Translations under genes and position numbers: made by a program | Part shown: positions 1 through 42,503 of the stretch, in pieces | Layout of the letters: the number at the start of each line of letters is the position of its first letter | Numbering within the stretch: position 1 is the first letter of the stretch | Assembly: GCA_964614835.1 (NCBI GenBank) | Contig: CAZTNJ010000003.1 | Coordinates: forward strand, 1-42,503 | Reading direction: 5' to 3' | Origin: an uncultured Ignavibacteria bacterium | Lineage (GTDB): Bacteria > Zixibacteria > MSB-5A5 > UBA10806 > 4484-95 | DNA: 42,503 bases | Notes under the pieces: generated by a model | The model's database searches: none | Told to the model about the DNA's origin: nothing | What the model saw: only the letters and a program-made list of their open reading frames with translations

Positions 1-48
1 ATTTTTATCCCAAAAAATTTTAAAATAAAAACAGCTTTTTAAATTTAA

Positions 49-300
49 ATTACAAACAAATTACCAAACCCATTCAATACTCAAACAGGAATTACCTATT
101 CTCTTACCGAACCATGTAATGTATCTATCGATATATTCGATATCCTCGGCCGCAGGATAGAGACACTCATTGATGAAATGAAACCGGCCGGAAACCATCG
201 GGTATTATGGAATGCCAGCGATCGGATATCTGGAATTTATTTTTATAGAATCAGGGTTGGAGATAGAATCGAAACGAAGAAGATGGTGCTGATGAAGTAG
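49..300 (+). pseudogene. Orphan T9SS (Por) C-terminal sorting domain fragment with no N-terminal body or start codon
   Basis: Frame-1 translation of 49-297 is ITNKLPNPFNTQTGITYSL..VSIDIFDILGRRIETL..HRVLWNASDRISGIYFYRIRVGDRIETKKMVLMK, with stop TAG at 298-300. In-frame TAA codons lie at 40-42 and 46-48. The other two forward frames also contain stops within the first 48 nt. Confidence 0.6.
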
Positions 301-546
301 GCTATATTTTTACGAGCAATTATGGAAAGCGCGGGGCGCCAGTTCATTTAAACACTTCCATGATACCCGTTAATATATCATAACAATAGGAATTAATGAT
401 TTTGCTATGTGGATTTGGGACATGAATGTTAATTAAATATTGCCTATCACCCTATAGCTATTACCATTTATGTTGGCGCGTCAGAGCTAAGGCCCGAACC
501 CATGTGCGCGACTACCATAACCTATTTAAGGACATTGAGTTTAAAC

Positions 547-635
547 CGGAGAGGCTGGGATTCGAACCCAGGGATGAGTTTTACCCCATCAACTGCTTAG
601 CAGGCAGCTGCCTTCGGCCACTCGGCCACCTCTCC
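547..635 (-). tRNA. tRNA-Ser (anticodon GCT), class II with long variable arm
   Basis: Reverse complement reads GGAGAGGTGGCCGAGTGGCCGAAGGCAGCTGCCTGCTAAGCAGTTGATGGGGTAAAACTCATCCCTGGGTTCGAATCCCAGCCTCTCCG. It has a 7-bp acceptor stem GGAGAGG/CCTCTCC, anticodon loop CTGCTAA, a long variable arm, T-arm GGGTTCGAATCCC and discriminator G. CCA is not encoded. Confidence 0.93.
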
Positions 636-646
636 AAGCCATGTCC

Positions 647-675
647 AGTATAACAATCGAATCCGTTTTAAACAA
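647..675 (-). promoter_or_regulatory. Sigma-70-like promoter for tRNA-Ser (TTGTTT-N17-TATACT)
   Basis: On the minus strand, -35 TTGTTT (670-675), a 17-nt spacer, and -10 TATACT (647-652), ending 11 nt before the mature tRNA 5' end. Confidence 0.4.
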
Positions 676-698
676 ATACTTTTTAGCAGGCTAATTAT

Positions 699-726
699 AA
701 AGGCGACAACGGCCATTGTCGCTTTT
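699..726. terminator. Hairpin terminator after the 82-aa gene
   Basis: AAAGGCGACAA-cggcca-TTGTCGCTTTT. The GC core stem is 7 bp, extended by A/T pairs, with A and T runs on either side. It lies 14 nt past the stop of 740-988. Confidence 0.5.
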
Positions 727-739
727 AACGATTAAAAAA

Positions 740-988
740 TTACCAATTTCTGTTACGAGGGTGTTTCTTAGCGGTTCGTTCGTTACCGCGCTTGTAGTTG
801 CCGGTATAACGAGCCATCATTTGCTGACATTCACTATCGGGCAGCCCTTCAATATCTGCCAGGAATTTCTGGGCGGCGAAATCGCGCAAAGTGGTCACAG
901 CCTTGCCGTGACGCCTAATTTGTACCTCGCCGCTTTTTGCCACCCGAAAACTGAATCCAAGATTTCCGGATAAATCGTCATCTACCAT
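740..988 (-). CDS. Small conserved hypothetical protein (82 aa)
   Basis: The ORF has protein-like composition (..GEVQIRRHGKAVTTLRDFAAQKFLADIEGLPDSECQQMMARYTGNYKRGNER..). It sits 18 nt downstream of the TerB gene and is followed by a terminator. The opposite-strand ORF 716-973 looks like a shadow. Confidence 0.6.
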   Translation of the reverse strand: MVDDDLSGNLGFSFRVAKSGEVQIRRHGKAVTTLRDFAAQKFLADIEGLPDSECQQMMARYTGNYKRGNERTAKKHPRNRNW

Positions 989-1006
989 ATAAGCATTCCG
1001 AATTGG

Positions 1007-1477
1007 CTATTTATCTTGGTTCAGACGTTGCATCACCCGCATTTTGGCATCGATAAATTGCTGGTGGGTCAAATTAAGCATTTTCTGGTACTTGTGAACC
1101 AGAAAATCTTCATATGCCGAAAGCTGGCCATCGGAATAGAATACTTCACAGATAAGTTCGATTACGGCGATTTTCTGGGATTCGTTGTAGCTTTTGTTTA
1201 TCATCCGGGCAAACCCGTAAAGGTCGAGGCTGTTTTTGATTTCCTGGCGAGTGATTTCGAACAACTCGTCGATTTGGTTATCATCAAGGCCGAATCGGTC
1301 TTTGAGAATCCCCACGATTCTGGCTTTTTCATCGTTGCTGAAATCATCATCGCTGTTGGCCATCTCAACCAACAGGGCGCAGGTGGCGATTTGCAGGTGG
1401 CGGTTGGTATCATCGGCGGATTTTTTATTATCGACCGCGATATTATCGGCGAAATATTTTTTAAGGGAGGTTAGCAT
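1007..1477 (-). CDS. TerB-family (tellurite-resistance TerB-like / DjlA N-terminal-like) protein
   Basis: Shows the typical TerB pattern, LLVEMANSDDDFSNDEKARIVGILKDRFGLDDNQIDELFE, plus a second repeat ELICEVFYSDGQLSAYEDFLVHK. ATG at 1477 is preferred over the TTG at 1486 used by the ORF track. Confidence 0.8.
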   Translation of the reverse strand: MLTSLKKYFADNIAVDNKKSADDTNRHLQIATCALLVEMANSDDDFSNDEKARIVGILKDRFGLDDNQIDELFEITRQEIKNSLDLYGFARMINKSYNESQKIAVIELICEVFYSDGQLSAYEDFLVHKYQKMLNLTHQQFIDAKMRVMQRLNQDK

Positions 1478-1499
1478 GGGGAACAATCTTGATGAAAGG

Positions 1500-1946
1500 C
1501 TATTGCCCGTTTTTCTTTTTCAACTTTAGCAAAATTTCCAAATCCTGCATATCCTTTGGGCGGCCAGCCGCCTGCTTCATCGTAATCAAATCATCCAGCG
1601 AAGGACAATATACAGGTATACCTTCTATTTGGTTCTGATTCTTGTTTTCCCATACCTTTTCAAATGTAACACCGGTTACAAATGGGTGAATATCCGTTTC
1701 AAGTTCATATTGGCGAATCAATATTTTCTTTTTTACCAATTCATCCAGAGTAATCTCCGTTAGATCGTAGCCGAATTTGGTAAGGGCCAATATAGTATTT
1801 CGAGCATTCTCGATAGTCGGTTCGATAAAAATATCGATATCCATTGTTGCGCGTGAATACCCGTACAAGGGAAAAGCGTATGCTCCTATTACCAGATAAC
1901 GAACTTTATGTTCGTTTAATAATCTCAAAAGGCTTTTTATGTCCAT
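1500..1946 (-). CDS. Nucleotidyltransferase-fold protein (minimal NTase, toxin-antitoxin-like family)
   Basis: N-terminus LLNEHKVRYLVIGAYAFPLYGYSRATMDIDIFIEP (G..A...G..R.T.DID motif) and C-terminus LDDLITMKQAAGRPKDMQDLEIL. Overlaps the upstream small ORF by 41 nt. Confidence 0.8.
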   Translation of the reverse strand: MDIKSLLRLLNEHKVRYLVIGAYAFPLYGYSRATMDIDIFIEPTIENARNTILALTKFGYDLTEITLDELVKKKILIRQYELETDIHPFVTGVTFEKVWENKNQNQIEGIPVYCPSLDDLITMKQAAGRPKDMQDLEILLKLKKKNGQ

Positions 1947-2088
1947 GGTCTATCATCATTCTCATAATTGTTTTACTGGCCGCAATCATCATCTTATAAC
2001 GCTGTTCAACAGTCAATGTCGCCTGATATTCTAACTCTAATTCAAGCTCATCGACTTTATCATCCGGGCCGATTTTGTAAATTGGCAT
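1906..2088 (-). CDS. Small partner protein of the NTase (60 aa, putative cognate/antitoxin-like component)
   Basis: Same strand as the NTase gene and overlaps it. ATG start. No motif recognised. Confidence 0.5.
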   Translation of the reverse strand: MPIYKIGPDDKVDELELELEYQATLTVEQRYKMMIAASKTIMRMMIDHGHKKPFEIIKRT

Positions 2089-2222
2089 TAGATTCGATAA
2101 GTTAGTGTTTTCTTATTACTTATTCACGGTAGATTAAGGTTATTTTGAAATTTTACTGTTTTTTGGAACTTTTTCCTAATTAATTCGTTAATTAAGTCGA
2201 AAAAATACTTGACAGAAAAGCT

Positions 2223-2263
2223 TTCCATTGTTAGGTTTTACTTAGTAAAACCTAACAATGGAA
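2223..2263. repeat. Perfect 19-bp inverted repeat with 3-nt loop
   Basis: TTCCATTGTTAGGTTTTAC-tta-GTAAAACCTAACAATGGAA. Every position from 2223 to 2263 was paired by hand. Confidence 0.9.
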
Positions 2264-2268
2264 TTGAT

Positions 2269-2323
2269 AAAGGATTGGTGTATCACCTAATAGGCGATAC
2301 CGCGGGGAAACCGCCAATCCTTT
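2269..2323 (-). other. Roughly 55-nt nested stem-loop element abutting the DUF3800 stop codon (terminator or structured RNA)
   Basis: A 10-bp closing stem AAAGGATTGG (2269-2278) / CCAATCCTTT (2314-2323) encloses an inner hairpin TATCACCT-aat-AGGCGATA (one mismatch) and a CCGCGG palindrome. It begins 1 nt after the TAA at 2325-2327. Confidence 0.45.
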
Positions 2324-2324
2324 C

Positions 2325-3080
2325 TTATTTATCTTCATCCATATCATTATCATCCATTATTCCCTGCTGACTTTTCAGTAATTTTATCCCATATTTAGTA
2401 TATTCATTTTCTTCGTCTTGATGAGAAAACTGAAATTCTTTAATCTGATCATAAAACGGCTTTAATTCGTTTCGATGTGCAAACTTATGCCCCACTATAT
2501 ATGCAATTAAGTCAGCTAGTTGAATCCCATAACATATGTTAGAGCTTACAAAATATGGCTCTGGAACTATCTGATTTAAAGAAAAACCTTTTTTTGATTT
2601 ATGGAAAAATCCACCGATTTGTTTAGATAATATTTCATTTTTTCTCATATCTTGAGAATCAAATATTAATATTCCCTTTTCATTTTCATTTATTTGGGAA
2701 CAACAAATATTAATCCTTTCAAATAAGTATATATAGCCTCTCGGTAATAAATATTCTTCTGCTGCGTCAATTTGTTCTTGGGTAGGTCTTTCTTCTATTA
2801 TTGCAAATGCGATGCCATTTTGCTGTCTACACAACCTAAGTATTTCGTTCGCGTAATCAGTATTTTTAGGATGTTTAATAGCCCTTGGATTTAATAGTAA
2901 TTGCCCTTTCAATTCAAATGAATAAGCTTCGTCGGCCTTCCAATAAATCTGATTTAAATTATAAATGCTCCTCGCCAAGGCCCTTAATATTTCTTCCTGA
3001 AAAGCTATGGCGGCAATTACGAAATATTCATTAGGATCATTTGGATTATAAGACCCGCTTTGATCTATATAAAAAATCAT
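2325..3080 (-). CDS. DUF3800 domain protein
   Basis: N-terminus MIFYIDQSGS and C-terminal GIQLADLIAYIVGHKF are typical DUF3800 signatures. GGAGG lies 8 nt upstream of the ATG at 3080, while the ORF track starts at a TTG at 3095. The gene is strongly AT-rich. Confidence 0.8.
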   Translation of the reverse strand: MIFYIDQSGSYNPNDPNEYFVIAAIAFQEEILRALARSIYNLNQIYWKADEAYSFELKGQLLLNPRAIKHPKNTDYANEILRLCRQQNGIAFAIIEERPTQEQIDAAEEYLLPRGYIYLFERINICCSQINENEKGILIFDSQDMRKNEILSKQIGGFFHKSKKGFSLNQIVPEPYFVSSNICYGIQLADLIAYIVGHKFAHRNELKPFYDQIKEFQFSHQDEENEYTKYGIKLLKSQQGIMDDNDMDEDK

Positions 3081-3139
3081 AAAACATTCCTCCAAAATTA
3101 TTGTTTATAATTTTCTCGATCATTTCATTATCAATAATC

Positions 3140-3162
3140 AGGGCACAATTTATCGTGCCCCT
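3140..3162 (-). terminator. Hairpin downstream of gyrB
   Basis: On the minus strand, GGGGCAC-gataaatt-GTGCCCT followed by GATTATTG, 13 nt after the gyrB stop. Confidence 0.4.
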
Positions 3163-3174
3163 ACGCGATTCTAT

Positions 3175-5151
<1,977 letters not shown>

Positions 5152-5442
5152 CTACATAAAATAGATATCGTTTATTTTCCCTTCGCCGATCCGGGCGGCA
5201 ATTTTTTTAAGGATTTCTTCTTTGAAAAAAACCAGTTCATTGCGCCAGGAGGCGTTAACTACTTTCACTTTTATTATATCTTTTTCAACTCTGACAGCGG
5301 TTGTTTTTTGGGCAAGAATATCTCCGACGATTTCAGGCCAATACGCCACCGCCATCTGTTTTTCGACTTTTTCGGCGATGCCAACCGATTTCAGCGATTG
5401 GCGAATCAAGTCGCCGATTTTAAAAGAATTATCTACACCCAT
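5152..5442 (-). CDS. DUF721 (DciA-like) protein
   Basis: KIGDLIRQSLKSVGIAEKVEKQMAVAYWPEIVG...VKVVNASWRNELVFFKEEILKKI matches the DUF721 pattern. It sits 18 nt upstream of gyrB, the usual position. Start taken at MGVDNS (5442), but an upstream ATG at 5475 is possible. Confidence 0.85.
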   Translation of the reverse strand: MGVDNSFKIGDLIRQSLKSVGIAEKVEKQMAVAYWPEIVGDILAQKTTAVRVEKDIIKVKVVNASWRNELVFFKEEILKKIAARIGEGKINDIYFM

Positions 5443-5486
5443 AAAATACTCTAAATGGAAAAAACCCCTTTCCATTTAGAACTAAT

Positions 5487-5515
5487 ATTATATCAAAATG
5501 AATTTAAAATTGCAA
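5487..5515 (-). promoter_or_regulatory. Near-consensus sigma-70 promoter for DUF721-gyrB
   Basis: On the minus strand, TTGCAA (5510-5515), a 17-nt spacer, and an extended -10 TGaTATAAT (-10 hexamer 5487-5492). Confidence 0.5.
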
Positions 5516-5628
5516 GCAATTGCTTCAAATAAAACGCCATTTATCTTTATGAAAGGCAAAGGATTAGGTCGGCATCCGGGATTGGTCTTCTAAATTTCGT
5601 TTGCTTTTTAAGGGCTCGATTTTGGGAT

Positions 5629-6780
5629 TTAGCAATACGATATAATCCGCCACTCTCCTAGTTTGTTAATTGCTTCAATTTCAGATTTATCCCGAACGAT
5701 TACCAGTAAATCCGATATTGAAAATCGCGATAAATCGATATCGTTTAAATGACGCCATTCGTTTTCGGGTCGCCATTCGCCCCCATTTTCGCCTTCGTTT
5801 TGGAAAAATGGTTTATCAGAATCGGCCAATCTTCTATATAATGATAACGGCCCATAGATCACCGGTCGAATTCCCGATGCCGCCGCCACTTGCCGCGTGA
5901 CCGCGATACCATACGGTTCGAAATTATAACGCACATATCTTTTCCGCCACGACATCAGAGACAACATATCTTTAGGGTGAAGGTTCGAGAAAGCCACTGC
6001 CTTTTGATTCTCTCGAATATTCCCGGAGGACGCATATATTCGTTTTGTTCGCAGGATATTGATTAATGAACCCAGGCCGCTATTTGGATATATGTCGGAT
6101 TCGGCGATATTGCGATAATAATCGCCGCGACTTTGCCCGGGCCAGGGACCATTTAGAGTATGAGTCCAATGGCAGATATGATCCCAATTGATATCAATCA
6201 ATTGTTGGCTTATAGTATCGGATTCGGGTGGAACGATTCGTTCGCTGGATTGTTTGAAATAGTTCGTTTTTAACTCATTGATGATTTCTTTGTTGGGGTG
6301 ACTGGCTATCAGTTTTTCCAGATTTCCGCCCGGGCGAATCGCTATCGGAATTAGAACATCGGCAATGTCAATAGCCAGCATGTCTCGTTTCGGCCATTCG
6401 GATTTCGGAGAGCGAGATTTAATAGTTGATTCATAGAAAAGCCAACCCGTTCTCTCGGGATTCAAGTTGAAATCGGTCGTTATTTCATCAATTTGGTTTT
6501 GGACAATGCGATCAGTATTTGATGGGCAGACAATAACTTGTCGGGCATCGGCCTTGGCGGCCGCCCAGATAGCCATCTCCCAGGTATTCATACCGACACT
6601 TGTTATGACTGTCCAATTGTGTCCAGCGGCATATTGGGCCGCCCGTATTGTATTTTGAACCCATTTATCTTTGCCGCAGGGGATTTTTCCTTGCCGGGAA
6701 TTGAGGATAACGGCGAGGGGAGATGCATCTATGCCAAATACCCCAATATATTTTATGTCCGATTTTTCGCGAAAACCCAT
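5629..6780 (-). CDS. Fusion protein: N-terminal DprA/Smf-like SLOG Rossmann domain plus C-terminal AbiGi-like domain
   Basis: The N-terminus parallels DprA: ..ILNSRQGK..GHNWTVITSVGMNTWEMAIWAAAKADARQVIVCP..WPKRDMLAIDIADVLIPIAIRPGGNLEKLI. The C-terminus parallels AbiGi-type proteins: CHWTHTL..LGSLINILRTKRIYASS..KAVAFSNL..FEPYGIAVTRQVAAASGIRPVIYGP..ENEWRHLNDIDL. ATG at 6780; the track uses a TTG at 6792. Confidence 0.75.
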   Translation of the reverse strand: MGFREKSDIKYIGVFGIDASPLAVILNSRQGKIPCGKDKWVQNTIRAAQYAAGHNWTVITSVGMNTWEMAIWAAAKADARQVIVCPSNTDRIVQNQIDEITTDFNLNPERTGWLFYESTIKSRSPKSEWPKRDMLAIDIADVLIPIAIRPGGNLEKLIASHPNKEIINELKTNYFKQSSERIVPPESDTISQQLIDINWDHICHWTHTLNGPWPGQSRGDYYRNIAESDIYPNSGLGSLINILRTKRIYASSGNIRENQKAVAFSNLHPKDMLSLMSWRKRYVRYNFEPYGIAVTRQVAAASGIRPVIYGPLSLYRRLADSDKPFFQNEGENGGEWRPENEWRHLNDIDLSRFSISDLLVIVRDKSEIEAINKLGEWRIISYC

Positions 6781-6944
6781 TAACAAGCTCAAATCTTAAA
6801 CTATTTGTTCGCGGACTTGCTTTACCCGTTTATTAGCATAATATAGCATCACTCGCGAGAAATCAATTGCCAATCATTCTCTTATTGACAACATAAAGCG
6901 TTTTAGATAATTTCACAGTCAATCTTATAGAAGGAATTGACGAA

Positions 6945-7688
6945 ATGAAATACGCGCTTTTATTCTGCCTGGTTCTTGTATCATTTACCGGCCTGATGGC
7001 CGACTCACTTTCGGAGGCAATCTATCGGGGAGATTCATTATACGCGCTTAACGACTATCCGGGCTCGATTAATGCCTATGAAAACGCCATCGCCGCCGAT
7101 ACACTTTCGGCGGAGGCCAACTGGAAACTGGCTCGAAGCCTGAATCTTCAGGCCGAACTTGAGCCAAAAGACAAGCAATTGGCGCTTTACGAAAAAGCGG
7201 CGCTTGCCTCCCAAAGGTGTATCGAGCAAGATTCGATGTTGGCCGAGGGGCATTTCCAATTGGCAAGGGCGCAGGGCAGAGTCGCTTTGTTTAAAGGGGT
7301 ATTTAAAAGCGCTTCGTTGGCCAAGCAGGTCAAAAGAGAGGCCGATAAAACGCTGTCGCTTGATCCAAAACATGATGGGGCATATCATATTCTTGGAAGA
7401 TGGAATCGGGAAGTTGCCCAAAAACCGAAATTTCTACGCTCGGCAATCGGTTTGGGGGAAGCCGACAAGAAAATCGGTCTGGAATGTTTCAGGAAGGCGA
7501 TAGAATTAAACCCCGAATATATCAACCATCATTTAGAATATGGCATTTCACTGGCGGATATAAACCAAAAAGATGAGGCGCGAACCGAATTCGAGGCCTG
7601 CCTTAAACTGCCGGCGCCCCGGCCACTGGATGTTAAGTACCAGAATGAAGCAAAAGAATATCTTGCCAGACTAACCCAAAAGGATTAA
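6945..7688 (+). CDS. Secreted TPR-repeat protein
   Basis: Signal peptide MKYALLFCLVLVSFTGLMA. TPR-like helices, for example AIELNPEYINHHLEYGISLADINQKDEARTEFEACLKL. Confidence 0.8.
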   Translation: MKYALLFCLVLVSFTGLMADSLSEAIYRGDSLYALNDYPGSINAYENAIAADTLSAEANWKLARSLNLQAELEPKDKQLALYEKAALASQRCIEQDSMLAEGHFQLARAQGRVALFKGVFKSASLAKQVKREADKTLSLDPKHDGAYHILGRWNREVAQKPKFLRSAIGLGEADKKIGLECFRKAIELNPEYINHHLEYGISLADINQKDEARTEFEACLKLPAPRPLDVKYQNEAKEYLARLTQKD

Positions 7689-7784
7689 CTTGGAATTCGC
7701 TGATTGATGGTGATTTGCGGTGGCAGCGATTTTGGGTATGTTTAAGAGAAAATGAATTAACACAAAACATATCAGGAGAATGGA

Positions 7785-9242
7785 ATGGTGAAAAAAATCC
7801 GATTGTGCTTTGTGCCGGGAATTGTTTTTCTGGCGATTTCACTGATTACGGTTTCAGCGTTTGGCGGCGGTATGGCCCTGTCCGGTATTGGCGCCAAGGC
7901 TATCAGTATGGGAGGGGCTTTCCGCGGTTTGGCCGATGATTGGACGGCGGCCTATTGGAACCCGGCCGGTCTGGCCCAATTAGAAAATTCAGAGCTGGGC
8001 ATTTCGTTAAGCGTTCTTTCGCCGCGCCCGGAAGTTCTTCCAAACGTCACTTACAACGGGTATGAAGTGGGCTATAGAAATGGGCTTACACGTTACAATA
8101 ACGATAAAGACTATCTCGTTCCGAATTTGGCCGGAATATTTCAAGTGCCGGCGCCATTCGACATCAAGGCTGGCATCGCGGTTTACGTACCATACGCCTT
8201 AGGAAGCGAATGGGACCTTTTCGACCCGATTTACTCTGACATTGTGCAAGAGTATCCTTACTGGGATCATAAGGCCGAGTTGCGCGTGGTCGATATTCAC
8301 CCGACATTCGCGAAAGCTTTCATGGAAAAGAAGCTGATGGCCGGATTCGGAATATCCATGATGAAAGGGACGATCGATTTCCGGAAAGCATACTTGACAG
8401 CAACGCCGTTCCCAAGACCGCACGACAATATCGTTATCGATGCGCAGATGCATGGCGAAGGTTGGGGATACGGGGCGAATTTTGGAATCCTTTATAAGCT
8501 TTCCAAAAAACTTCAGGTTGGTATTTCCGGTAAAACTCCCACAACTATTAAATTCGATGAGGGCGATCTCAAGTATGCCATGTATGGCATAAATAATCCC
8601 GCTCTTAAAGAAGAATTACTCGGCCAAGCTGCCAGCCACGCTGATTCTGTAAAGATTAATTTCCTGTTCCCCGATAATGGCCGGGCTACCGGCTGGGAAA
8701 GAGACGCTCATGGCGACCTCAAACTTCCGGCGGATGTGGGAATTGGTTTCGCATATGATGTTAATACCAAGCTCAAACTTACCTGCGATTTAACTTATAC
8801 CCTCTGGGACAGGCTCGATTCAATCGTCATTAAAGTCGATGGTACCCAGTCCCCAATCGACACCAGCGCTGCCAATGACGTAGTAATTCGCACCGCGTAT
8901 GATAATATTTTCCGGTTCAGTATCGGGAGCCAGTATAAAATCAGCGAACCTTTAACTTTACGGGCTGGATTCTACTATGATCCTTCGCCGATACCCGACA
9001 AATATTTCACGCCATTAATCACGGATGTCGGCACAAAGTATAGCGGCAACTTTGGATTCGCTTATAAACTTAGAGGTGGTTGGGAAGCGGCTTACACGCT
9101 CGAATATGTCCACTTCGCCAAACGCGATGTTACCGAGCACACGCTTACCGAATCATCATCCGGCGTAAGCAGCGATAACTACCCTGGCACATACAAAGAA
9201 CACTTTGTTGCCAGTTTCATTTCATTCATTCACAGCTTTTAA
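7785..9242 (+). CDS. Outer-membrane transport protein, FadL/OmpP1/TodX family
   Basis: Signal peptide followed by GIGAKAISMGGAFRGLADDWTAAYWNPAGLAQL, the N-terminal hatch motif of the family. Alternating beta-strand pattern and a C-terminal aromatic residue (..IHSF). AGGAG lies 6 nt before the ATG. Confidence 0.9.
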   Translation: MVKKIRLCFVPGIVFLAISLITVSAFGGGMALSGIGAKAISMGGAFRGLADDWTAAYWNPAGLAQLENSELGISLSVLSPRPEVLPNVTYNGYEVGYRNGLTRYNNDKDYLVPNLAGIFQVPAPFDIKAGIAVYVPYALGSEWDLFDPIYSDIVQEYPYWDHKAELRVVDIHPTFAKAFMEKKLMAGFGISMMKGTIDFRKAYLTATPFPRPHDNIVIDAQMHGEGWGYGANFGILYKLSKKLQVGISGKTPTTIKFDEGDLKYAMYGINNPALKEELLGQAASHADSVKINFLFPDNGRATGWERDAHGDLKLPADVGIGFAYDVNTKLKLTCDLTYTLWDRLDSIVIKVDGTQSPIDTSAANDVVIRTAYDNIFRFSIGSQYKISEPLTLRAGFYYDPSPIPDKYFTPLITDVGTKYSGNFGFAYKLRGGWEAAYTLEYVHFAKRDVTEHTLTESSSGVSSDNYPGTYKEHFVASFISFIHSF

Positions 9243-9257
9243 CCGGGGAGGTCATAG

Positions 9258-10412
9258 ATGAAAAAGATAGTTTTCTTGTTACTAATTCTGGCGGCCTTCG
9301 TTGGCTGTGCCAAACGCGAAAACCCGGTTGAGTCGACGCCGAGTGAGTTGGGAATATTATGGACCGCCCACTTGGATTCTATTGTTAGCCTTGATTCCTG
9401 CATAATTCCTCAAGTAACCGGGCGCGATTTTTATTACTATACGCCGCCGGGAGATTTGCCCGCAGGCGAAACTTGGCCGGTGCTGTATCTATTGCATGGC
9501 TATGGCGGAGACTATAAGTATTTCCCCGTTCTTTTCGACATCAAAAACCTCCTCGATGAGATGATTACATCGGGAGAAATTTCGCCCATGTTCGTCATTC
9601 TTCCGGATGCTGACAATACTTTCGGAGGAAGTTTTTATGTCAATTCGCCGGTTGATTCCGCCGTGATGCAGTCATTTTCGGGCAAGTACGAAGATTACAT
9701 TATTAACGACATAATGGGGTATGTCAACGCCCACCTGCCGGTGGATCCCACGGCTGATGGTCAGGGTATTTCCGGCCACTCAATGGGTGGCTATGGCGCT
9801 TATAGAATTGCCATGGACTATCCGATGCTGTTTAATTCCGTTTCTGCCATGTCAGCTCCAGTGTCGTTCAGAGGACTATTGCCGCTGATTCCATCGGTAT
9901 ACGCGGAGAATGGCTTCACCCCTGGCGATACCGCCGGATTTTATGCTATCGCACCATCTCGCGGGAAAAGATTAACATCCATGATGTTCGCGATGGCCGC
10001 CGCGTTCTCACCCCACTCTGTAATAGATCCCGACACGGCGCTATTCCACCGTTTGGTAAATACTGCCGGTTTCGTAGGCGTCGATCTACCATTTGCGATT
10101 GATGGGACATTGGATACTACTGCGGCCCCCTGGACCACAAAGTGGTTGGCTAATGATATCACTACCCGGTTCGCGATGGGCGGGAGCGCTGCGTTACAGG
10201 ATAAGGCGTTATATCTCGATTGCGGCGATTCCGATGATTTATATCTGCATTACCAAAATCGCGCGTTTTATCAATTACTGACAAGCGCGGGGTTAAATGC
10301 CCGCTACACCGAATACGCCGGCTATACTGGAAATCCTGCCGGGCATGTTAATTACGTTAACGACCGGCTAAGGGAAGTCCTCAAATTCCACGATGCGGCA
10401 TTCCATCAATAG
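9258..10412 (+). CDS. Lipoprotein alpha/beta-hydrolase (esterase D / putative esterase family)
   Basis: Lipobox LAAFVGC. Also YLLHGYGGD and the nucleophile elbow GHSMGGYGA. GGAGG lies 6 nt before the ATG. Starts 15 nt after the FadL-like gene. Confidence 0.85.
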   Translation: MKKIVFLLLILAAFVGCAKRENPVESTPSELGILWTAHLDSIVSLDSCIIPQVTGRDFYYYTPPGDLPAGETWPVLYLLHGYGGDYKYFPVLFDIKNLLDEMITSGEISPMFVILPDADNTFGGSFYVNSPVDSAVMQSFSGKYEDYIINDIMGYVNAHLPVDPTADGQGISGHSMGGYGAYRIAMDYPMLFNSVSAMSAPVSFRGLLPLIPSVYAENGFTPGDTAGFYAIAPSRGKRLTSMMFAMAAAFSPHSVIDPDTALFHRLVNTAGFVGVDLPFAIDGTLDTTAAPWTTKWLANDITTRFAMGGSAALQDKALYLDCGDSDDLYLHYQNRAFYQLLTSAGLNARYTEYAGYTGNPAGHVNYVNDRLREVLKFHDAAFHQ

Positions 10413-10432
10413 TAATTCGTGAATAAATAATC

Positions 10433-10466
10433 AAAGCCGGGTTCATCATTGAATCCGGCTTTTTTA
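10433..10466. terminator. Strong intrinsic terminator between convergent esterase and pyrE genes
   Basis: AAAGCCGGGTTCA-tcat-TGAATCCGGCTTT, a 13-bp stem including one G-U pair, followed by TTTTATTT. Confidence 0.65.
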
Positions 10467-10467
10467 T

Positions 10468-11007
10468 TTATAGTCCTAATTCGTCTTTGGTGAATATCGG
10501 ATCGAATGGATATCCCCGGGCGGCGAAATTTTCGGATGCGCCCTGTTTCCGATCGACTAACGAAATTATCTTTGCGATTGTGCAACCAAGCGGCTTCACG
10601 GCCTCGATAGCTTTAAGCGCCGAACTCCCGGTAGTGGTAACGTCCTCGATTATCAGCACCCTGGCGCCATCCCGCACCGGCCCCTCGATAAGATTGCGAG
10701 TGCCGTGCCCCTTGGGCTCTTTGCGGACAATAAATCCATCCAGGTGCATTCCGCGCTGATGGGCTAGCGCTATAACCGCGCCAATTATTGGATCGGCGCC
10801 AAGGGTCAGGCCGCCCACCGCTTCGATGTTTTGTCCTTGAATCTTATCCAAAATGAGTTCGGCCATAAGCGCCAATCCTTCGGAATCCAGAGCCAGATAT
10901 TTCCCATTGATATAATAACTCGATTTTTGGCCGGAGGCTAAAATGAACTCCCCTCTCTTGACCGCTTTTTCCAAAAATAACGCCAACAGTCTTTCTCGTT
11001 TATTCAT
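10468..11007 (-). CDS. pyrE: Orotate phosphoribosyltransferase
   Basis: GEFILASGQKSSYYINGK and the PRPP-binding loop VLIIEDVTTTGSS. ATG at 11007 is preferred to the TTG at 11016. Confidence 0.92.
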   Translation of the reverse strand: MNKRERLLALFLEKAVKRGEFILASGQKSSYYINGKYLALDSEGLALMAELILDKIQGQNIEAVGGLTLGADPIIGAVIALAHQRGMHLDGFIVRKEPKGHGTRNLIEGPVRDGARVLIIEDVTTTGSSALKAIEAVKPLGCTIAKIISLVDRKQGASENFAARGYPFDPIFTKDELGL

Positions 11008-11329
11008 CCAAACCAACTTTCATGAAATTCCATTAATTATCAGGTCCTTAAACTTTTACATCAACATCAGCGCCATTAAAACACATTTACACTCTACTGG
11101 CAATTAAATTTAATCTATGCTTACTCGTATAATCATATGGTTGTTATAAGTCAATAATTATAAGCACGATACGGCCAACATAACATTAATAATGATTTAT
11201 GTAATATGCTGGTCTAATGGCTCGAGCCAATCGGCCGGTTTCAAACTGCAACAACCCCGTCTAACAACTTAATATCCATTATGATACGATACTAAAAAAT
11301 TGACCAATCACCGCCGAATTCGAATAAAT

Positions 11330-13147
11330 ATGCGTCGGAGTTTAAAAATTTTGTCTATTGCCGCCGTAGTTTTGGTTGCCAGCATATTAGCCTATGGTCA
11401 GGGCTGGATGGCAGAAACGATAGTCAATACCGTCACCCATGGCAAACAAGCAAGCCGGGGTACAGATACGCCCTGGTCTTTGGCAATTGACAATGATGGC
11501 GGAGTTCATGTTGTCTGGGAAGATAGGCGAGCTGAAAATGTATTATCAATATACTATCGCGGCAAACCCCCTTCGCCGACCTGGGACAGTTGGGACGTCC
11601 AGGATATAAATATCTCCCCGATAGATTCTGTTAATTTAATCGGTCATCCCTCGATAGGAGCCCTTGAGAATGGCTCATTGATTTCGGTATTCGCTGAAGA
11701 GCGAATATTTGGCGGTGAACTTCTGGGTACGGTTTTGCCGATAGGTCTTTCATGTTGGTTGCCGCCGCAGTATATTTCGGTTCCCGGGGGTAATTCACTT
11801 AGTTTTAATTCGACCGGCTGGCAGACGACTATTGCCACCAACGGACATCGAGCCCTTACATTTTGGCCTTATATAGGTAACGAATTGGACGATTTTCGGC
11901 CGATATTTTTTCGAAAGTTTGACGATGGCGGGTGGCAGGGCGCCGAAATCCCGCTATCGCTTCCCGATGTCGGACTTCGTTATTACGCCAAAAACCTATC
12001 GGCAGTCTGGGCCAGACAGGACACCATCTATTTAGTATTTGCCTGTATGCCGGAAAACCGCTCTATCTATCAAATCGATTTTGTTAAGATTAATTTTAAC
12101 GATGATTACATTTCAGATTTTCAAGTTATCGCCATAGATTCGCTTATCAGCCAGGAGTTCCCTTACATATGCCGCCAGCTTGATAAAAACGGCCTTGAAA
12201 ATATTTATATTGCATATGATAATCATGGCTTAAACGAATCGGCCAAAATGATACATCTTTCGGAAGCATCAGGAATCTGGTCTTCCTCGATTACGCTTGG
12301 AGATACGCTAATATCCAGCGGATATCCCTGTGTTGCCGCCAATCCTTCCGGAGCGATTGAGCTTGCTTTCGAACAACCCGGTAACGAGCCTAACAGCCAA
12401 ATATATCATCAAACCTTTTATCCGGAATCGAATACTCTTGGCGCGCCGGTTAGGATATCCGAAGGGGAGTATTTTTCAAAACGGCCGGTTATTGCCTGTG
12501 ATAAATTTGGCAATACTCATATTATCTATATCAGTAATAGGGTCCATCCCTGGGATCCCGGAAACGAGGAAGTATTTTATCGGATGTTTGACGCGCCGCC
12601 GCTCTGTCCGGCCAATGTGACAGTCAGAGAGGATACAATTCGCTGGGAGTACAATGATCCGCCCGATTTGCGTTATTTCCAAATATTTGCGATTATCAAT
12701 AACGATACGGCACTTATCGGTGGCACTCTCAATCATTTTTTCCGGCACAACCTGGGGACTAATACCTTGATAGGCGTTCGGGCGGTGGATATAAACTGGC
12801 AATCATCCCCCGTGGCAATGGCCGATCTAATTAGCGGTGTTATTGACGAATCTGAAAAATTTCTCGGTAATTACGAAATCGGGCCCAATTACCCCAATCC
12901 GTTTAATTCTTATACTTCGATCTCGTTGGTGGGAAATCCAATCGAAAGCGGCGAGGATAATCTTGAGATATTTGATATTCTTGGCCGAGTTGTTAAATCG
13001 ATTAAAATTTCCACATCGTGTAATAGCGTCATTTGGGATGGTACCAATCAAGAAGAGATACCGGTAGTTTCAGGAGTATATTTTTACAGGCTACACAATC
13101 GGCTGGGATTGGGAAGCCCTATCCACAAGATGATTTTAATCAGGTAA
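11330..13147 (+). CDS. T9SS-sorted secreted protein with repeated beta-propeller-like blades (function unknown)
   Basis: Signal peptide MRRSLKILSIAAVVLVASILAYG. Recurrent blade-like segments (GGVHVVWEDRR, DTIYLVFACM, ENIYIAYDNHG, GNTHIIYISNR). C-terminal T9SS sorting domain NYPNPFNSYTSISL..LEIFDILGRVVKSI..VIWDGTN..VSGVYFYRL. Confidence 0.85.
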   Translation: MRRSLKILSIAAVVLVASILAYGQGWMAETIVNTVTHGKQASRGTDTPWSLAIDNDGGVHVVWEDRRAENVLSIYYRGKPPSPTWDSWDVQDINISPIDSVNLIGHPSIGALENGSLISVFAEERIFGGELLGTVLPIGLSCWLPPQYISVPGGNSLSFNSTGWQTTIATNGHRALTFWPYIGNELDDFRPIFFRKFDDGGWQGAEIPLSLPDVGLRYYAKNLSAVWARQDTIYLVFACMPENRSIYQIDFVKINFNDDYISDFQVIAIDSLISQEFPYICRQLDKNGLENIYIAYDNHGLNESAKMIHLSEASGIWSSSITLGDTLISSGYPCVAANPSGAIELAFEQPGNEPNSQIYHQTFYPESNTLGAPVRISEGEYFSKRPVIACDKFGNTHIIYISNRVHPWDPGNEEVFYRMFDAPPLCPANVTVREDTIRWEYNDPPDLRYFQIFAIINNDTALIGGTLNHFFRHNLGTNTLIGVRAVDINWQSSPVAMADLISGVIDESEKFLGNYEIGPNYPNPFNSYTSISLVGNPIESGEDNLEIFDILGRVVKSIKISTSCNSVIWDGTNQEEIPVVSGVYFYRLHNRLGLGSPIHKMILIR

Positions 13148-13267
13148 GTTTTAATAATGTTTCGGACCCCCAGACACGAAAGAATTTATGTTACATGGAG
13201 TTGCGTATGTTATTATTTTTGAAACGATTACTCAAACAACCCATTTTCTAAGCCGATTATATATTAT

Positions 13268-14263
13268 ATGAGAAGCAATGAATTCATTGAAATCGACCTT
13301 GAATTGTTGCGAATCGATACAATTCTGGGATTTGATCTGTATCTTGCCGGTCCAAACGGGTATATCCTCTATCGAAGCCGCAATGTTCCTTTTAATGAAC
13401 GCGTGCGCCAGAATTTAATCAGCCACGGGGTTAAATCGCTATTCATGCCGGGAAGCGACATGAATAAATTCGCTTCTTATATAGAAAATAATCTGTCGAA
13501 TATCGTGACCGACCCGAAAATTAAAACCGAAATAAAATGCCAAATTCTTTATGATACAAGTATCAATATCGCCAAAGATTTACTGGTCGATCCAGGGTCG
13601 CTCACTGCGGTTAAGCGCTCGACAAAAATCGTGGAAAATATGGTAGATTTGTACCTGAAAGATGAAGGTGGAATCAAAAAGATTATCGAATTGATGCCGG
13701 AAGATTATCAGCTTTACACTCACAGTACAAATGTGTCAATCTTGAGCGTGGCCTTGGGAAAATCCCTTGGGATATTGAATAAAAACGAATTGTATGAACT
13801 CGGTTTGGGCGCGCTTCTTCACGATATCGGTAAAAGCAAAGTTCCTCGACAAATCCTGACCAAACCCGGACCGCTATCTCCCGATGAATTCAACGAAGTG
13901 AAACAGCATGTTCGCTATGGTTGCTATATGGTGGAAAACAACCCTGTCGTTCCCCGGCCCGCGATACAGGCTATTAAAGGCCACCATGAAAGATTGTCCG
14001 GTAAGGGATATCCGGATGGCAACAGCGCCGGCGATATTCCTTTATATGGCATGATTACCGGCGTGGCCGACTCATTCGACGCGATGACATCCAATAGGGT
14101 ATATCAGAAGGCAATGACATCATTTAAAGCAATGGATATTCTTCTATCGGAAACACAACATTACGATAGAAAAATCGTGATGGAGATGTTAAATCTTTTG
14201 GGGCCGGACAAAATAAAAAAGCCACCGGCCATGGCGTCTTCCGAAATAAAATTGATTATATAG
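13268..14263 (+). CDS. HD-GYP domain protein (putative c-di-GMP phosphodiesterase)
   Basis: LLHDIGKSKVP...VKQHVRYG...GHHERLSGKGYPDG...ADSFDAMTSNRVYQ. Confidence 0.9.
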   Translation: MRSNEFIEIDLELLRIDTILGFDLYLAGPNGYILYRSRNVPFNERVRQNLISHGVKSLFMPGSDMNKFASYIENNLSNIVTDPKIKTEIKCQILYDTSINIAKDLLVDPGSLTAVKRSTKIVENMVDLYLKDEGGIKKIIELMPEDYQLYTHSTNVSILSVALGKSLGILNKNELYELGLGALLHDIGKSKVPRQILTKPGPLSPDEFNEVKQHVRYGCYMVENNPVVPRPAIQAIKGHHERLSGKGYPDGNSAGDIPLYGMITGVADSFDAMTSNRVYQKAMTSFKAMDILLSETQHYDRKIVMEMLNLLGPDKIKKPPAMASSEIKLII

Positions 14264-14317
14264 CTTGCTGATTCAGAAATAGATATTTTCTTAATCGCTT
14301 AATAATTAGATCAATAT

Positions 14318-15190
14318 TTATTTTTGCGGCGATTTTATCCAAGGGGGTAAATACTGTTTATCGATGTAACTCGTTACCGACACTACCCAATATTTCTTTA
14401 CACCGGTTATTTGTTGCTGGTTGGGATTTGCGCCCGATAGCAGTGCCACATTTTTATTAAACAGATGCCAGATGTTATTATTGGGGTCTATAAAGCGGTA
14501 AAATGTGTTTTGCCTGGTCTCTGAAATAGCGCTTTCTTGTTGTTTCGACGAATCAACTTTATAGACATCGGAGCGGGTCATTTCAAAAACTGATTTTGTA
14601 TAACTATCCAGCGGGGCGACCTCAAGCTTCAAAATTTTTCTGGCTTTGTCTAGAACGGTCGTGACCGAATCGCATTCGATATTAATATAAACACAGACGA
14701 ATTTATCAAACCAGCCCGAAACGAATATCAAGCTACTATCTATTGTGAACTTACCGAAAAATTCCCGGCGTGATGAATCGGGATAGGAAACCTGGCGAGT
14801 ATAAGGCCCCATGGGGACTAATGAATCGCCAAAGATTAAATACGTTTCAAATAGATCTGCCGGACGTTCACAAATATATTCCGGTTTTAAAAATATCTTT
14901 AAGTAATCCGCGAATTTTTCTACGTCGGTGTTCGTTTTGTCAATCATCAAGCAATGTTCGAGACCGGGCTCTTGATAATAATCGCCGGGAGCAATTTTTG
15001 AATCCTGGCGGGCAAGGCAAATTTGGGCGGCTTGCCGGGGAAGACCGAAATACTCAAGATAGTCGCATCTAATTTCAGGCGAATAGATATAACTCCATTT
15101 CTGGCACTGTCCCCAGGCTATCGATATACCGCAAAACAGCCAAAAGGCCGTGAGCATAAATTTCGAATTTGCCAAGTTTTGCCTTTTCAT
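14318..15190 (-). CDS. Secreted hypothetical protein (290 aa)
   Basis: Long ORF with signal peptide MLTAFWLFCGISIAWGQ. No motif recognised. Confidence 0.7.
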   Translation of the reverse strand: MKRQNLANSKFMLTAFWLFCGISIAWGQCQKWSYIYSPEIRCDYLEYFGLPRQAAQICLARQDSKIAPGDYYQEPGLEHCLMIDKTNTDVEKFADYLKIFLKPEYICERPADLFETYLIFGDSLVPMGPYTRQVSYPDSSRREFFGKFTIDSSLIFVSGWFDKFVCVYINIECDSVTTVLDKARKILKLEVAPLDSYTKSVFEMTRSDVYKVDSSKQQESAISETRQNTFYRFIDPNNNIWHLFNKNVALLSGANPNQQQITGVKKYWVVSVTSYIDKQYLPPWIKSPQK

Positions 15191-15380
15191 GTTTTGGTTT
15201 CCCCGATATGTATTGTTGTGATAATATTCTTATTAAGTCAAAAGATATTATTGCCAACCATGACAACAAAGGCAACGCCTCAAGGGGGGAAACCATTGGC
15301 TCCCGACGTGTGTTATTTAGCTTGCGGAGAACCTGAAATGAACATAAAATTAATAGTATTAATAACTACAGGGAGTAAGA

Positions 15381-16004
15381 ATGAAAAGATCGGGAAAGCT
15401 TCTTAAAGGGCTATCAATCATACTAGTTTTCGGGTTGTCGATTATCGGATGTTCATCCAAAGAGAAAAGCGCAGCGCAAAAAGATACCGCCCAATCCAAA
15501 CCGGCGGTTTTGCGGAATTCGGTTGGGGGTATCACTTGGGTAGTGCCCCAGAGCTGGCGGGCCGGGCAAGCCGGGGTAATGCGGGCCGCTACTTACATAA
15601 TCGATCCCGTATCGAGCGATAAAGACAGCGCCGAATGCGGCGTTTATTTCTTCGATGGGGGACAGGGTGGAACAATTCAAGGGAATATCGATCGCTGGAT
15701 AAGCCAGATGGAGCAACCGGATGGGACACCCTCCGCCGATAAAGCAAAGATCGAAAATTTTCAGGTTAATGAACTTAAGGTTACAACTATCGAGTTAACC
15801 GGCACTTATTTAAGCGCGGCCGGCCCGATGATGCAGGTAAAAGAGAAAAAGCCGGGCTACCGCCTGAAAGGAGCCATTGTCGAAGGGCCCAATGGATCGG
15901 TCTTTTTCAAGATTACCGGACCCGACAAAACGGTCATGGCGGCGGCGATGAATTTCATGGCGATGTTGAAATCGTGCAGAATAAATAAAGAATTGACTTC
16001 ATAA
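15381..16004 (+). CDS. Hypothetical lipoprotein (207 aa)
   Basis: Lipobox LSIIGCSS. Protein-like composition. Hairpins lie downstream. Confidence 0.75.
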   Translation: MKRSGKLLKGLSIILVFGLSIIGCSSKEKSAAQKDTAQSKPAVLRNSVGGITWVVPQSWRAGQAGVMRAATYIIDPVSSDKDSAECGVYFFDGGQGGTIQGNIDRWISQMEQPDGTPSADKAKIENFQVNELKVTTIELTGTYLSAAGPMMQVKEKKPGYRLKGAIVEGPNGSVFFKITGPDKTVMAAAMNFMAMLKSCRINKELTS

Positions 16005-16014
16005 AATAGTTAAA

Positions 16015-16069
16015 GGCAAGAGCCCCGCAACTCTTGCCCTCGTGGTGTCGAGAGTGGGGAACTCTCGAC
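16015..16069 (+). terminator. Two tandem GC-rich hairpins after the lipoprotein gene
   Basis: GGCAAGAG-ccccgcaa-CTCTTGCC (16015-16038) and GTCGAGAGT-gggga-ACTCTCGAC (16047-16069). There is no clear T-run. Confidence 0.4.
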
Positions 16070-16141
16070 ATAAGATGATACAATCTTCTGCGGGAATTAT
16101 TCCTTTTTTGTTGACCAATTAATTATAAGTTTCGTTATTAA

Positions 16142-16169
16142 AAAAGGCGACCTCGAAAGATCGCCTTTT
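16142..16169. terminator. Intrinsic terminator after the MBL-dockerin gene
   Basis: AAAAGGCGA-cctcgaaaga-TCGCCTTTT with flanking A and T runs, 24 nt past the stop at 16193. Confidence 0.6.
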
Positions 16170-16192
16170 AAAATAGATATGTATGGTTTGAA

Positions 16193-17965
16193 TTATCTGG
16201 ATCGGTTGGTGTCTTTCGGGCCTGGCTTCAACATCGGCGGCGGAAACAGATAACAATAATCTATCCAGGATATCCCTTTAAAATACGAAATAAGCCGGGT
16301 AATATCGGATCCCCTGTATTCGCAATCTCCATTAACATCGCCTGCAACATATAGATAACCATTGCCGGGAAGACTACTATCGCTGCAGGAGTCCGGCGGC
16401 GGTAATCCGATACCCTTAAAATAGCGGACCCCATAGATAGCATCCCCGCCTATAAGTACTCCATCGCCATTCATATCGCCGGGTATGTATGTGCAGGGAG
16501 ACGGGCCCGCCGTGCCGCGCGGGGAATTAGACAGCGCCGATATATTCAAATTTTTATCGGTAGCTTTAAGGGCGAAATAATATCCGTTTCCATAGGTCAA
16601 ACCAGATACAAGCAATGTCTCGGCCGAACCTCCCGTTTTCGGTGCGTTTTCATTGGTCAATTGCGTGGCGGCATTCCACCGAGCGGTAGTATTAATCGCG
16701 CCGGAGGCCTCCGGGCAATATCTGATATCATAATATGCGTTCTGTCCGGATGCGCCATCATCGCCGGGGGCAGTCCAAATCAGTCTTATCTGATTCAATC
16801 CCGGTCCGCCAACACAGCGAAGATCGGTTACGGTGCCTGGCAGTACATGATCGGACGTGTCCTCATCCATCGGAAAGTATCGGGGTAGGCCAATTGCCGC
16901 TCGCTCATCGGGCCCCCCATGCAAGCGGCCGCTACCCGATACTAAAAATAATTGCTGGCCATTGGTTTTTATAACGATATCGCCGACACAGTAGCCGTTA
17001 TAGCTTCTATAAGTATTAGGCGTTCCTGTTCCCTCTTCTGTTTGAAGCACAATTGACGGGGGCGCCGTTACGCAAGCCGGAGTCCCGCTTAGGAAAACAT
17101 TGTCAATTACATCGATACGCGGGAAATCCCAGCCCGCCGCCTGACCCGTACCGACATTTACACAGGCGATGCGCGGTGTCAGATAATTCGCCCAATCGTG
17201 ATTACCTGAGCCTTCGCTGCCGTGATGGCCGATATGGGCGACTTCGACGCCTATCGTCGCACTCAGCAAATTTGCACCTGTGGGCGAGCAGAGCGACTGT
17301 ACTATAGGGGTTTCCACATTGGCGTAGTTGGTAGCGGTATGACGGCCGGTGCACCACTCGTCATCATCGCCGCCGCCAAGGTCAGAGCTATAAATATAAG
17401 CAAATTTACCATATTTAATCAGCATAACAACGCTCTTATCGTTCTCTTCAGATACGGACACTGAACCACCGCCAAGTATATTCCCATGTACCGCGACACA
17501 GGTGGCGGTGGCGCCATTTCCAAGCTGAATTACTGTACCCAGTGGCATTGGCTGGGCAGGTCCCGCCGTAGTTGTTGCAGCTGCATTAAAAAAAGCGGTG
17601 ACATATGAATTTGACTTCGTGCTACCATTGTAATAGACCCTGTTGGTCACGTCATAACCGGCATAAATAACTTCATCGAAACCGGCAAAATGATCCGTAT
17701 CTAAATGACAAGCAATTATATATGATATAGCATCGCTGGTCGTAATTCCAATTGATTGAAGATATGGAATTATATCGCTTGTGCCATCGCCGTTATCCCC
17801 GCCATCCATCAAGATAATTGTGCCATTAGGACCTATAACCATGGCGCTTCCAGCGGTTTGCACATTGATATAATGAATTTCCAGCAAACCCGAAGGGGTA
17901 AATCCATAGGCAACCGAACCAACCCAAATAATCAGGATTGCTACTGCCTGTATGAATTTAGCCAT
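16193..17965 (-). CDS. Secreted metallo-beta-lactamase-fold protein with FN3-like domain and C-terminal dockerin-type repeats
   Basis: Signal peptide. MBL motif IIACHLDTDHFAG after ILMDGGDNG. FN3-like segment PGTVTDLRCVGG..IRLIWTAPGDDG. Two dockerin/EF-hand-like repeats, GDMNGDGVLIGGDAIYGVRYFKG and GDVNGDCEYRGSDITRLISYFKG. Confidence 0.85.
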   Translation of the reverse strand: MAKFIQAVAILIIWVGSVAYGFTPSGLLEIHYINVQTAGSAMVIGPNGTIILMDGGDNGDGTSDIIPYLQSIGITTSDAISYIIACHLDTDHFAGFDEVIYAGYDVTNRVYYNGSTKSNSYVTAFFNAAATTTAGPAQPMPLGTVIQLGNGATATCVAVHGNILGGGSVSVSEENDKSVVMLIKYGKFAYIYSSDLGGGDDDEWCTGRHTATNYANVETPIVQSLCSPTGANLLSATIGVEVAHIGHHGSEGSGNHDWANYLTPRIACVNVGTGQAAGWDFPRIDVIDNVFLSGTPACVTAPPSIVLQTEEGTGTPNTYRSYNGYCVGDIVIKTNGQQLFLVSGSGRLHGGPDERAAIGLPRYFPMDEDTSDHVLPGTVTDLRCVGGPGLNQIRLIWTAPGDDGASGQNAYYDIRYCPEASGAINTTARWNAATQLTNENAPKTGGSAETLLVSGLTYGNGYYFALKATDKNLNISALSNSPRGTAGPSPCTYIPGDMNGDGVLIGGDAIYGVRYFKGIGLPPPDSCSDSSLPGNGYLYVAGDVNGDCEYRGSDITRLISYFKGISWIDYCYLFPPPMLKPGPKDTNRSR

Positions 17966-18110
17966 ATCAACCTCGCTTTTCTATAGATCCCAAGCCATTA
18001 CCCACAGGCTCCGAAGAACCGCTCAATAATATAATATATTTTTAAAAATTGTAAAGTAAAGTATCTTACAATCAAATCGTGGGTTATTTAGCATCGTTTG
18101 ATTGGTTTGA

Positions 18111-18935
18111 TTATTGGCCGATAAACGGTCCGAACATAAAATTAGTCAACAGGTTATCAAGTTTGTCGGCAGTTTTTTTCAAATTACAGTAATGGCGAAA
18201 TGTGTTTCCAAAACCAGCCCCTTTTACACGTGGCTGTTCGGGATCGAATTCCCAGGGGTGAAGGTATACTATCACCGGCCTATTCTCGGCGTTTACCTTT
18301 CGGATATTTCGCCTGATAAAAAAATCAGGATATAAACGAAAATAACCGCCTCCCCCCGCCGGGATTCGTCTGCCCAGAAAAACAACCACTGTCATGGGAT
18401 ATTCTTTTATGATGGCCTTGCCATTTTCAACAATATCAAATGGCGCGAGTGGAACAGAAACGGCATCGCCATAGCGAAAATGCTTCATGGGGAAGAGCGA
18501 TGAATCGTAGGTTATTCCGAAATCGGCCAATATCTGGAACTTCTCGATATCCTTGGCCGAAAGCGAAAAGCTTGGAGCACGGAAGCCCTTAACTTTTATT
18601 CCCGTTATTCCCTCAATGATATCCAGCGATTTTTTAACATCAACAGCGAATTCATCTGGTGTCATATCATATATCAGTTTGTGTTCGTAGCCGTGGCTGG
18701 CGATTTCATGTTTGGCGGCGCTGATTTTTTTGAGCATTGATTGATGCCGTTCAGCAATCCATCCTAAAATAAAAAAAGTAGCCTTAACTTGATGCCGGTC
18801 AAGGATTGCTAAAATCGTATCGGTATTTTTCTCAACCCTCGATAAGTGCCTATCCCAATCTTTTCGGTTGATAGCCGCCGCAAGACCAGAGACCTGAAAA
18901 TGCTCTTCGATGTCAAAACTAAGAATATTTCTCAT
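18111..18935 (-). CDS. Polysaccharide deacetylase (NodB fold plus DUF3473), PEP-CTERM/XrtA-locus-type subfamily
   Basis: NILSFDIEEHFQVS, VKATFFILGWIAERH, HEIASHGYEH (metal His motif), GFRAPSFS, PAGGGGYFRLYP, YLHPWEFDPEQPR, FRHYCNL. Confidence 0.9.
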   Translation of the reverse strand: MRNILSFDIEEHFQVSGLAAAINRKDWDRHLSRVEKNTDTILAILDRHQVKATFFILGWIAERHQSMLKKISAAKHEIASHGYEHKLIYDMTPDEFAVDVKKSLDIIEGITGIKVKGFRAPSFSLSAKDIEKFQILADFGITYDSSLFPMKHFRYGDAVSVPLAPFDIVENGKAIIKEYPMTVVVFLGRRIPAGGGGYFRLYPDFFIRRNIRKVNAENRPVIVYLHPWEFDPEQPRVKGAGFGNTFRHYCNLKKTADKLDNLLTNFMFGPFIGQ

Positions 18936-19012
18936 TTTTATTGACTGGCACTTGGCGCCAAGATAATTCGATGTGTGTCGTTTCTTGGCGTAATCAATTT
19001 GGAAATTCGCAT

Positions 19013-19036
19013 AGGGGCGTAAAGCAATACGCCCCT
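19013..19036 (-). terminator. Hairpin between the NadE-like and deacetylase genes
   Basis: AGGGGCGTA-aagcaa-TACGCCCCT, a 9-bp stem 10 nt after the stop at 19046. There is no T-run, so it may only attenuate. Confidence 0.4.
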
Positions 19037-19045
19037 ACCGTGATA

Positions 19046-20014
19046 TTATAGTTTAAACTCTGAAGGTTCGGCGCGCAGATATTCGGTGGTGCGTTTTTTC
19101 TGGTCAAGATCGCGCCAGACATTCTGCACCTGTTCTTCAGTTAAATTCATTACTTTAGCGGTTTCGGCAATCGATACGTGATGTTCTTTGGCGTACCAGA
19201 GCAAATCCATAATTTTAAATTTAAGCCCATAGAAAAACTCTTCTTGAGTTTGCTCATCAGGATATGTATCTGTAGTCGGGGTTCGGTCCAGAATTCCCTT
19301 CGGCACTCCAAGGTACGCGCCCAATTGGAATACCTGCGTTTTAAACAGATGGGCAATCGGTTTGCAATCAGCGCCGCCATCGCCGTATTTAACGAAAAAT
19401 CCCTGATCGTGTTCGTTTTTATTGCCGGTTCCGATAACCGCGTAATTTAATTTTTCGGCATGATAGTAAAGTGTAAGCATCCTGATACGCTGCTTCATAT
19501 TCGAAGCCGCAACTATTTGAAGATATTCGGCAATAGGCAACCGCTTGGATATTGGTTCACCCCCGGGGGGAGTCGCGGTTAAACGGAATATGTTGAGCCT
19601 GTTTGACTCCATCAGGTTGGTCGGAAGCACGATTTTGGCTTTCCAGCCGGGGCCGTATTCGGGAAAAACTTTTCGGAACGCCTCGTCGCGGCGAGTATAA
19701 CAACCCATTCCTTCAAGCCCCTTACTGATGTCTTCGATGATATATTTGTAGCCATACGTTTTAGCCAATTCGATACCGAGCTTACTCGAATCGCCGGATG
19801 AATCCTTATCGGGCAAAAGTACGCCGAGCATTTTTTCGGGGCCAAATGCTCTGGCGCAGAGAGCCGCCACGACAGCCGAGTCTATCCCGCCGGAAGTCCC
19901 TACCACCGCGCCTGAACGCCGAAACCGGACATACACTTCATGGCGAAGAAATTCGACCAATTGATCGACAACTTTGGGACAATCGAGATTTAATATATCA
20001 GTGGAAAAAGCCAT
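19046..20014 (-). CDS. nadE: NAD+ synthetase-family PP-loop ATP-pyrophosphatase (NH3-dependent type, no glutaminase domain)
   Basis: PP-loop GTSGGIDSAV. NadE-like core AVIGTGNKNEHDQGFFVKYGDGGADCKPIAHLFKTQV and C-terminus TDTYPDEQTQEE..GL.F..MD. Its start overlaps the ligase stop as TAATG. Confidence 0.85.
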   Translation of the reverse strand: MAFSTDILNLDCPKVVDQLVEFLRHEVYVRFRRSGAVVGTSGGIDSAVVAALCARAFGPEKMLGVLLPDKDSSGDSSKLGIELAKTYGYKYIIEDISKGLEGMGCYTRRDEAFRKVFPEYGPGWKAKIVLPTNLMESNRLNIFRLTATPPGGEPISKRLPIAEYLQIVAASNMKQRIRMLTLYYHAEKLNYAVIGTGNKNEHDQGFFVKYGDGGADCKPIAHLFKTQVFQLGAYLGVPKGILDRTPTTDTYPDEQTQEEFFYGLKFKIMDLLWYAKEHHVSIAETAKVMNLTEEQVQNVWRDLDQKKRTTEYLRAEPSEFKL

Positions 20015-21552
20015 TACGACCTCGCTTTCTGTTTGTGCTGTTCGACCAATTCGAACTTCTTTATTTTTCCCGATGTGGTTTTAGGCAATGCCTCAATATC
20101 GATTATTTCGCCGGGGATTTTAAATGGCGCGAGATTGAGTCGAAGATGTTTCCGTAATTCCTTATGATCGATCTTTTCCTTTGTAACCAGGTACGCCACC
20201 AGCGCTTCTCCCAATATCTCGTCGGGAACGCCAATTACAGCCGATTCGACAACTCCTGGGAATTCGGCGATTACTTCTTCAATTTCTTTGGGGGAAATTC
20301 TATGGGCGCCGCTTTTTATCATATCGGAACTGCGGCTGACTACGAAAATATAACCATCTTCATCAACCGTGGCCAAATCTCCGGTGTGAAGCCCATCCGC
20401 TTTAAGGACTTTTTCAGTGGCTTCGGGATTATTCCAGTAGCCAACCATAATATTATCGCCTTGCGCCACAATTTCGCCGACCTCACCGGGTTTGCAGGGT
20501 TGACCGTTTTCATCGCGAACGGTCAGGGTGACCCCCGGAATAGCGCGACCGATAGAGCCGATTTTTTCCAACAGCCGTTCCGGTTCCAGATAAGACAGCC
20601 GCGCCGAGGCTTCCGTCTGGCCGTACATGATATAGATTTTCAGATGCGGCATCGCCTCCATGATTTTCTGGGTCAAAGCCGGAGTCATTGGGCCGCCGGC
20701 CTGGGTGATATAGCGTAAATGTTCGAAACGGTAGTTGCGGATATTAGATTTGTGCATCAGGATAGCGAAAGTCGATGGCACTCCCGAAAAGCCGGTAACC
20801 CGCTCCTGCGACATGATTTCTAAAATTACATTTGGATATGCGAAACGATTGTCGATTACAACGCTTCCGCCGCAGCACATGTGGGTTAATAGAAGTGAAT
20901 TGCCATAGGAATAGTAAAATGGCAAAATCGCCATCACCCGGTCTTCCGGTTTCAGTTCAAGGTACTTGACAATCGATGTCGTATTAGCGTGGAGATTTTT
21001 ATGCGAGAGCGTCACGCCCTTGGGTTTGCCCGTCGTTCCCGACGTATAAATTATTTGGGCGATATCTTCCTCTTTACGGCTAACATGAGGCCTACCGGGA
21101 TCGCCTTTTAACTGGATGTCGAGCCAGAACTTCTTTTCAATGTCTTTTGGGTAATGCTCGTATTGGCCATCGGAGATGATAAATTTCAGCGATGGAATAT
21201 CCTGGTAGATTTCTTTAACCACGCCCGCTGAATTTTTATTTAGAATCAAACCCGTTACCTCGCAATCGCCGAGAATATTGCGGAAATCGCGGATCGTTCC
21301 CTGGGAATTCAGACCAACGACAACGCCGCCCGCTTTAAGAATCGCGAAATAGGCGATAATGTAATTTATCGATGATTCCAATAAAAGCCCAACCCGATCG
21401 CCGGGCTTTAACTTGAAATCAAGCAATTGATTGGCCAGACGATTGATTCCCGCCTCTAGCTCAAGGTAGTTTATCCTGCCGCCAAGGTGAATGGCGGCGT
21501 CCTTATAAGGAAATCGTTCGGCATTCTGTTCCACGTATTCATGCAGAAGCAT
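20014..21552 (-). CDS. Adenylate-forming (ANL) ligase, DltA / acyl-CoA-ligase-like
   Basis: IIYTSGTTGKPKGV, YGQTEA, GDLATVDEDGYIFVVSRSSDMIKSG and a C-terminal TTSGKIKK motif. 512 aa. Confidence 0.9.
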   Translation of the reverse strand: MLLHEYVEQNAERFPYKDAAIHLGGRINYLELEAGINRLANQLLDFKLKPGDRVGLLLESSINYIIAYFAILKAGGVVVGLNSQGTIRDFRNILGDCEVTGLILNKNSAGVVKEIYQDIPSLKFIISDGQYEHYPKDIEKKFWLDIQLKGDPGRPHVSRKEEDIAQIIYTSGTTGKPKGVTLSHKNLHANTTSIVKYLELKPEDRVMAILPFYYSYGNSLLLTHMCCGGSVVIDNRFAYPNVILEIMSQERVTGFSGVPSTFAILMHKSNIRNYRFEHLRYITQAGGPMTPALTQKIMEAMPHLKIYIMYGQTEASARLSYLEPERLLEKIGSIGRAIPGVTLTVRDENGQPCKPGEVGEIVAQGDNIMVGYWNNPEATEKVLKADGLHTGDLATVDEDGYIFVVSRSSDMIKSGAHRISPKEIEEVIAEFPGVVESAVIGVPDEILGEALVAYLVTKEKIDHKELRKHLRLNLAPFKIPGEIIDIEALPKTTSGKIKKFELVEQHKQKARS

Positions 21553-21567
21553 AATTATCCTATCGAT

Positions 21568-21816
21568 TTACTTATTGAGTTTCCTTGTCACATAAGCGGT
21601 AAGACTCTGAACCGAATCAAGGTTTTTCGGAACCAGTTCATCGTCTTCGACAGTAATTCCAAACGTTTGTTCGATAAAACCGACCAATTCCAGTACGCCG
21701 GTCGAATCGATAATACCCTTATCAAGCAACGAGGCGTCGTCGGTTAATTCATCGGGCGCCCTGCCGAGCATGAAGTTATCGATTATAAATTCCCTGAATT
21801 GTTTCGCGATATCCAA
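21568..21816 (-). CDS. Acyl/peptidyl carrier protein (DltC-like)
   Basis: 82 aa with the phosphopantetheine site LLDKGIIDSTGVLELVGFIE. TTG start preceded by GGAGG. Lies 15 nt upstream of the ligase gene. Confidence 0.85.
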   Translation of the reverse strand: MDIAKQFREFIIDNFMLGRAPDELTDDASLLDKGIIDSTGVLELVGFIEQTFGITVEDDELVPKNLDSVQSLTAYVTRKLNK

Positions 21817-21843
21817 TTGGCCTCCAACTTCAATAATTAACTT

Positions 21844-23169
21844 CTATAGTATCGGTAAATAATTTTCCAGTTCATAACCGGTGATTGTTATCCGATACTT
21901 ATCCCATTCAACCTTTTTATTTTCGATAAGCTGATTAAAAACGTGCTCTCCCAGAGTCTTTTTCATCAACTCGGATTTCTCGAATTCTCTAATAGCGTTT
22001 TCGAGCGAACCGGGCAGGGTGTCGATATTATGCTTTCTGCGCTCGGCTTCGTTCATCTCAAAAATGTTCTCTTCGATCGGGTCGCCCAGTTTCAATCCTT
22101 TCTTAATGCCATCGTAACCGGAGGCGATCATTACCGCGAAAGCCAGATACGGATTGCAGGCAGGATCCGGGCTTCTTAATTCGACACGGGTGGCATTTTC
22201 TTTGCCGACACGGTACATCGGGATACGAACCAATGATGACCGGTTGCGCCTTCCCCATGATATATATACAGGAGCTTCATATCCCGGCACAAGTCTTTTA
22301 TATGAATTCACCCACTGGTTGGTAACCAGGCAGAATTCTTTGACATGGCCCAACAGCCCGGCAACATAACTCTTGGCTGTAGCCGACAAGTTATATTCGT
22401 CGTTTTTCTCATAGAAAGCGTTTTTGCCGTCCTTAAACAGCGATTGATGAACGTGCATTCCCGAACCGTTTTCGCCAAATATCGGTTTGGGCATGAAACT
22501 GGCATAAAACCCTTCTGCCAGCGCGATCTCTTTTACCACCAGACGATAAATCATCGCCGCATCCGCCATCTTAAGGGCTTCTTGATATTTCAGGTCGATT
22601 TCCTGTTGCGATGGGGCGACCTCGTGATGCGAACATTCTACTTGAATTCCCATATCTTCAAGCGCCGAGGCTGTTTTCTTGCGCATCTTGGTGGCGGCAT
22701 CGACTGTCGAATAGTCGAAATATCCGCCCCGATCGATTATCTGGGGATTTTCGCTGTTTTTGAAATAGAAATATTCCATTTCCGGGCCCAGATAAGCTTT
22801 AAATCCATCCTTGGCGATTTCTTTTAATTGTCTTTTAAGGATATAACGCGAATCGCCCTCATAAGGCTCGCCATGGGGAGTATAGATATCGCAGAAAATT
22901 ACGGCCACCCTCTCATCCCCCAGCTCCCATGGAATAATCGTAAATGTTTCGAGATCAGGTTTGGCCTCCAAATCAGATTCTTCAATTCGGACAAATCCCT
23001 CAATCGAAGAACCATCAAAACCCTGACCGTGCTCTAAAACCTCCGCGATTTCCGAACGGGTTATCGTCATCCCCTTCAGCCGACCGAGGATATCTGAAAA
23101 CCATAAACGGATATAATTTACTTTGTTTTTGTCAAGCAATTCAAGTACTTCTTCTTTGGTGCGTGCCAT
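21844..23169 (-). CDS. glnA: Glutamine synthetase, type I (short GSI-alpha form, 441 aa)
   Basis: DGSSIEGF, GPEMEYFYF, CSHHEVAPSQQEIDLKY, ENGSGMHVHQSL, NRSSLVRIP. AAGGAG lies 6 nt before the ATG. Confidence 0.95.
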   Translation of the reverse strand: MARTKEEVLELLDKNKVNYIRLWFSDILGRLKGMTITRSEIAEVLEHGQGFDGSSIEGFVRIEESDLEAKPDLETFTIIPWELGDERVAVIFCDIYTPHGEPYEGDSRYILKRQLKEIAKDGFKAYLGPEMEYFYFKNSENPQIIDRGGYFDYSTVDAATKMRKKTASALEDMGIQVECSHHEVAPSQQEIDLKYQEALKMADAAMIYRLVVKEIALAEGFYASFMPKPIFGENGSGMHVHQSLFKDGKNAFYEKNDEYNLSATAKSYVAGLLGHVKEFCLVTNQWVNSYKRLVPGYEAPVYISWGRRNRSSLVRIPMYRVGKENATRVELRSPDPACNPYLAFAVMIASGYDGIKKGLKLGDPIEENIFEMNEAERRKHNIDTLPGSLENAIREFEKSELMKKTLGEHVFNQLIENKKVEWDKYRITITGYELENYLPIL

Positions 23170-23312
23170 TTATTTCTCCTTACTTTAAAATATCCCGATT
23201 ATTCTTATTTATTATCGGCATCCATTGTTAAAAGTTTTTTACAAAATTCTCAAAATGGCTGAATTTTATTTCGGCCCTCTTTAATGTCTATTTGTGTCAG
23301 ATTTGTATAAAA

Positions 23313-24275
23313 TTAAATATACTGTTGGTGCCAGCCAATGGCACGCTGCAACCCGTCGCTTAGCGAAACCTTGGTTTGAAAGCCGAATAACGAATTCGCC
23401 TTTCGCAAGTCGGGCACCCGACGCCGGACATCCTCGTAACCGCCGCCAAAACTTTCGTAGGCGACATATTCAATCTTCGACCTCGACTCGGTCATTTGGA
23501 TTATTCTTTTCGCCAACTCGATAATGGAGATCTCTTCGGCAGACCCGATATTGATTATCTGCCCATTTGCCCGTTCCGATTCAAGCGCCAGCGCGATTCC
23601 TTCCACGGTATCGCTGATATAACAAAAGCTCCGGGTTTGCTCACCATCGCCGTGAACCGTGATTGGTAAATTTCTCAGCGCTTGTTCGATAAACACCGCT
23701 TGTGGCCCTCCCCACCAGGAACGGTGGTTCCCCGGGCCATAACTTCCAAAAAACCGCAAAACCGCTACCGGAAGTTCCCGTTCACTATGATACGATAATG
23801 CCAGATGTTCATCGAATACTTTAGAGGCCGCATAAGCCCACCTTCTTACCGTAGATTGCCCCAATACCAAATCGCTGGTTTCTGAAAACGGGGGACAGGG
23901 GTTTTTACCGTAAACATCTGAGGTTGATGCGATTACGGTCTTAAGCTTTAAGCCGGATGCGACCTCTAAGACAATTCTGGTGCCATCGTTATTAACCGTA
24001 AGTGTTTTTAAGGCATCGCCATAACGAGGGATTTTATAGGCGGCGAGGTGAACCAGGAAATTTGCATTCAGACAGGCTTTTTCCACGATACCCGGCGTAC
24101 GAATATCAGCATATATGAATTCGAATTTTCGATTTTGTTCGATTTCTTTGATGTTATTTTTATTGCCGTGGGAAAGATCATCGATAATTGTTACATCCCA
24201 GGCGCGGTTAATGTAATATTTGGCCAAATTTGAGCCGATAAAACCGGCTCCGCCCGTTATAACTACTTTTGGCAT
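23313..24275 (-). CDS. NAD-dependent sugar-nucleotide epimerase/dehydratase (extended SDR)
   Basis: VVITGGAGFIGSNL and catalytic YAASKVFDE. Its start overlaps the wecB stop as TAATG. Confidence 0.9.
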   Translation of the reverse strand: MPKVVITGGAGFIGSNLAKYYINRAWDVTIIDDLSHGNKNNIKEIEQNRKFEFIYADIRTPGIVEKACLNANFLVHLAAYKIPRYGDALKTLTVNNDGTRIVLEVASGLKLKTVIASTSDVYGKNPCPPFSETSDLVLGQSTVRRWAYAASKVFDEHLALSYHSERELPVAVLRFFGSYGPGNHRSWWGGPQAVFIEQALRNLPITVHGDGEQTRSFCYISDTVEGIALALESERANGQIINIGSAEEISIIELAKRIIQMTESRSKIEYVAYESFGGGYEDVRRRVPDLRKANSLFGFQTKVSLSDGLQRAIGWHQQYI

Positions 24276-25435
24276 TATTCGAAAAGGTTATTAGTTTTAA
24301 TCTTGCGCGTGCCCGGTTCAACCTGGGTAAATGATTTGGCGATAACATCCGCGATACGGGTAGCAGTATTCCCATCCCAATATTTCGGAATGGCAGTTCC
24401 CCTTGTCTTATTGGCAATAATCATCTCGGCAGTGGCGGTTATTTTTTCCGGGAATGGCCCCACGATTATATTGGTGCCTTCCTTAACGGTCACGATCCAC
24501 TCGGTATTTTTTCTGATAGTCAGGCAGGGGATACCCAGAGCGCTTGATTCGACTTGCATCGTTCCCGAATCGGTCATCAGCAAAGCAGCCCCTTTTTCGA
24601 GGGCCAGAAAATCGGGATACTTTGATAAATCGTATAGAATTAGACTGCGCTCATCGAAATTGCCCAATAAGCCGAATTTTTGGATATCTTCCTTTACCCT
24701 GGGATAGCAGACAAATACCACCGGTATTGTTCTGGCGATCTGGCGGGCCGCCGAAATTATCCCCTTTAGATTTTCGAAATGAGTGGTATTGGTCCGTCGG
24801 TGAAGCGACAACAACGCGTAGCCGCTTGGTACCAGCCCCAAAGATTCCGGGGTTCGCGACTTATTGGCCAGAGGCATGAATTTGTTCATGGCATCTATCA
24901 TTATGTTGCCGACAAAGAACACGTTCTCATCATTATTGCCTTCAGCCTTGATATTGGTATGAGCGTTGCAATCGGTTACGAAAAATATATCGCTGATGCT
25001 ATCGACCATTTTGCGATTTATATCAGTGCTGGACACATTCCCCGGGCATCGTAAACCGGCTTCGATGTGGGCAATCTTAATTCCATTTCGGGCGGCCGAA
25101 ATAGCCGTTCCGAGCGCCGCATCGGAGCCGCCACTTACTACAATCATGTCGGGTTTTAATTCGGAAAAGCATTTATCGGCCTCGATGATAGTCTGGGAGG
25201 TACATTCAGGATGCGCCCCGTTTTTAACGTTTAAATAAATTTGAGGTTTGGGCAATTTTAACTCGTCGAACAGATAAGCGGCATCCGCCCTTGAAAAAGG
25301 ACTGCCAGTATAAAGTACAATCGGTTCGAGAAAATCATAGTAGCGGGCAAAATTGTCGATTAAGGGAGAAATCTTAATCAGGTTTTTATTCGAGTTTACA
25401 ACAACTACGATTTTTTTTAATCCGCCCGAGTACAA
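24275..25435 (-). CDS. wecB: UDP-N-acetylglucosamine 2-epimerase family protein
   Basis: Family layout seen by eye: ..KPDMIVVSGGSDAALGTAISAARNGIKIAHIEAGLR.., ..LLSLHRRTN.., ..ALLMTDSGTMQVESSALGIPCLTIRKNTEW... 386 aa. Confidence 0.88.
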   Translation of the reverse strand: MYSGGLKKIVVVVNSNKNLIKISPLIDNFARYYDFLEPIVLYTGSPFSRADAAYLFDELKLPKPQIYLNVKNGAHPECTSQTIIEADKCFSELKPDMIVVSGGSDAALGTAISAARNGIKIAHIEAGLRCPGNVSSTDINRKMVDSISDIFFVTDCNAHTNIKAEGNNDENVFFVGNIMIDAMNKFMPLANKSRTPESLGLVPSGYALLSLHRRTNTTHFENLKGIISAARQIARTIPVVFVCYPRVKEDIQKFGLLGNFDERSLILYDLSKYPDFLALEKGAALLMTDSGTMQVESSALGIPCLTIRKNTEWIVTVKEGTNIIVGPFPEKITATAEMIIANKTRGTAIPKYWDGNTATRIADVIAKSFTQVEPGTRKIKTNNLFE

Positions 25436-25520
25436 TTGTGTCTCTCCTCTATCGATTATTGTCGGCGTAATTGACGGTTATTATAATCATTTAATCAATA
25501 TTCGCAAATCTAAAAAAAAC

Positions 25521-26423
25521 CTATTTTGTGGCGTTCTTAAGTTGAGCCATAATCCGTGGGATTTTTATAAAGTCGAATTCAAGTAAAAGCCGCGTTAATT
25601 TAAACTCGGCCCAGGTAAGGTTGCCGTAATTTTTTATATTGCTTATTGGATTCGTAACCTGGCGGGGGATATGGCGGTCAAATTCCCAAAGAGGGAAATT
25701 TAATACCGCGGGGATATTTTTGCGGTCGAATTCCCGAAGACATCGCCGTAAAAACCAGAGTGGAAACAACCTGATCTTCCCTGATTGCCCAAACTCCATT
25801 TTAATCCCGGCCAAATTACTTTTGCTTGGAGAAAAGATGGTGATATCGGAACCATCCTCAAACGAGACATTAAAAATATTGCCATCCGACCTTATCCTCT
25901 TGGGGAGCACATCGACCAAGCAATAACGATACCCCGCAGATGCCAATTTCTGAAGATATTGGGGCATCCCGCCGGGATTTCCCTTAAACATCGCCCCTAA
26001 AAAATGATTATCTGTGATTAACGCCAACTCATCTTTCAATTCTGTCAGATTGCTCTGGCATTTTCCACTGGTAAAGTCCAGGCAGATTCCGATTTCGTGT
26101 CCCCGCGAACTTACCAGCGATACCACTTCCGGGAAATCTTTTAACAAATCGGGTGTGATATAGAAATTCGTTTCAACCCTATGTTTATCAACGTGATCCA
26201 GCAAGTGAAGGATATTTGGAATCGCCCGAGAGCGGGCTCGCCCATTTGTTTGGCTGGGAAGAAAATCGTTTATTTCAACGGCCAGAATATGGGCATTCAC
26301 CTTTATTTCGCAAGGAAAGTAGCTTATTTCGCCCAGATTGTAGCCTATATTTTTTATTACTCTGTTGCTCATATTTTTACAACCACTTATCTTTTCCGGA
26401 AATTGCTCAATCAATATAATCAA
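25521..26423 (-). CDS. Divergent paralog of the DUF3473/NodB deacetylase, with catalytic motifs degenerate
   Basis: Aligns by eye to 18111-18935: ILAVEINDF vs ILSFDIEEHF, GHEIGICLDF vs KHEIASHGYEH, KIRLFPLWFLRRCLREF vs YFRLYPDFFIRRNIRKV, FPLWEFDRHIPR vs LHPWEFDPEQPR, IKNYGNL vs FRHYCNL. An alternative start exists at 26372 (MSNRV). Confidence 0.75.
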   Translation of the reverse strand: MIILIEQFPEKISGCKNMSNRVIKNIGYNLGEISYFPCEIKVNAHILAVEINDFLPSQTNGRARSRAIPNILHLLDHVDKHRVETNFYITPDLLKDFPEVVSLVSSRGHEIGICLDFTSGKCQSNLTELKDELALITDNHFLGAMFKGNPGGMPQYLQKLASAGYRYCLVDVLPKRIRSDGNIFNVSFEDGSDITIFSPSKSNLAGIKMEFGQSGKIRLFPLWFLRRCLREFDRKNIPAVLNFPLWEFDRHIPRQVTNPISNIKNYGNLTWAEFKLTRLLLEFDFIKIPRIMAQLKNATK

Positions 26424-26577
26424 TCGTCATTTCTCTATACAATATTAAATTTAATTGGGAATTATTGGGTTTCCCCGTTTTCGCCATAGCCTCTAAAATT
26501 TAGTTTGACCCAATTATATTTAGCCGGGTAGCCAATATTATATTTACACAATAGCAATAAGTTATTATTATTCAGCC

Positions 26578-27486
26578 ATGTTAAAAAGCGGCGGCAAGAT
26601 ATTATTAATTGTCAACCCTGTTAGTGGTAACGGCAAAGCATTAGATATGGTGCCCGAGGCCGAAAAATTTCTTTCGGATATAGGCGTCAAATGCGATATC
26701 CAAATTAGTGAAAATGCCGCCAGGGCAACCTCGCTGGCGTCAACCGCGGCTACATTAGGATATGCCCGGGTTATCGCTTTGGGTGGAGATGGCACCTGTA
26801 ACGCGGTGGCTGCGGGTATCTATAATTCTGATGTAGTAATGGGAATTATTCCCGGTGGGCGGGGGAACAATCTATTCCGTTCACTTGGAATAATGGGGGA
26901 CCTGGCCGAAATCTGTAAAACGGCAGCCGCCGGCTTGCCTAAATCAATAGATGTCGGGTTTGTTAATGATACATTCTTCATAAACAGTATTGGAGCAGGT
27001 TTCCCGGCGGTAGTAGCCGCAGAGATAAGCGGTAATTCAAGTGAAGGCGGCCTGGCTTATCTTAAGGCGATTTATCGAGCCTGGAAAAAATATAATAGCT
27101 ATAATATTACGGTTCGAATTGACAATCTTGAGATAAACCAGGATACGGCCATGATTTTCGCAAATATCGGTAAAATAACCGGCGGCGGTTGGCAGGTAAC
27201 GCCGCAGGCGGTCAACAATGATGGCAAATTCGATGTTTGCGTCGTTGAACATGTTAAAAAAACACAACTATTAACGCTGCTAAGTAAATTTTCACGGGCC
27301 AATCATGTCAGATTACCACAGGTTAGGATGTATCGGTGCCGACAGCTCGAGATTTCTGGCAATAAAGATTTGCCGACGCATTACGACGGCGAAATTTACG
27401 AAAATACCGGGGACCGTTTGATGGTGAAATGCGAGCCGCAGGCATTAAAGATAGCCATTACATTGGATAAGAACAATGCGAATTAA
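26578..27486 (+). CDS. Diacylglycerol-kinase-family lipid kinase (YegS/BmrU/LCB5-like)
   Basis: ILLIVNPVSGNGKA, VIALGGDGTCNAVA, GIIPGGRGNN, HYDGE. Confidence 0.88.
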   Translation: MLKSGGKILLIVNPVSGNGKALDMVPEAEKFLSDIGVKCDIQISENAARATSLASTAATLGYARVIALGGDGTCNAVAAGIYNSDVVMGIIPGGRGNNLFRSLGIMGDLAEICKTAAAGLPKSIDVGFVNDTFFINSIGAGFPAVVAAEISGNSSEGGLAYLKAIYRAWKKYNSYNITVRIDNLEINQDTAMIFANIGKITGGGWQVTPQAVNNDGKFDVCVVEHVKKTQLLTLLSKFSRANHVRLPQVRMYRCRQLEISGNKDLPTHYDGEIYENTGDRLMVKCEPQALKIAITLDKNNAN

Positions 27487-28111
27487 GGCGATTGTGATTT
27501 TGCTCATGCTATTGCTGGCTGACAGGGCGTTTACCGAAGACGGTCATCCGCAACCGTCTCCGACGCCAGGCCATGGAATTCAAGATGTCGCGACCGATTC
27601 CGTTCATAATGTCGATACAATAATTACGGCCGAAATCAAACAGCAAACATTCGTGCCAGATACGGGGTCTGAATTCACCCCCCCGACGCCTTCAACGAAA
27701 ATGATCAAGAAACCCTGGCCAACCGGGGCATTGTTCCGATCGGCGATAATACCCGGATGGGGACAGGTATATAACAAGCAATACATAAAAGCGGTAATTT
27801 ACGGCGGCACCGAAATTGCCCTGGCATATACAACCTCCCATTATTGGAAACAGATGGATACGCATCAAAAGAATTTCATGAATTCCACGGACAGAACTTA
27901 TCAGGCCCAGGAATATTTCTACTACCAAAATTCCCGCGACAACCGAAATCTATTTTTATGGTTAACCGGCTTAACATTTTTTATTTCAATTTTTGATGCC
28001 TATGTTGACGCCCATTTTGCCGATTATAACGTACAGGATAAGGCATTCGAGGCCTATCTTGCCCCGAAAAACGATGGGCTATATTTGTCGTTGAATTTTA
28101 CTTTAAAATGA
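27476..28111 (+). CDS. DUF5683 domain membrane/envelope protein
   Basis: Signal peptide. Signature LFRSAIIPGWGQVYNKQYIKAVIYGG and a later FISIFDAYVDAHF. Overlaps the kinase gene by 11 nt. Confidence 0.8.
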   Translation: MRIKAIVILLMLLLADRAFTEDGHPQPSPTPGHGIQDVATDSVHNVDTIITAEIKQQTFVPDTGSEFTPPTPSTKMIKKPWPTGALFRSAIIPGWGQVYNKQYIKAVIYGGTEIALAYTTSHYWKQMDTHQKNFMNSTDRTYQAQEYFYYQNSRDNRNLFLWLTGLTFFISIFDAYVDAHFADYNVQDKAFEAYLAPKNDGLYLSLNFTLK

Positions 28112-28683
28112 TCATCGGTATATCAGGCTCGGCCACACCCGATAGTTCGACCGACATCCTCATAAATGAAGTTTTACGAGGAGCCGCCGACAATAAAAAG
28201 CATCAGAAATTTATTCGTCTTAACGAATCCCGAATACTCCCGTGTCAGGCTTGCGGCAAATCGCCCGAGCCGGATTTGTGTTTTTTTCACGATGACGCCT
28301 ACCGGATTCTTAAGCTGTTGACCGCCGCCGATGCGATAGTTTTGGGGTCGCCCATATATTTTGATTCAGTTTCGGCCCAAACCAAGTTATTTATAGACCG
28401 CAGCAATTGCCTCCGCCCGGCCGATTTCACCGATCGAAATATTCAAAAATTCCGACCGCCTCTGTTGGCCGGAAAAAAGGGCGGTTTTGTGCTGGTGGCG
28501 GGCGACTATGGCAAATTTGATTCGGCTCTGAAAACGATGCGGGCTTTTTTCATTTGGGCCGGAATCGAAATCAGATTCGAATTAACTTATCAAACTAAAA
28601 GCTTGGAATTTGGCGAGGTGAGTAAGGACAGCGGTACTTTATTAAAGGCTTTTAATATGGGAAAGCTAATAGCCGAATCATAA
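28108..28683 (+). CDS. Flavodoxin-like NAD(P)H-dependent FMN reductase / iron-sulfur flavoprotein-like
   Basis: MIIGISGSATPDSSTD.., ..CQACGKS.., AIVLGSPIYFDSVSAQTKLFIDR. ATGA overlap with the DUF5683 gene. Confidence 0.78.
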   Translation: MIIGISGSATPDSSTDILINEVLRGAADNKKHQKFIRLNESRILPCQACGKSPEPDLCFFHDDAYRILKLLTAADAIVLGSPIYFDSVSAQTKLFIDRSNCLRPADFTDRNIQKFRPPLLAGKKGGFVLVAGDYGKFDSALKTMRAFFIWAGIEIRFELTYQTKSLEFGEVSKDSGTLLKAFNMGKLIAES

Positions 28684-28692
28684 AGACAACCA

Positions 28693-31600
28693 CTACGCGT
28701 TAACCTTAACCACTGTATCGGCCCCGCTTGGTTTAGACGATATTTTGGCCAGGGCTCCAAGAACGCCCTCTTTGATATAGGGTTTGTAGATAACCCCATT
28801 TGCTTGTCCGATGTATTCTTCAAATTCATGCCTGATCGGTCCAACACATGATAATAATATTGCGGTCTCCGGAAAGTTTTTCTTGAGATAATCGATTGTT
28901 TTAGCAAAATCCATCAAACCCGGATGGCTGGCATCTAATATAACCAGGTCGCTGTCGAACATCTCGCCCTTGGCGATTAGTTCTTCTCCCCATTGCAGGA
29001 TTTCGCATCGGGCGCCGAGTTTTTTAAATATTTCCGCTAAATCATCCGAGTACTTCCGATAAAAATCAATGATTGTAACGCGTTCGAAGTTTTTAATTAT
29101 TGTTTTTTGAGCGCCATATATCGAATGCCCCAGACTTATCGGCAGCAAAACCGTAAACTCGGTGCCGATTCCCTCGATGCTTTTGACATGAATTTTCCCG
29201 CCATGATTTTCAACAATATTATTGCTGATAGAAAGACCAAGTCCTGTGCCCTTGGCTTTTTCCGGACCCCAGACTCCCTTGGTACTATAAAACGGATCGA
29301 ATATTTTACCGAGGTTTTCCTTACTAATACCGATTCCGTTATCGGATATTTCTACATAAGCATTCTCGATATCGTGCCAGACGCTAATCGAGATAATGCC
29401 GTTTTCGGCGACAGCATGGATCGCGTTGATTAATATGTTGAGAAACACCTGCTGAAGCTGATTAGGCGAACCATAAATTAAAGGCGTATCATTATAATTG
29501 GTAATCAGGTGGATATTTTTATTCTTCAGTTCTTTGTTAATCAACCTGACAATATCCTTAAGGATTTGGGTGAGATTGACTTCTCCCATGCCCTCGCTGC
29601 CTTTGCGGCCGGAATATGAAAGAAGTGATTGAACCAATTCGGTTGCCTGATCCGCCGCCCTGACGGCATCGTCAAGCCCCTTCTTGAACAGCTCATTGTC
29701 ATGGCTGTTGTTTTGCACCAGCGACAAATTACCGACAATACCGCAGAGCAAATTATTGAATTCGTGGGCAACACCGGCCGCTAAAACCCCGATGGCCGCC
29801 ATTTTTTCCGATTGGATCACCTGCTCTTCGAGCCGTTTTTTCTCGGTTATATCAATGCTTACTCCATCGATACGCTTTATTGCGCCGGAACTATCAAGAC
29901 CGGGTGATATTAACATTGATACAGTTTTCAATGAACCGTCGCGATGGATTATTTTTATTTCCATCGAGACTGGCGCTTTGGTCCGCATAAGTTCTTTAAT
30001 TGATATCATTAACTGCGCCATTGATTCTTGAGTCGCTAATTCTCTGGGCAATAACGGATTATTCATCAATTCGTCCGCAGTATAACCAGTTAACCCCTCT
30101 ACCGTGGGACTGACCAGCAATAGTTTATCGCTTTTAACATCGAAACTCCAGATCGTGACTGGGGCCGTTTCGATCAAGTTGCGGTATTTTTCCTCGGAGG
30201 CCCGGATTATTTCTTCGGACAATTTACTTTCGGTGATGTCCCGGATACTTTCAATCGCGCCGACAATATTGCCCCGTGAGTCGCGGAGCGGTGTGGCCAC
30301 GCCCCTAAGATATACCTCTCGTCCCGCCAGAGAATCGATATAGGCTTCCGCGCAAATCATCTCATCCTGTTTGGTAATTGAGCTGTAATTGCGCGTTAAC
30401 ACATCCGAAGGCAGGAGGACGAGATCGATCAATATCGGGCGTTTTTTACCATAGAACGGCAGGGCGTATTCATAATCCCCTTTTCCGACAATATCGCAGG
30501 CGGCAACGCCGGTCATCTTTTCCATCGCTCGGTTCCATGCGATAACGACGCCATTTTTATCGATAACAAATGTGGCATCCGGCAGGAAATTGATTACATT
30601 GGCAAGTAGGCGCTCCGATTCGGCCAGGGCCTCTCTTGCCTGCTTCTCTTCGGTAATATCGTAATAAGAACCCAGTATCCCGATTACCTGGCCAGCGGTA
30701 TCCATCAGAGGTGTTTTATTAATTCTAATAACCCGTTTGCGCCCATCGGGCAACGTCAGCGGTTCTTCATAGTCTAATTTGGGGGCGCCCGTTTCGATTA
30801 CCAGGCGGTCGTCGGCATGATATTGATCGGCATGATCTTTCCAGCTCAACTCCGAATCGCTTTTGCCGACTACTTCCGATATCGAATTTAATCCCGTATC
30901 TTCGGCAAAGGCCCGGTTGCAGCCGAGATATTTCATATTAGTGTCTTTCCAGAAAACCCTCACTGGAATATTATCTAAAACTGTCCGGAGAATCTGGCGG
31001 GATTCACGCAGTTCTTTTTCGATATTTTTCCGGTCGGTTACATCGCTGGCAAATATCAGGCTGGCGGGTTTCCCTTCCCAAGAAATCTTTACTGCATTTA
31101 CTTCAAGCCATTTAATTTGTTGATTCCGGCAAATTATCCGCAATTTATAATTGCTCGTTAATGGTAAACCTTCCGGGCGATTCCGATGCCTATGTAAAAA
31201 CGTCTCGCGGTCATCCTGATAGATGTAATCGATGATGGGTTTTTCGATTAATTCCGACAACTCGCATCCGATTAGTTCGGCGCCTTTTACATTTGAAAAT
31301 TTAATTACGTCACCCTGAGCGACCAGGATAGCTTCATTCGCGTTTTCTATCAAAATTCGATACTTTTCTTCGGAGGCCCGAAGTTTTTCCTCTATCCGTT
31401 TCTTGTCCGTAATGTCTCTTAAGACATTAAATAAGATATTCCTGCCCTTGTAAGGTATAACGCTTAGTGCGACATCAACTACGATCAGCTCCCCGGCGGC
31501 GTTAAATCGGGTCCATTCAAAACGATGACCGCCGTTTTCGATCGCCAGCTGTATCATCTTCTGCTCCACCTCGCTTGATAATTGGCCATCGGGCTGATAT

Positions 31601-32277
31601 TTCGGCGCATATTGAGCCGGGTGTTGGCCTAATAAAGTTGCTTTATCCGCGAAACCAAGTAGCTTCAGCGCGGCTTCATTGCAATCAATATATACGCCAT
31701 TATCAATGAGCAGAATCGGGTCGGCCGACCTATAAAACAGCTGTTTGAATCTGCTTTCATCTTTTAGACTTTCAATCTCCGGTCCTGCTAAATCTTCAGA
31801 ATCTTCCAGTACCAGCGCGATTCGCGAAACGATGCCTTTCTTGAGATAGGTTGCTTTTCCTTTTAAACGGCAGGTCGTGATTAGTCCATCGCCCCTTCGT
31901 ATTTCGGTAATCAGTTTGTCCGGGGATGGATTTGAATCGAACTGCGCCAGGAATAATTTAAACTGGTTTTGGTATCCCGAAACCAGAATGTCGATAAATT
32001 TAGTACCTATAATCTGGGATTTTTTAAACTTGAGCGATTCAAGCCAGGATAGATTGGCGTCAAGGACGAAACCGTTATCATCAATTAAGCAGCAGGGGAT
32101 AGGTATACTCTCAAAGTTCAACTCATTTACCAAGTTGCCATCGCCAAATTGCGACTTGTAGGCATTGCGCTTTTTCGAAAAAAGATAAACTATAATTGCC
32201 GCGAGCAAAAGCGCGCCTGTTATTATCATCCCTATAACAAGATATTCTCGAGATATGTAAAATGAATCAATATTCAT
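28693..32277 (-). CDS. Multi-PAS hybrid sensor histidine kinase (1194 aa) with C-terminal receiver-like domain
   Basis: One N-terminal TM helix. Repeated PAS/PAC units (several ..DITE/DKK.. boundaries). HisKA AGVAHEFNNLL, HATPase N-box FLNILINAIHA and G-box GTGLGLS. Tail with DLVILDASHPG, ILLSCVG and IYKPY, which resemble REC motifs. Confidence 0.93.
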   Translation of the reverse strand: MNIDSFYISREYLVIGMIITGALLLAAIIVYLFSKKRNAYKSQFGDGNLVNELNFESIPIPCCLIDDNGFVLDANLSWLESLKFKKSQIIGTKFIDILVSGYQNQFKLFLAQFDSNPSPDKLITEIRRGDGLITTCRLKGKATYLKKGIVSRIALVLEDSEDLAGPEIESLKDESRFKQLFYRSADPILLIDNGVYIDCNEAALKLLGFADKATLLGQHPAQYAPKYQPDGQLSSEVEQKMIQLAIENGGHRFEWTRFNAAGELIVVDVALSVIPYKGRNILFNVLRDITDKKRIEEKLRASEEKYRILIENANEAILVAQGDVIKFSNVKGAELIGCELSELIEKPIIDYIYQDDRETFLHRHRNRPEGLPLTSNYKLRIICRNQQIKWLEVNAVKISWEGKPASLIFASDVTDRKNIEKELRESRQILRTVLDNIPVRVFWKDTNMKYLGCNRAFAEDTGLNSISEVVGKSDSELSWKDHADQYHADDRLVIETGAPKLDYEEPLTLPDGRKRVIRINKTPLMDTAGQVIGILGSYYDITEEKQAREALAESERLLANVINFLPDATFVIDKNGVVIAWNRAMEKMTGVAACDIVGKGDYEYALPFYGKKRPILIDLVLLPSDVLTRNYSSITKQDEMICAEAYIDSLAGREVYLRGVATPLRDSRGNIVGAIESIRDITESKLSEEIIRASEEKYRNLIETAPVTIWSFDVKSDKLLLVSPTVEGLTGYTADELMNNPLLPRELATQESMAQLMISIKELMRTKAPVSMEIKIIHRDGSLKTVSMLISPGLDSSGAIKRIDGVSIDITEKKRLEEQVIQSEKMAAIGVLAAGVAHEFNNLLCGIVGNLSLVQNNSHDNELFKKGLDDAVRAADQATELVQSLLSYSGRKGSEGMGEVNLTQILKDIVRLINKELKNKNIHLITNYNDTPLIYGSPNQLQQVFLNILINAIHAVAENGIISISVWHDIENAYVEISDNGIGISKENLGKIFDPFYSTKGVWGPEKAKGTGLGLSISNNIVENHGGKIHVKSIEGIGTEFTVLLPISLGHSIYGAQKTIIKNFERVTIIDFYRKYSDDLAEIFKKLGARCEILQWGEELIAKGEMFDSDLVILDASHPGLMDFAKTIDYLKKNFPETAILLSCVGPIRHEFEEYIGQANGVIYKPYIKEGVLGALAKISSKPSGADTVVKVNA

Positions 32278-32595
32278 TACCAGTTTCTCTTGATCCGATT
32301 ACCATGTGATACCCAACCGGCACAAAATTCCCAATTGCATAATTATTGACAAGAAAACTGTCACAAACCGTCTTTTTAAAAATCCATTTCGCCAAAAATA
32401 AGATACTCCAAATTTCATTTTTGCTATCAAACCAGGGTTTTCGGATTAATTGAAAACCCTTGATGGCTATCCACTATGGATGTTTCGGTAAATTATTGCG
32501 TTAATTTAGAATAACTTTACATGTCGATGCAACAAAACGTATCTTTTATAGACCAAATGGCAGAAATTCCGCCCCGTCGATTGTCGGGTGCAATT

Positions 32596-33636
32596 TTATT
32601 TGCCGGTATGAAGTATCTTTTGCCGATAGCCCCGAGCAGACTCCAGTTTTGCAGAGGCCCTTTTTTCCACAACTGGTGACAACGTATATGCCAGAATTTT
32701 ATCGAAATATTCAAGGGCTTTCCGCCTATCCCCTTTAATGTAATAAGCTTGTCCCAAATAATATCCACAGATTACAAGATTATAGTTGTTTTGATTCCCT
32801 TTTCTAATCAATCCGTCCTGGATCGTTTCGAAAGCGGTAATCATTCCATCGGCATCGGACTCTGCCTGGCATATTGTCGCCTTAAGCCAAAGCACTTGGC
32901 GGCCATCCTGACCAGCCATAATAAGACTATCAATTAGCTGGTTTGCCTTATAGTATTTTTTCTGGCTATAGTATATCCAGCCAAGACTTAGAGCGGCGGA
33001 TAGATTGCCATATTTTCCAAAAGCGACGGCCTTTTGAAGTTCGGCGATTCCCTGGTTTCGTTGGTCCGCCACAAACGGCAGACTTCGCAAAATCCCCAGT
33101 TTGGCCGAACGCAAATAATGAAAGAAACCCAGTCCCAGATAAGCATCATAAAATGTCGAATCAATTTCGGCTGTCCGGCCGAATAGCTTTCCTACTTTTA
33201 AACCGAGACTGAGCGTTTTAAACATGCTACCATGTTGGCCCTCCCAGACGGCTTTATAGCTGTAGGCCGTTCCCAGAAAAAACATCCCCCAGGGATCATC
33301 CGGCAGACTATCGAGATGTTTTTCCAGAGCACTGCATGATGAATCTATCATAGACATGAAATAGTCCTTGCGTATGTATGATTCGTCATCGGCCATTTCC
33401 ATATACACGATTCCGGCCTTAACTATGGTTGCCGGCCAAAATTCCGGCGTTCGTTTAAGTATACTGTCGAGACATCGGAAAGCCTGTGTAAAACTATCAG
33501 CATAGGCATAATTAAGCGCTTTTTGAATAAGGGAATCCTGATACGGATTTGGTTGATAGACCGATTTCGCCCCCGAGGTAATAGCCAGTCCGATAACTAA
33601 TAACGAGATAGCGATTGTCTTTAGTTGAAGCTTCAT
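32596..33636 (-). CDS. Secreted TPR-like repeat protein (hypothetical)
   Basis: Signal peptide MKLQLKTIAISLLVIGLAITSGA (ATG 33636; the track uses a TTG at 33645). Helical-repeat composition with recurrent A..Y/G..Y motifs. Confidence 0.75.
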   Translation of the reverse strand: MKLQLKTIAISLLVIGLAITSGAKSVYQPNPYQDSLIQKALNYAYADSFTQAFRCLDSILKRTPEFWPATIVKAGIVYMEMADDESYIRKDYFMSMIDSSCSALEKHLDSLPDDPWGMFFLGTAYSYKAVWEGQHGSMFKTLSLGLKVGKLFGRTAEIDSTFYDAYLGLGFFHYLRSAKLGILRSLPFVADQRNQGIAELQKAVAFGKYGNLSAALSLGWIYYSQKKYYKANQLIDSLIMAGQDGRQVLWLKATICQAESDADGMITAFETIQDGLIRKGNQNNYNLVICGYYLGQAYYIKGDRRKALEYFDKILAYTLSPVVEKRASAKLESARGYRQKILHTGK

Positions 33637-33871
33637 GCGGGTCAATATCGCAATCTTAGGATGCGTTGTCCATCAGTTTATATCGATGCTGTGCGATTTT
33701 TGCACTTTTATTCTCGTAACATGGATTTTGATTGTGGGGCTGAAAATCCTGTGTTTCGGGACAGTAAAAAAATTCTAGTGTTTCTAAATTAAATATCGAA
33801 AAACTTCTGACGAAATAACAAATAGGTATTCGTCGCTGACTTCGACCGGAACCATAATGGGTGGAGGAGCT

Positions 33872-35212
33872 ATGGCAAACATCATCGTAATTGACGATGA
33901 CAAAACTCTCCGAAAAAACCTCGCTTTTTATTTAAGAAGTCAGGGATATGATGTTGATATTGCTGAATCGGGCGAGGAGGGCGTTGAGAGGATAAAAGAA
34001 AAGTTTTACGATATCGTAATTACCGATTGTCGGATGGGGCAGATTTCGGGGCTTGAGTTGCTTAAAGCCACCCGTAAAATTCGTCCAGCCACGGATGTTG
34101 TCATTATTACCGGTTATGGCGATATCCCGATGGCGGTCGAGGCTATCCAGAACGGGGCCTGCGATTTTTTAAGCAAGCCTTTTGAATACGCTAAACTGCT
34201 TGATATTATCGAGAGAGCATTGTCCAATCGCGAAACAAAGGTTGTGGATAAGGACAATAAATACGAACGGATTATCACCAAATCCCAGAAAATGACGGAT
34301 ATTTTGGATTTGATTGCCAAAGCCGCCGATACATCGGTGGCCGTGCTTATCGAAGGCGAGCCGGGTACCGGTAAAGAGCTGGTAGCCCGTTCGATTCACG
34401 CCCGATCATGCCGCCGGGAAAAAGCTTTTGTGACGATCGAAAGCAGTACTCTTGATGAACAGGAGCTTCGTCAGGAATTATTTGGAAATTGGGACGAAAA
34501 AGAAAATGCCGACCCAGGTGGATTGGCCAAAGCAGACGGCGGTACGCTGTTTATCCGCGATATCGAAAGGCTGTCGCCAAACTTGCAGGCCCGTTTGCTG
34601 CATTTTATGCAGGATGGCTTTTTTACCACGCCGGAAAATTTCCAAAAAATTAAATCGGATGTTCGCATCATCTGTTCGAGCACAAAGAGCTTGAAAAAGA
34701 TGGCCGCGGCTGGTAGTTTCCGCGAAGATTTATTCTATGCGATCAATATCATGCCGATTTATATCCCGCCTTTACGCAATCGGGTGGCGGATATTTTCCC
34801 ATTAGTCAGCCATTTCCTCGAAAAGTATTCGGCCAAATTTAACAAGGATATCAAAGCTTTATCACCGGATGTTTTAGCCTGGATGCAGACTCATCAGTGG
34901 CCGGGCAATGTCGCCGAACTCGAAAACGTGATTGCGCGCGCAACGGCATTAGCAACTACCGAGTTCATCGATGAATCGCTGATATTTACATTACCGAAAG
35001 ACACCCCTGCCAGCGAGGAAGGGCCCGGATTCTTGAACCTGACCCTGCGCGACAATCAGAAAACCTTGATTTTAAAAGCGCTTCGCCAGAATAGCGGTAA
35101 TTTCTCGCGCACCGCCCAACAGTTGGGAATTTCCCGTACAACCCTGTGGCGGCGAATGAAAAAATTCCAGATTGATGAACCTGTCGATGAAAGGACAGCG
35201 ACAGAATCATAG
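33872..35212 (+). CDS. NtrC-family response regulator (REC, AAA+ and Fis-type HTH) with degenerate AAA+/sigma-54 contact motifs
   Basis: REC IIVIDDD..DIVITDCRMG..SKPF. Walker A GEPGTGKE. HTH SGNFSRTAQQLGISRTTLWRRMKKF. GAFTGA is absent (ELFGNWDEKENADPGGLAKADGGTLF), Walker B reads LFIRDI, and WPGNVAELEN replaces WPGNVRELEN. GGAGG lies directly upstream of the ATG at 33872. Confidence 0.9.
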   Translation: MANIIVIDDDKTLRKNLAFYLRSQGYDVDIAESGEEGVERIKEKFYDIVITDCRMGQISGLELLKATRKIRPATDVVIITGYGDIPMAVEAIQNGACDFLSKPFEYAKLLDIIERALSNRETKVVDKDNKYERIITKSQKMTDILDLIAKAADTSVAVLIEGEPGTGKELVARSIHARSCRREKAFVTIESSTLDEQELRQELFGNWDEKENADPGGLAKADGGTLFIRDIERLSPNLQARLLHFMQDGFFTTPENFQKIKSDVRIICSSTKSLKKMAAAGSFREDLFYAINIMPIYIPPLRNRVADIFPLVSHFLEKYSAKFNKDIKALSPDVLAWMQTHQWPGNVAELENVIARATALATTEFIDESLIFTLPKDTPASEEGPGFLNLTLRDNQKTLILKALRQNSGNFSRTAQQLGISRTTLWRRMKKFQIDEPVDERTATES

Positions 35213-35236
35213 GTATTTACGAATTTGATTTTTAAT

Positions 35237-35266
35237 AAAGGCGATCGGCAAGGGTCGCCTTTTTTA
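35237..35266. terminator. Intrinsic terminator between convergent regulator and gatD genes
   Basis: AAAGGCGA-tcggcaaggg-TCGCCTTT followed by TTTTATT. Confidence 0.65.
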
Positions 35267-35388
35267 TTCTTTTAATTGCGGGCGCCATGGACGATACCCC
35301 GACAGGGAAAAATTTCAATACGCATATGTTAAAAAAGGCGGTCCCGATTTTCCGGAAACGCCTTTCAAATTTTAAATCACTATCTATA

Positions 35389-36798
35389 TTACAATCGTAA
35401 TTTCCCGATAAACTCGTCAACCTCGGGCGACCCGCCTTGAAATATCAGATAACCATCAAACGGCTCGCGTTCGGTGATCTCGCCGGCAAAAGGAGTTAAC
35501 ATGAGCTCTTTGACTTTATCAAGATCATGGCTATGGCCCAGCGCCCAACCCAATTTCACATAGGCAACTTCAGGGAGCATATTTCCGGCGGGGACCACCC
35601 CCAGATGCATTAAATCGCGGCCGGTATCGTAAACGAACATCTGAACATAACCCCAGAGGGTCTGGACTGTCATATATACGGCCACTCCTTTTTTAACCGC
35701 GTTTTTCAGCGGTTCATAGAGCGGCTTGTTGACATGACCCAATCCGGTACCGGCGATAACGATTCCCTTATAGCCATTATCAACTAAGCTATCAATAATA
35801 TCCGGCTTCATGTTTGGATAGTAATAAACGATGCTAACTCGGTCATCAAACGCGGTATCAATTTTAATCTCACGGTCGTTACGTCTGTGTTTATAATCGG
35901 TTTTAATGGGAGTCATTTTACCTGGTTCGACCATCGCTAAAGGAACATCGCCGATTGTTCGGAATGTCGAACGATAGGAAGAATGCATTTTCCGTACTCT
36001 TGTACCCCGATGAAGCAGATTGTATTTATCCGAAGTTGGGCCAAACATACAAACCATGACCTCGGCAATATCGGCATGGGCCGCAGTCCAGACAGCGCAA
36101 CGAAGATTGAAAGCGGCATCCGATGACGGCCTATCCGATGAGCGCTGCGAACCGACCATTACAATCGGCACGGGGGAATTTTGCACCATAAACGACAAAA
36201 TACCGGCGGTGTGATGCATGGTATCGGTGCCGTGTCCGATCACTATGCCGCTGACGCCGTTTTTCACCTCGCGGCCAATAGCCTCGCCCAGACAGATCCA
36301 TTGTTCCGGTCCCATATTTTCGCTAAAAATCCCGAACAGCTTTTCAGTTTTGAGATTACAGATATCCGCCAACTCCGGCACGGCGCCATATAATTCGCCC
36401 GGACTAAAAGCCGGGATAACCGCGCCGGTACGATAATCGAGTCTTGATGCTATCGTGCCGCCTGTCCCTAAAAGCGTCACGTTTGGTTTTTCGGGATCAC
36501 TGGGGAAATCTTTTTCGGGAATCTTATAGTGAGCCTCTTTATAGCCGATCTCTTTTGCTTCTTTTATTGATGTCGCCAGAACGCCGATATTGTAGCCATT
36601 GTGCATTTTAAGCACAATATGACGGTCATTGGCGGTTTCCGAACGGGGCAAGATTACGCCCTTAAACGATCCCTTATCTGTAGTTATTTCCACGTCGGAC
36701 CACACCCGGACTCCAAGTTCTTTCAGCCTGGCGAGAGCAAGTCCTTTATACCCCTTGAAAGAGGCTGAATCATTTGCGTTATTTTCAGATTTTGCCAT
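35389..36798 (-). CDS. gatD: Glu-tRNA(Gln) amidotransferase subunit D, archaeal type (asparaginase-fold GatD)
   Basis: GatD-specific N-terminal domain (VEITTDKGSFKGVILPRSE..HIVLKMHNGYNIGV) followed by the asparaginase fold LLGTGGTIASRLDYRTG and IVIGHGTDTMHHTA. 469 aa. Lies 11 nt downstream of gatE. Confidence 0.88.
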   Translation of the reverse strand: MAKSENNANDSASFKGYKGLALARLKELGVRVWSDVEITTDKGSFKGVILPRSETANDRHIVLKMHNGYNIGVLATSIKEAKEIGYKEAHYKIPEKDFPSDPEKPNVTLLGTGGTIASRLDYRTGAVIPAFSPGELYGAVPELADICNLKTEKLFGIFSENMGPEQWICLGEAIGREVKNGVSGIVIGHGTDTMHHTAGILSFMVQNSPVPIVMVGSQRSSDRPSSDAAFNLRCAVWTAAHADIAEVMVCMFGPTSDKYNLLHRGTRVRKMHSSYRSTFRTIGDVPLAMVEPGKMTPIKTDYKHRRNDREIKIDTAFDDRVSIVYYYPNMKPDIIDSLVDNGYKGIVIAGTGLGHVNKPLYEPLKNAVKKGVAVYMTVQTLWGYVQMFVYDTGRDLMHLGVVPAGNMLPEVAYVKLGWALGHSHDLDKVKELMLTPFAGEITEREPFDGYLIFQGGSPEVDEFIGKLRL

Positions 36799-36809
36799 TT
36801 TTTCCGCCG

Positions 36810-38720
36810 TTATTGGGATGCTTTTTGGGAAATTTCCCGATATAGAGATGCGCCATCAAGTCGATTGGCGTATTTATTTTTCACCTGGCCGCAGATAAAC
36901 TCAATCCGCTTGACATTATCGCGAAAAACGCCATCAGATGTCTCTTCTATCAGAGATTTTATCGTGGTTTGCACTTCGGGGCTCTTAATATCTACTAAAC
37001 CATAATTCAAGATAAGTTGATCGATAGTTTCACTGCAACCGGCGGCTATCTTTTTAAAAATCTCGAACAATGCATCTTTGGAAATACCGCCAGATTTATA
37101 AGCCTCGAAAACCTTCACGAACTCGCCGTTATAGACCCTAAGATTTTCCCGGTCTTTTATATTAAGATTCTTAATCGCGCTCCAGATCAATTCCGGCGAT
37201 AATTTTAGCTTTTTGTAAATGTTTTCGAACGCCTCCAAGTATGGCGATACGATAACTTTCATAACTATCGACTCCGGTACGCCCGCTTTTATGAGCCGTT
37301 CTTCTATTTTATAAGCCGGTTCGGGCAATTCGGCGCGTAACCGGGAAATCCAATCTTTGGTAATCTCGACCGGTGGGCTGTCCGTATCGGGATACATTCT
37401 GTCTGCCCCGGGAAGAATTCGCTCAAAACCGGTAGTGCCGTCCGCGTGCGCCTGACGGGTTTCATTCGGAACGCCCTTGGTCGCTTCGATCGCGCGAATC
37501 TTGATTTCCGATAGCGCCGTTTGAACATCGGCAGCCGGCCCCCAAACCACTACTATTGCATCCGTATACTTGCAATCGCAAGTTTTCCGAATCAGTTGCC
37601 AGTCATCGGCCGTAAAGCCTGCCATAAATGGGATGTCGCTGACCGCGAGATTCGGTTTGTCATCCAAACAGGCGATTACCTGAATCCTTCCCGATAGCTC
37701 ATCGGTGAAAGTTTGTCCGGGCTGCATCGGCCAGCTTAATACTCCTGCGAAGCCATCGATTTTTATCCCTTTTACCGACCACCCTTTTTCAAGAGCTTTC
37801 CGAATTATGGGAATCTTGGTATTTTGAAATACAGGGGCCAGGTCTATTTTTTCGCCATGAACGGTTTTGTCGTTAATACCGCGCAGGCGGAGGGCCTCTT
37901 TGATTTGTAGCAGCGCCGCCTGACGCTCAGCCTCGATACCGGTTAGCTTTTCGATCATCCAGGTTTGTGGAACGCCTTTGATTTCGGCACGTTGTCCGCC
38001 CGTGATCGATACGTTAACATCCTGTCGAACCGAACCTATCCCGCGACGAACCAACCCCGATGCCTTCAGTATCCGTCCCAGAAGCTCATTGACTTCCATC
38101 GCCTCCCGCGGGGTCTGCATATCCGGCCCGGTGATAACCTCCAGAAGCGGCATCGAAAGTCTGTCGGTGCGGAACACGATATCGTGCCCTTTGTCGGAAA
38201 TTTCCCGGCAGGCGTCTTCCTCGAGACAGAGATGAGTAATCGAAATCTTTCGGCCTTTATAGGGTACCCAGCCATCTACACCGACAATGGCAGTGCGTTG
38301 AAATCCGGTGGGGATTGAACCATCGAGATACTGTTTACGCGAGACGTGAAGTTCATCGACGACGGCGCAGTTTAGAAGCATCGCCAGCTTGAACGCGATA
38401 TCCAGCGCTTGAGCGTTAATAGGAAATGGCGGTGTATCGTCCATTTCGTAAGTGCAGGCGTTATCTCGATAGAGTTGATAAATAACGTTTTTCTTGGTTT
38501 TAAATTCCATCAAGGCGGTACCGTCGTATTCGCCGAGCTCAGAGAGGGTTGGGCGCATATGGCGGATAATTTCGCCTTCGGGTTTGTCGTTGCGATAATA
38601 GGCGGGGCAGCGGCAGAACAGTTTTCTTTGGGTTAACAGCTGCTGATGGATTTCCAGGCCGCATTTAAAGCCCATTTCGCGGTATTTATTTTCGGATTCG
38701 CTAATTGCAATCACCTCCAC
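36810..38720 (-). CDS. gatE: Glu-tRNA(Gln) amidotransferase subunit E, archaeal type (GatE)
   Basis: MGFKCGLEIHQQLLTQRKLFCRCP, RPTLSELGEYDGTA, DDTPP, LDGSIPTGFQRT, LCLEEDACRE, DRLSMPLLEVITGP, RRGIGSVRQDVNVSITGGQRAEIKGV. At 636 aa it has the inserted domain and C-terminal tail that distinguish GatE from roughly 480-aa GatB. GTG start at 38720 is uncertain. Confidence 0.88.
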   Translation of the reverse strand: MEVIAISESENKYREMGFKCGLEIHQQLLTQRKLFCRCPAYYRNDKPEGEIIRHMRPTLSELGEYDGTALMEFKTKKNVIYQLYRDNACTYEMDDTPPFPINAQALDIAFKLAMLLNCAVVDELHVSRKQYLDGSIPTGFQRTAIVGVDGWVPYKGRKISITHLCLEEDACREISDKGHDIVFRTDRLSMPLLEVITGPDMQTPREAMEVNELLGRILKASGLVRRGIGSVRQDVNVSITGGQRAEIKGVPQTWMIEKLTGIEAERQAALLQIKEALRLRGINDKTVHGEKIDLAPVFQNTKIPIIRKALEKGWSVKGIKIDGFAGVLSWPMQPGQTFTDELSGRIQVIACLDDKPNLAVSDIPFMAGFTADDWQLIRKTCDCKYTDAIVVVWGPAADVQTALSEIKIRAIEATKGVPNETRQAHADGTTGFERILPGADRMYPDTDSPPVEITKDWISRLRAELPEPAYKIEERLIKAGVPESIVMKVIVSPYLEAFENIYKKLKLSPELIWSAIKNLNIKDRENLRVYNGEFVKVFEAYKSGGISKDALFEIFKKIAAGCSETIDQLILNYGLVDIKSPEVQTTIKSLIEETSDGVFRDNVKRIEFICGQVKNKYANRLDGASLYREISQKASQ

Positions 38721-38800
38721 ACAAGACCAAAAGTCAAATTATCATAGTCTTATAAGATATACAATTTTTTCGGGTTGTAAAGGAGAAAGGGGCGGCGTTT

Positions 38801-39034
38801 TTGAAGCTGGCGTATTGCCAAGCGTATCAGTTGGTTAGCTGTATATTCCAGTCACAAGAAAGCAGAGATGCTACCTCCAGCCGATATTTAGCCAGGTGGA
38901 TTCATTATTGCGGGTATCGATACTATGGAGCATGGTGGGTGAGCGGCAGTTCTGCGTTCATTCTGACGGATCTTGGTCCAGCAGAGGCTTACGATTTAAT
39001 ATATTCACTTGCCCATTGGGGATATTTGTTATAA
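38801..39034 (+). CDS. Doubtful small ORF (77 aa, Trp/Tyr/Cys-rich)
   Basis: It is the only ORF of 60 aa or more in a 367-nt gap. TTG start, odd aromatic-rich composition and no recognisable motif. Listed only so the gap is not left unexplained. Confidence 0.2.
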   Translation: MKLAYCQAYQLVSCIFQSQESRDATSSRYLARWIHYCGYRYYGAWWVSGSSAFILTDLGPAEAYDLIYSLAHWGYLL

Positions 39035-39087
39035 ACTGACATCGGTTTTAGAAATCAGGTGTTTCGATGTTTTGAAGGAAGGCTGAT

Positions 39088-39819
39088 ATGAAATGTATTA
39101 TTATCGCATTCTTGGCCGCGATTTTCATTTATACTGCTTCATTCGGTCAGACAAGAATATTGGAACCTGTTGGCGATACCATTGATACAATATTTGTAAC
39201 TATTTTTTCCGATTATCCCGAATTGCTACCAGTTGTCAATAATTATAGGCTTTATGAATATAGCGAATTTAACCCGTTTCCGCCAGATTACATAAAGCCC
39301 GAATATAAAAGCGTATTAGACTGGTTAAAAGTATTAAAACCTAAAAATTCCCAAGACACCTTCGGAACTTACGTTAAGGTGTGGGAATTAAATTCCCAAA
39401 ACAAATATGCCTTAACCAATGGCAATCATGGCGAGCAAAAATTTGTGGCGATAAAACCAGATACGGTAGAATGGCTTTATGGGTCAGCTTATAACGTTTG
39501 GGACATGGTAACTCCTTCTGGCGTTTACATCTGGAGTCTAGTCTTTGAAAAGAATGGCGATATTACTAGTTTAGGCTACGGTTCTTTGACCTATATTAAA
39601 AATCCTGATACATCATCGTTATCTTTAACAAAATTTATTAGATCGAAACGCCATGTTATATCGATTACTAGCCGGAAATATTGGAAAAATAAAAACATTC
39701 GCTTTGAATGTGAATATGATAATCTAAGAGATTTTAAAAACCATAAGCCATCCAGCATATACGAATATGACAAAGATGGGAATGAAATTAAGCGTGAATT
39801 TTTAAACAACAAAGACTAG
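39088..39819 (+). CDS. Secreted hypothetical protein (243 aa)
   Basis: GAAGGAAGG lies upstream of the ATG. Signal peptide MKCIIIAFLAAIFIYTASFG. The C-terminal YEYDKDGNEIKREF resembles MORN/YwqK-type repeats. AT-rich relative to its neighbours. Confidence 0.72.
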   Translation: MKCIIIAFLAAIFIYTASFGQTRILEPVGDTIDTIFVTIFSDYPELLPVVNNYRLYEYSEFNPFPPDYIKPEYKSVLDWLKVLKPKNSQDTFGTYVKVWELNSQNKYALTNGNHGEQKFVAIKPDTVEWLYGSAYNVWDMVTPSGVYIWSLVFEKNGDITSLGYGSLTYIKNPDTSSLSLTKFIRSKRHVISITSRKYWKNKNIRFECEYDNLRDFKNHKPSSIYEYDKDGNEIKREFLNNKD

Positions 39820-40047
39820 TAGTTTCTTTTATCATATCCCACATCCAAGCAATATCGTAATCCAGCCGGAATTTCCAGACTATAATCCCGCTTAATTGCA
39901 ACGAAGCATTTTTATAGCCTCCTTGCGTCCGCGCCAGACCGCTTTTGGTTTCCTACCCTGCGCCGATGTAAAGTTATCATAACACCGTATCCCTGTATGG
40001 GGGGATACCATCTCCCTTCCCTTTTCCAACCAATTTTCATTTACGCC

Positions 40048-40076
40048 TTGACTTTCGCGTGCGTGTAAACGATAAT
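40048..40076 (+). promoter_or_regulatory. Sigma-70-like promoter upstream of the SPT-like gene (TTGACT-N17-GATAAT)
   Basis: -35 TTGACT (40048-40053), a 17-nt spacer and -10 GATAAT (40071-40076), about 60 nt before the ATG at 40141. Confidence 0.45.
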
Positions 40077-40140
40077 TAGCCCTGTTTTAAATAAATCGAA
40101 GTGGGCCGAGGGGCTTTGGCCATAGTACCCGGAGAAAATA

Positions 40141-41322
40141 ATGAGCCTTTTTGACAAATGTAAAAGTTTTACGGCAGCCAAGGAAGTTGAAAAAGCCGGT
40201 TATTATCCTTACTTCCGAGCAATTGCATCCGGTTCCGATAATGAAGTGATAATTGGGGGCCGCAAGGTAATCATGATCGGCTCCAATAATTATCTGGGCT
40301 TAACCAATCATCCCAAGGTTATCGAGCGAATTCATCAAGCGGTCGATAAATACGGTTCCAGTTGCACCGGATCGCGTTTTCTCAACGGCACGCTCGATAT
40401 TCATGTCGAACTCGAGGAAAAACTGGCCCAATTTATGCAAACGGAATCCGCCTTAGTATATTCTACCGGATTTCAAACTAATCTGGGCGCGATTTCGACA
40501 ATTGTAGGCAAATCCGATTATATCCTGGCCGACCGCTCCGACCATGCTTCCATTGTCGATGGCTGTCGGTTGTCATTTGGCAGTACGATTAAATATAAAC
40601 ATAACGATATGGACGACCTCGAACGAGTATTACGCAAAGTCCCTAAAGATGCCGGTAAGCTTATTGTCACCGATGGCGTTTTTTCTATGGAAGGCGATAT
40701 CGTGAATCTTCCCAGATTGGTGGAATTAGCCGGTATCTACGATGCCCAGATTTTGGTCGATGATGCTCATTCTATCGGAGTGCTGGGCGACCATGGCCGC
40801 GGTACCGCCGAACATTTCCACCTTCAGGATAAAGTCGATATGGTGATGGGGACTTTCTCGAAATCGTTCGCGTCAATCGGTGGATATATCGCCGCCAGCG
40901 AGGATGTAATCCATTATATCAAGCATTTTTCTCGTCCTCTGATATTTTCGGCGTCCCCGCCTCCGGCCGCCGTGGCCGCCGTGTTGGCATCGCTGGAAAT
41001 CATAGAAAGCGAACCGGAACGCCGTACCCGCCTTTGGGAAATCACTAACAGGATGCACAGGGAATATAAAGCGATGGGTTTCAACCTTGGCGCCACACAA
41101 ACCCCGATTATCCCGATTTATATTGGCGATGACCAGAAGACGTTTATGTTCTGGAAAGAACTTACCGATGCCGGTCTGTTCACAAATCCAATTGTTTCTC
41201 CCGCCGTGCCTCCCGGTCAAGCCCTGATACGCACCAGCTATACTGCAAATCATACTGATGAGCAAATGGATAGGGTTCTCGAAATATTCTATAAAATCGG
41301 GAAGAAACTGGGAATAATTTAA
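40141..41322 (+). CDS. PLP-dependent alpha-oxoamine synthase, serine-palmitoyltransferase-like
   Basis: YYPYFRAI, IGSNNYLGL, GSSCTGSRFLNGT, DRSDHASIVDG, LVDDAHSIG, PLP-lysine motif GTFSKSFASIGGY, FSASPPPA, RLWEITNRMHREYKAMGFNLG. The GSRxLNGT segment looks more like Spt than BioF or Kbl. Confidence 0.88.
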   Translation: MSLFDKCKSFTAAKEVEKAGYYPYFRAIASGSDNEVIIGGRKVIMIGSNNYLGLTNHPKVIERIHQAVDKYGSSCTGSRFLNGTLDIHVELEEKLAQFMQTESALVYSTGFQTNLGAISTIVGKSDYILADRSDHASIVDGCRLSFGSTIKYKHNDMDDLERVLRKVPKDAGKLIVTDGVFSMEGDIVNLPRLVELAGIYDAQILVDDAHSIGVLGDHGRGTAEHFHLQDKVDMVMGTFSKSFASIGGYIAASEDVIHYIKHFSRPLIFSASPPPAAVAAVLASLEIIESEPERRTRLWEITNRMHREYKAMGFNLGATQTPIIPIYIGDDQKTFMFWKELTDAGLFTNPIVSPAVPPGQALIRTSYTANHTDEQMDRVLEIFYKIGKKLGII

Positions 41323-41332
41323 GGGTTGGGAA

Positions 41333-42460
41333 TTGAGCCTCTATCAAATCAAAGAAGCCATCGATAAGGCTGGTATTAACGATTTTATCAAAGTACCTTT
41401 TAATCTTTATCGCCACGATAAATATTGGGTGCCCCAGCTAATTTCCGAAAGTCGCAAATTTTTTAACCGCAAAATCAACCCATTTTTTCTCCATTCCGAG
41501 GCCAAATTTTTTGTCGCTTATCAAGATAATAAGCCAATCGGCCGAATTGCCGGAATAATCAACAATCGGCATAATCAAGTACATGAAGAGAAAATTGGTT
41601 TTTTCGGCTTTTTCGAATGCCCCAACGATATTGGGTTGGCCGAAGAGCTTTATAATACCGCCGCGTCTTATTTAAAAACAGCCGGCCTCACCGCCATGCG
41701 CGGGCCGGCCAATTACTCCTCCAACGATGATTGGGGATTCTTGGCCGAAGGCTTCAATAGTTCGCCGGTTTTCCAGATGCCTTACAATCCGCCATATTAT
41801 CTGGAACTGGCGGAAAAATGCGGTTTCGCCAAGTGCAAAGACTTGCTGGCATATTGGATTGACAACACGATTCCGCTTCCCGAAAAAGCCATCAAGATCG
41901 CGGAATTGATTCGCAAAAGAGAAAATATTCAGGTTCGTCAAATTGATTTGAAGCATCTCGAAAGTGAATTAAATTATGTCCGGCAGATTTATAATGCCGC
42001 CTGGAGCAAAAATTGGGGTTTTGTACCGCTTACCGAGGAAGAGCTTATGCATACGGCCGACGATCTTCGCAAAATTCTTGACCCCCATATCGTGTTTCTG
42101 GCGTTTGTCAATGGCGAACCTGCCGGTATGTCGCTATCGATGCCCGATTACAATATCGTTTTTAAGAAAATGAATGGACGGATGTTTGCTTTTGGAATTT
42201 TTAAGTTTCTCTGGCACACCAAAATTGTCCATACCATTAACGGCGCCCGAATTATGGCGATGGGAATCGTTCCCAAATTCCAGAAATTAGGCCTCGACAC
42301 TATTTTCTATCTGGATACTTACCGCAACGGTATCGCCAACGGATACTATTGGGGTGAGATGTCATGGATTTTAGAGGACAATCAGATGTTTAATCGGGCC
42401 GCCCAGATGATGGGAACAAAACCTTATAAACGCTATCGCCTCTACGAAAAACCGCTATAA
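41333..42460 (+). CDS. Conserved 375-aa protein, putative GNAT-fold N-acyltransferase (tentative)
   Basis: The family signature as I remember it: NPFFLHSEAKFFVA..KPIGRIAGIIN..KIGFFGFFE..MRGPANYSSNDDWGFLAEGF..PYNPPYY..GF.K..DLLAYW. TTG start 10 nt after the SPT-like gene. Confidence 0.75.
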   Translation: MSLYQIKEAIDKAGINDFIKVPFNLYRHDKYWVPQLISESRKFFNRKINPFFLHSEAKFFVAYQDNKPIGRIAGIINNRHNQVHEEKIGFFGFFECPNDIGLAEELYNTAASYLKTAGLTAMRGPANYSSNDDWGFLAEGFNSSPVFQMPYNPPYYLELAEKCGFAKCKDLLAYWIDNTIPLPEKAIKIAELIRKRENIQVRQIDLKHLESELNYVRQIYNAAWSKNWGFVPLTEEELMHTADDLRKILDPHIVFLAFVNGEPAGMSLSMPDYNIVFKKMNGRMFAFGIFKFLWHTKIVHTINGARIMAMGIVPKFQKLGLDTIFYLDTYRNGIANGYYWGEMSWILEDNQMFNRAAQMMGTKPYKRYRLYEKPL

Positions 42461-42503
42461 TCCGCCCAATAGAACCTTAGTTACTACATATATATACCTA
42501 AAT

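Follow-up and report, generated by a model that had tools for sequence, protein, structure and literature searches.

A solitary two-domain gene with a DprA-like SLOG domain and an AbiGi-family, ART-like domain in Zixibacteria and other phyla

What is the function of a solitary gene whose product joins a DprA-like half to an AbiGi-like half, and does it belong to phage defence? We addressed this question for a gene of an uncultured Ignavibacteria bacterium, which GTDB places in Zixibacteria; MSB-5A5; UBA10806; 4484-95 (assembly GCA_964614835.1, contig CAZTNJ010000003.1, positions 1-42,503). The whole stretch of 42,503 nucleotides that was analysed is referred to as the window. An earlier note on this DNA had described a divergent TPR gene on one side of the gene and a promoter for a DUF721-gyrB unit on the other, and the surroundings agree with this description:

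5487-5515, minus strand: predicted promoter-like site on the dciA-gyrB side of the two-domain gene (read from 5515 to 5487)
5629-6792, minus strand: ORF of the two-domain protein (ORF list; TTG start, 387 aa, stop codon at 5629-5631)
6838-6866, minus strand: promoter-like site upstream of the two-domain gene, TTGATT-17-TATTAT (weak, from a consensus scan only)
6945-7688, plus strand: divergent TPR gene (ORF list and neighbourhood check)

Beyond the site at 5515-5487 lies the gene for DciA (DUF721, PF05258), followed by gyrB. All the motifs previously quoted are present in the translation of the 387-aa ORF, and their coordinates matched when re-translated.

The ORF is a genuine gene and not a chance reading frame. 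A word-indexed search returned 102 full-length homologues, and an exhaustive search at E<=1e-30 gave a family of 1,461 cluster representatives (50% identity), found mostly in Zixibacteria and also in Desulfomonilaceae and other phyla. Because the homologues begin at M5 of the ORF, a residue at least 90% conserved in the family alignment, and because inspection of the upstream sequence revealed an ATG at this codon, the true start is probably the ATG at position 6780, which would yield a protein of 383 aa. The AlphaFold model of the whole protein has a pLDDT of 93.6 and a pTM of 0.90, the latter of which suggests that the two domains pack as a single unit. Conservation across the family alignment is higher in the C-domain than in the N-domain. 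PADLOC and NCBIfam scans of the window protein gave no match, and nothing relevant came from the PDB when it was searched by sequence and by profile, with the window protein, the profiles of the family and of the C-domain, and the family member P0093 as queries. A PDB match to HCMV UL131A (E 0.06-0.5) over the HWT..PGQ..YY stretch was treated as chance. Literature searches found no description of a DprA-like plus AbiGi-like fusion, which is consistent with the suggestion that this architecture is uncharacterised; the SLOG survey of Burroughs et al. (2015) may list the fusion.

Structure prediction and profile comparison both identify the N-terminal half as a DprA-clade SLOG fold, nearer to DprA than to the SLOG domain of ThsA. 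The features of this half and of the linker are as follows:

6295-6771, minus strand: DprA-clade SLOG/Rossmann domain, residues 8-166 (Foldseek, hhalign, Pfam)
6694-6699, minus strand: S32-R33, aligned equivalent of the DprA G-S-R motif (HpDprA R52); S 98%, R 85% conserved
6382-6387, minus strand: R136-D137, aligned equivalent of the DprA R-N motif (HpDprA R143); R 99%, D 100% conserved
6196-6294, minus strand: interdomain linker, residues 167-199, poorly conserved (alignment and secondary structure)

In Foldseek searches with the full model, the top match was HpDprA (4ljr, E 4.4e-6), followed by MCP, YpsA, LOG, ShosA (8zva, E 5.3e-4) and the ThsA SLOG (E 5e-3). All 19 PDB matches at E<=1e-3 are SLOG proteins (DprA, MCP, YpsA, LOG and ShosA), which places the domain in the SLOG superfamily. 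When the family profile was compared with a DprA alignment, hhalign gave a probability of 88.8% (E 2.5e-6) over 150 columns and paired the family motifs NSR, TSxG and RD with GSR, SGGA and RN of DprA; this run superseded a comparison with the single E. coli Smf, in which the probability was 2%, yet the motifs paired as expected. The earlier note had recognised the DprA-like fold and the missing winged helix, and both observations hold. The window protein, which begins about 25 residues ahead of beta1, lacks the two DprA accessory domains, the N-terminal SAM and the C-terminal winged-helix DML1. In long-form relatives, about 100 additional N-terminal aa occupy the place of the SAM domain. In the Pfam searches, the window protein did not reach the gathering threshold of PF02481, with no match even at E<=10, and matched LDcluster4 faintly; PF02481 matches occur in 5 of 67 relatives, all distant members, one of which, a long-form protein, passes the threshold (34.3 vs 29.6 bits).

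The conserved pocket of this domain comprises S32-R33, S65-x-G67, R136-D137 and R153-P-G-G156. In HpDprA, R52 and R143 (and R170) contact ssDNA (PMC12961424), and ShosA likewise binds ssDNA through these arginines; two of the three are kept in the family as R33 and R136, and the third position is variable. By analogy with other SLOG proteins, the pocket could equally take a free nucleotide. A catalytic role for the pocket, as in a two-step NAD+- or nucleotide-processing enzyme, seems very unlikely to us. Such an enzyme would place a LOG-like N-glycosidase, or a processor of ADP-ribose derivatives, in series with an ART-like domain, and would synthesise or degrade a soluble nucleotide signal rather than act on nucleic acids. 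The glutamate of its PGG-x-x-E motif (E159) is only 44% conserved, the Foldseek E-value of DprA is better than that of LOG by some two orders of magnitude, and no Nudix, Macro or NADAR genes associated with the family were found in the neighbourhoods, even though R-P-G-G-N-L-E is as close to the LOG motif PGGxGTxxE as to the SGS of DprA, the invariant D137 is N in DprA, LOG and MCP structures are significant in Foldseek, and NAD+ is used by both the SLOG and the ART superfamily of enzymes (PMC7824862).

The C-terminal half was proposed in the earlier note to resemble AbiGi, and profile comparisons support this assignment, identifying the half as a divergent homologue of AbiGi (PF10899). Its features are listed below:

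5632-6195, minus strand: AbiGi-family, ART-like domain, residues 200-387 (hhalign, Pfam on homologues, Foldseek)
6160-6171, minus strand: H208-W-T-H211 on beta1, candidate ART motif I (T 97%; matches AbiGi 'HFTK' and DarT 'HYIT')
5908-5922, minus strand: F291-E-P-Y-G295, block with the highest conservation in the family alignment (AbiGi counterpart 'SPYGI')
5854-5856, minus strand: Y313, tyrosine of RPVIY located on a strand; candidate for ART motif II (aligned to AbiGi PAFY)
5752-5766, minus strand: E343-N-E345-W-R347, candidate ART motif III, ExE (aligned to AbiGi 'EREWR')

The family profile aligned by hhalign with a Burkholderia plasmid protein (L086:2929-3513; probability 96.4%, E 1.2e-9), a genuinely stand-alone protein that scores 35.8 bits on Pfam AbiGi (threshold 22.4 bits). 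Two C-domain homologues, P0323 with 28.6 bits and P0338 with 32.1 bits, also pass this threshold, with matches confined to profile positions 23-78; taken together, the Pfam AbiGi matches span no more than about positions 23-86 of the 185 in the profile. The window protein itself has no match to Pfam AbiGi and does not reach the gathering threshold; since it lacks a direct Pfam match, its link to the AbiGi and DprA families runs via profiles and intermediate sequences. Several other C-domain proteins that look stand-alone start inside the SLOG 'PVSIRAGGKLEKL' motif and are truncated gene calls, and thus provide no evidence for a free-standing domain.

The literature counts AbiGi among the known ART-like families, with similarity to DUF2971, DarT and Tox-ART-HYD1, and AbiGi, DUF2971 and DarT are reported to be mutually similar (PMC12522546). 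In the family alignment (n=233 members), H208, E292, Y313, W340, E345 and R347 are 100% conserved and E343 is 98% conserved. H208 lies in the predicted strand 205-209, Y313 in 312-314 and E343-x-E345 at 345-349; by sequence and predicted strands, three ART catalytic-type motifs are located on core strands. The model of the C-domain alone has a pLDDT of 94.7. A Foldseek search with it gave no significant match (best E 0.67, TM about 0.26) and none to the SLOG structures; ART folds (KptA/Tpt1, Arr and ExoA) accounted for 9 of the top 16 matches. A 2026 review likewise reports no PDB match for AbiGi. Judged by its motifs, the C-domain is a probable ADP-ribosyltransferase. This implication of the AbiGi likeness, absent from the earlier note, is the point most informative on mechanism. 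Membership of the DarT family itself was rejected: neither the window protein nor the C-domain homologues match Pfam DarT (PF14487), and hhalign produced no alignment between the C-domain and a genuine DarT, a weak test against one sequence; the C-domain may still act in the manner of DarT.

The pattern of conservation in the C-domain also bears on whether the protein is simply the divergent DprA of these lineages, a recombination mediator for natural transformation in which the winged helix has been swapped for a non-catalytic interaction domain. DprA is the closest relative by fold and by profile, two ssDNA-binding arginines are kept, one long-form member exceeds the PF02481 threshold, and in Desulfomonilaceae the gene is flanked by ComEC and a prepilin peptidase. 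We nevertheless consider this explanation quite improbable. Conservation is highest in the C-domain, which is homologous to an ART-like family and in which H, Y, E, E and R, placed on predicted strands, are invariant in a catalytic-type pattern. The window protein fails Pfam DprA, and the genome L045 carries, 6 kb away from the family gene, a gene for a bona fide canonical DprA. The competence-gene context, being confined to one family, may be mere local synteny.

Is the gene part of a defence system? A neighbourhood comparison across 83 loci found no conserved partner gene, in keeping with the earlier description of the gene as solitary, and the gene lies among housekeeping genes, outside phage-defence islands. 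Housekeeping genes are its neighbours in Zixibacteria, Acidobacteriota and Planctomycetota, synteny is stable inside subclades, and in five loci of the window's subclade dciA-gyrB is directly downstream. The commonest adjacent cluster, present at 10 of the 83 loci, resembles a multi-pass membrane protein, with a Pfam LPG_synthase_TM match for its L005 counterpart. PADLOC identified only scattered singletons, mostly generic, among 158 neighbour proteins, no TIR or SIR2 was among the best 25 families in the neighbour scans, and no relatives of the family were found in the viral contigs scanned. These results do not support the central proposal of the earlier note, a Thoeris-like one-gene sensor-effector belonging to defence islands; the homologues lie largely in core rather than variable regions, a distribution that the note itself had named as counting against it.

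In a Thoeris/ThsA-like abortive-infection system, the SLOG domain would sense an NAD+-derived signal of phage infection and the AbiGi-like effector would kill or arrest the cell. Its appeal comes from the origin of AbiGi in a lactococcal Abi system, from the matches of the N-domain to ligand-binding SLOGs (MCP, YpsA, LOG and the ThsA SLOG, with the faint LDcluster4 match), from one Latescibacter locus at which the gene directly adjoins a DarT-DarG system, and from a small low-GC insertion about 2.5 kb from the gene in the window. A signal-making partner (TIR or cyclase) is absent from the 83 loci, as is any other conserved neighbour; together with the housekeeping surroundings, the PADLOC results for the protein and its neighbours, and the viral contigs, this makes such a system unlikely. 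The ligand-sensing SLOG that the earlier note envisaged fits less well than ssDNA-binding DprA, which is clearly the better match (Foldseek 4e-6 vs 5e-3). ThsA (SIR2-SLOG, type I Thoeris) is similar in that a SLOG and an NAD+-using effector share one polypeptide, NAD+ use being predicted for the family; it differs in its SIR2 rather than ART-like effector, its ThsB/TIR partner and its defence context, and the N-domain of the family stands much nearer to DprA.

We tentatively favour another reading, in which the protein is a self-contained NAD+-dependent ADP-ribosyltransferase and a DprA-like domain that binds ssDNA (or a nucleotide) targets or gates it. Both the biochemistry and the role are what we infer, and the reading could well be correct. 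The C-domain would use NAD+ to ADP-ribosylate a target, and the DprA-like domain would supply targeting or gating by binding ssDNA. Candidate targets include a base in ssDNA, as for DarT, or an ssDNA-bound protein such as RecA or SSB. The protein may serve to control or mark ssDNA that occurs as an intermediate in replication, repair, or incoming or foreign DNA, rather than act as a mobile abortive-infection module. The ssDNA theme is supported by the precedent of ShosA, by the ComEC and prepilin peptidase flank and by the adjacency to dciA-gyrB.

A more specific form of this reading, which we regard as doubtful, is an ADP-ribosyltransferase for nucleic acids, fixed in the chromosome, lacking an antitoxin and guided by its DprA-like domain; this domain would capture incoming, replicating or damaged ssDNA, and the AbiGi/DarT-like domain would ADP-ribosylate a base on it. 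DarT, the ssDNA thymidine ADP-ribosyltransferase of DarTG, is our proposed working analogue and shares an N-terminal H-x-T...IL motif; in contrast to DarT, the family has no DarG macrodomain partner, and a separate fused domain would be responsible for recognising ssDNA. An enzyme that ADP-ribosylates DNA as DarT does would presumably require a DarG-type macrodomain partner to reverse the modification; no such partner is conserved, which speaks against ADP-ribosylation of ssDNA. The only macrodomain neighbour, at L056, is part of a separate DarT system.

The two parent families differ from the fusion in several respects. Compared with DprA/Smf (PF02481), the N-domain keeps the Rossmann/SLOG fold and, at G-S-R and R-N-R, the equivalents of two of the three ssDNA-contacting arginines, whereas the window protein lacks SAM and the winged helix, has RD for RN and RPGG for SGS, and bears an enzyme-like C-domain; moreover, at least one genome has the family gene alongside a canonical DprA. 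With AbiGi, the C-domain shares the motifs H-[FW]-T, VxF[ST], PYGI, PxxY and ExEWR. Unlike AbiGi, the family has some 25 extra residues (GPWPGQ...YY) after motif I, shows no abiGii partner or two-gene abiGi-abiGii operon at the 83 loci, and is fused to a DprA-like domain in a gene that is lineage-conserved and located on the chromosome, not on a plasmid.

In bacteria, the cases of DNA ADP-ribosylation known so far come mainly from toxins of the DarT type that have a dedicated antitoxin. AbiGi, known since 1996, still lacks a mechanism to our knowledge. Here, more than 1,400 clusters (50% identity) from poorly studied phyla join a DprA-type fold to an AbiGi-type ART-like domain with a near-invariant predicted catalytic signature. 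If the protein is a DprA-guided ADP-ribosyltransferase, this would give the AbiGi family its first biochemical activity and would point to a lineage-wide DNA mark for housekeeping or immunity in Zixibacteria and several other phyla; if it acts on DNA, reversible or irreversible DNA ADP-ribosylation would extend past toxin-antitoxin biology. As a tractable single-protein system, it allows the function of AbiGi-type domains to be tested, as well as the idea that DprA-like domains are general ssDNA sensors for effectors, as in ShosA.

In ShosTA, the DprA-like domain of ShosA is an ssDNA/RecA-responsive module outside transformation. The family protein resembles ShosA in this recruitment and in its significant Foldseek match; ShosA acts in trans with the PRTase toxin ShosT, whereas here the partner activity is in cis and of another enzyme class, with no ShosT-like neighbour. 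A ShosTA-like pairing with the PRTase gene at 10468-11016 of the window was considered and rejected by inference: this gene is four genes away, is kept in a close relative and encodes a 182-aa protein of ordinary orotate-PRTase-type appearance.

We show that the solitary gene at 5629..6792 (-) encodes a conserved protein in which a DprA-clade SLOG domain is fused to an AbiGi-family domain, and that the latter bears a near-invariant ADP-ribosyltransferase (ART)-type signature. The 387-aa ORF is present on translation and contains all the motifs quoted in an earlier note, which had proposed a one-gene sensor-effector. Both domains belong to known superfamilies; in the literature covered, which the key SLOG survey lay outside, no description of a DprA-like SLOG and AbiGi-like fusion was found.

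A word-indexed search returned 102 homologues, nearly all full length and without a protein name, and those with a named source were mostly from Zixibacteria MAGs. An exhaustive profile search, counted as representatives of 50% identity clusters, yielded 2,660 at E<=1e-3 and 1,461 at E<=1e-30, with essentially the entire profile covered in all of the best 150 matches. Among GTDB species representatives, the family is present in many Zixibacteria and also in Desulfomonilaceae and other Thermodesulfobacteriota, Latescibacterota, Omnitrophota, Poribacteria, and Myxococcota; Acidobacteriota, Planctomycetota, and Hydrogenedentota are represented among the protein matches. The AlphaFold model of the window protein is confident (pLDDT 93.6) and has a pTM of 0.90, which, in a two-domain protein, suggests a fixed packing of one domain against the other.

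The N-terminal domain is not DprA at the Pfam level, and the window protein gave only a faint, sub-threshold LDcluster4/SLOG match (E 0.028). Precomputed Pfam assignments on canonical DprAs include both PF02481 and PF18306 (LDcluster4); therefore, this match cannot tell DprA from other SLOG clades. Foldseek with the full model returned 19 PDB matches at E<=1e-3, every one a SLOG protein, led by Helicobacter pylori DprA (4ljr, 4.4e-6), with MCP, YpsA, S. pneumoniae DprA, LOG, and ShosA after it. None of these was returned by the C-terminal domain modelled alone, indicating that they belong to the N-terminal domain. The SLOG domain of ThsA, the precedent for the earlier note's ligand-sensor abortive-infection model, matched more weakly (about 5e-3). 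Five distant family members match PF02481, one of them (P0093) above threshold (34.3 vs 29.6 bits), and the family profile aligned with a profile of 24 genuine DprA sequences over 150 columns (88.8% probability, E 2.5e-6), pairing NSR/GSR, TSxG/SGGA, RD/RN, and the RPGG/G-G motif. HpDprA uses R52, R143, and R170 to bind ssDNA; ShosA likewise needs its equivalent residues to do so (PMC12961424). From a HMMER alignment of the 4ljk chain with E. coli Smf (offset +4), chained to the family alignments, R52 maps to family R33, R143 to R136, and R170 to a variable position near K160/L161 of the window protein (numbered from the TTG start). Across 233 full-length members, conservation is 85% for R33, 99% for R136, 100% for D137, 98% for S32, and 89% for R153. 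Because the Foldseek matches, DprA profile comparison, PF02481 matches, and arginine conservation agree, we assign residues ~8-166 to the DprA clade of SLOG domains; the predicted pocket of the domain is conserved. A plain divergent DprA would account for these likenesses; both accessory domains of DprA, SAM and winged helix, are missing from the window protein. That the family is simply the organism's DprA is rejected for one uncultured bacterium (L045), since a bona fide canonical DprA gene (L045:2717-3730) lies 6 kb upstream of its family gene.

The C-terminal domain (residues ~200-387) is the better conserved of the two, and a search with its profile found further homologues. Two members of the diverse family alignment gave weak AbiGi (PF10899) matches, and two of the further homologues, P0323 and P0338, exceeded the gathering threshold (28.6 and 32.1 vs 22.4 bits). 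A tblastn search of plasmids with P0338 identified a 195-aa Burkholderia ORF (E 8e-6) that scores 35.8 bits on AbiGi and matches the family C-terminal profile with 96.4% probability (E 1.2e-9). They share L-x-x-IL, VxFT, PYGI, PxxY, and E-x-EWR, and the N-terminal FLAHFTK of the ORF is the counterpart of family H208-W-T, after which the family carries an insert of ~25 residues. The threshold passes and this profile match establish homology to AbiGi. The alignments to the Pfam model are partial, and the window protein itself falls below Pfam. The Burkholderia ORF encodes a stand-alone AbiGi-family protein on a 3.2-Mb replicon of Burkholderia stagnalis, with an HNH endonuclease gene ~300 bp downstream (both in L086:2929-4567), where the record carries no annotation. 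The pair may represent a two-gene AbiGi arrangement different from lactococcal AbiGi-AbiGii.

AbiGi is regarded as a poorly studied ART-like family that resembles DUF2971, DarT, and Tox-ART-HYD1 (PMC12522546), and a 2026 review gives no PDB match for it and the AbiG mechanism as unknown (PMC13064643). AbiGi and AbiGii are each non-toxic in E. coli (PMC3985639), so the word 'antitoxin' in the Pfam entry does not come from experiment. H208, Y313, and E343-x-E345-W-R347 are 98-100% conserved in the 233 members and lie on predicted strands 205-209, 312-314, and 345-349, respectively, an arrangement that, in sequence and model, matches that of ART motifs I, II, and III. The C-terminal model (pLDDT 94.7) had no significant Foldseek match (best E 0.67); ART folds make up 9 of the top 16 non-significant matches (KptA/Tpt1 x7, rifampin ART x1, exotoxin A x1), which is supportive of an ART fold, not conclusive. 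Comparison of the domain with one genuine DarT returned nothing. We lean slightly towards NAD+-dependent ADP-ribosyl transfer by the C-terminal domain and, more tentatively, suggest that the DprA-like domain might target or gate it via ssDNA binding; the fusion may handle ssDNA intermediates or foreign DNA. Less favoured rivals are the earlier note's ligand-sensor abortive-infection model, a plain divergent DprA, and a model of two nucleotide-processing enzymes.

ORFs were called in 83 loci and clustered. No family-wide conserved neighbour emerged, the commonest adjacent cluster occurring in 10 loci. Within subclades synteny is stable, with housekeeping genes: the window and its relatives keep the order TPR gene, family gene, dciA, gyrB (gyrB <=2 genes downstream in 5 loci), and other subclades have glycosyltransferases and LPG synthase, or YbbR and TsaD. 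In Desulfomonilaceae (L069-L084), a conserved block within +/-4 genes of the family gene runs in the order ComEC (divergent), RodZ, a 119-aa ORF, the family gene itself, and an A24 prepilin peptidase. The family proteins here are a long form of about 500 aa, and neither the 119-aa ORF nor the ~100-aa N-terminal extension has a Pfam match. Acidobacteriota and Planctomycetota contexts are likewise ordinary. A PADLOC scan of 148 neighbour clusters and the 10 longest neighbours gave scattered, mostly generic matches (kinase-/ATPase-type models), and the viral contigs scanned held no family relatives. The exception lies in Candidatus Latescibacter anaerobius, where a genuine DarT-DarG pair, made up of DarT (PF14487, 8.7e-34) and a DarG-like macrodomain gene, sits immediately downstream of the family gene (L056:11263-12988; 1/83 loci); the neighbour scan found no other macrodomain near any family member.

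The immediate surroundings in the window are as the earlier note described:
6945-7688 (+), divergent TPR gene
5515-5487 (-), promoter-like site before dciA-gyrB, TTGCAA-17-TATAAT, TG-extended
beyond the promoter-like site, DciA gene (PF05258, formerly DUF721), then gyrB

The family gene probably starts at 6780, giving 383 aa, because homologues begin at the residue aligned with M5 (conservation >=90%) and an ATG lies there (...ttg agc ttg tta ATG ggt...). Within 5442-5515 (-), a GCAA-N4-TTGC palindrome overlaps the dciA-gyrB promoter-like site, and the leader that follows contains a hairpin with a 16-bp stem (5482-5448), with paired base changes in the copy of a close relative (L001). Promoter, hairpin, and the ATG at 5442 are all kept in two relatives; dciA therefore probably starts at 5442 (96 aa), not 5475, and the family gene is most likely a separate transcription unit from dciA-gyrB.

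Between gyrB and TerB, a stretch at ~1500-3095 has low GC (32% vs about 45-49% in the adjacent gyrB region) and contains:
1500-1946 (-), DUF6036/DUF2204 nucleotidyltransferase
2325-3095 (-), DUF3800 protein

The corresponding position in L001 carries two small unrelated ORFs. The stretch resembles a small variable insertion and may be a toxin-antitoxin or defence-type islet.

Follow-up and report, generated by a model that had tools for sequence, protein, structure and literature searches.

The closest characterised analogue of the pathway predicted here is the Wbp/Vim linking-sugar pathway, which, besides a CE4 deacetylase and a 2-epimerase, has an AsnB-type uronamide step and a re-acylation at N-2 (PMC7468200). 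Exosortase-A gene sets share a deacetylase of the TIGR03006 type with our locus, whereas the window, i.e. the entire stretch of 42,503 nucleotides that was analysed, is itself without an exosortase. The Dlt system differs in that DltB and DltD are absent here and that FYYS stands in the ligase at the site of the FDxS of amino-acid adenylation domains; a preliminary description of this DNA had called the carrier protein DltC-like, a likeness that neither the carrier protein nor the ligase shares. An operon of asnB, ACP, ligase and nadE around the carrier protein SMb20651 is located on plasmid pSymB of Sinorhizobium meliloti. Its ligase acylates the carrier protein upon co-expression in E. coli and is no substitute for FadD (PMC7232532); SMb20651 has been described as one that 'needs further investigation' (PMC5686131).

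The source organism of the window is a Zixibacterium. The sequence bore out the eight minus-strand ORFs of the preliminary description, the families assigned to them and the two TAATG overlaps, and the locus is laid out as follows.

25521..26423, minus strand: degenerate CE4/DUF3473 paralog, opening the Zixibacterial block; DUF3473-only Pfam match
24275..25435, minus strand: WecB/WbpI-family nucleotide-sugar 2-epimerase; Epimerase_2
23313..24275, minus strand: extended SDR, nucleotide-sugar-acting; Pfam Epimerase and GDP_Man_Dehyd
23170..23312, minus strand: 143-bp gap upstream of glnA, candidate internal transcript start
21844..23169, minus strand: type I glutamine synthetase glnA; TIGR00653
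21568..21816, minus strand: type II acyl/peptidyl carrier protein (ACP); PP-binding with DS motif
20014..21552, minus strand: ANL (adenylate-forming) ligase; AMP-binding and AMP-binding_C
19046..20014, minus strand: NadE-like single-domain PP-loop amidoligase, PRK00876 subfamily; NAD_synthase, NF002048
19013..19036, minus strand: GC-rich hairpin within the 110 bp that separate the NadE-like and deacetylase genes; 11-bp stem
18111..18935, minus strand: CE4 N-deacetylase, XrtA-associated DUF3473 type, closing the Zixibacterial block; TIGR03006

The stop/start overlaps are located at 24275 (epimerase/SDR) and 20014 (ligase/NadE-like); TAATG overlaps are frequent in operons and unremarkable by themselves. 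All eight genes do share one direction as had been noted, but the co-directional run extends past 18111, where the gene of an MBL-fold protein (16193-17965) is also on the minus strand. The reported absence of exosortase, glycosyltransferase and flippase genes was borne out among 29 ORFs of the window (at least 150 aa and free of overlap with a longer ORF) and the 82-aa carrier protein. Likewise, the window has no acyltransferase for moving an acyl group off the carrier protein and no UDP-sugar 6-dehydrogenase for the synthesis of a uronic acid. The lack of these functions in the window is a counterpoint to a sugar pathway.

On sequence comparison the locus reads as a composite, in which a five-gene block found throughout the Zixibacteria (the degenerate DUF3473 paralog, the wecB-like epimerase, the SDR, glnA and the XrtA-type deacetylase) carries an inserted cassette remnant. 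The eight genes are two units and not one evolutionary unit because other Zixibacteria have the block without the trio of ACP, ANL ligase and NadE-like genes that sits between glnA and the deacetylase in the window. Loci L090 and L091 have the order YegS (minus strand), DUF3473-only gene, wecB, SDR, glnA and deacetylase, which reproduces the flanks of the window with the trio missing. L089 has SDR, glnA and deacetylase without the trio, and the cassette of the same genome is located about 1.1 Mb away beside EpsH/EpsI.

The product of the first gene of the block matches DUF3473 without a match to Polysacc_deac_1, is 26% identical to the deacetylase at 18111-18935 and has SSRGHEI in place of ASHGYEH, so that both metal-binding histidines (the HxxxH ligands) are replaced. 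The ATG at 26372, yielding 283 aa, is more likely its true start; homologs span 266-287 aa, and orthologs that likewise match DUF3473 only are placed correspondingly in L006, L090 and L091. The epimerase scored 241 bits with Epimerase_2 and 206.1 with the wecB model TIGR00236, just below the cut-off of 210.15. Its top solved relatives were nearly tied, the UDP-2,3-diacetamido-2,3-dideoxy-glucuronic acid 2-epimerase 8syd with 193.8 bits and the UDP-GlcNAc 2-epimerase 4neq with 192.7 bits. The former enzyme produces UDP-ManNAc3NAcA, with a score effectively equal to that of the latter. The best solved relatives of the SDR were UDP-glucuronic acid decarboxylases (4lk3, 146 bits), followed by the UDP-GlcA 4-epimerase 6zl6 with 123 bits, while no NCBIfam equivalog cut-off was reached; its substrate is probably a nucleotide sugar of the uronic-acid type.

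The deacetylase comprises Polysacc_deac_1 and DUF3473 and exceeded the cut-off of TIGR03006 (329.3 versus 276.2). Its gene comes immediately after glnA in L090 and L091, and in two loci of Calditrichota (L027 and L038) a deacetylase of the same type stands immediately before the NadE-like gene. In six related Zixibacterial loci the cassette adjoins the exosortase gene EpsH, in five of them EpsI too. Both the TIGR03006 match and the exosortase neighbours agree with the likeness to exosortase-A-associated gene sets that had been pointed out. The search with the exosortase-associated TIGRFAM models was positive for the deacetylase, but the ligase, for which the exosortase-A ligase model TIGR03098 was the second-best NCBIfam match, stayed below the cut-off (384 versus 592).

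The glnA product exceeded the cut-off of TIGR00653 (523.6 versus 429), and orthologs with 66-74% identity are found between SDR and deacetylase in the trio-less L089, L090 and L091. Judged by this synteny glnA is a member of the conserved block and not of the cassette. It is probably the ordinary type I glutamine synthetase of the organism in a phylum-wide gene order. Synteny within a single phylum is weak evidence of function.

A consensus scan of the gap upstream of glnA gave a promoter-like site at 23290-23263 (TAGACA, 16 nt, TAAAAT; 10 of 12 positions), and an Rfam search found no family in 23170..23312. The hairpin at 19013-19036 described earlier is real, and a folding energy of -35.3 kcal/mol (z = -4.1) was computed for the whole 110-bp spacer. 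We rejected it as a canonical terminator, as no U-tract was found. Conservation of the spacer does not extend to the 93%-identical relative L009, and the corresponding spacer in L006 measures only 28 bp. The hairpin probably marks an insertion joint or stabilises the mRNA.

The trio reads as the remnant of a four-gene cassette of ACP, ANL, AsnB and NadE-like genes. Most relatives pair the NadE-like gene with a glutamine-dependent AsnB, which has been lost from the copy in the window. We also considered the NadE-like gene as a stand-in for glnA-type chemistry and rejected this in view of the pairing with AsnB. The preliminary description had allowed for an adjacency unique to this genome and for housekeeping copies of glnA and nadE. 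Instead, of 45 loci from about ten phyla with flanks of 5 kb or more on either side, 42 had at least one of ACP, ANL ligase and AsnB no farther than 6.5 kb from the NadE-like gene, and about 97% of these partners were on the same strand. The linkage persists through many shuffled gene orders and was seen in Zixibacteria, Chloroflexota, Ignavibacteria, Calditrichota, Acidobacteriota, Planctomycetota, Bacteroidota and Gammaproteobacteria; in 53 of 83 loci the NadE-like gene has the carrier protein gene beside it. Furthermore, the cassette is present on 116 alphaproteobacterial plasmids or chromids, the pSymB operon among them, and plasmid-borne copies adjoin IS elements. Protein P0247 is a full-length ANL/NadE-like fusion and P0245 a fusion of NadE-like protein and PPTase. 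L037 and L039 are two near-identical NadE-like copies on one contig of one genome, and some loci have two NadE-like paralogs. Because ACP, ligase and NadE-like genes stay linked in about ten phyla as well as on plasmids of rhizobia, we concluded that the NadE-like gene is no ordinary housekeeping copy.

The features of the NadE-like protein itself have to be weighed against this. It exceeded the cut-offs of NF002048 (452 versus 313) and TIGR00552, its nearest relatives in sequence and fold are without exception NadE (P. horikoshii NadE 2e18 as the closest structure), and the motifs common to it and true NadE, SGGxDS, N172/R176/R178 and FFVKYGDGG, are invariant. The subfamily is 54-60% identical across phyla and comprises only 350 clusters (50% identity, E <= 1e-30), as expected of an enzyme with a universal substrate. 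In addition, a preprint reports NAD synthetase genes beside some carrier-protein amidation clusters. These data would fit a genuine NH3-dependent NAD+ synthetase and an ordinary glnA, with both among sugar genes by an accident of history or with the NAD synthetase regenerating NAD for the pathway, without new chemistry. Yet the linkage, fusions, duplications and plasmid location speak against it, as does a conserved beta-stranded insertion of about 65 residues that is missing from every solved NadE; in the AF2 model (pLDDT 85) three strands are formed at about residues 117-160. Moreover, a shift of substrate has a precedent within the NadE family, namely the Francisella NMN synthetase 3fiu. 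We regard the housekeeping explanation as quite unlikely. Since the protein passes the NCBI NAD synthase cut-offs, real NAD synthetase activity may nevertheless remain.

The ANL ligase is a probable acyl-carrier-protein synthetase for the neighbouring carrier protein, whose gene has a TTG start preceded by GGAGG. The carrier protein is 51% and the ligase 33% identical to the pSymB counterparts. If the ligase loaded a long-chain fatty acid onto the carrier protein as a building block of an N-acyl amino acid or an aminolipid, e.g. a membrane anchor of an exosortase system, AsnB and the NadE-like enzyme could amidate free carboxylates of this lipid. The acylation of the pSymB carrier protein in E. 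coli, the ornithine-lipid ACP model as the top NCBIfam match of our carrier protein (with a score under the cut-off) and a serine-palmitoyltransferase-like gene with a GNAT at 40141-42460 of the window point in this direction. The acyl species on the pSymB carrier protein were reportedly C12:0 and C18:0 (Ramos-Vega 2009). On the other hand, the solved relatives of the ligase include the small-dicarboxylate enzymes MatB and oxalate-CoA ligase, neither a synthase of N-acyl amino acids nor an OlsB-like gene adjoins the cassette in the loci examined, and the usual neighbours are polysaccharide genes and not lipid enzymes. They comprise deacetylases, sugar SDRs and, in other phyla, BY-kinase, TIGR03087-like glycosyltransferase, FemAB/VimA-like protein, GT2, hexapeptide acetyltransferase and acyltransferase_3; Azospirillum thermophilum has the row GT2, GT4, GT4, deacetylase, ACP, ANL, asnB, nadE and GNAT. 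A lipid product is therefore unlikely in our view.

AsnB homologs are known to form amides or lactams in secondary metabolism, e.g. OxyD and beta-lactam synthetase. The cassette might belong to a thiotemplated pathway for a diffusible, amide-containing metabolite unrelated to the envelope, the sugar genes of the window being near by coincidence. The carrier protein is similar to type II PCPs from natural-product pathways (the stand-alone PCP 2my5 as its best solved relative, PigG, PltL), the best solved relative of the ligase is an NRPS adenylation domain, and the cassette stands alone on rhizobial plasmids. We consider this very improbable, since condensation, ketosynthase, thioesterase and export genes are absent from the cassette and its association with polysaccharide or exosortase genes recurs in at least five phyla. 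According to NJ trees the cassette is found now at the exosortase locus, now in the glnA/deacetylase block, depending on the Zixibacterial lineage. The cassettes of S. meliloti pSymB and Mesorhizobium plasmids, without obvious polysaccharide genes nearby, are a counterpoint to the sugar reading.

Taken together, we favor with moderate confidence the view that block and cassette remnant serve to amidate a de-N-acetylated (uronic) amino sugar and to N-acylate it in an ACP-dependent manner. The block would remodel and de-N-acetylate a nucleotide- or lipid-linked 2-acetamido (uronic) sugar. The ligase would adenylate a carboxylic acid and load it as a thioester onto the dedicated carrier protein, a step that has been shown for the S. 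meliloti ortholog, and the acyl-carrier protein may then be the donor for re-acylating the amine freed by the deacetylase. The NadE-like enzyme would adenylate a carboxylate, either the uronic acid of the sugar or the free carboxyl of the tethered acyl group, and convert it to the carboxamide with ammonia; in most relatives a glutamine-dependent AsnB may act as well. The conserved position of glnA would couple the supply of the nitrogen donor to the pathway. A deacetylated, then re-acylated or amidated amino sugar, as proposed in the preliminary description, is still the best reading, and the Wbp/Vim pathway provides a characterised analogue for it. In relatives, genes for making surface glycans adjoin an exosortase. 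In the Zixibacterium the product may feed a surface polysaccharide or anchor glycan, the makers of which would be encoded elsewhere in the genome.

The eight minus-strand ORFs that the preliminary description had placed between 26423 and 18111 were all present at exactly these coordinates in the ORF list, and Pfam and NCBIfam scans upheld every one of its family assignments. From 26423 downwards the genes encode:

25521-26423 (-), a DUF3473-only protein (Pfam)
next (-), an Epimerase_2 protein, wecB-like (TIGR00236, 206.1 versus a cut-off of 210.15)
next (-), an extended SDR (Pfam and NCBIfam scans)
next (-), the type I glutamine synthetase glnA (Gln-synt_N and Gln-synt_C; TIGR00653, 523.6 versus a cut-off of 429.15)
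next (-), a PP-binding carrier protein of 82 residues
next (-), an AMP-binding ligase (Pfam and NCBIfam scans)
next (-), a single-domain NAD_synthase protein (NF002048/PRK00876, 452 versus a cut-off of 313)
18111-18935 (-), a deacetylase with Polysacc_deac_1 and DUF3473 (TIGR03006, 329.3 versus a cut-off of 276.2)

The first protein had been described as a degenerate paralog of the last one, in agreement with an identity of 26% and the substitution of two metal-binding His residues. Both TAATG stop-start overlaps are present in the sequence. The deacetylase itself belongs to a known family. As for the hairpin at 19013-19036, the stem exists, yet it has no U-tract and is not kept in L009, a locus of a 93%-identical relative. 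Thus we rejected it as a terminator or conserved regulator. A riboswitch or leader upstream of glnA was rejected as well, as an Rfam scan of the whole window with gathering thresholds returned only a tRNA gene (547-635 (-), 58.7 bits). Directly downstream of the deacetylase and co-directional with it, 16193-17965 (-) encodes a protein of 590 residues. Its N-terminus resembles a signal peptide and its C-terminus a dockerin (DVNGD...), and it has a metallo-beta-lactamase/ComEC-like region; another relative's locus, L006, has it in the equivalent place.

By the names that its close homologs carry, the organism belongs to the Zixibacteria. From 80 genome loci we collected relatives of the NadE-like protein, each with an identity of 54% or more, and the six-frame ORFs of these loci were searched using the window proteins. 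The hosts were Zixibacteria, Ignavibacteria, Calditrichota, Acidobacteriota, Chloroflexota, Planctomycetota, Bacteroidota, Gammaproteobacteria, Methylomirabilota and Thermodesulfobacteriota. Of 45 loci flanked by 5 kb or more on each side, 42 encode a carrier protein (ACP), an ANL ligase and/or an AsnB-family protein of about 660 residues within 6.5 kb of the NadE-like gene. About 97% of the partners in these 45 loci share the strand of the NadE-like gene. The commonest order was ACP, ANL, AsnB, NadE-like (20 loci), and more than 20 other permutations were still clustered. Linkage that survives such shuffling of gene order is the signature of a functional unit, in the following called the cassette.

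In the window the cassette is represented by ACP, ANL and NadE-like gene, which are co-directional, with a gap of 15 bp followed by a TAATG overlap. AsnB was found in 47 of 83 loci and is missing from the window, where no Asn_synthase ORF was detected among the window ORFs, as well as from L006 and L009. In another locus, L008, AsnB is split into two overlapping ORFs of 511 and 170 aa at 4763-6752, either by a frameshift or as decay toward the AsnB-less state of the window. In some genomes the cassette occurs in several copies, and some loci carry two NadE-like paralogs. One Zixibacterial MAG has near-identical NadE-like copies approximately 400 kb apart on the 1.9-Mb contig CAWDFP010000006.1 (L037 and L039); a third locus, L016, was matched by tblastn, yet no intact NadE-like ORF is present there.

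When 1.84 billion protein representatives were searched exhaustively with the NadE-like protein, only 350 clusters reached E <= 1e-30. Among the representatives are a fusion of an AMP-binding ligase with a NadE-like domain (P0247, 849 aa) and a fusion of a NadE-like domain with a 4'-phosphopantetheinyl transferase (P0245, 479 aa). Combinations of NAD_synthase and GATase (P0269 and P0348) and also P0251 may be gene-call merges on fragments and were not relied upon; the same may apply to apparent NadE-like fusions with PP-binding domains. As overlapping frames cluttered the unbiased clustering of neighbouring ORFs, interpretation was limited to clusters made up of long ORFs. In nine loci other than the window, FemAB-like genes occur in the vicinity of the cassette. 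In two loci of Calditrichota a DUF3473 deacetylase directly precedes the NadE-like gene, and genes for an SDR, a methyltransferase and a GT2 glycosyltransferase follow.

The preliminary description had treated the eight genes as a single set. This view did not hold when GlnA was used as a query and the neighbourhoods of its orthologs were read, because the other five genes form a separate, phylum-wide block. In L090 and L091 (72-74% identity) a YegS gene (-) is followed by the genes for the DUF3473-only protein, wecB, SDR, glnA and deacetylase, while carrier protein, ligase and NadE-like gene are all absent from these blocks. The flanks of both loci match the window in YegS, DUF5683, an FMN reductase and a sigma-54 regulator. 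The complete genome CP070742.1 has SDR, glnA and deacetylase in one place (L089), and the cassette is located approximately 1.1 Mb away beside EpsH/EpsI (L002). A GatB_N protein of 633 residues is encoded near the glnA block of L089, which is from a second Zixibacterium. In the window, L006 and L009 the trio is inserted exactly between glnA and the deacetylase without AsnB; in L008, L018, L015 and L037 AsnB is upstream and ACP(-ANL)-NadE-like downstream of glnA. The window holds a lineage-specific, AsnB-less copy of the cassette inserted into a conserved block, and glnA is most simply an ordinary glutamine synthetase in conserved synteny.

The second home of the cassette in Zixibacteria is next to an exosortase gene. 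EpsH adjoins the cassette in six Zixibacterial loci (L001, L002, L007, L011, L013 and L024), usually together with EpsI. In neighbour-joining trees the NadE-like protein of the window is sister to those of the exosortase-linked loci L007, L011 and L013, and the other glnA-linked clade is closest to the exosortase-linked L001, L002 and L024. This pattern, taken together with the locus contexts, indicates that the cassette changed place between exosortase locus and glnA/deacetylase block at least twice. Such repeated moves argue that it works with both.

A resemblance to the exosortase-A-associated gene sets had been suggested. The XrtA-associated set comprises a deacetylase (TIGR03006), a ligase (TIGR03098), an amidotransferase (TIGR03108), a FemAB-like protein (TIGR03019) and a glycosyltransferase (TIGR03087). 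The suggestion stands for the deacetylase of the window, which passes TIGR03006; the ligase has TIGR03098 as its second-best model but scored 383.7 on it, under 592. The AsnB, FemAB-like, glycosyltransferase and BY-kinase neighbours in the relatives match XrtA-associated models as well; these are the sole or top matches for the FemAB-like protein and the glycosyltransferase and lower-ranked ones for AsnB and BY-kinase. Yet every member but the deacetylase is under the curated cut-off, and the EpsH of the relatives scored 188.5 on the XrtA model TIGR03109 (cut-off 208). Furthermore, the classical XrtA ligase cassette includes a PLP decarboxylase and two hydrolases and is not known to include AsnB and a NadE-like protein. 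The absence of exosortase, glycosyltransferase and flippase from the window was borne out: neither these nor specifically EpsH/XrtA were found among the window ORFs, i.e. the 82-aa carrier protein and those 29 ORFs with 150 aa or more that are free of overlap with a longer one. Inspection by eye of the C-termini of 19 window ORFs revealed no PEP-CTERM signal (PEP motif, transmembrane helix and basic tail). Two regulatory genes match PEP-CTERM regulators only below the cut-off. A large multi-PAS histidine kinase at 28693-32277 (-) scored 97.4 on TIGR02916 (PrsK), under 300, and a sigma-54 response regulator at 33857-35212 (+) scored 296.1 on TIGR02915 (PrsR), under 502.6. In L090 and L091, too, a sigma-54 regulator is found in synteny with the block.

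The cassette is not confined to the genomes of the NadE-like relatives described so far. A tblastn search of PLSDB located NadE-like sequences with 46-53% identity on 116 plasmids and chromids of Sinorhizobium, Ensifer, Mesorhizobium, Shinella and Azospirillum. On replicon pSymB of S. meliloti, asnB, the ACP gene, the gene of an adenylate-forming enzyme and nadE lie together, ligase and nadE overlapping as in the window. Judged by the published description, this locus (L094) is probably the smb20650/51 operon. A four-gene operon of S. meliloti was reportedly described by Ramos-Vega et al. in 2009; the cassette itself is thus already known as that operon. The pSymB operon and the window share three gene families and the stop-start overlap of ligase and nadE, with identities of 51% for the carrier protein, 33% for the ligase and 46% for the NadE-like protein. 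Carrier proteins and NadE-like proteins of both have the same best NCBIfam model, respectively, while TIGR03098 is the top model for the pSymB ligase and the second-best for that of the window. The two differ in that AsnB is kept on pSymB and lost in the window copy. In addition, the pSymB operon stands alone near minCDE, whereas the trio of the window lies between glnA and the CE4 deacetylase in a sugar-tailoring block. The cassette of Azospirillum thermophilum is part of a clear polysaccharide locus in the order GT2, GT4, GT4, deacetylase, ACP, ANL, asnB, nadE, GNAT. On a plasmid of Mesorhizobium sp. AR07 (L092) the four genes occupy positions 721-4204; transposases of IS66 and IS481 lie a few kb away, as would fit a mobile cassette. 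Experimental data exist for S. meliloti. Ligase and carrier protein (SMb20650 and SMb20651) share a transcript, co-expression of the two yielded acylated SMb20651, and SMb20650 did not substitute for FadD (PMC7232532, Pech-Canul et al. 2020). The function of SMb20651 was said to need "further investigation" (PMC5686131).

Is the NadE-like protein a NAD synthetase? It may be a genuine one, since it passes the NCBI models (NF002048, 452 versus 313; TIGR00552, 172 versus 63.65) and is strongly conserved, with an invariant SGGIDS. It shares with NadE the PP-loop fold, the SGGxDS, N/R/R and FFxKYGDGG motifs and a single-domain architecture without glutaminase, and all its top sequence and fold matches belong to the NadE family. 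Yet its subfamily has an insertion of about 65 residues that is absent from solved NadEs and forms three beta strands in an AF2 model (pLDDT 85). Against a purely housekeeping role, as it would befit a plain nadE copy, speak the context of carrier protein, ligase and AsnB, the fusions, the paralogy and the plasmid carriage. Substrate shifts do occur in the NadE family, as Francisella NMN synthetase, one of the fold neighbours, demonstrates. A near-obligate partnership with ACP, ligase and AsnB in about ten phyla and on rhizobial replicons calls the annotation as NAD(+) synthase into question, and the PRK00876 "NAD synthase" family is probably mis-annotated. The NadE family survey of De Ingeniis 2012 (PMC3376133) makes no mention of the PRK00876 subfamily or its context. 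The terminal amidation domain of a preprint (10.1101/2024.10.28.620694) was rejected as a match because of its unrelated AAR-like fold; NAD synthetase genes flank some of the terminal-amidation clusters reported there.

The ligase has its best solved relatives in an NRPS adenylation domain, malonyl-CoA synthetase, MenE and oxalate-CoA ligases. At the FDxS site of amino-acid-activating domains it reads FYYS, and in 51 orthologs no residue is conserved there, Asp included. A canonical alpha-amino acid as substrate is therefore unlikely. The carrier protein resembles stand-alone type II PCPs. Its designation as DltC-like could not be maintained, as DltC is only a weak match (21.6 bits) and the ligase is without the FDxS Asp. 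A Dlt-like, aminoacyl reading of the pair was rejected on the same ground and because neither an MBOAT protein (DltB) nor DltD was found among the window ORFs. Pairs of a stand-alone carrier and a dedicated adenylate-forming ligase that supply an unusual acyl substituent are familiar from glycan and lipid A tailoring loci: rfbK/rfbL of Vibrio cholerae O1 (tetronate N-acylation), DltA/DltC and AlmE/AlmF. The window resembles them in having such a pair. It differs from the Dlt and Alm systems by the lack of a DltB/DltD or AlmG-like transferase and of the alpha-amino-binding Asp in the ligase, and from V. cholerae rfb by the lack of reductase/dehydrogenase partners like rfbM/N. We know of no NadE-like or AsnB partner in any of these three systems.

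Candidate sugar substrates were considered from the nearest relatives of the epimerase and the SDR. The best solved relative of the epimerase is UDP-2,3-diacetamido-2,3-dideoxy-glucuronic acid 2-epimerase, tied with archaeal UDP-GlcNAc 2-epimerase. The SDR is closest to UDP-glucuronic acid decarboxylases, and UDP-GlcA 4-epimerase matches too. As leads rather than proofs, these sequence matches point to a uronic-acid amino sugar. In the best-supported reading the block and the cassette would act in four steps. The block would epimerise or remodel and then de-N-acetylate an acetamido (uronic) sugar. The ligase would charge its dedicated carrier protein with an acyl group, as reported for the rhizobial ortholog (PMC7232532). 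The carrier-bound acyl group would re-acylate the freed amine. Finally, the NadE-like protein may convert a carboxylate to a carboxamide with ammonia, a reaction that AsnB would likewise catalyze with glutamine in most relatives. No acyltransferase, sugar 6-dehydrogenase, glycosyltransferase or exosortase was found among the window ORFs; hence the pathway must finish elsewhere in the genome.

By analogy, the closest characterised counterpart is the Wbp/Vim pathway for the linking sugar of Porphyromonas gingivalis and Tannerella forsythia (PMC7468200, Veith et al. 2020). There VimE, a CE4 deacetylase, exposes the 2-amino group of a di-N-acetyl uronic sugar, N-2 receives another acyl (aminoacyl) residue, the AsnB-type WbpS generates a uronamide and a WecB-family 2-epimerase the manno form. 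The product is a linking sugar, i.e. the acceptor for a sortase-like T9SS enzyme that attaches cargo, and the authors proposed an analogous compound for exosortase systems as speculation. The likeness is one of logic, not of membership, as the window has only the deacetylase and the epimerase and lacks WbpA/B/D/E and a VimA-like (FemAB-like) transferase. Furthermore, the acyl donor in the window would be a carrier-protein thioester made by the ANL ligase, and amidation would use the NadE-like enzyme instead of, or besides, AsnB. Zixibacteria have T9SS genes, too, and the organism probably possesses a type IX secretion system, a point that matters for the analogy. A FadL/PorV-like outer-membrane protein is encoded at 7785-9242 (+) and a protein whose C-terminal sorting domain is of the T9SS type at 11300-13147 (+).

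A lipid as product of the cassette, e.g. an aminolipid or anchor made in an acyl-carrier-dependent way, has to be taken seriously as an alternative to the N-acylated, amidated sugar. It is supported by the reported acylation of SMb20651 (PMC7232532) and by a link between a synthase of N-acyl amino acids and an exosortase locus, in the form in which it is cited as reference 34 in PMC11631085. We consider a diffusible natural product the least likely of the options.

Further genes of the window were identified. A serine-palmitoyltransferase-like PLP enzyme (NF047600, 582, under 640) and a weak-GNAT protein of 375 residues are encoded consecutively at 40141-42460 (+) and may serve sphingolipid or aminolipid synthesis. 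The archaeal-type Glu-tRNA(Gln) amidotransferase genes gatD and gatE are present at 35389-38720 (-) in this bacterium, with scores of 523 on NF003217 (cut-off 310) and 553 on NF003107 (cut-off 456), respectively. To our knowledge GatDE is usually regarded as archaeal. Near the window start a DUF3800 protein is encoded at 2325-3095 (-).

In the literature searched we encountered no description of the breadth of the cassette across phyla or of its fusion proteins, of its presence inside polysaccharide loci or beside an exosortase as in the six Zixibacterial loci, or of its two alternating Zixibacterial homes and the AsnB-less insertion into the glnA block. The most far-reaching interpretation, to which we give a rather low probability, is that the cassette and the DUF3473 deacetylase/epimerase block build the acceptor for exosortase-cleaved substrates and maybe for T9SS sortases of the phylum as well. 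For this role we picture an N-acylated, amidated amino-uronic sugar or glycolipid like the linking sugar of P. gingivalis; the PRK00876 "NAD synthase" would then be an amidoligase for sugar or acyl carboxylates, and thousands of genomes would carry it under a wrong name. Because cultured and genetically tractable hosts of the cassette exist in S. meliloti, Mesorhizobium and Azospirillum, the hypothesis is directly testable. A four-gene unit is now defined, 17 years after the first characterisation of its carrier protein. Its occurrence in polysaccharide loci and its alternation, in Zixibacteria, between an exosortase locus and the deacetylase/epimerase block bear on the question to what exosortases attach their substrates.

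Follow-up and report, generated by a model that had tools for sequence, protein, structure and literature searches.

The closest described counterpart of the gene set reported here lies on pSymB of Sinorhizobium meliloti 1021, where asnB, smb20651 (encoding an acyl carrier protein, ACP), smb20650 (encoding a ligase) and nadE1 are contiguous, in surroundings of sugar-transport, aldo/keto reductase and min genes. This cassette was first reported in 2009 (Ramos-Vega et al. 2009, Microbiology 155:257, as cited in PMC7232532 and PMC5686131). PMC7232532 states that smb20650 and smb20651 are co-transcribed, that SMb20650 acylates SMb20651 in vivo, and that no oleoyl-CoA is made by SMb20650. The S. 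meliloti ligase acylates holo-ACP and is not a FadD-type CoA ligase, a property shown for the S. meliloti homologs only. A likeness also exists to the DltA/DltC pair, in which an adenylating enzyme charges a small dedicated carrier for cell-surface decoration. The XrtA/PEP-CTERM (exosortase A) accessory set (ligase TIGR03098, an ACP, amidotransferase TIGR03108, deacetylase TIGR03006 and FemAB-like TIGR03019) provides the nearest curated models for the ligase, the AsnB and the FemAB-like neighbours of the cassette. The described XrtA set includes a PLP decarboxylase as well as two hydrolases; a NadE-like enzyme is not known from it. Our literature search gave no report that places the NadE-like subfamily in the context of exosortases or polysaccharides.

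We analysed a 42,503-nt stretch of DNA (hereafter the window) from an uncultured bacterium of the Zixibacteria, in which such a core is encoded on the minus strand. An 82-aa dedicated ACP (21568..21816; PF00550), the TTG start of which is preceded by a GGAGG ribosome-binding site, is followed after 15 nt by the ATG of a 512-aa ANL adenylate-forming ligase (20014..21552; PF00501 and PF13193). The ligase stop codon overlaps the start codon of a 322-aa NadE-family PP-loop enzyme (19046..20014; PF02540 in two stretches) as TAATG, a gap of -1 nt. Sequence inspection places the stop codon of glnA (21844..23169) 27 nt upstream of the ACP start. The gene order, protein lengths and spacings given in an earlier note on this DNA are thereby confirmed. 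The same note regarded the arrangement as undescribed, a claim that is superseded by the 2009 report of asnB-ACP-ligase-nadE1 on S. meliloti pSymB. Indeed, the two loci have the gene families and the order ACP-ligase-NadE-like in common, with the genes co-oriented and tightly spaced, and in both of them the end of the ligase gene overlaps the beginning of nadE. The identity to the pSymB homologs is 51% for the ACP (SMb20651), 33% for the ligase, 46% for the NadE-like protein and 47-48% for AsnB. While asnB is adjacent to the other genes on pSymB, the AsnB ortholog of the window genome is on another contig (C225); unlike the pSymB cassette, the window cassette follows directly on glnA and has sugar-nucleotide genes and a deacetylase gene as neighbours.

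The NadE-like protein belongs to the PRK00876 'NAD(+) synthase' subfamily of NCBIfam (NF002048, 452 bits; cut-off 313), a model that scored above its cut-off in 1 of 14 control genomes. PF02540 (E = 2.7e-52) was the sole domain matched in the domain search, in agreement with the earlier observation that this copy has no glutaminase domain. A canonical two-domain NadE is encoded elsewhere in the genome, next to enolase on contig C37 (NF010588, 701 bits; cut-off 479). Among the sampled Zixibacteria, canonical NadE was found in 61 of 61 genomes and the NadE-like paralog in 33 of 61, never alone. With a canonical NadE encoded elsewhere, and a linkage to the ACP and ligase genes that holds across phyla, hitch-hiking does not account for the NadE-like gene, and the view of the earlier note that it may be a specialised paralog holds. 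As grounds against specialisation, that note had named a sole nadE in the genome and a coupling that is not conserved in relatives; the canonical copy on C37 and the recurrence of the coupling across phyla contradict both points. Hitch-hiking of a housekeeping nadE was ruled out as a candidate explanation, as every one of the 61 genomes has a canonical NadE and the paralog is accessory.

To what extent the paralog has diverged from NadE can be seen in its structure and residues. With the AlphaFold2 model of the NadE-like protein (pLDDT 91.3), Foldseek retrieved NadE and NMN synthetase (2e18, 1xng and 3fiu; target-normalised TM-score 0.80-0.87), and the fold is common to the NadE of B. subtilis (1EE1/1KQP), H. 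pylori (1XNG) and P. horikoshii (2E18) and to the F. tularensis NMN synthetase (3FIU). The PP-loop motif SGGxDS (S41-GGID-S46) is invariant among 71 relatives, and so are, in 71 of 71 family members, the equivalents of the B. subtilis ATP, Mg and catalytic residues D50, R139, T157, E162, K186 and D173, the last of which is required for the ammonia step in B. subtilis. Like these residues, the equivalents of N133 and R137 are common to the family and canonical NadE, and with those of Y144, F167/F168 and D177, which are likewise kept, most of the core residues lining the B. subtilis cleft for deamido-NAD (NaAD) are retained. On the other hand, the position of T169 (B. subtilis numbering) is occupied by Val in 68 of the 71 family members and by Cys in 3, and that of K258 by Leu, Ile or Val in all 71, while both residues are invariant across the 12 canonical NadEs compared. 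In the B. subtilis structures, T169 and K258 are acceptor-site residues with a role in NaAD binding. A literature search for NaAD contacts at the level of single residues gave no usable data. The family also differs from canonical NadE by an insertion of about 55 aa after the third strand (residues ~104-160 of the NadE-like protein). NadE1 of pSymB shares with the window protein the insertion, the Val at T169 and Tyr-Leu at H257/K258. Overall, the identity between the family and canonical NadE is 20-26%, roughly the distance between the two canonical NadE groups.

In the comparison of NaAD-binding residues proposed in the earlier note, the many cleft residues kept count against specialisation and the family-wide replacement of T169 and K258 counts for it. 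Since most of the NaAD-cleft residues are kept, residual NaAD activity is possible on sequence grounds. We consider it quite unlikely that the NadE-like protein is a true ammonia-dependent NAD synthetase isozyme for local NAD supply or particular nitrogen regimes. Such a role would agree with the family name of NF002048, with the conservation of the fold and of every ATP, Mg and catalytic residue, with the many cleft residues kept, and with the location of the cassette next to glnA here. However, an isozyme of this kind would always be redundant with the canonical NadE and is missing in 28 of the 61 genomes; T169 and K258 are replaced family-wide, the insertion is large, and some genomes have two divergent copies per cassette. 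It is also co-inherited across phyla with the ligase, the ACP and AsnB, which, rather than NAD genes, are its operon partners.

The co-inheritance is strict in the Zixibacteria. A ligase ortholog was found in exactly the 33 of 61 genomes that have the NadE-like gene, within 5 kb of it in 26 of the 33, and the presence of the two genes is identical in 61 of 61 genomes (Fisher p = 5e-18, with shared ancestry ignored). Gains and losses of the NadE-like gene and the ligase are scattered across several families and genera. An AsnB-like glutamine amidotransferase, overlooked in the earlier note, is a fourth conserved partner; its ortholog is present in 31 of the 33 NadE-like genomes vs 2 of the 28 others. 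In a NadE-like genome that has no AsnB ortholog (G045), the ligase is flanked by two NadE-like copies. Similarly, two NadE-like copies flank the ligase in loci L023, L024 and L042, where an ACP gene adjoins the ligase gene and the fetched stretch contains no AsnB; the second type of paralog, in L023, likewise exceeds the NF002048 cut-off (358 bits). Two divergent NadE-like copies within a single cassette are thus seen in some genomes.

We then considered 80 related loci from Zixibacteria, Chloroflexota, Ignavibacteria, Calditrichota, Acidobacteriota and others, and the linkage recurs in 62 of them. When the flanks were complete (42 loci), an ANL, ACP or AsnB gene was located within 6 kb of the NadE-like gene in 39. 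Immediately upstream of the NadE-like gene, 36 loci have AsnB and 17 have ANL, in most cases with an overlap or a spacing below 50 nt. The linkage of the NadE-like gene with the ACP and the ligase is far beyond chance, and the ACP, the ligase and the NadE-like gene are inherited as a unit that is additional to canonical NadE. No AsnB-like gene was found in the window. The single AsnB ortholog of this genome, on the 2.8-kb contig C225 and unlinked to the cassette, is 71-77% identical to the cassette-linked AsnB of other Zixibacteria; AsnB is likewise unlinked in one relative (G028) and adjacent to the cassette in another (G032).

The ligase and the ACP do not fall into a named NCBIfam family. 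The nearest NCBIfam models of the ligase, PRK06187 (422 bits; cut-off 476) and TIGR03098 (384 bits; cut-off 592), are both below cut-off. The ACP (PF00550, E 1.2e-7), with its carrier serine within GIIDSTG, scored below the cut-off of every named NCBIfam ACP family, reaching 21.6 bits against NF003464 (DltC), for which the cut-off is 68. At the A4 position, the ligase has a Ser aligned with the alpha-amino-binding Asp of the LgrA A-domain. The pair had been called DltA/DltC-like, and this description has to be withdrawn, as the cassette ligase is without the alpha-amino Asp and the ACP is not of the DltC type. Dlt-like or aminoacyl loading was rejected on the absence of the Asp at the A4 position. 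Neither DltB (MBOAT) nor DltD was found in the window. The ligase probably loads the ACP.

In related loci, the cassette is usually placed in polysaccharide or exosortase loci, and its neighbours encode glycosyltransferases, Wzz/Wzy, hexapeptide proteins, GNAT/FemAB and Acyl_transf_3 acyltransferases, and deacetylases. An exosortase/EpsI pair abuts the cassette in three loci (L009, L011 and L012). In the present genome, an exosortase and EpsI are encoded on contig C38, and a 274-aa polysaccharide deacetylase of the XrtA/PEP-CTERM-associated type is encoded on the minus strand of the window (18111..18935; PF01522 and PF11959), 110 nt downstream of the NadE-like gene. The deacetylase is a member of TIGR03006 (329 bits; cut-off 276), which, like the exosortase, is a point of likeness to the XrtA/PEP-CTERM set. 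The cassette differs from that set in that its ligase and AsnB score below the cut-offs of TIGR03098 and TIGR03108 (437-470 bits for cassette AsnB against the TIGR03108 cut-off of 817), and in that it is also found with no exosortase nearby. Because the cassettes of S. meliloti and Shinella are outside polysaccharide loci, a glycan target is not universal.

Upstream of glnA, the minus strand of the window encodes an SDR epimerase/dehydratase (23313-24275; PF01370/PF16363) and a UDP-GlcNAc 2-epimerase-like protein (24275-25435; PF02350), in an order that is identical in two relatives (L007 and L008). These two genes, as well as the fact that the cassette is mostly embedded in Wzx/Wzy-type polysaccharide loci, would fit a scheme in which the NadE-like enzyme amidates the carboxylate of a uronic acid, in a sugar nucleotide or glycan, to a uronamide, and the ACP and the ligase carry out a separate acylation step. 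The scheme is modelled on the presumed role of WbpS/WbtH-type AsnB homologs. The cleft residues fit for a nucleotide-like substrate are kept, and in three Calditrichota loci (L025, L033 and L054) the NadE-like gene occurs with deacetylase, SDR and GT2 genes and no ligase or ACP in the fetched flanks. Nevertheless, uronamide formation is unlikely in our judgement, given that the phyletic patterns of the NadE-like gene and the ligase match in all 61 genomes and that the NadE-like gene is translationally coupled to the ligase or AsnB gene. The four-gene cassettes of S. meliloti and Shinella stand alone with no sugar genes, and the window showed no dehydrogenase that would form a uronic acid.

We propose that the ACP/ligase/NadE-like core and AsnB constitute a conserved accessory cassette, the pathway of which makes, with fair probability, an amide-bearing acyl group via the ACP. 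The ligase would charge the ACP with an acyl group. From the full ATP-pyrophosphatase/adenylation machinery in combination with a remodelled acceptor site, we infer that the NadE-like enzyme would adenylate a carboxylate other than that of NaAD and pass it to ammonia or another amine. AsnB would contribute glutamine-dependent amidation in the same pathway, and the ACP would be the site of assembly, or the means of delivery, of the amide-bearing acyl group. An acyltransferase, with its gene close by or at another place in the genome, may then transfer the group to a glycan of the cell surface or to an acceptor related to exosortases; in the window, no acyltransferase able to use acyl-ACP was found. 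The idea that a carrier-bound or sugar-bound carboxylate may be amidated, as suggested in the earlier note, is plausible from the sequences. In the 2009 S. meliloti study, the ACP reportedly carried a plain fatty acyl chain in E. coli. Against the amidated-acyl reading, such a chain offers no free carboxylate for amidation.

A different adenylation-driven reaction of the NadE-like enzyme would be ligation to a non-ammonia amine (an amino sugar or amino acid), or a QueC-like dehydration of the AsnB amide to a nitrile. QueC, TilS and argininosuccinate synthetase are PP-loop enzymes that employ varied nucleophiles, and here two adenylating enzymes of the amidotransferase type are jointly conserved. 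Since a second NadE-like copy can stand in for AsnB, it appears that two successive or distinct steps may be involved. However, the D173 equivalent is invariant and the sequence gives no pointer to a particular alternative nucleophile, and we regard a reaction of this type as very unlikely. Returning to the amide-bearing acyl group, we tentatively raise the further and rather doubtful possibility that the PRK00876-type enzymes are the first NadE-family amidoligases to act on an ACP-tethered or ACP-delivered acyl group, that with AsnB they build a nitrogen-rich group, and that in this Zixibacterium expression is tied to nitrogen status by co-transcription with glnA. If so, the product, an amide-bearing acyl or lipid group, could be a decoration of surface glycans or the acceptor onto which exosortases transfer PEP-CTERM proteins.

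At least 8,000 database protein clusters match the NadE-like protein, and all of the named ones are labelled "NAD(+) synthase", a label that is probably wrong for this family. On the present evidence, the protein belongs instead to a pathway of four genes that centres on a carrier protein and is found in many phyla, and because S. meliloti offers a genetically tractable representative, the function of the pathway is directly testable. Knowledge of that function would put right a mis-annotation that is widespread and establish a new class of substrates for enzymes of the NadE type, and might explain the recurring ligase/ACP/amidotransferase set in exosortase and exopolysaccharide loci.

As for glnA, the 441-aa product is a type I-alpha glutamine synthetase (TIGR00653, 523.6 bits; equivalog cut-off 429) that scored 487 bits to the solved glutamine synthetase 8s59. 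Each of the 61 Zixibacteria genomes has one glnA ortholog with 60-82% identity. This glnA encodes the GSI-alpha present throughout the phylum in single copy, and the cassette therefore sits behind a housekeeping gene; glnA, which adjoins the cassette in some lineages only, is not a dedicated cassette partner. A specialised glutamine synthetase paralog (gamma-glutamyl-amine ligase) was likewise rejected, as the protein scores above the GlnA equivalog cut-off and is the one form found throughout the phylum. It is probable that glnA is the first gene of the transcription unit and that the cassette is co-transcribed with glnA in this lineage, which would link expression of the cassette to nitrogen status.

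A consensus scan gave a sigma-70-like promoter match, TAGACA-16-TAAAAT (23263..23290, minus strand), inside the 143-nt gap upstream of glnA; this match is weak evidence, and the matches of the promoter and terminator scan of the region were not above shuffled expectation. At the other end of the cassette, the minus-strand RNA of 18936-19060 folds with -35.8 kcal/mol (z = -3.9), a value equalled by 0 of 200 shuffles. The fold contains a strong stem-loop with no U-tract (19008..19040, minus strand) directly 3' of the stop codon of the NadE-like gene, possibly a terminator or a stabiliser of the transcript end.

The genes under study lie on the minus strand of the window, whose source organism is a Zixibacterium. 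They comprise glnA, encoding a 441-aa glutamine synthetase (GS; 21844-23169) recognised by its TIGR/GlnA equivalog score, an 82-aa PP-binding carrier protein (ACP; 21568-21816) whose TTG start codon follows a GGAGG ribosome-binding site, a 512-aa ANL ligase (20014-21552) with AMP-binding and AMP-binding_C domains, and a 322-aa NadE-like protein (19046-20014). Pfam and NCBIfam assignments placed the carrier serine in the motif GIIDSTG, and found NAD_synthase as the sole domain of the NadE-like protein, with no glutaminase domain. In the sequence of the window, the carrier start follows the GS stop after 27 nt, the carrier gene ends 15 nt ahead of the ligase ATG, and the ligase stop overlaps the NadE-like start as TAATG, which bears out the gene layout described in the earlier note. 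The NadE-like protein scored 452 bits on NF002048 (PRK00876 subfamily, cut-off 313). Separately, the NF002048 cut-off was exceeded in one of 14 named control genomes; a model organism therefore carries a member of the subfamily.

Elsewhere in the genome, between enolase and malic enzyme genes on contig C37, lies the gene for a canonical NadE (593 aa; NF010588, 701 bits, cut-off 479), which has two domains and depends on glutamine. Full-length canonical NadE is present in 61/61 high-quality genomes of the phylum, and a paralog of about 325 aa, told from canonical NadE by the Pfam model matching in two stretches, occurs additionally in 33 of them and alone in none. Thus the NadE-like gene is not a hitch-hiking housekeeping nadE, and the suspicion that it is specialised gained support.

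An AlphaFold2 model built from 71 relatives (pLDDT 91.3) best matched P. horikoshii NadE, H. pylori NadE and F. tularensis NMN synthetase (target-normalised TM-score 0.80-0.87, 22-26% identity). Unlike canonical NadE enzymes, which have a short loop at this position, the family carries about 55 inserted residues (roughly 104-160), which profile alignments and the model show as two helices and a three-stranded sheet. We aligned B. subtilis NadE, checked against PDB 1EE1, and 11 canonical Zixibacterial NadEs with the 71 family members. Among canonical-invariant residues, S46, D50, S51, N133, R137, R139, T157, E162, D173, K186 and R259 were kept in 71/71, and the sole exceptions were T169, replaced by Val in 68/71, and K258, replaced by Leu, Ile or Val in 71/71. 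The C-terminal motif changes from TEHKRxxP to TEYLRxxP. Because all other canonical-invariant residues are kept, the adenylation chemistry of the NadE-like protein is predicted to be intact and its acceptor site altered. T169, H257 and K258 of B. subtilis NadE presumably contact NaAD. T169 and K258 are replaced, but several residues of the NaAD cleft are retained, and NaAD stays compatible with the sequence as a substrate. A true NAD synthetase isozyme is nevertheless quite unlikely in our estimation, and some other chemistry of the PP-loop fold is very unlikely.

To assess conservation, 594 relatives were collected at one genome per species, and the best 80 of the 594 loci, spanning Zixibacteria, Chloroflexota, Ignavibacteria, Calditrichota, Acidobacteriota, Planctomycetota and others, were examined. 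In 62/80 loci, at least one of three partners (ANL ligase, ACP, AsnB-type amidotransferase of 665 aa) is encoded within 6 kb; among the loci flanked by 5 kb or more on each side, the figure is 39/42. The immediate upstream neighbour is AsnB in 36 of the 80 loci and the ligase in 17; most of these neighbours overlap the NadE-like gene or lie under 50 nt from it. Among the 61 genomes of the phylum, a ligase ortholog (E <= 1e-90) occurs in exactly the 33 genomes with the NadE-like gene (Fisher p 5e-18, uncorrected for phylogeny), within 5 kb of it in 26, and an AsnB ortholog (at least 60% identity) occurs in 31 of these 33 and in 2 of the 28 others (p = 1e-12). Presence and absence are mixed inside several families and genera. 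The four genes, for AsnB, ACP, ligase and NadE-like protein, are co-inherited as an accessory unit, and the coupling described in the earlier note is strongly conserved. The ligase orthologs of three Zixibacterial genomes each have one in-frame stop codon (G034:C1:1038811-1040364, TAG; G008:C2:37255-38829, TAG; G050:C9:77348-78889, TAA), and may be pseudogenes, assembly errors or cases of recoding.

In the cassette AsnB proteins, both the Cys at the N-terminus (MCGI) and the PP-loop (SGGLDS) are kept. In the genome of the window, the only AsnB-like gene lies on contig C225 and is 71-77% identical to cassette-linked AsnB of other Zixibacteria; the fourth partner is therefore present but unlinked, as in the relative G028. 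C225 is just 2.8 kb long and shows only the immediate neighbours of the AsnB fragment, a ThiF/MoeB-like E1 gene and a gene for a small ThiS/MoaD-like protein ending in GG (1580-2566), which are unrelated to the cassette. The AsnB ortholog is missing from two genomes with the NadE-like gene; in one of them, G045, two divergent NadE-like copies flank the ligase (G045:C1:1465689-1469550). Loci L023, L024 and L042 likewise have two NadE-like copies around the ligase, with the ACP beside it, and AsnB was not found in the fetched stretches. The paired copies share about 58% and 40% identity with the NadE-like protein of the window. Such pairs where AsnB is missing suggest that a second NadE-like enzyme can take the place of AsnB.

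The GS exceeds the GlnA equivalog cut-off (523.6 bits against 429), matches solved GSI-alpha enzymes at 487 bits, and has a single ortholog (60-82% identity) in 61/61 genomes, cassette-bearing or not. Judged by score and distribution, the glnA of the window is a housekeeping GS. Within the sampled set, adjacency of glnA and the cassette is confined to the family of the window (G028, and G032, where AsnB is directly upstream of glnA); some other metagenome-assembled genomes (L013, L015, L016, L035) also have it. Since glnA is universal and the adjacency is confined to some lineages, the cassette is parked behind, and sometimes around, glnA rather than glnA being recruited to the cassette. The link to glnA is lineage-specific and positional. 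Co-transcription is likely from the short gap and the lack of a terminator between glnA and the ACP gene.

The ligase falls below the cut-offs of its two nearest curated families, PRK06187 (422 bits, cut-off 476) and the exosortase-A-associated ligase TIGR03098 (384 bits, cut-off 592). Among solved structures it is closest to an NRPS A-domain, malonyl-CoA synthetase and fatty acyl-CoA synthetases. Amino-acid-activating domains hold the alpha-amino group with an Asp, and the ligase has a Ser at the aligned position; its substrate is probably a carboxylic acid that lacks an alpha-amine. The ligase/ACP pair is not Dlt-like, and the analogy with DltA/DltC in the earlier note fails. The ligase probably loads the ACP, as is shown for homologs only; in 2009 Ramos-Vega et al. 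reportedly detected the S. meliloti ACP with C12:0 and C18:0 chains.

At the protein level, plasmid records yielded 116 matches, mostly Sinorhizobium pSymB. In S. meliloti 1021 (NC_003078.1), the genes for AsnB (47-48% identity to the cassette proteins of this study), ACP (51%), ligase (33%) and NadE-like protein (46%) are contiguous and co-oriented, and the last protein has the same insertion, Val and Tyr-Leu as the family of the window. The same four genes occur on Shinella and Mesorhizobium plasmids. The gene smb20650 and the ACP gene smb20651 are transcribed together, and SMb20650 cannot replace FadD (PMC7232532); as PMC7232532 relates in citing Ramos-Vega et al. 2009, SMb20650 acylates holo-SMb20651 in vivo in E. 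coli. The function of SMb20651 was said to need further investigation (PMC5686131). The arrangement, taken as undescribed in the earlier note, had thus been noted in S. meliloti without a function, and the window holds a further member of a known, unsolved cassette. Our literature searches found no description of the PRK00876-type NadE subfamily. In S. meliloti strain ml46, asnB on pSymB is split into two overlapping frames (292 and 390 aa; L106 5171-7109), either by a frameshift or by a sequencing error; the gene is intact in strain 1021 (L105 5172-7133).

Neighbours of the cassette in relatives include Wzz/tyrosine-kinase and Wzy-like genes, GT1, GT2 and GT4 glycosyltransferases, methyltransferases, hexapeptide, GNAT/FemAB-like (nearest TIGR03019) and Acyl_transf_3 acyltransferases, and deacetylases. 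In three Zixibacterial loci the cassette directly adjoins an exosortase/EpsI pair. There a convergent exosortase gene (PF09721) lies immediately downstream of the AsnB-ACP-ligase-NadE-like cassette (regions L009 7043-8502, L011 8505-9988 and L012 7164-8027), with an EpsI gene (DUF3485) in between in L009 and L011; the genome of the window has exosortase and EpsI on contig C38. We propose, with somewhat better than even confidence, that the pathway builds an amide-bearing acyl group for a surface glycan or an exosortase-related acceptor. Within this pathway a carboxylate would be adenylated both by AsnB, with glutamine, and by the NadE-like enzyme, with free ammonia or a different amine; the acyl group would be made on or delivered by the ACP and then passed to the acceptor. 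That the substrate itself is ACP-tethered is a tentative and rather doubtful part of the proposal.

In the window, a strong stem-loop (19008-19040, z = -3.9) follows the NadE-like stop, and 110 nt beyond that stop starts a polysaccharide deacetylase (18111-18935) that passes the XrtA-associated TIGR03006 (329 bits, cut-off 276), followed by a secreted MBL-fold protein. On the 5' side of glnA, across a gap of 143 nt, are an SDR epimerase/dehydratase, a UDP-GlcNAc 2-epimerase-like gene and a DUF3473 protein, all on the same strand. We consider the formation of a uronamide on a sugar unlikely beside an amide-bearing acyl group. The DUF3473 protein (300 aa, 25521-26423), which heads the gene run, aligns with the XrtA deacetylase model in its C-terminal part alone (59 bits, cut-off 276) and lacks a Polysacc_deac_1 match; among deacetylases it is therefore probably a catalytically degenerate paralog of the one at 18111-18935. 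Elsewhere in the window, an archaeal-type GatD/GatE (Glu-tRNA-Gln amidotransferase) operon is present at 35389-38720 in this bacterium.

What the first reader, a model, noticed from the sequence alone, without database searches (positions are those of the whole stretch)
35389..38720. Archaeal-type GatE-GatD amidotransferase operon in an otherwise clearly bacterial context
Two minus-strand genes lie 11 nt apart.
- The upstream one (636 aa) carries GatE hallmarks: GLEIHQQL..KLFCRCP, DGSIPTGFQRT, LEEDACRE, GSVRQDVNVSI..AEIKGV, plus the extra inserted domain and tail that 475-500-aa GatB lacks.
- The downstream one has the GatD-specific N-terminal domain (..LKMHNGYNIGV) fused to an asparaginase fold (GTGGTIAS, HGTDTM).

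By established knowledge, GatDE is treated as an archaeal signature enzyme and bacteria use GatCAB. Everything else in the window is bacterial: T9SS tails, a FadL OMP, DUF721-gyrB, an NtrC-type regulator and lipoprotein lipoboxes.

The genes do not look freshly imported. One hand-counted 60-nt line (37381-37440) has 33/60 G+C, the same as a gyrB line. Several canonical GatE motifs are altered (CTYEMDDTPP, TDRLSMPLLEV), so substrate or partner specificity could differ.
Basis: partly seen in the sequence, partly recalled or inferred. Interest (0 to 1): 0.72.

Follow-up and report, generated by a model that had tools for sequence, protein, structure and literature searches.

The report
GatDE amidotransferase operon in a Zixibacterium
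This bacterium (a Zixibacterium) carries a long-resident, intact copy of GatDE, the two-protein enzyme that makes glutamine on its tRNA and that textbooks call archaea-only; the call is right, but hundreds of bacterial genomes in public databases carry the same genes, so this window is not exceptional.

Summary
gatE (36810-38720, minus strand, 636 aa) and gatD (35389-36798, minus strand, 469 aa) lie 11 nt apart. Both pass NCBIfam's GatE/GatD equivalog cutoffs with room to spare, and both align end to end with the two solved archaeal GatDE complexes. The catalytic motifs are kept, and an AlphaFold model of GatE matches archaeal GatE best.

The context is bacterial (DciA-gyrB, a sigma-54 regulator, T9SS). 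Assembly chimerism is excluded: at least 24 contigs from independent sequencing runs carry the identical proteins with the same flanks. Codon usage is fully host-like.

The case is not rare. Of the 80 closest GatE loci in species-representative genomes, 59 are bacterial (Zixibacteria, Ignavibacteriota, Cloacimonadota, Marinimicrobia, Acidobacteriota and others). They include closed chromosomes, and NCBI already names these proteins GatD/GatE.

What stays interesting:
- Reviews up to 2022 still call GatDE archaea-exclusive.
- In sister Zixibacteria, gatE clusters with a bacterial-type gltX and a bacterial-type tRNA-Gln (U1-A72, G73). Characterised archaeal GatDE reads A1-U72.
- Whether GatCAB, GlnRS or AsnRS coexist in these genomes could not be tested.

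The parts
36810..38720 (-). gatE: the kinase/transamidase subunit of Glu-tRNA(Gln) amidotransferase (636 aa, GTG start; a second in-frame GTG lies at codon 3).
   Evidence: NCBIfam GatE equivalogs are above cutoff. It aligns full length to 1zq1_C (2.4e-107) and 2d6f_C (1.2e-101). The AF2 model (pLDDT 83.7) best matches 1zq1_C (3.4e-43, TM 0.81). Logan gene calls give the same 636-aa product.
37521..37880 (-). GatE residues ~281-400: the inserted domain that GatB lacks (the AspRS-insertion-like domain of archaeal GatE).
   Evidence: Pfam GatB_N (277 positions) spans residues 19-458, which leaves an insertion of about 160 residues. The region aligns contiguously to Pab and Mth GatE. It is well folded in the model, and faint AspRS fold hits appear. 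The boundaries are approximate.
36840..37157 (-). GatE residues 522-627: the YqeY-like tail domain, which binds the tRNA D-loop in characterised enzymes.
   Evidence: Pfam GatB_Yqey 5.3e-08. The canonical GMGAMG (GXXAXGX) motif is replaced by KRIEFICGQ, and the motif is absent from the whole subfamily. The role of the tail comes from PMC2811023.
38004..38051 (-). GatE residues 224-239, VRRGIGSVRQDVNVSI: the short basic loop next to tRNA base pair 1:72, followed by the conserved RQDxNxS active-site strand.
   Evidence: It aligns to VKRGLGTIRQDLN[IV]SI of Mth and Pab GatE and is conserved in the subfamily. The loop's position relative to pair 1:72 is from PMC2811023.
36799..36809 (-). The 11-nt gatE-gatD spacer (CGGCGGAAAAA), consistent with co-transcription and coupled translation.
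35389..36798 (-). gatD: the glutaminase (asparaginase-fold) subunit, 469 aa.
   Evidence: NCBIfam GatD equivalogs are above cutoff. It aligns full length to 1zq1_A (1.8e-125) and 2d6f_A (3.6e-118). T115 (in TGGT), T191-D192 (in HGTDTM) and K270 (in VRKMH) are conserved.
36565..36702 (-). The GatD-specific N-terminal domain (residues 33-78).
   Evidence: Pfam PF18195 GatD_N 2.5e-14.
35500..36483 (-). The GatD asparaginase/glutaminase N- and C-terminal domains (residues 106-433).
   Evidence: Pfam PF00710 5.3e-56 and PF17763 1.7e-33.
38721..39087 (-). The upstream intergenic region holding the presumed operon promoter. One sigma-70-like match lies at 38781-38754 (TTTACA-16-TATCTT).
   Evidence: A consensus scan only, not enriched over shuffles; sequence read. 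Inference.
35330..35366 (-). A terminator-like hairpin plus T-run 23 nt after the gatD stop. A second one on the + strand (35237-35262) ends the convergent regulator gene.
   Evidence: Consensus match only.

Best explanation
The two genes form an operon for a working heterodimeric GatDE, a tRNA-dependent Glu-tRNA(Gln) amidotransferase, in a Zixibacterium.

Inferred mechanism, from the characterised archaeal enzymes:
- GatD hydrolyses glutamine (or asparagine) at its asparaginase-type Thr/Thr-Asp/Lys site.
- The ammonia travels through an intramolecular tunnel to GatE.
- GatE uses ATP to phosphorylate the gamma-carboxyl of glutamate that a GluRS has mis-attached to tRNA-Gln, then amidates it to give Gln-tRNA(Gln).

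Here the partners would be bacterial: a bacterial-type GluRS and a bacterial-type tRNA-Gln (U1-A72, G73).

The genes belong to a GatDE subfamily shared by Thermoplasmatota archaea and many bacterial phyla, chiefly of the FCB group. They most likely entered bacteria by ancient inter-domain transfer and have since been inherited and rearranged within Zixibacteria. They are neither recent imports nor an assembly artefact.

Shown here: gene identity, fold, conserved catalytic motifs, bacterial host, long residence, wide bacterial distribution, and linkage to gltX and tRNA-Gln in sister genomes. Inferred: enzymatic activity, tRNA specificity, and the direction of transfer.
For: Identity:
- Equivalog HMMs are above cutoff, and GatB and asparaginase models are below theirs.
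- Both proteins align full length to 1ZQ1 and 2D6F.
- GatE motifs are invariant in 50 homologues: GLEIH (H25), LEEDA (E167, E168, D169), RQDxNxS and PDTD.
- GatD keeps T115, T191-D192 and K270.
- The AF2 model matches GatE at E = 3e-43, against about 1e-22 to 1e-24 for GatB.

Bacterial host, not a chimera:
- DciA-gyrB, a sigma-54 enhancer-binding protein and T9SS lie in the window.
- Identical GatE and GatD occur in at least 24 contigs from independent runs (DRR490231, ERR11532803, SRR15712939 among them), with both junctions preserved.
- Cluster mates are named GatD of Zixibacteria by NCBI.

Long residence:
- GC is 0.48-0.49 and GC3 0.50-0.53, and the codon distances (0.088, 0.101) are the lowest in the window.
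- The Zixibacteria GatE clade has 100% bootstrap support.
- The closed Zixibacteria chromosome CP070742.1 has gatE near the same glnA/epimerase/DUF3473 genes as the window.
- Both operon and split arrangements occur among close relatives.

Distribution: 59 of the 80 best loci are bacterial, flanked by dnaX-recR, EttA, mfd and T9SS genes.

Functional linkage: gatE, bacterial gltX and tRNA-Gln(CUG) cluster in L005, L007 and L089. Thermoplasmatota have tRNA-Gln directly after gatE.
Against: - No activity data exist for any bacterial GatDE.
- The window itself holds no tRNA-Gln or gltX, so that linkage is borrowed from relatives whose GatE is 62-67% identical.
- Characterised M. thermautotrophicus GatDE is reported to require A1-U72. 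The linked bacterial tRNA-Gln has U1-A72, yet GatE's loop next to that pair is unchanged. How recognition works is therefore unexplained.
- The canonical tail motif GXXAXGX is missing.
- The gatE-linked GluRS in L005 seems to keep an Arg typical of discriminating GluRS. This was mapped by eye and is inconclusive.
- I could not test whether GatCAB or GlnRS is also present, which would make GatDE redundant.
- The trees do not resolve the direction or number of transfers (bootstrap 6-67%).
Confidence: 0.8

Rival explanations
1. Assembly or binning chimera: an archaeal gatDE fragment was wrongly joined to a bacterial contig.
For: GatDE is described as archaea-exclusive in reviews. The tetranucleotide distance of the 3.3-kb region is somewhat high, rank 5 of 79 windows.
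Against: The identical proteins and both flanking junctions recur in at least 24 contigs from independent sequencing runs. The same genes sit in closed bacterial chromosomes next to dnaX, recR, mfd and EttA. Codon usage is the most host-like in the window.
Confidence: 0.01
2. Recent horizontal import from an archaeon, functional or not, that is specific to this strain.
For: The nearest archaeal homologues (Thermoplasmatota) are 73-75% identical in GatD. A low-GC orphan gene lies immediately upstream, at 39088-39819.
Against: GC, GC3 and codon usage are ameliorated. The GatE clade of Zixibacteria has 100% bootstrap support and spans 62-89% identity. Regional synteny with a closed Zixibacteria chromosome is conserved. 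Dozens of bacterial lineages carry the pair.
Confidence: 0.03
3. GatDE is functional but redundant or specialised. On this view the cell also has GatCAB (or GlnRS), and GatDE serves only a subset of conditions or one isoacceptor, for example tRNA-Gln(CUG), the one linked to it in every case seen.
For: Archaea routinely keep both amidotransferases with divided labour. Every linked tRNA-Gln gene found is the CUG isoacceptor. Most bacteria have GatCAB.
Against: Nothing speaks directly against it. Strong purifying selection is evident (GatD 70-98% identical across phyla; 140+ invariant GatE columns), and retention in many phyla argues for an important role but does not exclude redundancy.
Confidence: 0.35
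4. Broadened or shifted specificity. Bacterial tRNA-Asn and tRNA-Gln share U1-A72/G73, so a bacterial GatDE might also, or instead, amidate Asp-tRNA(Asn), or act on another substrate.
For: A standalone gatD (88% identical) is followed by tRNA-Asn(GUU) with U1-A72/G73 in L086. [quoted passage not shown]
Against: The missing tail motif is shared with Thermoplasmatota members, which sit next to archaeal tRNA-Gln. The recurrent linkage is to gltX and tRNA-Gln, not to aspS. The tRNA-Asn case is a single one and could be chance.
Confidence: 0.1

Closest known systems
Archaeal GatDE (Methanothermobacter thermautotrophicus, PDB 2D6F; Pyrococcus abyssi, PDB 1ZQ1)
   Same: - Same two subunits and the same domain order in each.
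- Full-length alignments.
- Same catalytic motifs: GatD TGGT / HGTDT / RKMH, and GatE GLEIH / LEEDA / RQDxNxS.
- Same short basic loop in place of GatB's 3-10 turn.
- Best structural match for GatE.
   Different: - The host is a bacterium.
- Identity is about 38% (Pab) and 33-34% (Mth) in the GatE structural alignments. In my trees both subunits are far more distant from these two enzymes than from Thermoplasmatota or bacterial homologues (GatE distance 1.21 vs 0.7-0.85; GatD 0.87 vs about 0.3).
- The tail-domain GXXAXGX motif is absent.
- The likely tRNA substrate has U1-A72/G73 rather than A1-U72.
- The likely partner is a bacterial-type GluRS.
Thermoplasmatota GatDE of the same subfamily (loci L009-L024)
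   Same: It shares the subfamily signatures CTYEMDDTPP, DGSIPTGFQRT and RMYPDTD, and also lacks GMGAMG. GatD is 72-75% identical and GatE 48-53%.
   Different: - The archaeal host is verified by ORC1/Cdc6 in L014.
- Gene order is divergent, gatD(-)/gatE(+), instead of co-directional gatE then gatD.
- The adjacent tRNA-Gln is archaeal-type A1-U72.
GatDE of other bacteria (Ignavibacteriota, Cloacimonadota, Marinimicrobia, Acidobacteriota, Calditrichota and others, annotated in public genomes)
   Same: The gatE-then-gatD co-directional pair sits in bacterial contexts. GatD is 65-78% identical.
   Different: GatE is only 44-57% identical. The window belongs to a separate, well-supported Zixibacteria GatE clade. 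Within that clade most members have gatE and gatD at separate loci.
Bacterial GatCAB (GatB paralogous to GatE; PDB 3IP4, 3H0L, 3AL0)
   Same: It performs the same overall chemistry. The GatB cradle and YqeY tail are homologous to GatE. It acts on U1-A72 tRNA-Gln in bacteria.
   Different: - Its glutaminase subunit is different (an amidase-family GatA plus GatC, against an asparaginase-fold GatD).
- GatB lacks the inserted domain.
- GatB has a 3-10 turn and a Lys-rich tail motif.
- GatB HMMs score far below cutoff here.

Membership tests
GatE (Glu-tRNA(Gln) amidotransferase subunit E; TIGR00134 / NF003107) | The full-length equivalog HMM score is above the curated cutoff, and GatB models are below theirs. 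| tested here: met
   NF003107 scores 552.9 bits (cutoff 456) over residues 10-633. TIGR00134 scores 501.2 (cutoff 319.55). The best GatB model scores 170.6 against a cutoff of 338.
GatE (Glu-tRNA(Gln) amidotransferase subunit E; TIGR00134 / NF003107) | A multi-domain architecture: cradle domain, an inserted AspRS-like domain absent from GatB, a helical domain and a YqeY-like tail. | tested here: met
   The alignment to 1zq1_C residues 8-623 is contiguous. GatB_N spans an insertion of about 160 residues, followed by GatB_Yqey. The AF2 model has TM 0.81 to 1zq1_C, against 0.55-0.78 to the shorter GatB chains at much weaker E-values.
GatE (Glu-tRNA(Gln) amidotransferase subunit E; TIGR00134 / NF003107) | Conserved kinase/transamidase active-site motifs: the His of GLEIH, LEEDA and RQDxNxS. 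| tested here: met
   H25, E167, E168, D169, R232, Q233, D234, N236 and S238 are invariant in the 50-sequence alignment and match Mth and Pab.
GatE (Glu-tRNA(Gln) amidotransferase subunit E; TIGR00134 / NF003107) | [quoted passage not shown] | tested here: not met
   The window has KRIEFICGQ where Mth and Pab have GMGAMGxxMG. The motif is missing from the whole subfamily, archaeal members included. The motif is taken from PMC2811023. It is a specificity element, not a catalytic one.
GatE (Glu-tRNA(Gln) amidotransferase subunit E; TIGR00134 / NF003107) | Restricted to Archaea ('archaeal signature protein'). | tested here: not met
   The host is a Zixibacterium. 59 of the 80 best loci are bacterial. 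This is a claim about distribution, not a structural criterion, and the data show it is outdated.
GatD (Glu-tRNA(Gln) amidotransferase subunit D; TIGR02153 / NF003217) | The equivalog HMM score is above cutoff, and the GatD-specific N-terminal domain is fused to a type I asparaginase fold. | tested here: met
   NF003217 scores 523.2 (cutoff 310) and TIGR02153 scores 519.1 (cutoff 324). PF18195, PF00710 and PF17763 are all found. It matches 1zq1_A at 1.8e-125, against about 1e-46 for the best stand-alone asparaginase.
GatD (Glu-tRNA(Gln) amidotransferase subunit D; TIGR02153 / NF003217) | The catalytic Thr / Thr-Asp / Lys residues of the asparaginase-type site. The Mth numbering T101, T177, D178, K254 is recalled from memory. 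| tested here: met
   T115 (GTGGTIAS), T191-D192 (HGTDTM) and K270 (RVRKMH) align to the corresponding Mth and Pab residues.
GatDE holoenzyme / indirect Gln-tRNA(Gln) pathway | Both subunits are encoded and co-expressed. | tested here: met
   They are adjacent and co-directional with an 11-nt spacer, with a terminator-like hairpin only after gatD. Expression itself was not tested.
GatDE holoenzyme / indirect Gln-tRNA(Gln) pathway | A non-discriminating GluRS supplies Glu-tRNA(Gln), and GlnRS is absent. | not testable with these tools
   The window contains no gltX or glnS. Sister genomes link gatE to a bacterial-type gltX and tRNA-Gln. Whether that GluRS is non-discriminating is inconclusive. 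No whole-genome search was possible.
GatDE holoenzyme / indirect Gln-tRNA(Gln) pathway | Recognition of the A1-U72 pair and the small D-loop of tRNA-Gln. | tested here: inconclusive
   The tRNA-Gln linked to gatE in Zixibacteria has U1-A72/G73, not A1-U72. Its D-loop is shorter than that of the neighbouring tRNA-Glu, so the D-loop antideterminant could still work. Binding was not testable.
GatB (subunit of GatCAB) | A GatB equivalog score above cutoff, a length of about 475-500 aa without the inserted domain, the 3-10 turn and a Lys-rich tail motif. | tested here: not met
   All six GatB models are below cutoff. The protein is 636 aa with the insertion. The loop is GatE-like, VRRGIG.
Stand-alone type I/II L-asparaginase (AnsA/AnsB) | An asparaginase fold without the GatD_N domain, scoring best to asparaginase models. 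| tested here: not met
   GatD_N is present. GatD models score 519-523 bits, against 380 for TIGR00519. gatD also sits directly next to gatE.

The most novel reading that the evidence does not exclude
In Zixibacteria and other FCB-group bacteria, GatDE has taken over formation of Gln-tRNA(Gln), and possibly also Asn-tRNA(Asn), from GatCAB. It would work with a bacterial GluRS on bacterial-type U1-A72/G73 tRNAs. That would mean first-base-pair recognition by GatE is either relaxed to 'any weak pair' or has been re-tuned. The supposed co-evolutionary lock between GatDE and archaeal tRNA-Gln, which is invoked to explain why archaea never acquired GlnRS, would then not be absolute.
Probability: 0.3. 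Interest if true: 0.65.

Novelty: new member of a known kind. Interest (0 to 1): 0.42.

Why it matters
GatDE is used in reviews as a textbook 'archaeal signature protein'. Its supposed co-evolution with archaeal tRNA-Gln (A1-U72) is part of the standard account of how glutamine entered the genetic code and why archaea lack GlnRS.

Stable GatDE genes under purifying selection in many bacterial phyla show that the distribution claim is out of date. In those bacteria the genes sit beside a bacterial GluRS and a bacterial-type tRNA-Gln.

They also offer a natural experiment on tRNA identity: does the same enzyme subfamily serve A1-U72 tRNAs in Thermoplasmatota and U1-A72 tRNAs in bacteria?

For this particular window the value is modest. 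It is one well-behaved example of something that is already annotated in public databases, though not discussed in any paper I could search.

Tried and rejected
1. Chimera or contamination: rejected. Identical proteins and junctions occur in at least 24 independent contigs.

2. Recent import: rejected by codon usage, clade structure and synteny with a closed Zixibacteria chromosome.

3. Misannotated GatB or AnsA: rejected by cutoffs, architecture and fold.

4. The 'altered motifs' as window-specific changes: rejected. They are subfamily-wide.

5. A different glutaminase partner in the Zixibacteria loci where gatE lacks gatD: none found. Standalone gatD genes exist elsewhere in related genomes.

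6. Contig-length fingerprinting to link gatD to the gatE-only contigs: no match among the top 120 hits, so inconclusive.

7. A GatB-like paralogue in any of the 80 loci: none.

8. Recurrent neighbours of bacterial gatDE: only lineage-specific synteny, plus glnA in a few loci.

9. Predicting whether the linked GluRS is non-discriminating from the Arg358-equivalent position: inconclusive.

10. Literature: seven searches found no paper describing bacterial GatDE. The Caldithrix genome paper does not mention it. Sheppard & Soll 2008 is not held.

11. Resolving the direction of transfer with NJ trees: the deep nodes are unsupported.

Full report
**Observation.** The window contains two adjacent minus-strand ORFs exactly as reported: 36810-38720 (636 aa, GTG start) and 35389-36798 (469 aa, ATG start). 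They are separated by 11 nt.

**Identity.**
- The upstream protein scores 552.9 bits on NCBIfam NF003107 (GatE; cutoff 456) and 501.2 on TIGR00134 (cutoff 319.55). All six GatB models fall far below their cutoffs.
- The downstream protein scores 523.2 on NF003217 and 519.1 on TIGR02153 (GatD; cutoffs 310 and 324). Type I asparaginase scores 380.
- Pfam gives GatB_N (with an insertion of about 160 residues) plus GatB_Yqey for GatE, and GatD_N plus Asparaginase plus Asparaginase_C for GatD.
- Both proteins align end to end with the subunits of the two solved archaeal GatDE complexes, P. abyssi 1ZQ1 and M. thermautotrophicus 2D6F.
- GatD keeps the asparaginase-type catalytic residues T115, T191-D192 and K270. 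GatE keeps GLEIH, LEEDA, RQDxNxS and PDTD.
- An AlphaFold2 model of GatE built on a 50-sequence alignment (mean pLDDT 83.7, pTM 0.82) finds 1ZQ1_C and 2D6F as its best structural matches (E = 3e-43 to 4e-40, TM up to 0.81). GatB chains follow at 1e-24 and weaker, and faint AspRS matches fit the AspRS-like inserted domain.

**Host and integrity of the contig.** The rest of the window is bacterial:
- gyrB with DciA (the former DUF721) just upstream;
- a sigma-54-dependent NtrC-type regulator convergent with gatD;
- a T9SS sorting domain and a FadL/PorV-like barrel;
- GlnA, an NAD synthase and a PAS histidine kinase.

Cluster mates of the window's GatD are named 'GatD [candidate division Zixibacteria bacterium]' in NCBI nr. 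The exact GatE and GatD sequences occur on at least 24 contigs read, from independent sequencing runs (for example DRR490231, 67 kb; ERR11532803, 56 kb; SRR15712939, 89 kb). The same genes lie on both sides every time. An assembly chimera is therefore excluded.

gatD and gatE have GC 0.48 and 0.49 and GC3 0.50 and 0.53 (window gene means 0.45 and 0.48). Their codon-usage distances to the other genes are the smallest in the window: 0.088 and 0.101, against a mean of 0.140 with sd 0.039.

**Distribution.** A scan of one genome per GTDB species with the window's GatE returned 362 relatives. Of the 80 best loci, 59 carry bacterial record titles (counted):
- Zixibacteria (62-87% identity);
- many Ignavibacteriota, Melioribacteraceae and Kapabacteria;
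- Cloacimonadota, Marinimicrobia, Krumholzibacteriota, Aegiribacteria, WOR-3, Acidobacteriota, Planctomycetota, Myxococcota and others.

These include closed chromosomes (CP053447.1, CP054675.1, OY762428.1). Protein-level searches add Eisenbacteria, Edwardsbacteria and Caldithrix abyssi, plus two Zixibacteria chromosomes of 3.74 and 3.51 Mb.

Flanks in these loci are bacterial: nfo, tRNA-Ala, dnaX and recR in L002; EttA and T9SS proteins in Ignavibacteria; mfd and an ECF sigma factor in L090. The archaeal members among the 80 are almost all Thermoplasmatota. One of them was verified as archaeal by an ORC1/Cdc6 gene.

**Subfamily.** Neighbour-joining trees with 100 bootstraps put all these bacterial and Thermoplasmatota sequences in one group. 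That group is well separated from the two biochemically characterised enzymes. Distances from the window are:
- GatE: 0.7-0.85 to group members, against 1.21 to the characterised enzymes.
- GatD: about 0.3, against 0.87.

The window sits in a Zixibacteria GatE clade with 100% support. The deeper order of bacterial groups and Thermoplasmatota is unresolved (6-67%).

The canonical tail-domain motif GMGAMG (GXXAXGX) is absent from the whole subfamily.

GatD is much more conserved than GatE: 70-77% identity across phyla and domains, against 44-57%.

Given universal GatDE in archaea and these distances, an ancient transfer from a Thermoplasmatota-like lineage into bacteria is the most economical reading. 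It is an inference that my trees do not establish.

**Gene arrangement.**
- Most bacterial loci have gatE followed by gatD on the same strand, as in the window.
- Thermoplasmatota have them divergent.
- Within the Zixibacteria clade, the closest relative (L001; GatE 87%, GatD 98%) has the operon.
- The other members have gatE alone (L002, L004-L007, L089). Standalone gatD genes 76-88% identical to the window's lie in other bacterial neighbourhoods (L086-L088, L090).
- The closed chromosome CP070742.1 has gatE within 10 kb of a DUF3473 deacetylase / glnA (67% identical) / epimerase block. The window carries the same block at 18-26 kb.

Together this argues for long vertical residence with local rearrangements.

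**Mechanistic context.** In three members of the Zixibacteria clade, including the closed chromosome, gatE is followed within 1.3-3.6 kb by a bacterial-type gltX (TIGR00464, 540-564 bits). Immediately after that comes tRNA-Gln(CUG), and a tRNA-Glu(CUC) lies upstream. In two Thermoplasmatota loci, tRNA-Gln(CUG) directly follows gatE.

- The Zixibacterial tRNA-Gln is of the classic bacterial type: U1-A72, G2-C71, G3-C70, discriminator G73.
- The Thermoplasmatota one has A1-U72.
- The Zixibacterial tRNA-Glu has a longer D-loop than tRNA-Gln.

According to the literature, M. thermautotrophicus GatDE recognises A1-U72 and rejects tRNA-Glu by its larger D-loop. Bacterial GatCAB reads U1-A72 through a 3-10 turn in GatB that GatE replaces with a short basic loop (PMC2330236; PMC2811023). 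The window's GatE keeps that loop (VRRGIG against VKRGLG).

So the bacterial enzyme most likely works on a U1-A72 tRNA-Gln charged by a bacterial GluRS. The D-loop antideterminant is probably intact, but acceptor-end recognition is unexplained. This is the most interesting open point.

An attempt to predict whether the linked GluRS is non-discriminating was inconclusive. A single case of tRNA-Asn (U1-A72/G73) just downstream of a standalone gatD (L086) is noted but may be chance.

**Operon signals.** The 367-nt region upstream of gatE contains one sigma-70-like match. A hairpin with a T-run follows the gatD stop codon, and a separate terminator ends the convergent regulator gene. These are consensus matches only.

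**Literature.** Reviews from 2008 to 2022 call GatDE an archaeal signature protein found exclusively in archaea. Seven full-text searches found no paper describing bacterial GatDE, and the Caldithrix abyssi genome paper does not mention it. The library does not cover most subscription journals, so prior description elsewhere cannot be excluded. Public annotation pipelines already name these bacterial proteins GatD and GatE.

**What could not be done.** I could not test whether the organism, or any GatDE-bearing bacterium, also encodes GatCAB, GlnRS or AsnRS. That search decides between 'GatDE replaced GatCAB' and 'GatDE is an extra'.

**Verdict.** It is an ordinary member of a large, already annotated bacterial branch of the GatDE family, so the window itself is not exceptional. 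The broader phenomenon does contradict a statement that is still current in reviews, and it raises a testable question about tRNA-Gln identity. That keeps the interest moderate rather than low.

Noticed in passing
window 39088-39819 (+): A 243-aa ORF divergent from gatE with markedly low GC (0.35 against 0.45 for the window). It has no Pfam hit and a signal-peptide-like N-terminus. It is present next to gatE in the independent Logan contigs shown.
   Followed up: partly
window 546-636 (-), 1500-1946 (-), 2325-3095 (-): tRNA-Ser(GCU) is followed by two low-GC genes: a DUF6036-type nucleotidyltransferase (GC 0.38) and a DUF3800 protein (GC 0.31, GC3 0.245). This looks like a small acquired island beside a tRNA gene.
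   Followed up: no
L005 7995-14450; L007 165-5016; L089 6810-15114 (closed Zixibacteria chromosome CP070742.1): A conserved cluster: tRNA-Glu(CUC), gatE, a rubredoxin-like gene, a 172-176-aa ORF, bacterial-type gltX, then tRNA-Gln(CUG). There is no gatD nearby. The tRNA-Gln is bacterial-type U1-A72/G73.
   Followed up: yes
L016 3692-3765; L024 9944-10018: In Thermoplasmatota, a tRNA-Gln(CUG) with archaeal A1-U72 lies directly downstream of the homologous gatE. This is the same isoacceptor that is linked to gatE in Zixibacteria.
   Followed up: partly
L086 8001-9843: A standalone gatD (88% identical to the window's) is followed about 360 nt later by tRNA-Asn(GUU) with U1-A72/G73. It may be chance, or a hint about Asn-tRNA(Asn).
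   Followed up: partly
window 35389-38720 compared with loci L001-L080: The two subunits evolve at very different rates. GatD is 70-77% identical across bacterial phyla and Thermoplasmatota, while GatE is only 44-57%. Against L001, GatD is 98% identical and GatE 87%.
   Followed up: no
GatE residues ~600-620 (window ~36861-36920): The tail-domain GXXAXGX motif (GMGAMG in Mth and Pab) is absent from the whole bacterial-plus-Thermoplasmatota subfamily.
   Followed up: partly
L013, L014, L016, L017 (archaea); L054, L078 (bacteria); window 21844-23169; L089 19073-20404: A type I glutamine synthetase gene recurs next to or near gatD/gatE. It is adjacent in several Thermoplasmatota and two bacterial loci, 12 kb away in the window, and 7 kb away in the closed Zixibacteria chromosome.
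   Followed up: partly
L029, L033: Two MAG contigs labelled Planctomycetota have the archaeal-style divergent gatD(-)/gatE(+) layout. This could be a separate transfer or mis-binned contigs.
   Followed up: no
window 28693-35212: A 1194-aa multi-PAS hybrid histidine kinase, a TPR protein and a sigma-54 NtrC-type response regulator sit immediately beside gatD, convergent with it. Partial homologues of the kinase and regulator flank the standalone gatD in L090.
   Followed up: no
L005 12821-14257: The gatE-linked GluRS best matches T. maritima GluRS1. By eye it appears to keep an Arg (LKERCH) where the T. elongatus non-discriminating GluRS has Gly. If that mapping is right, this GluRS might be discriminating, and a second GluRS would be needed for tRNA-Gln.
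   Followed up: partly
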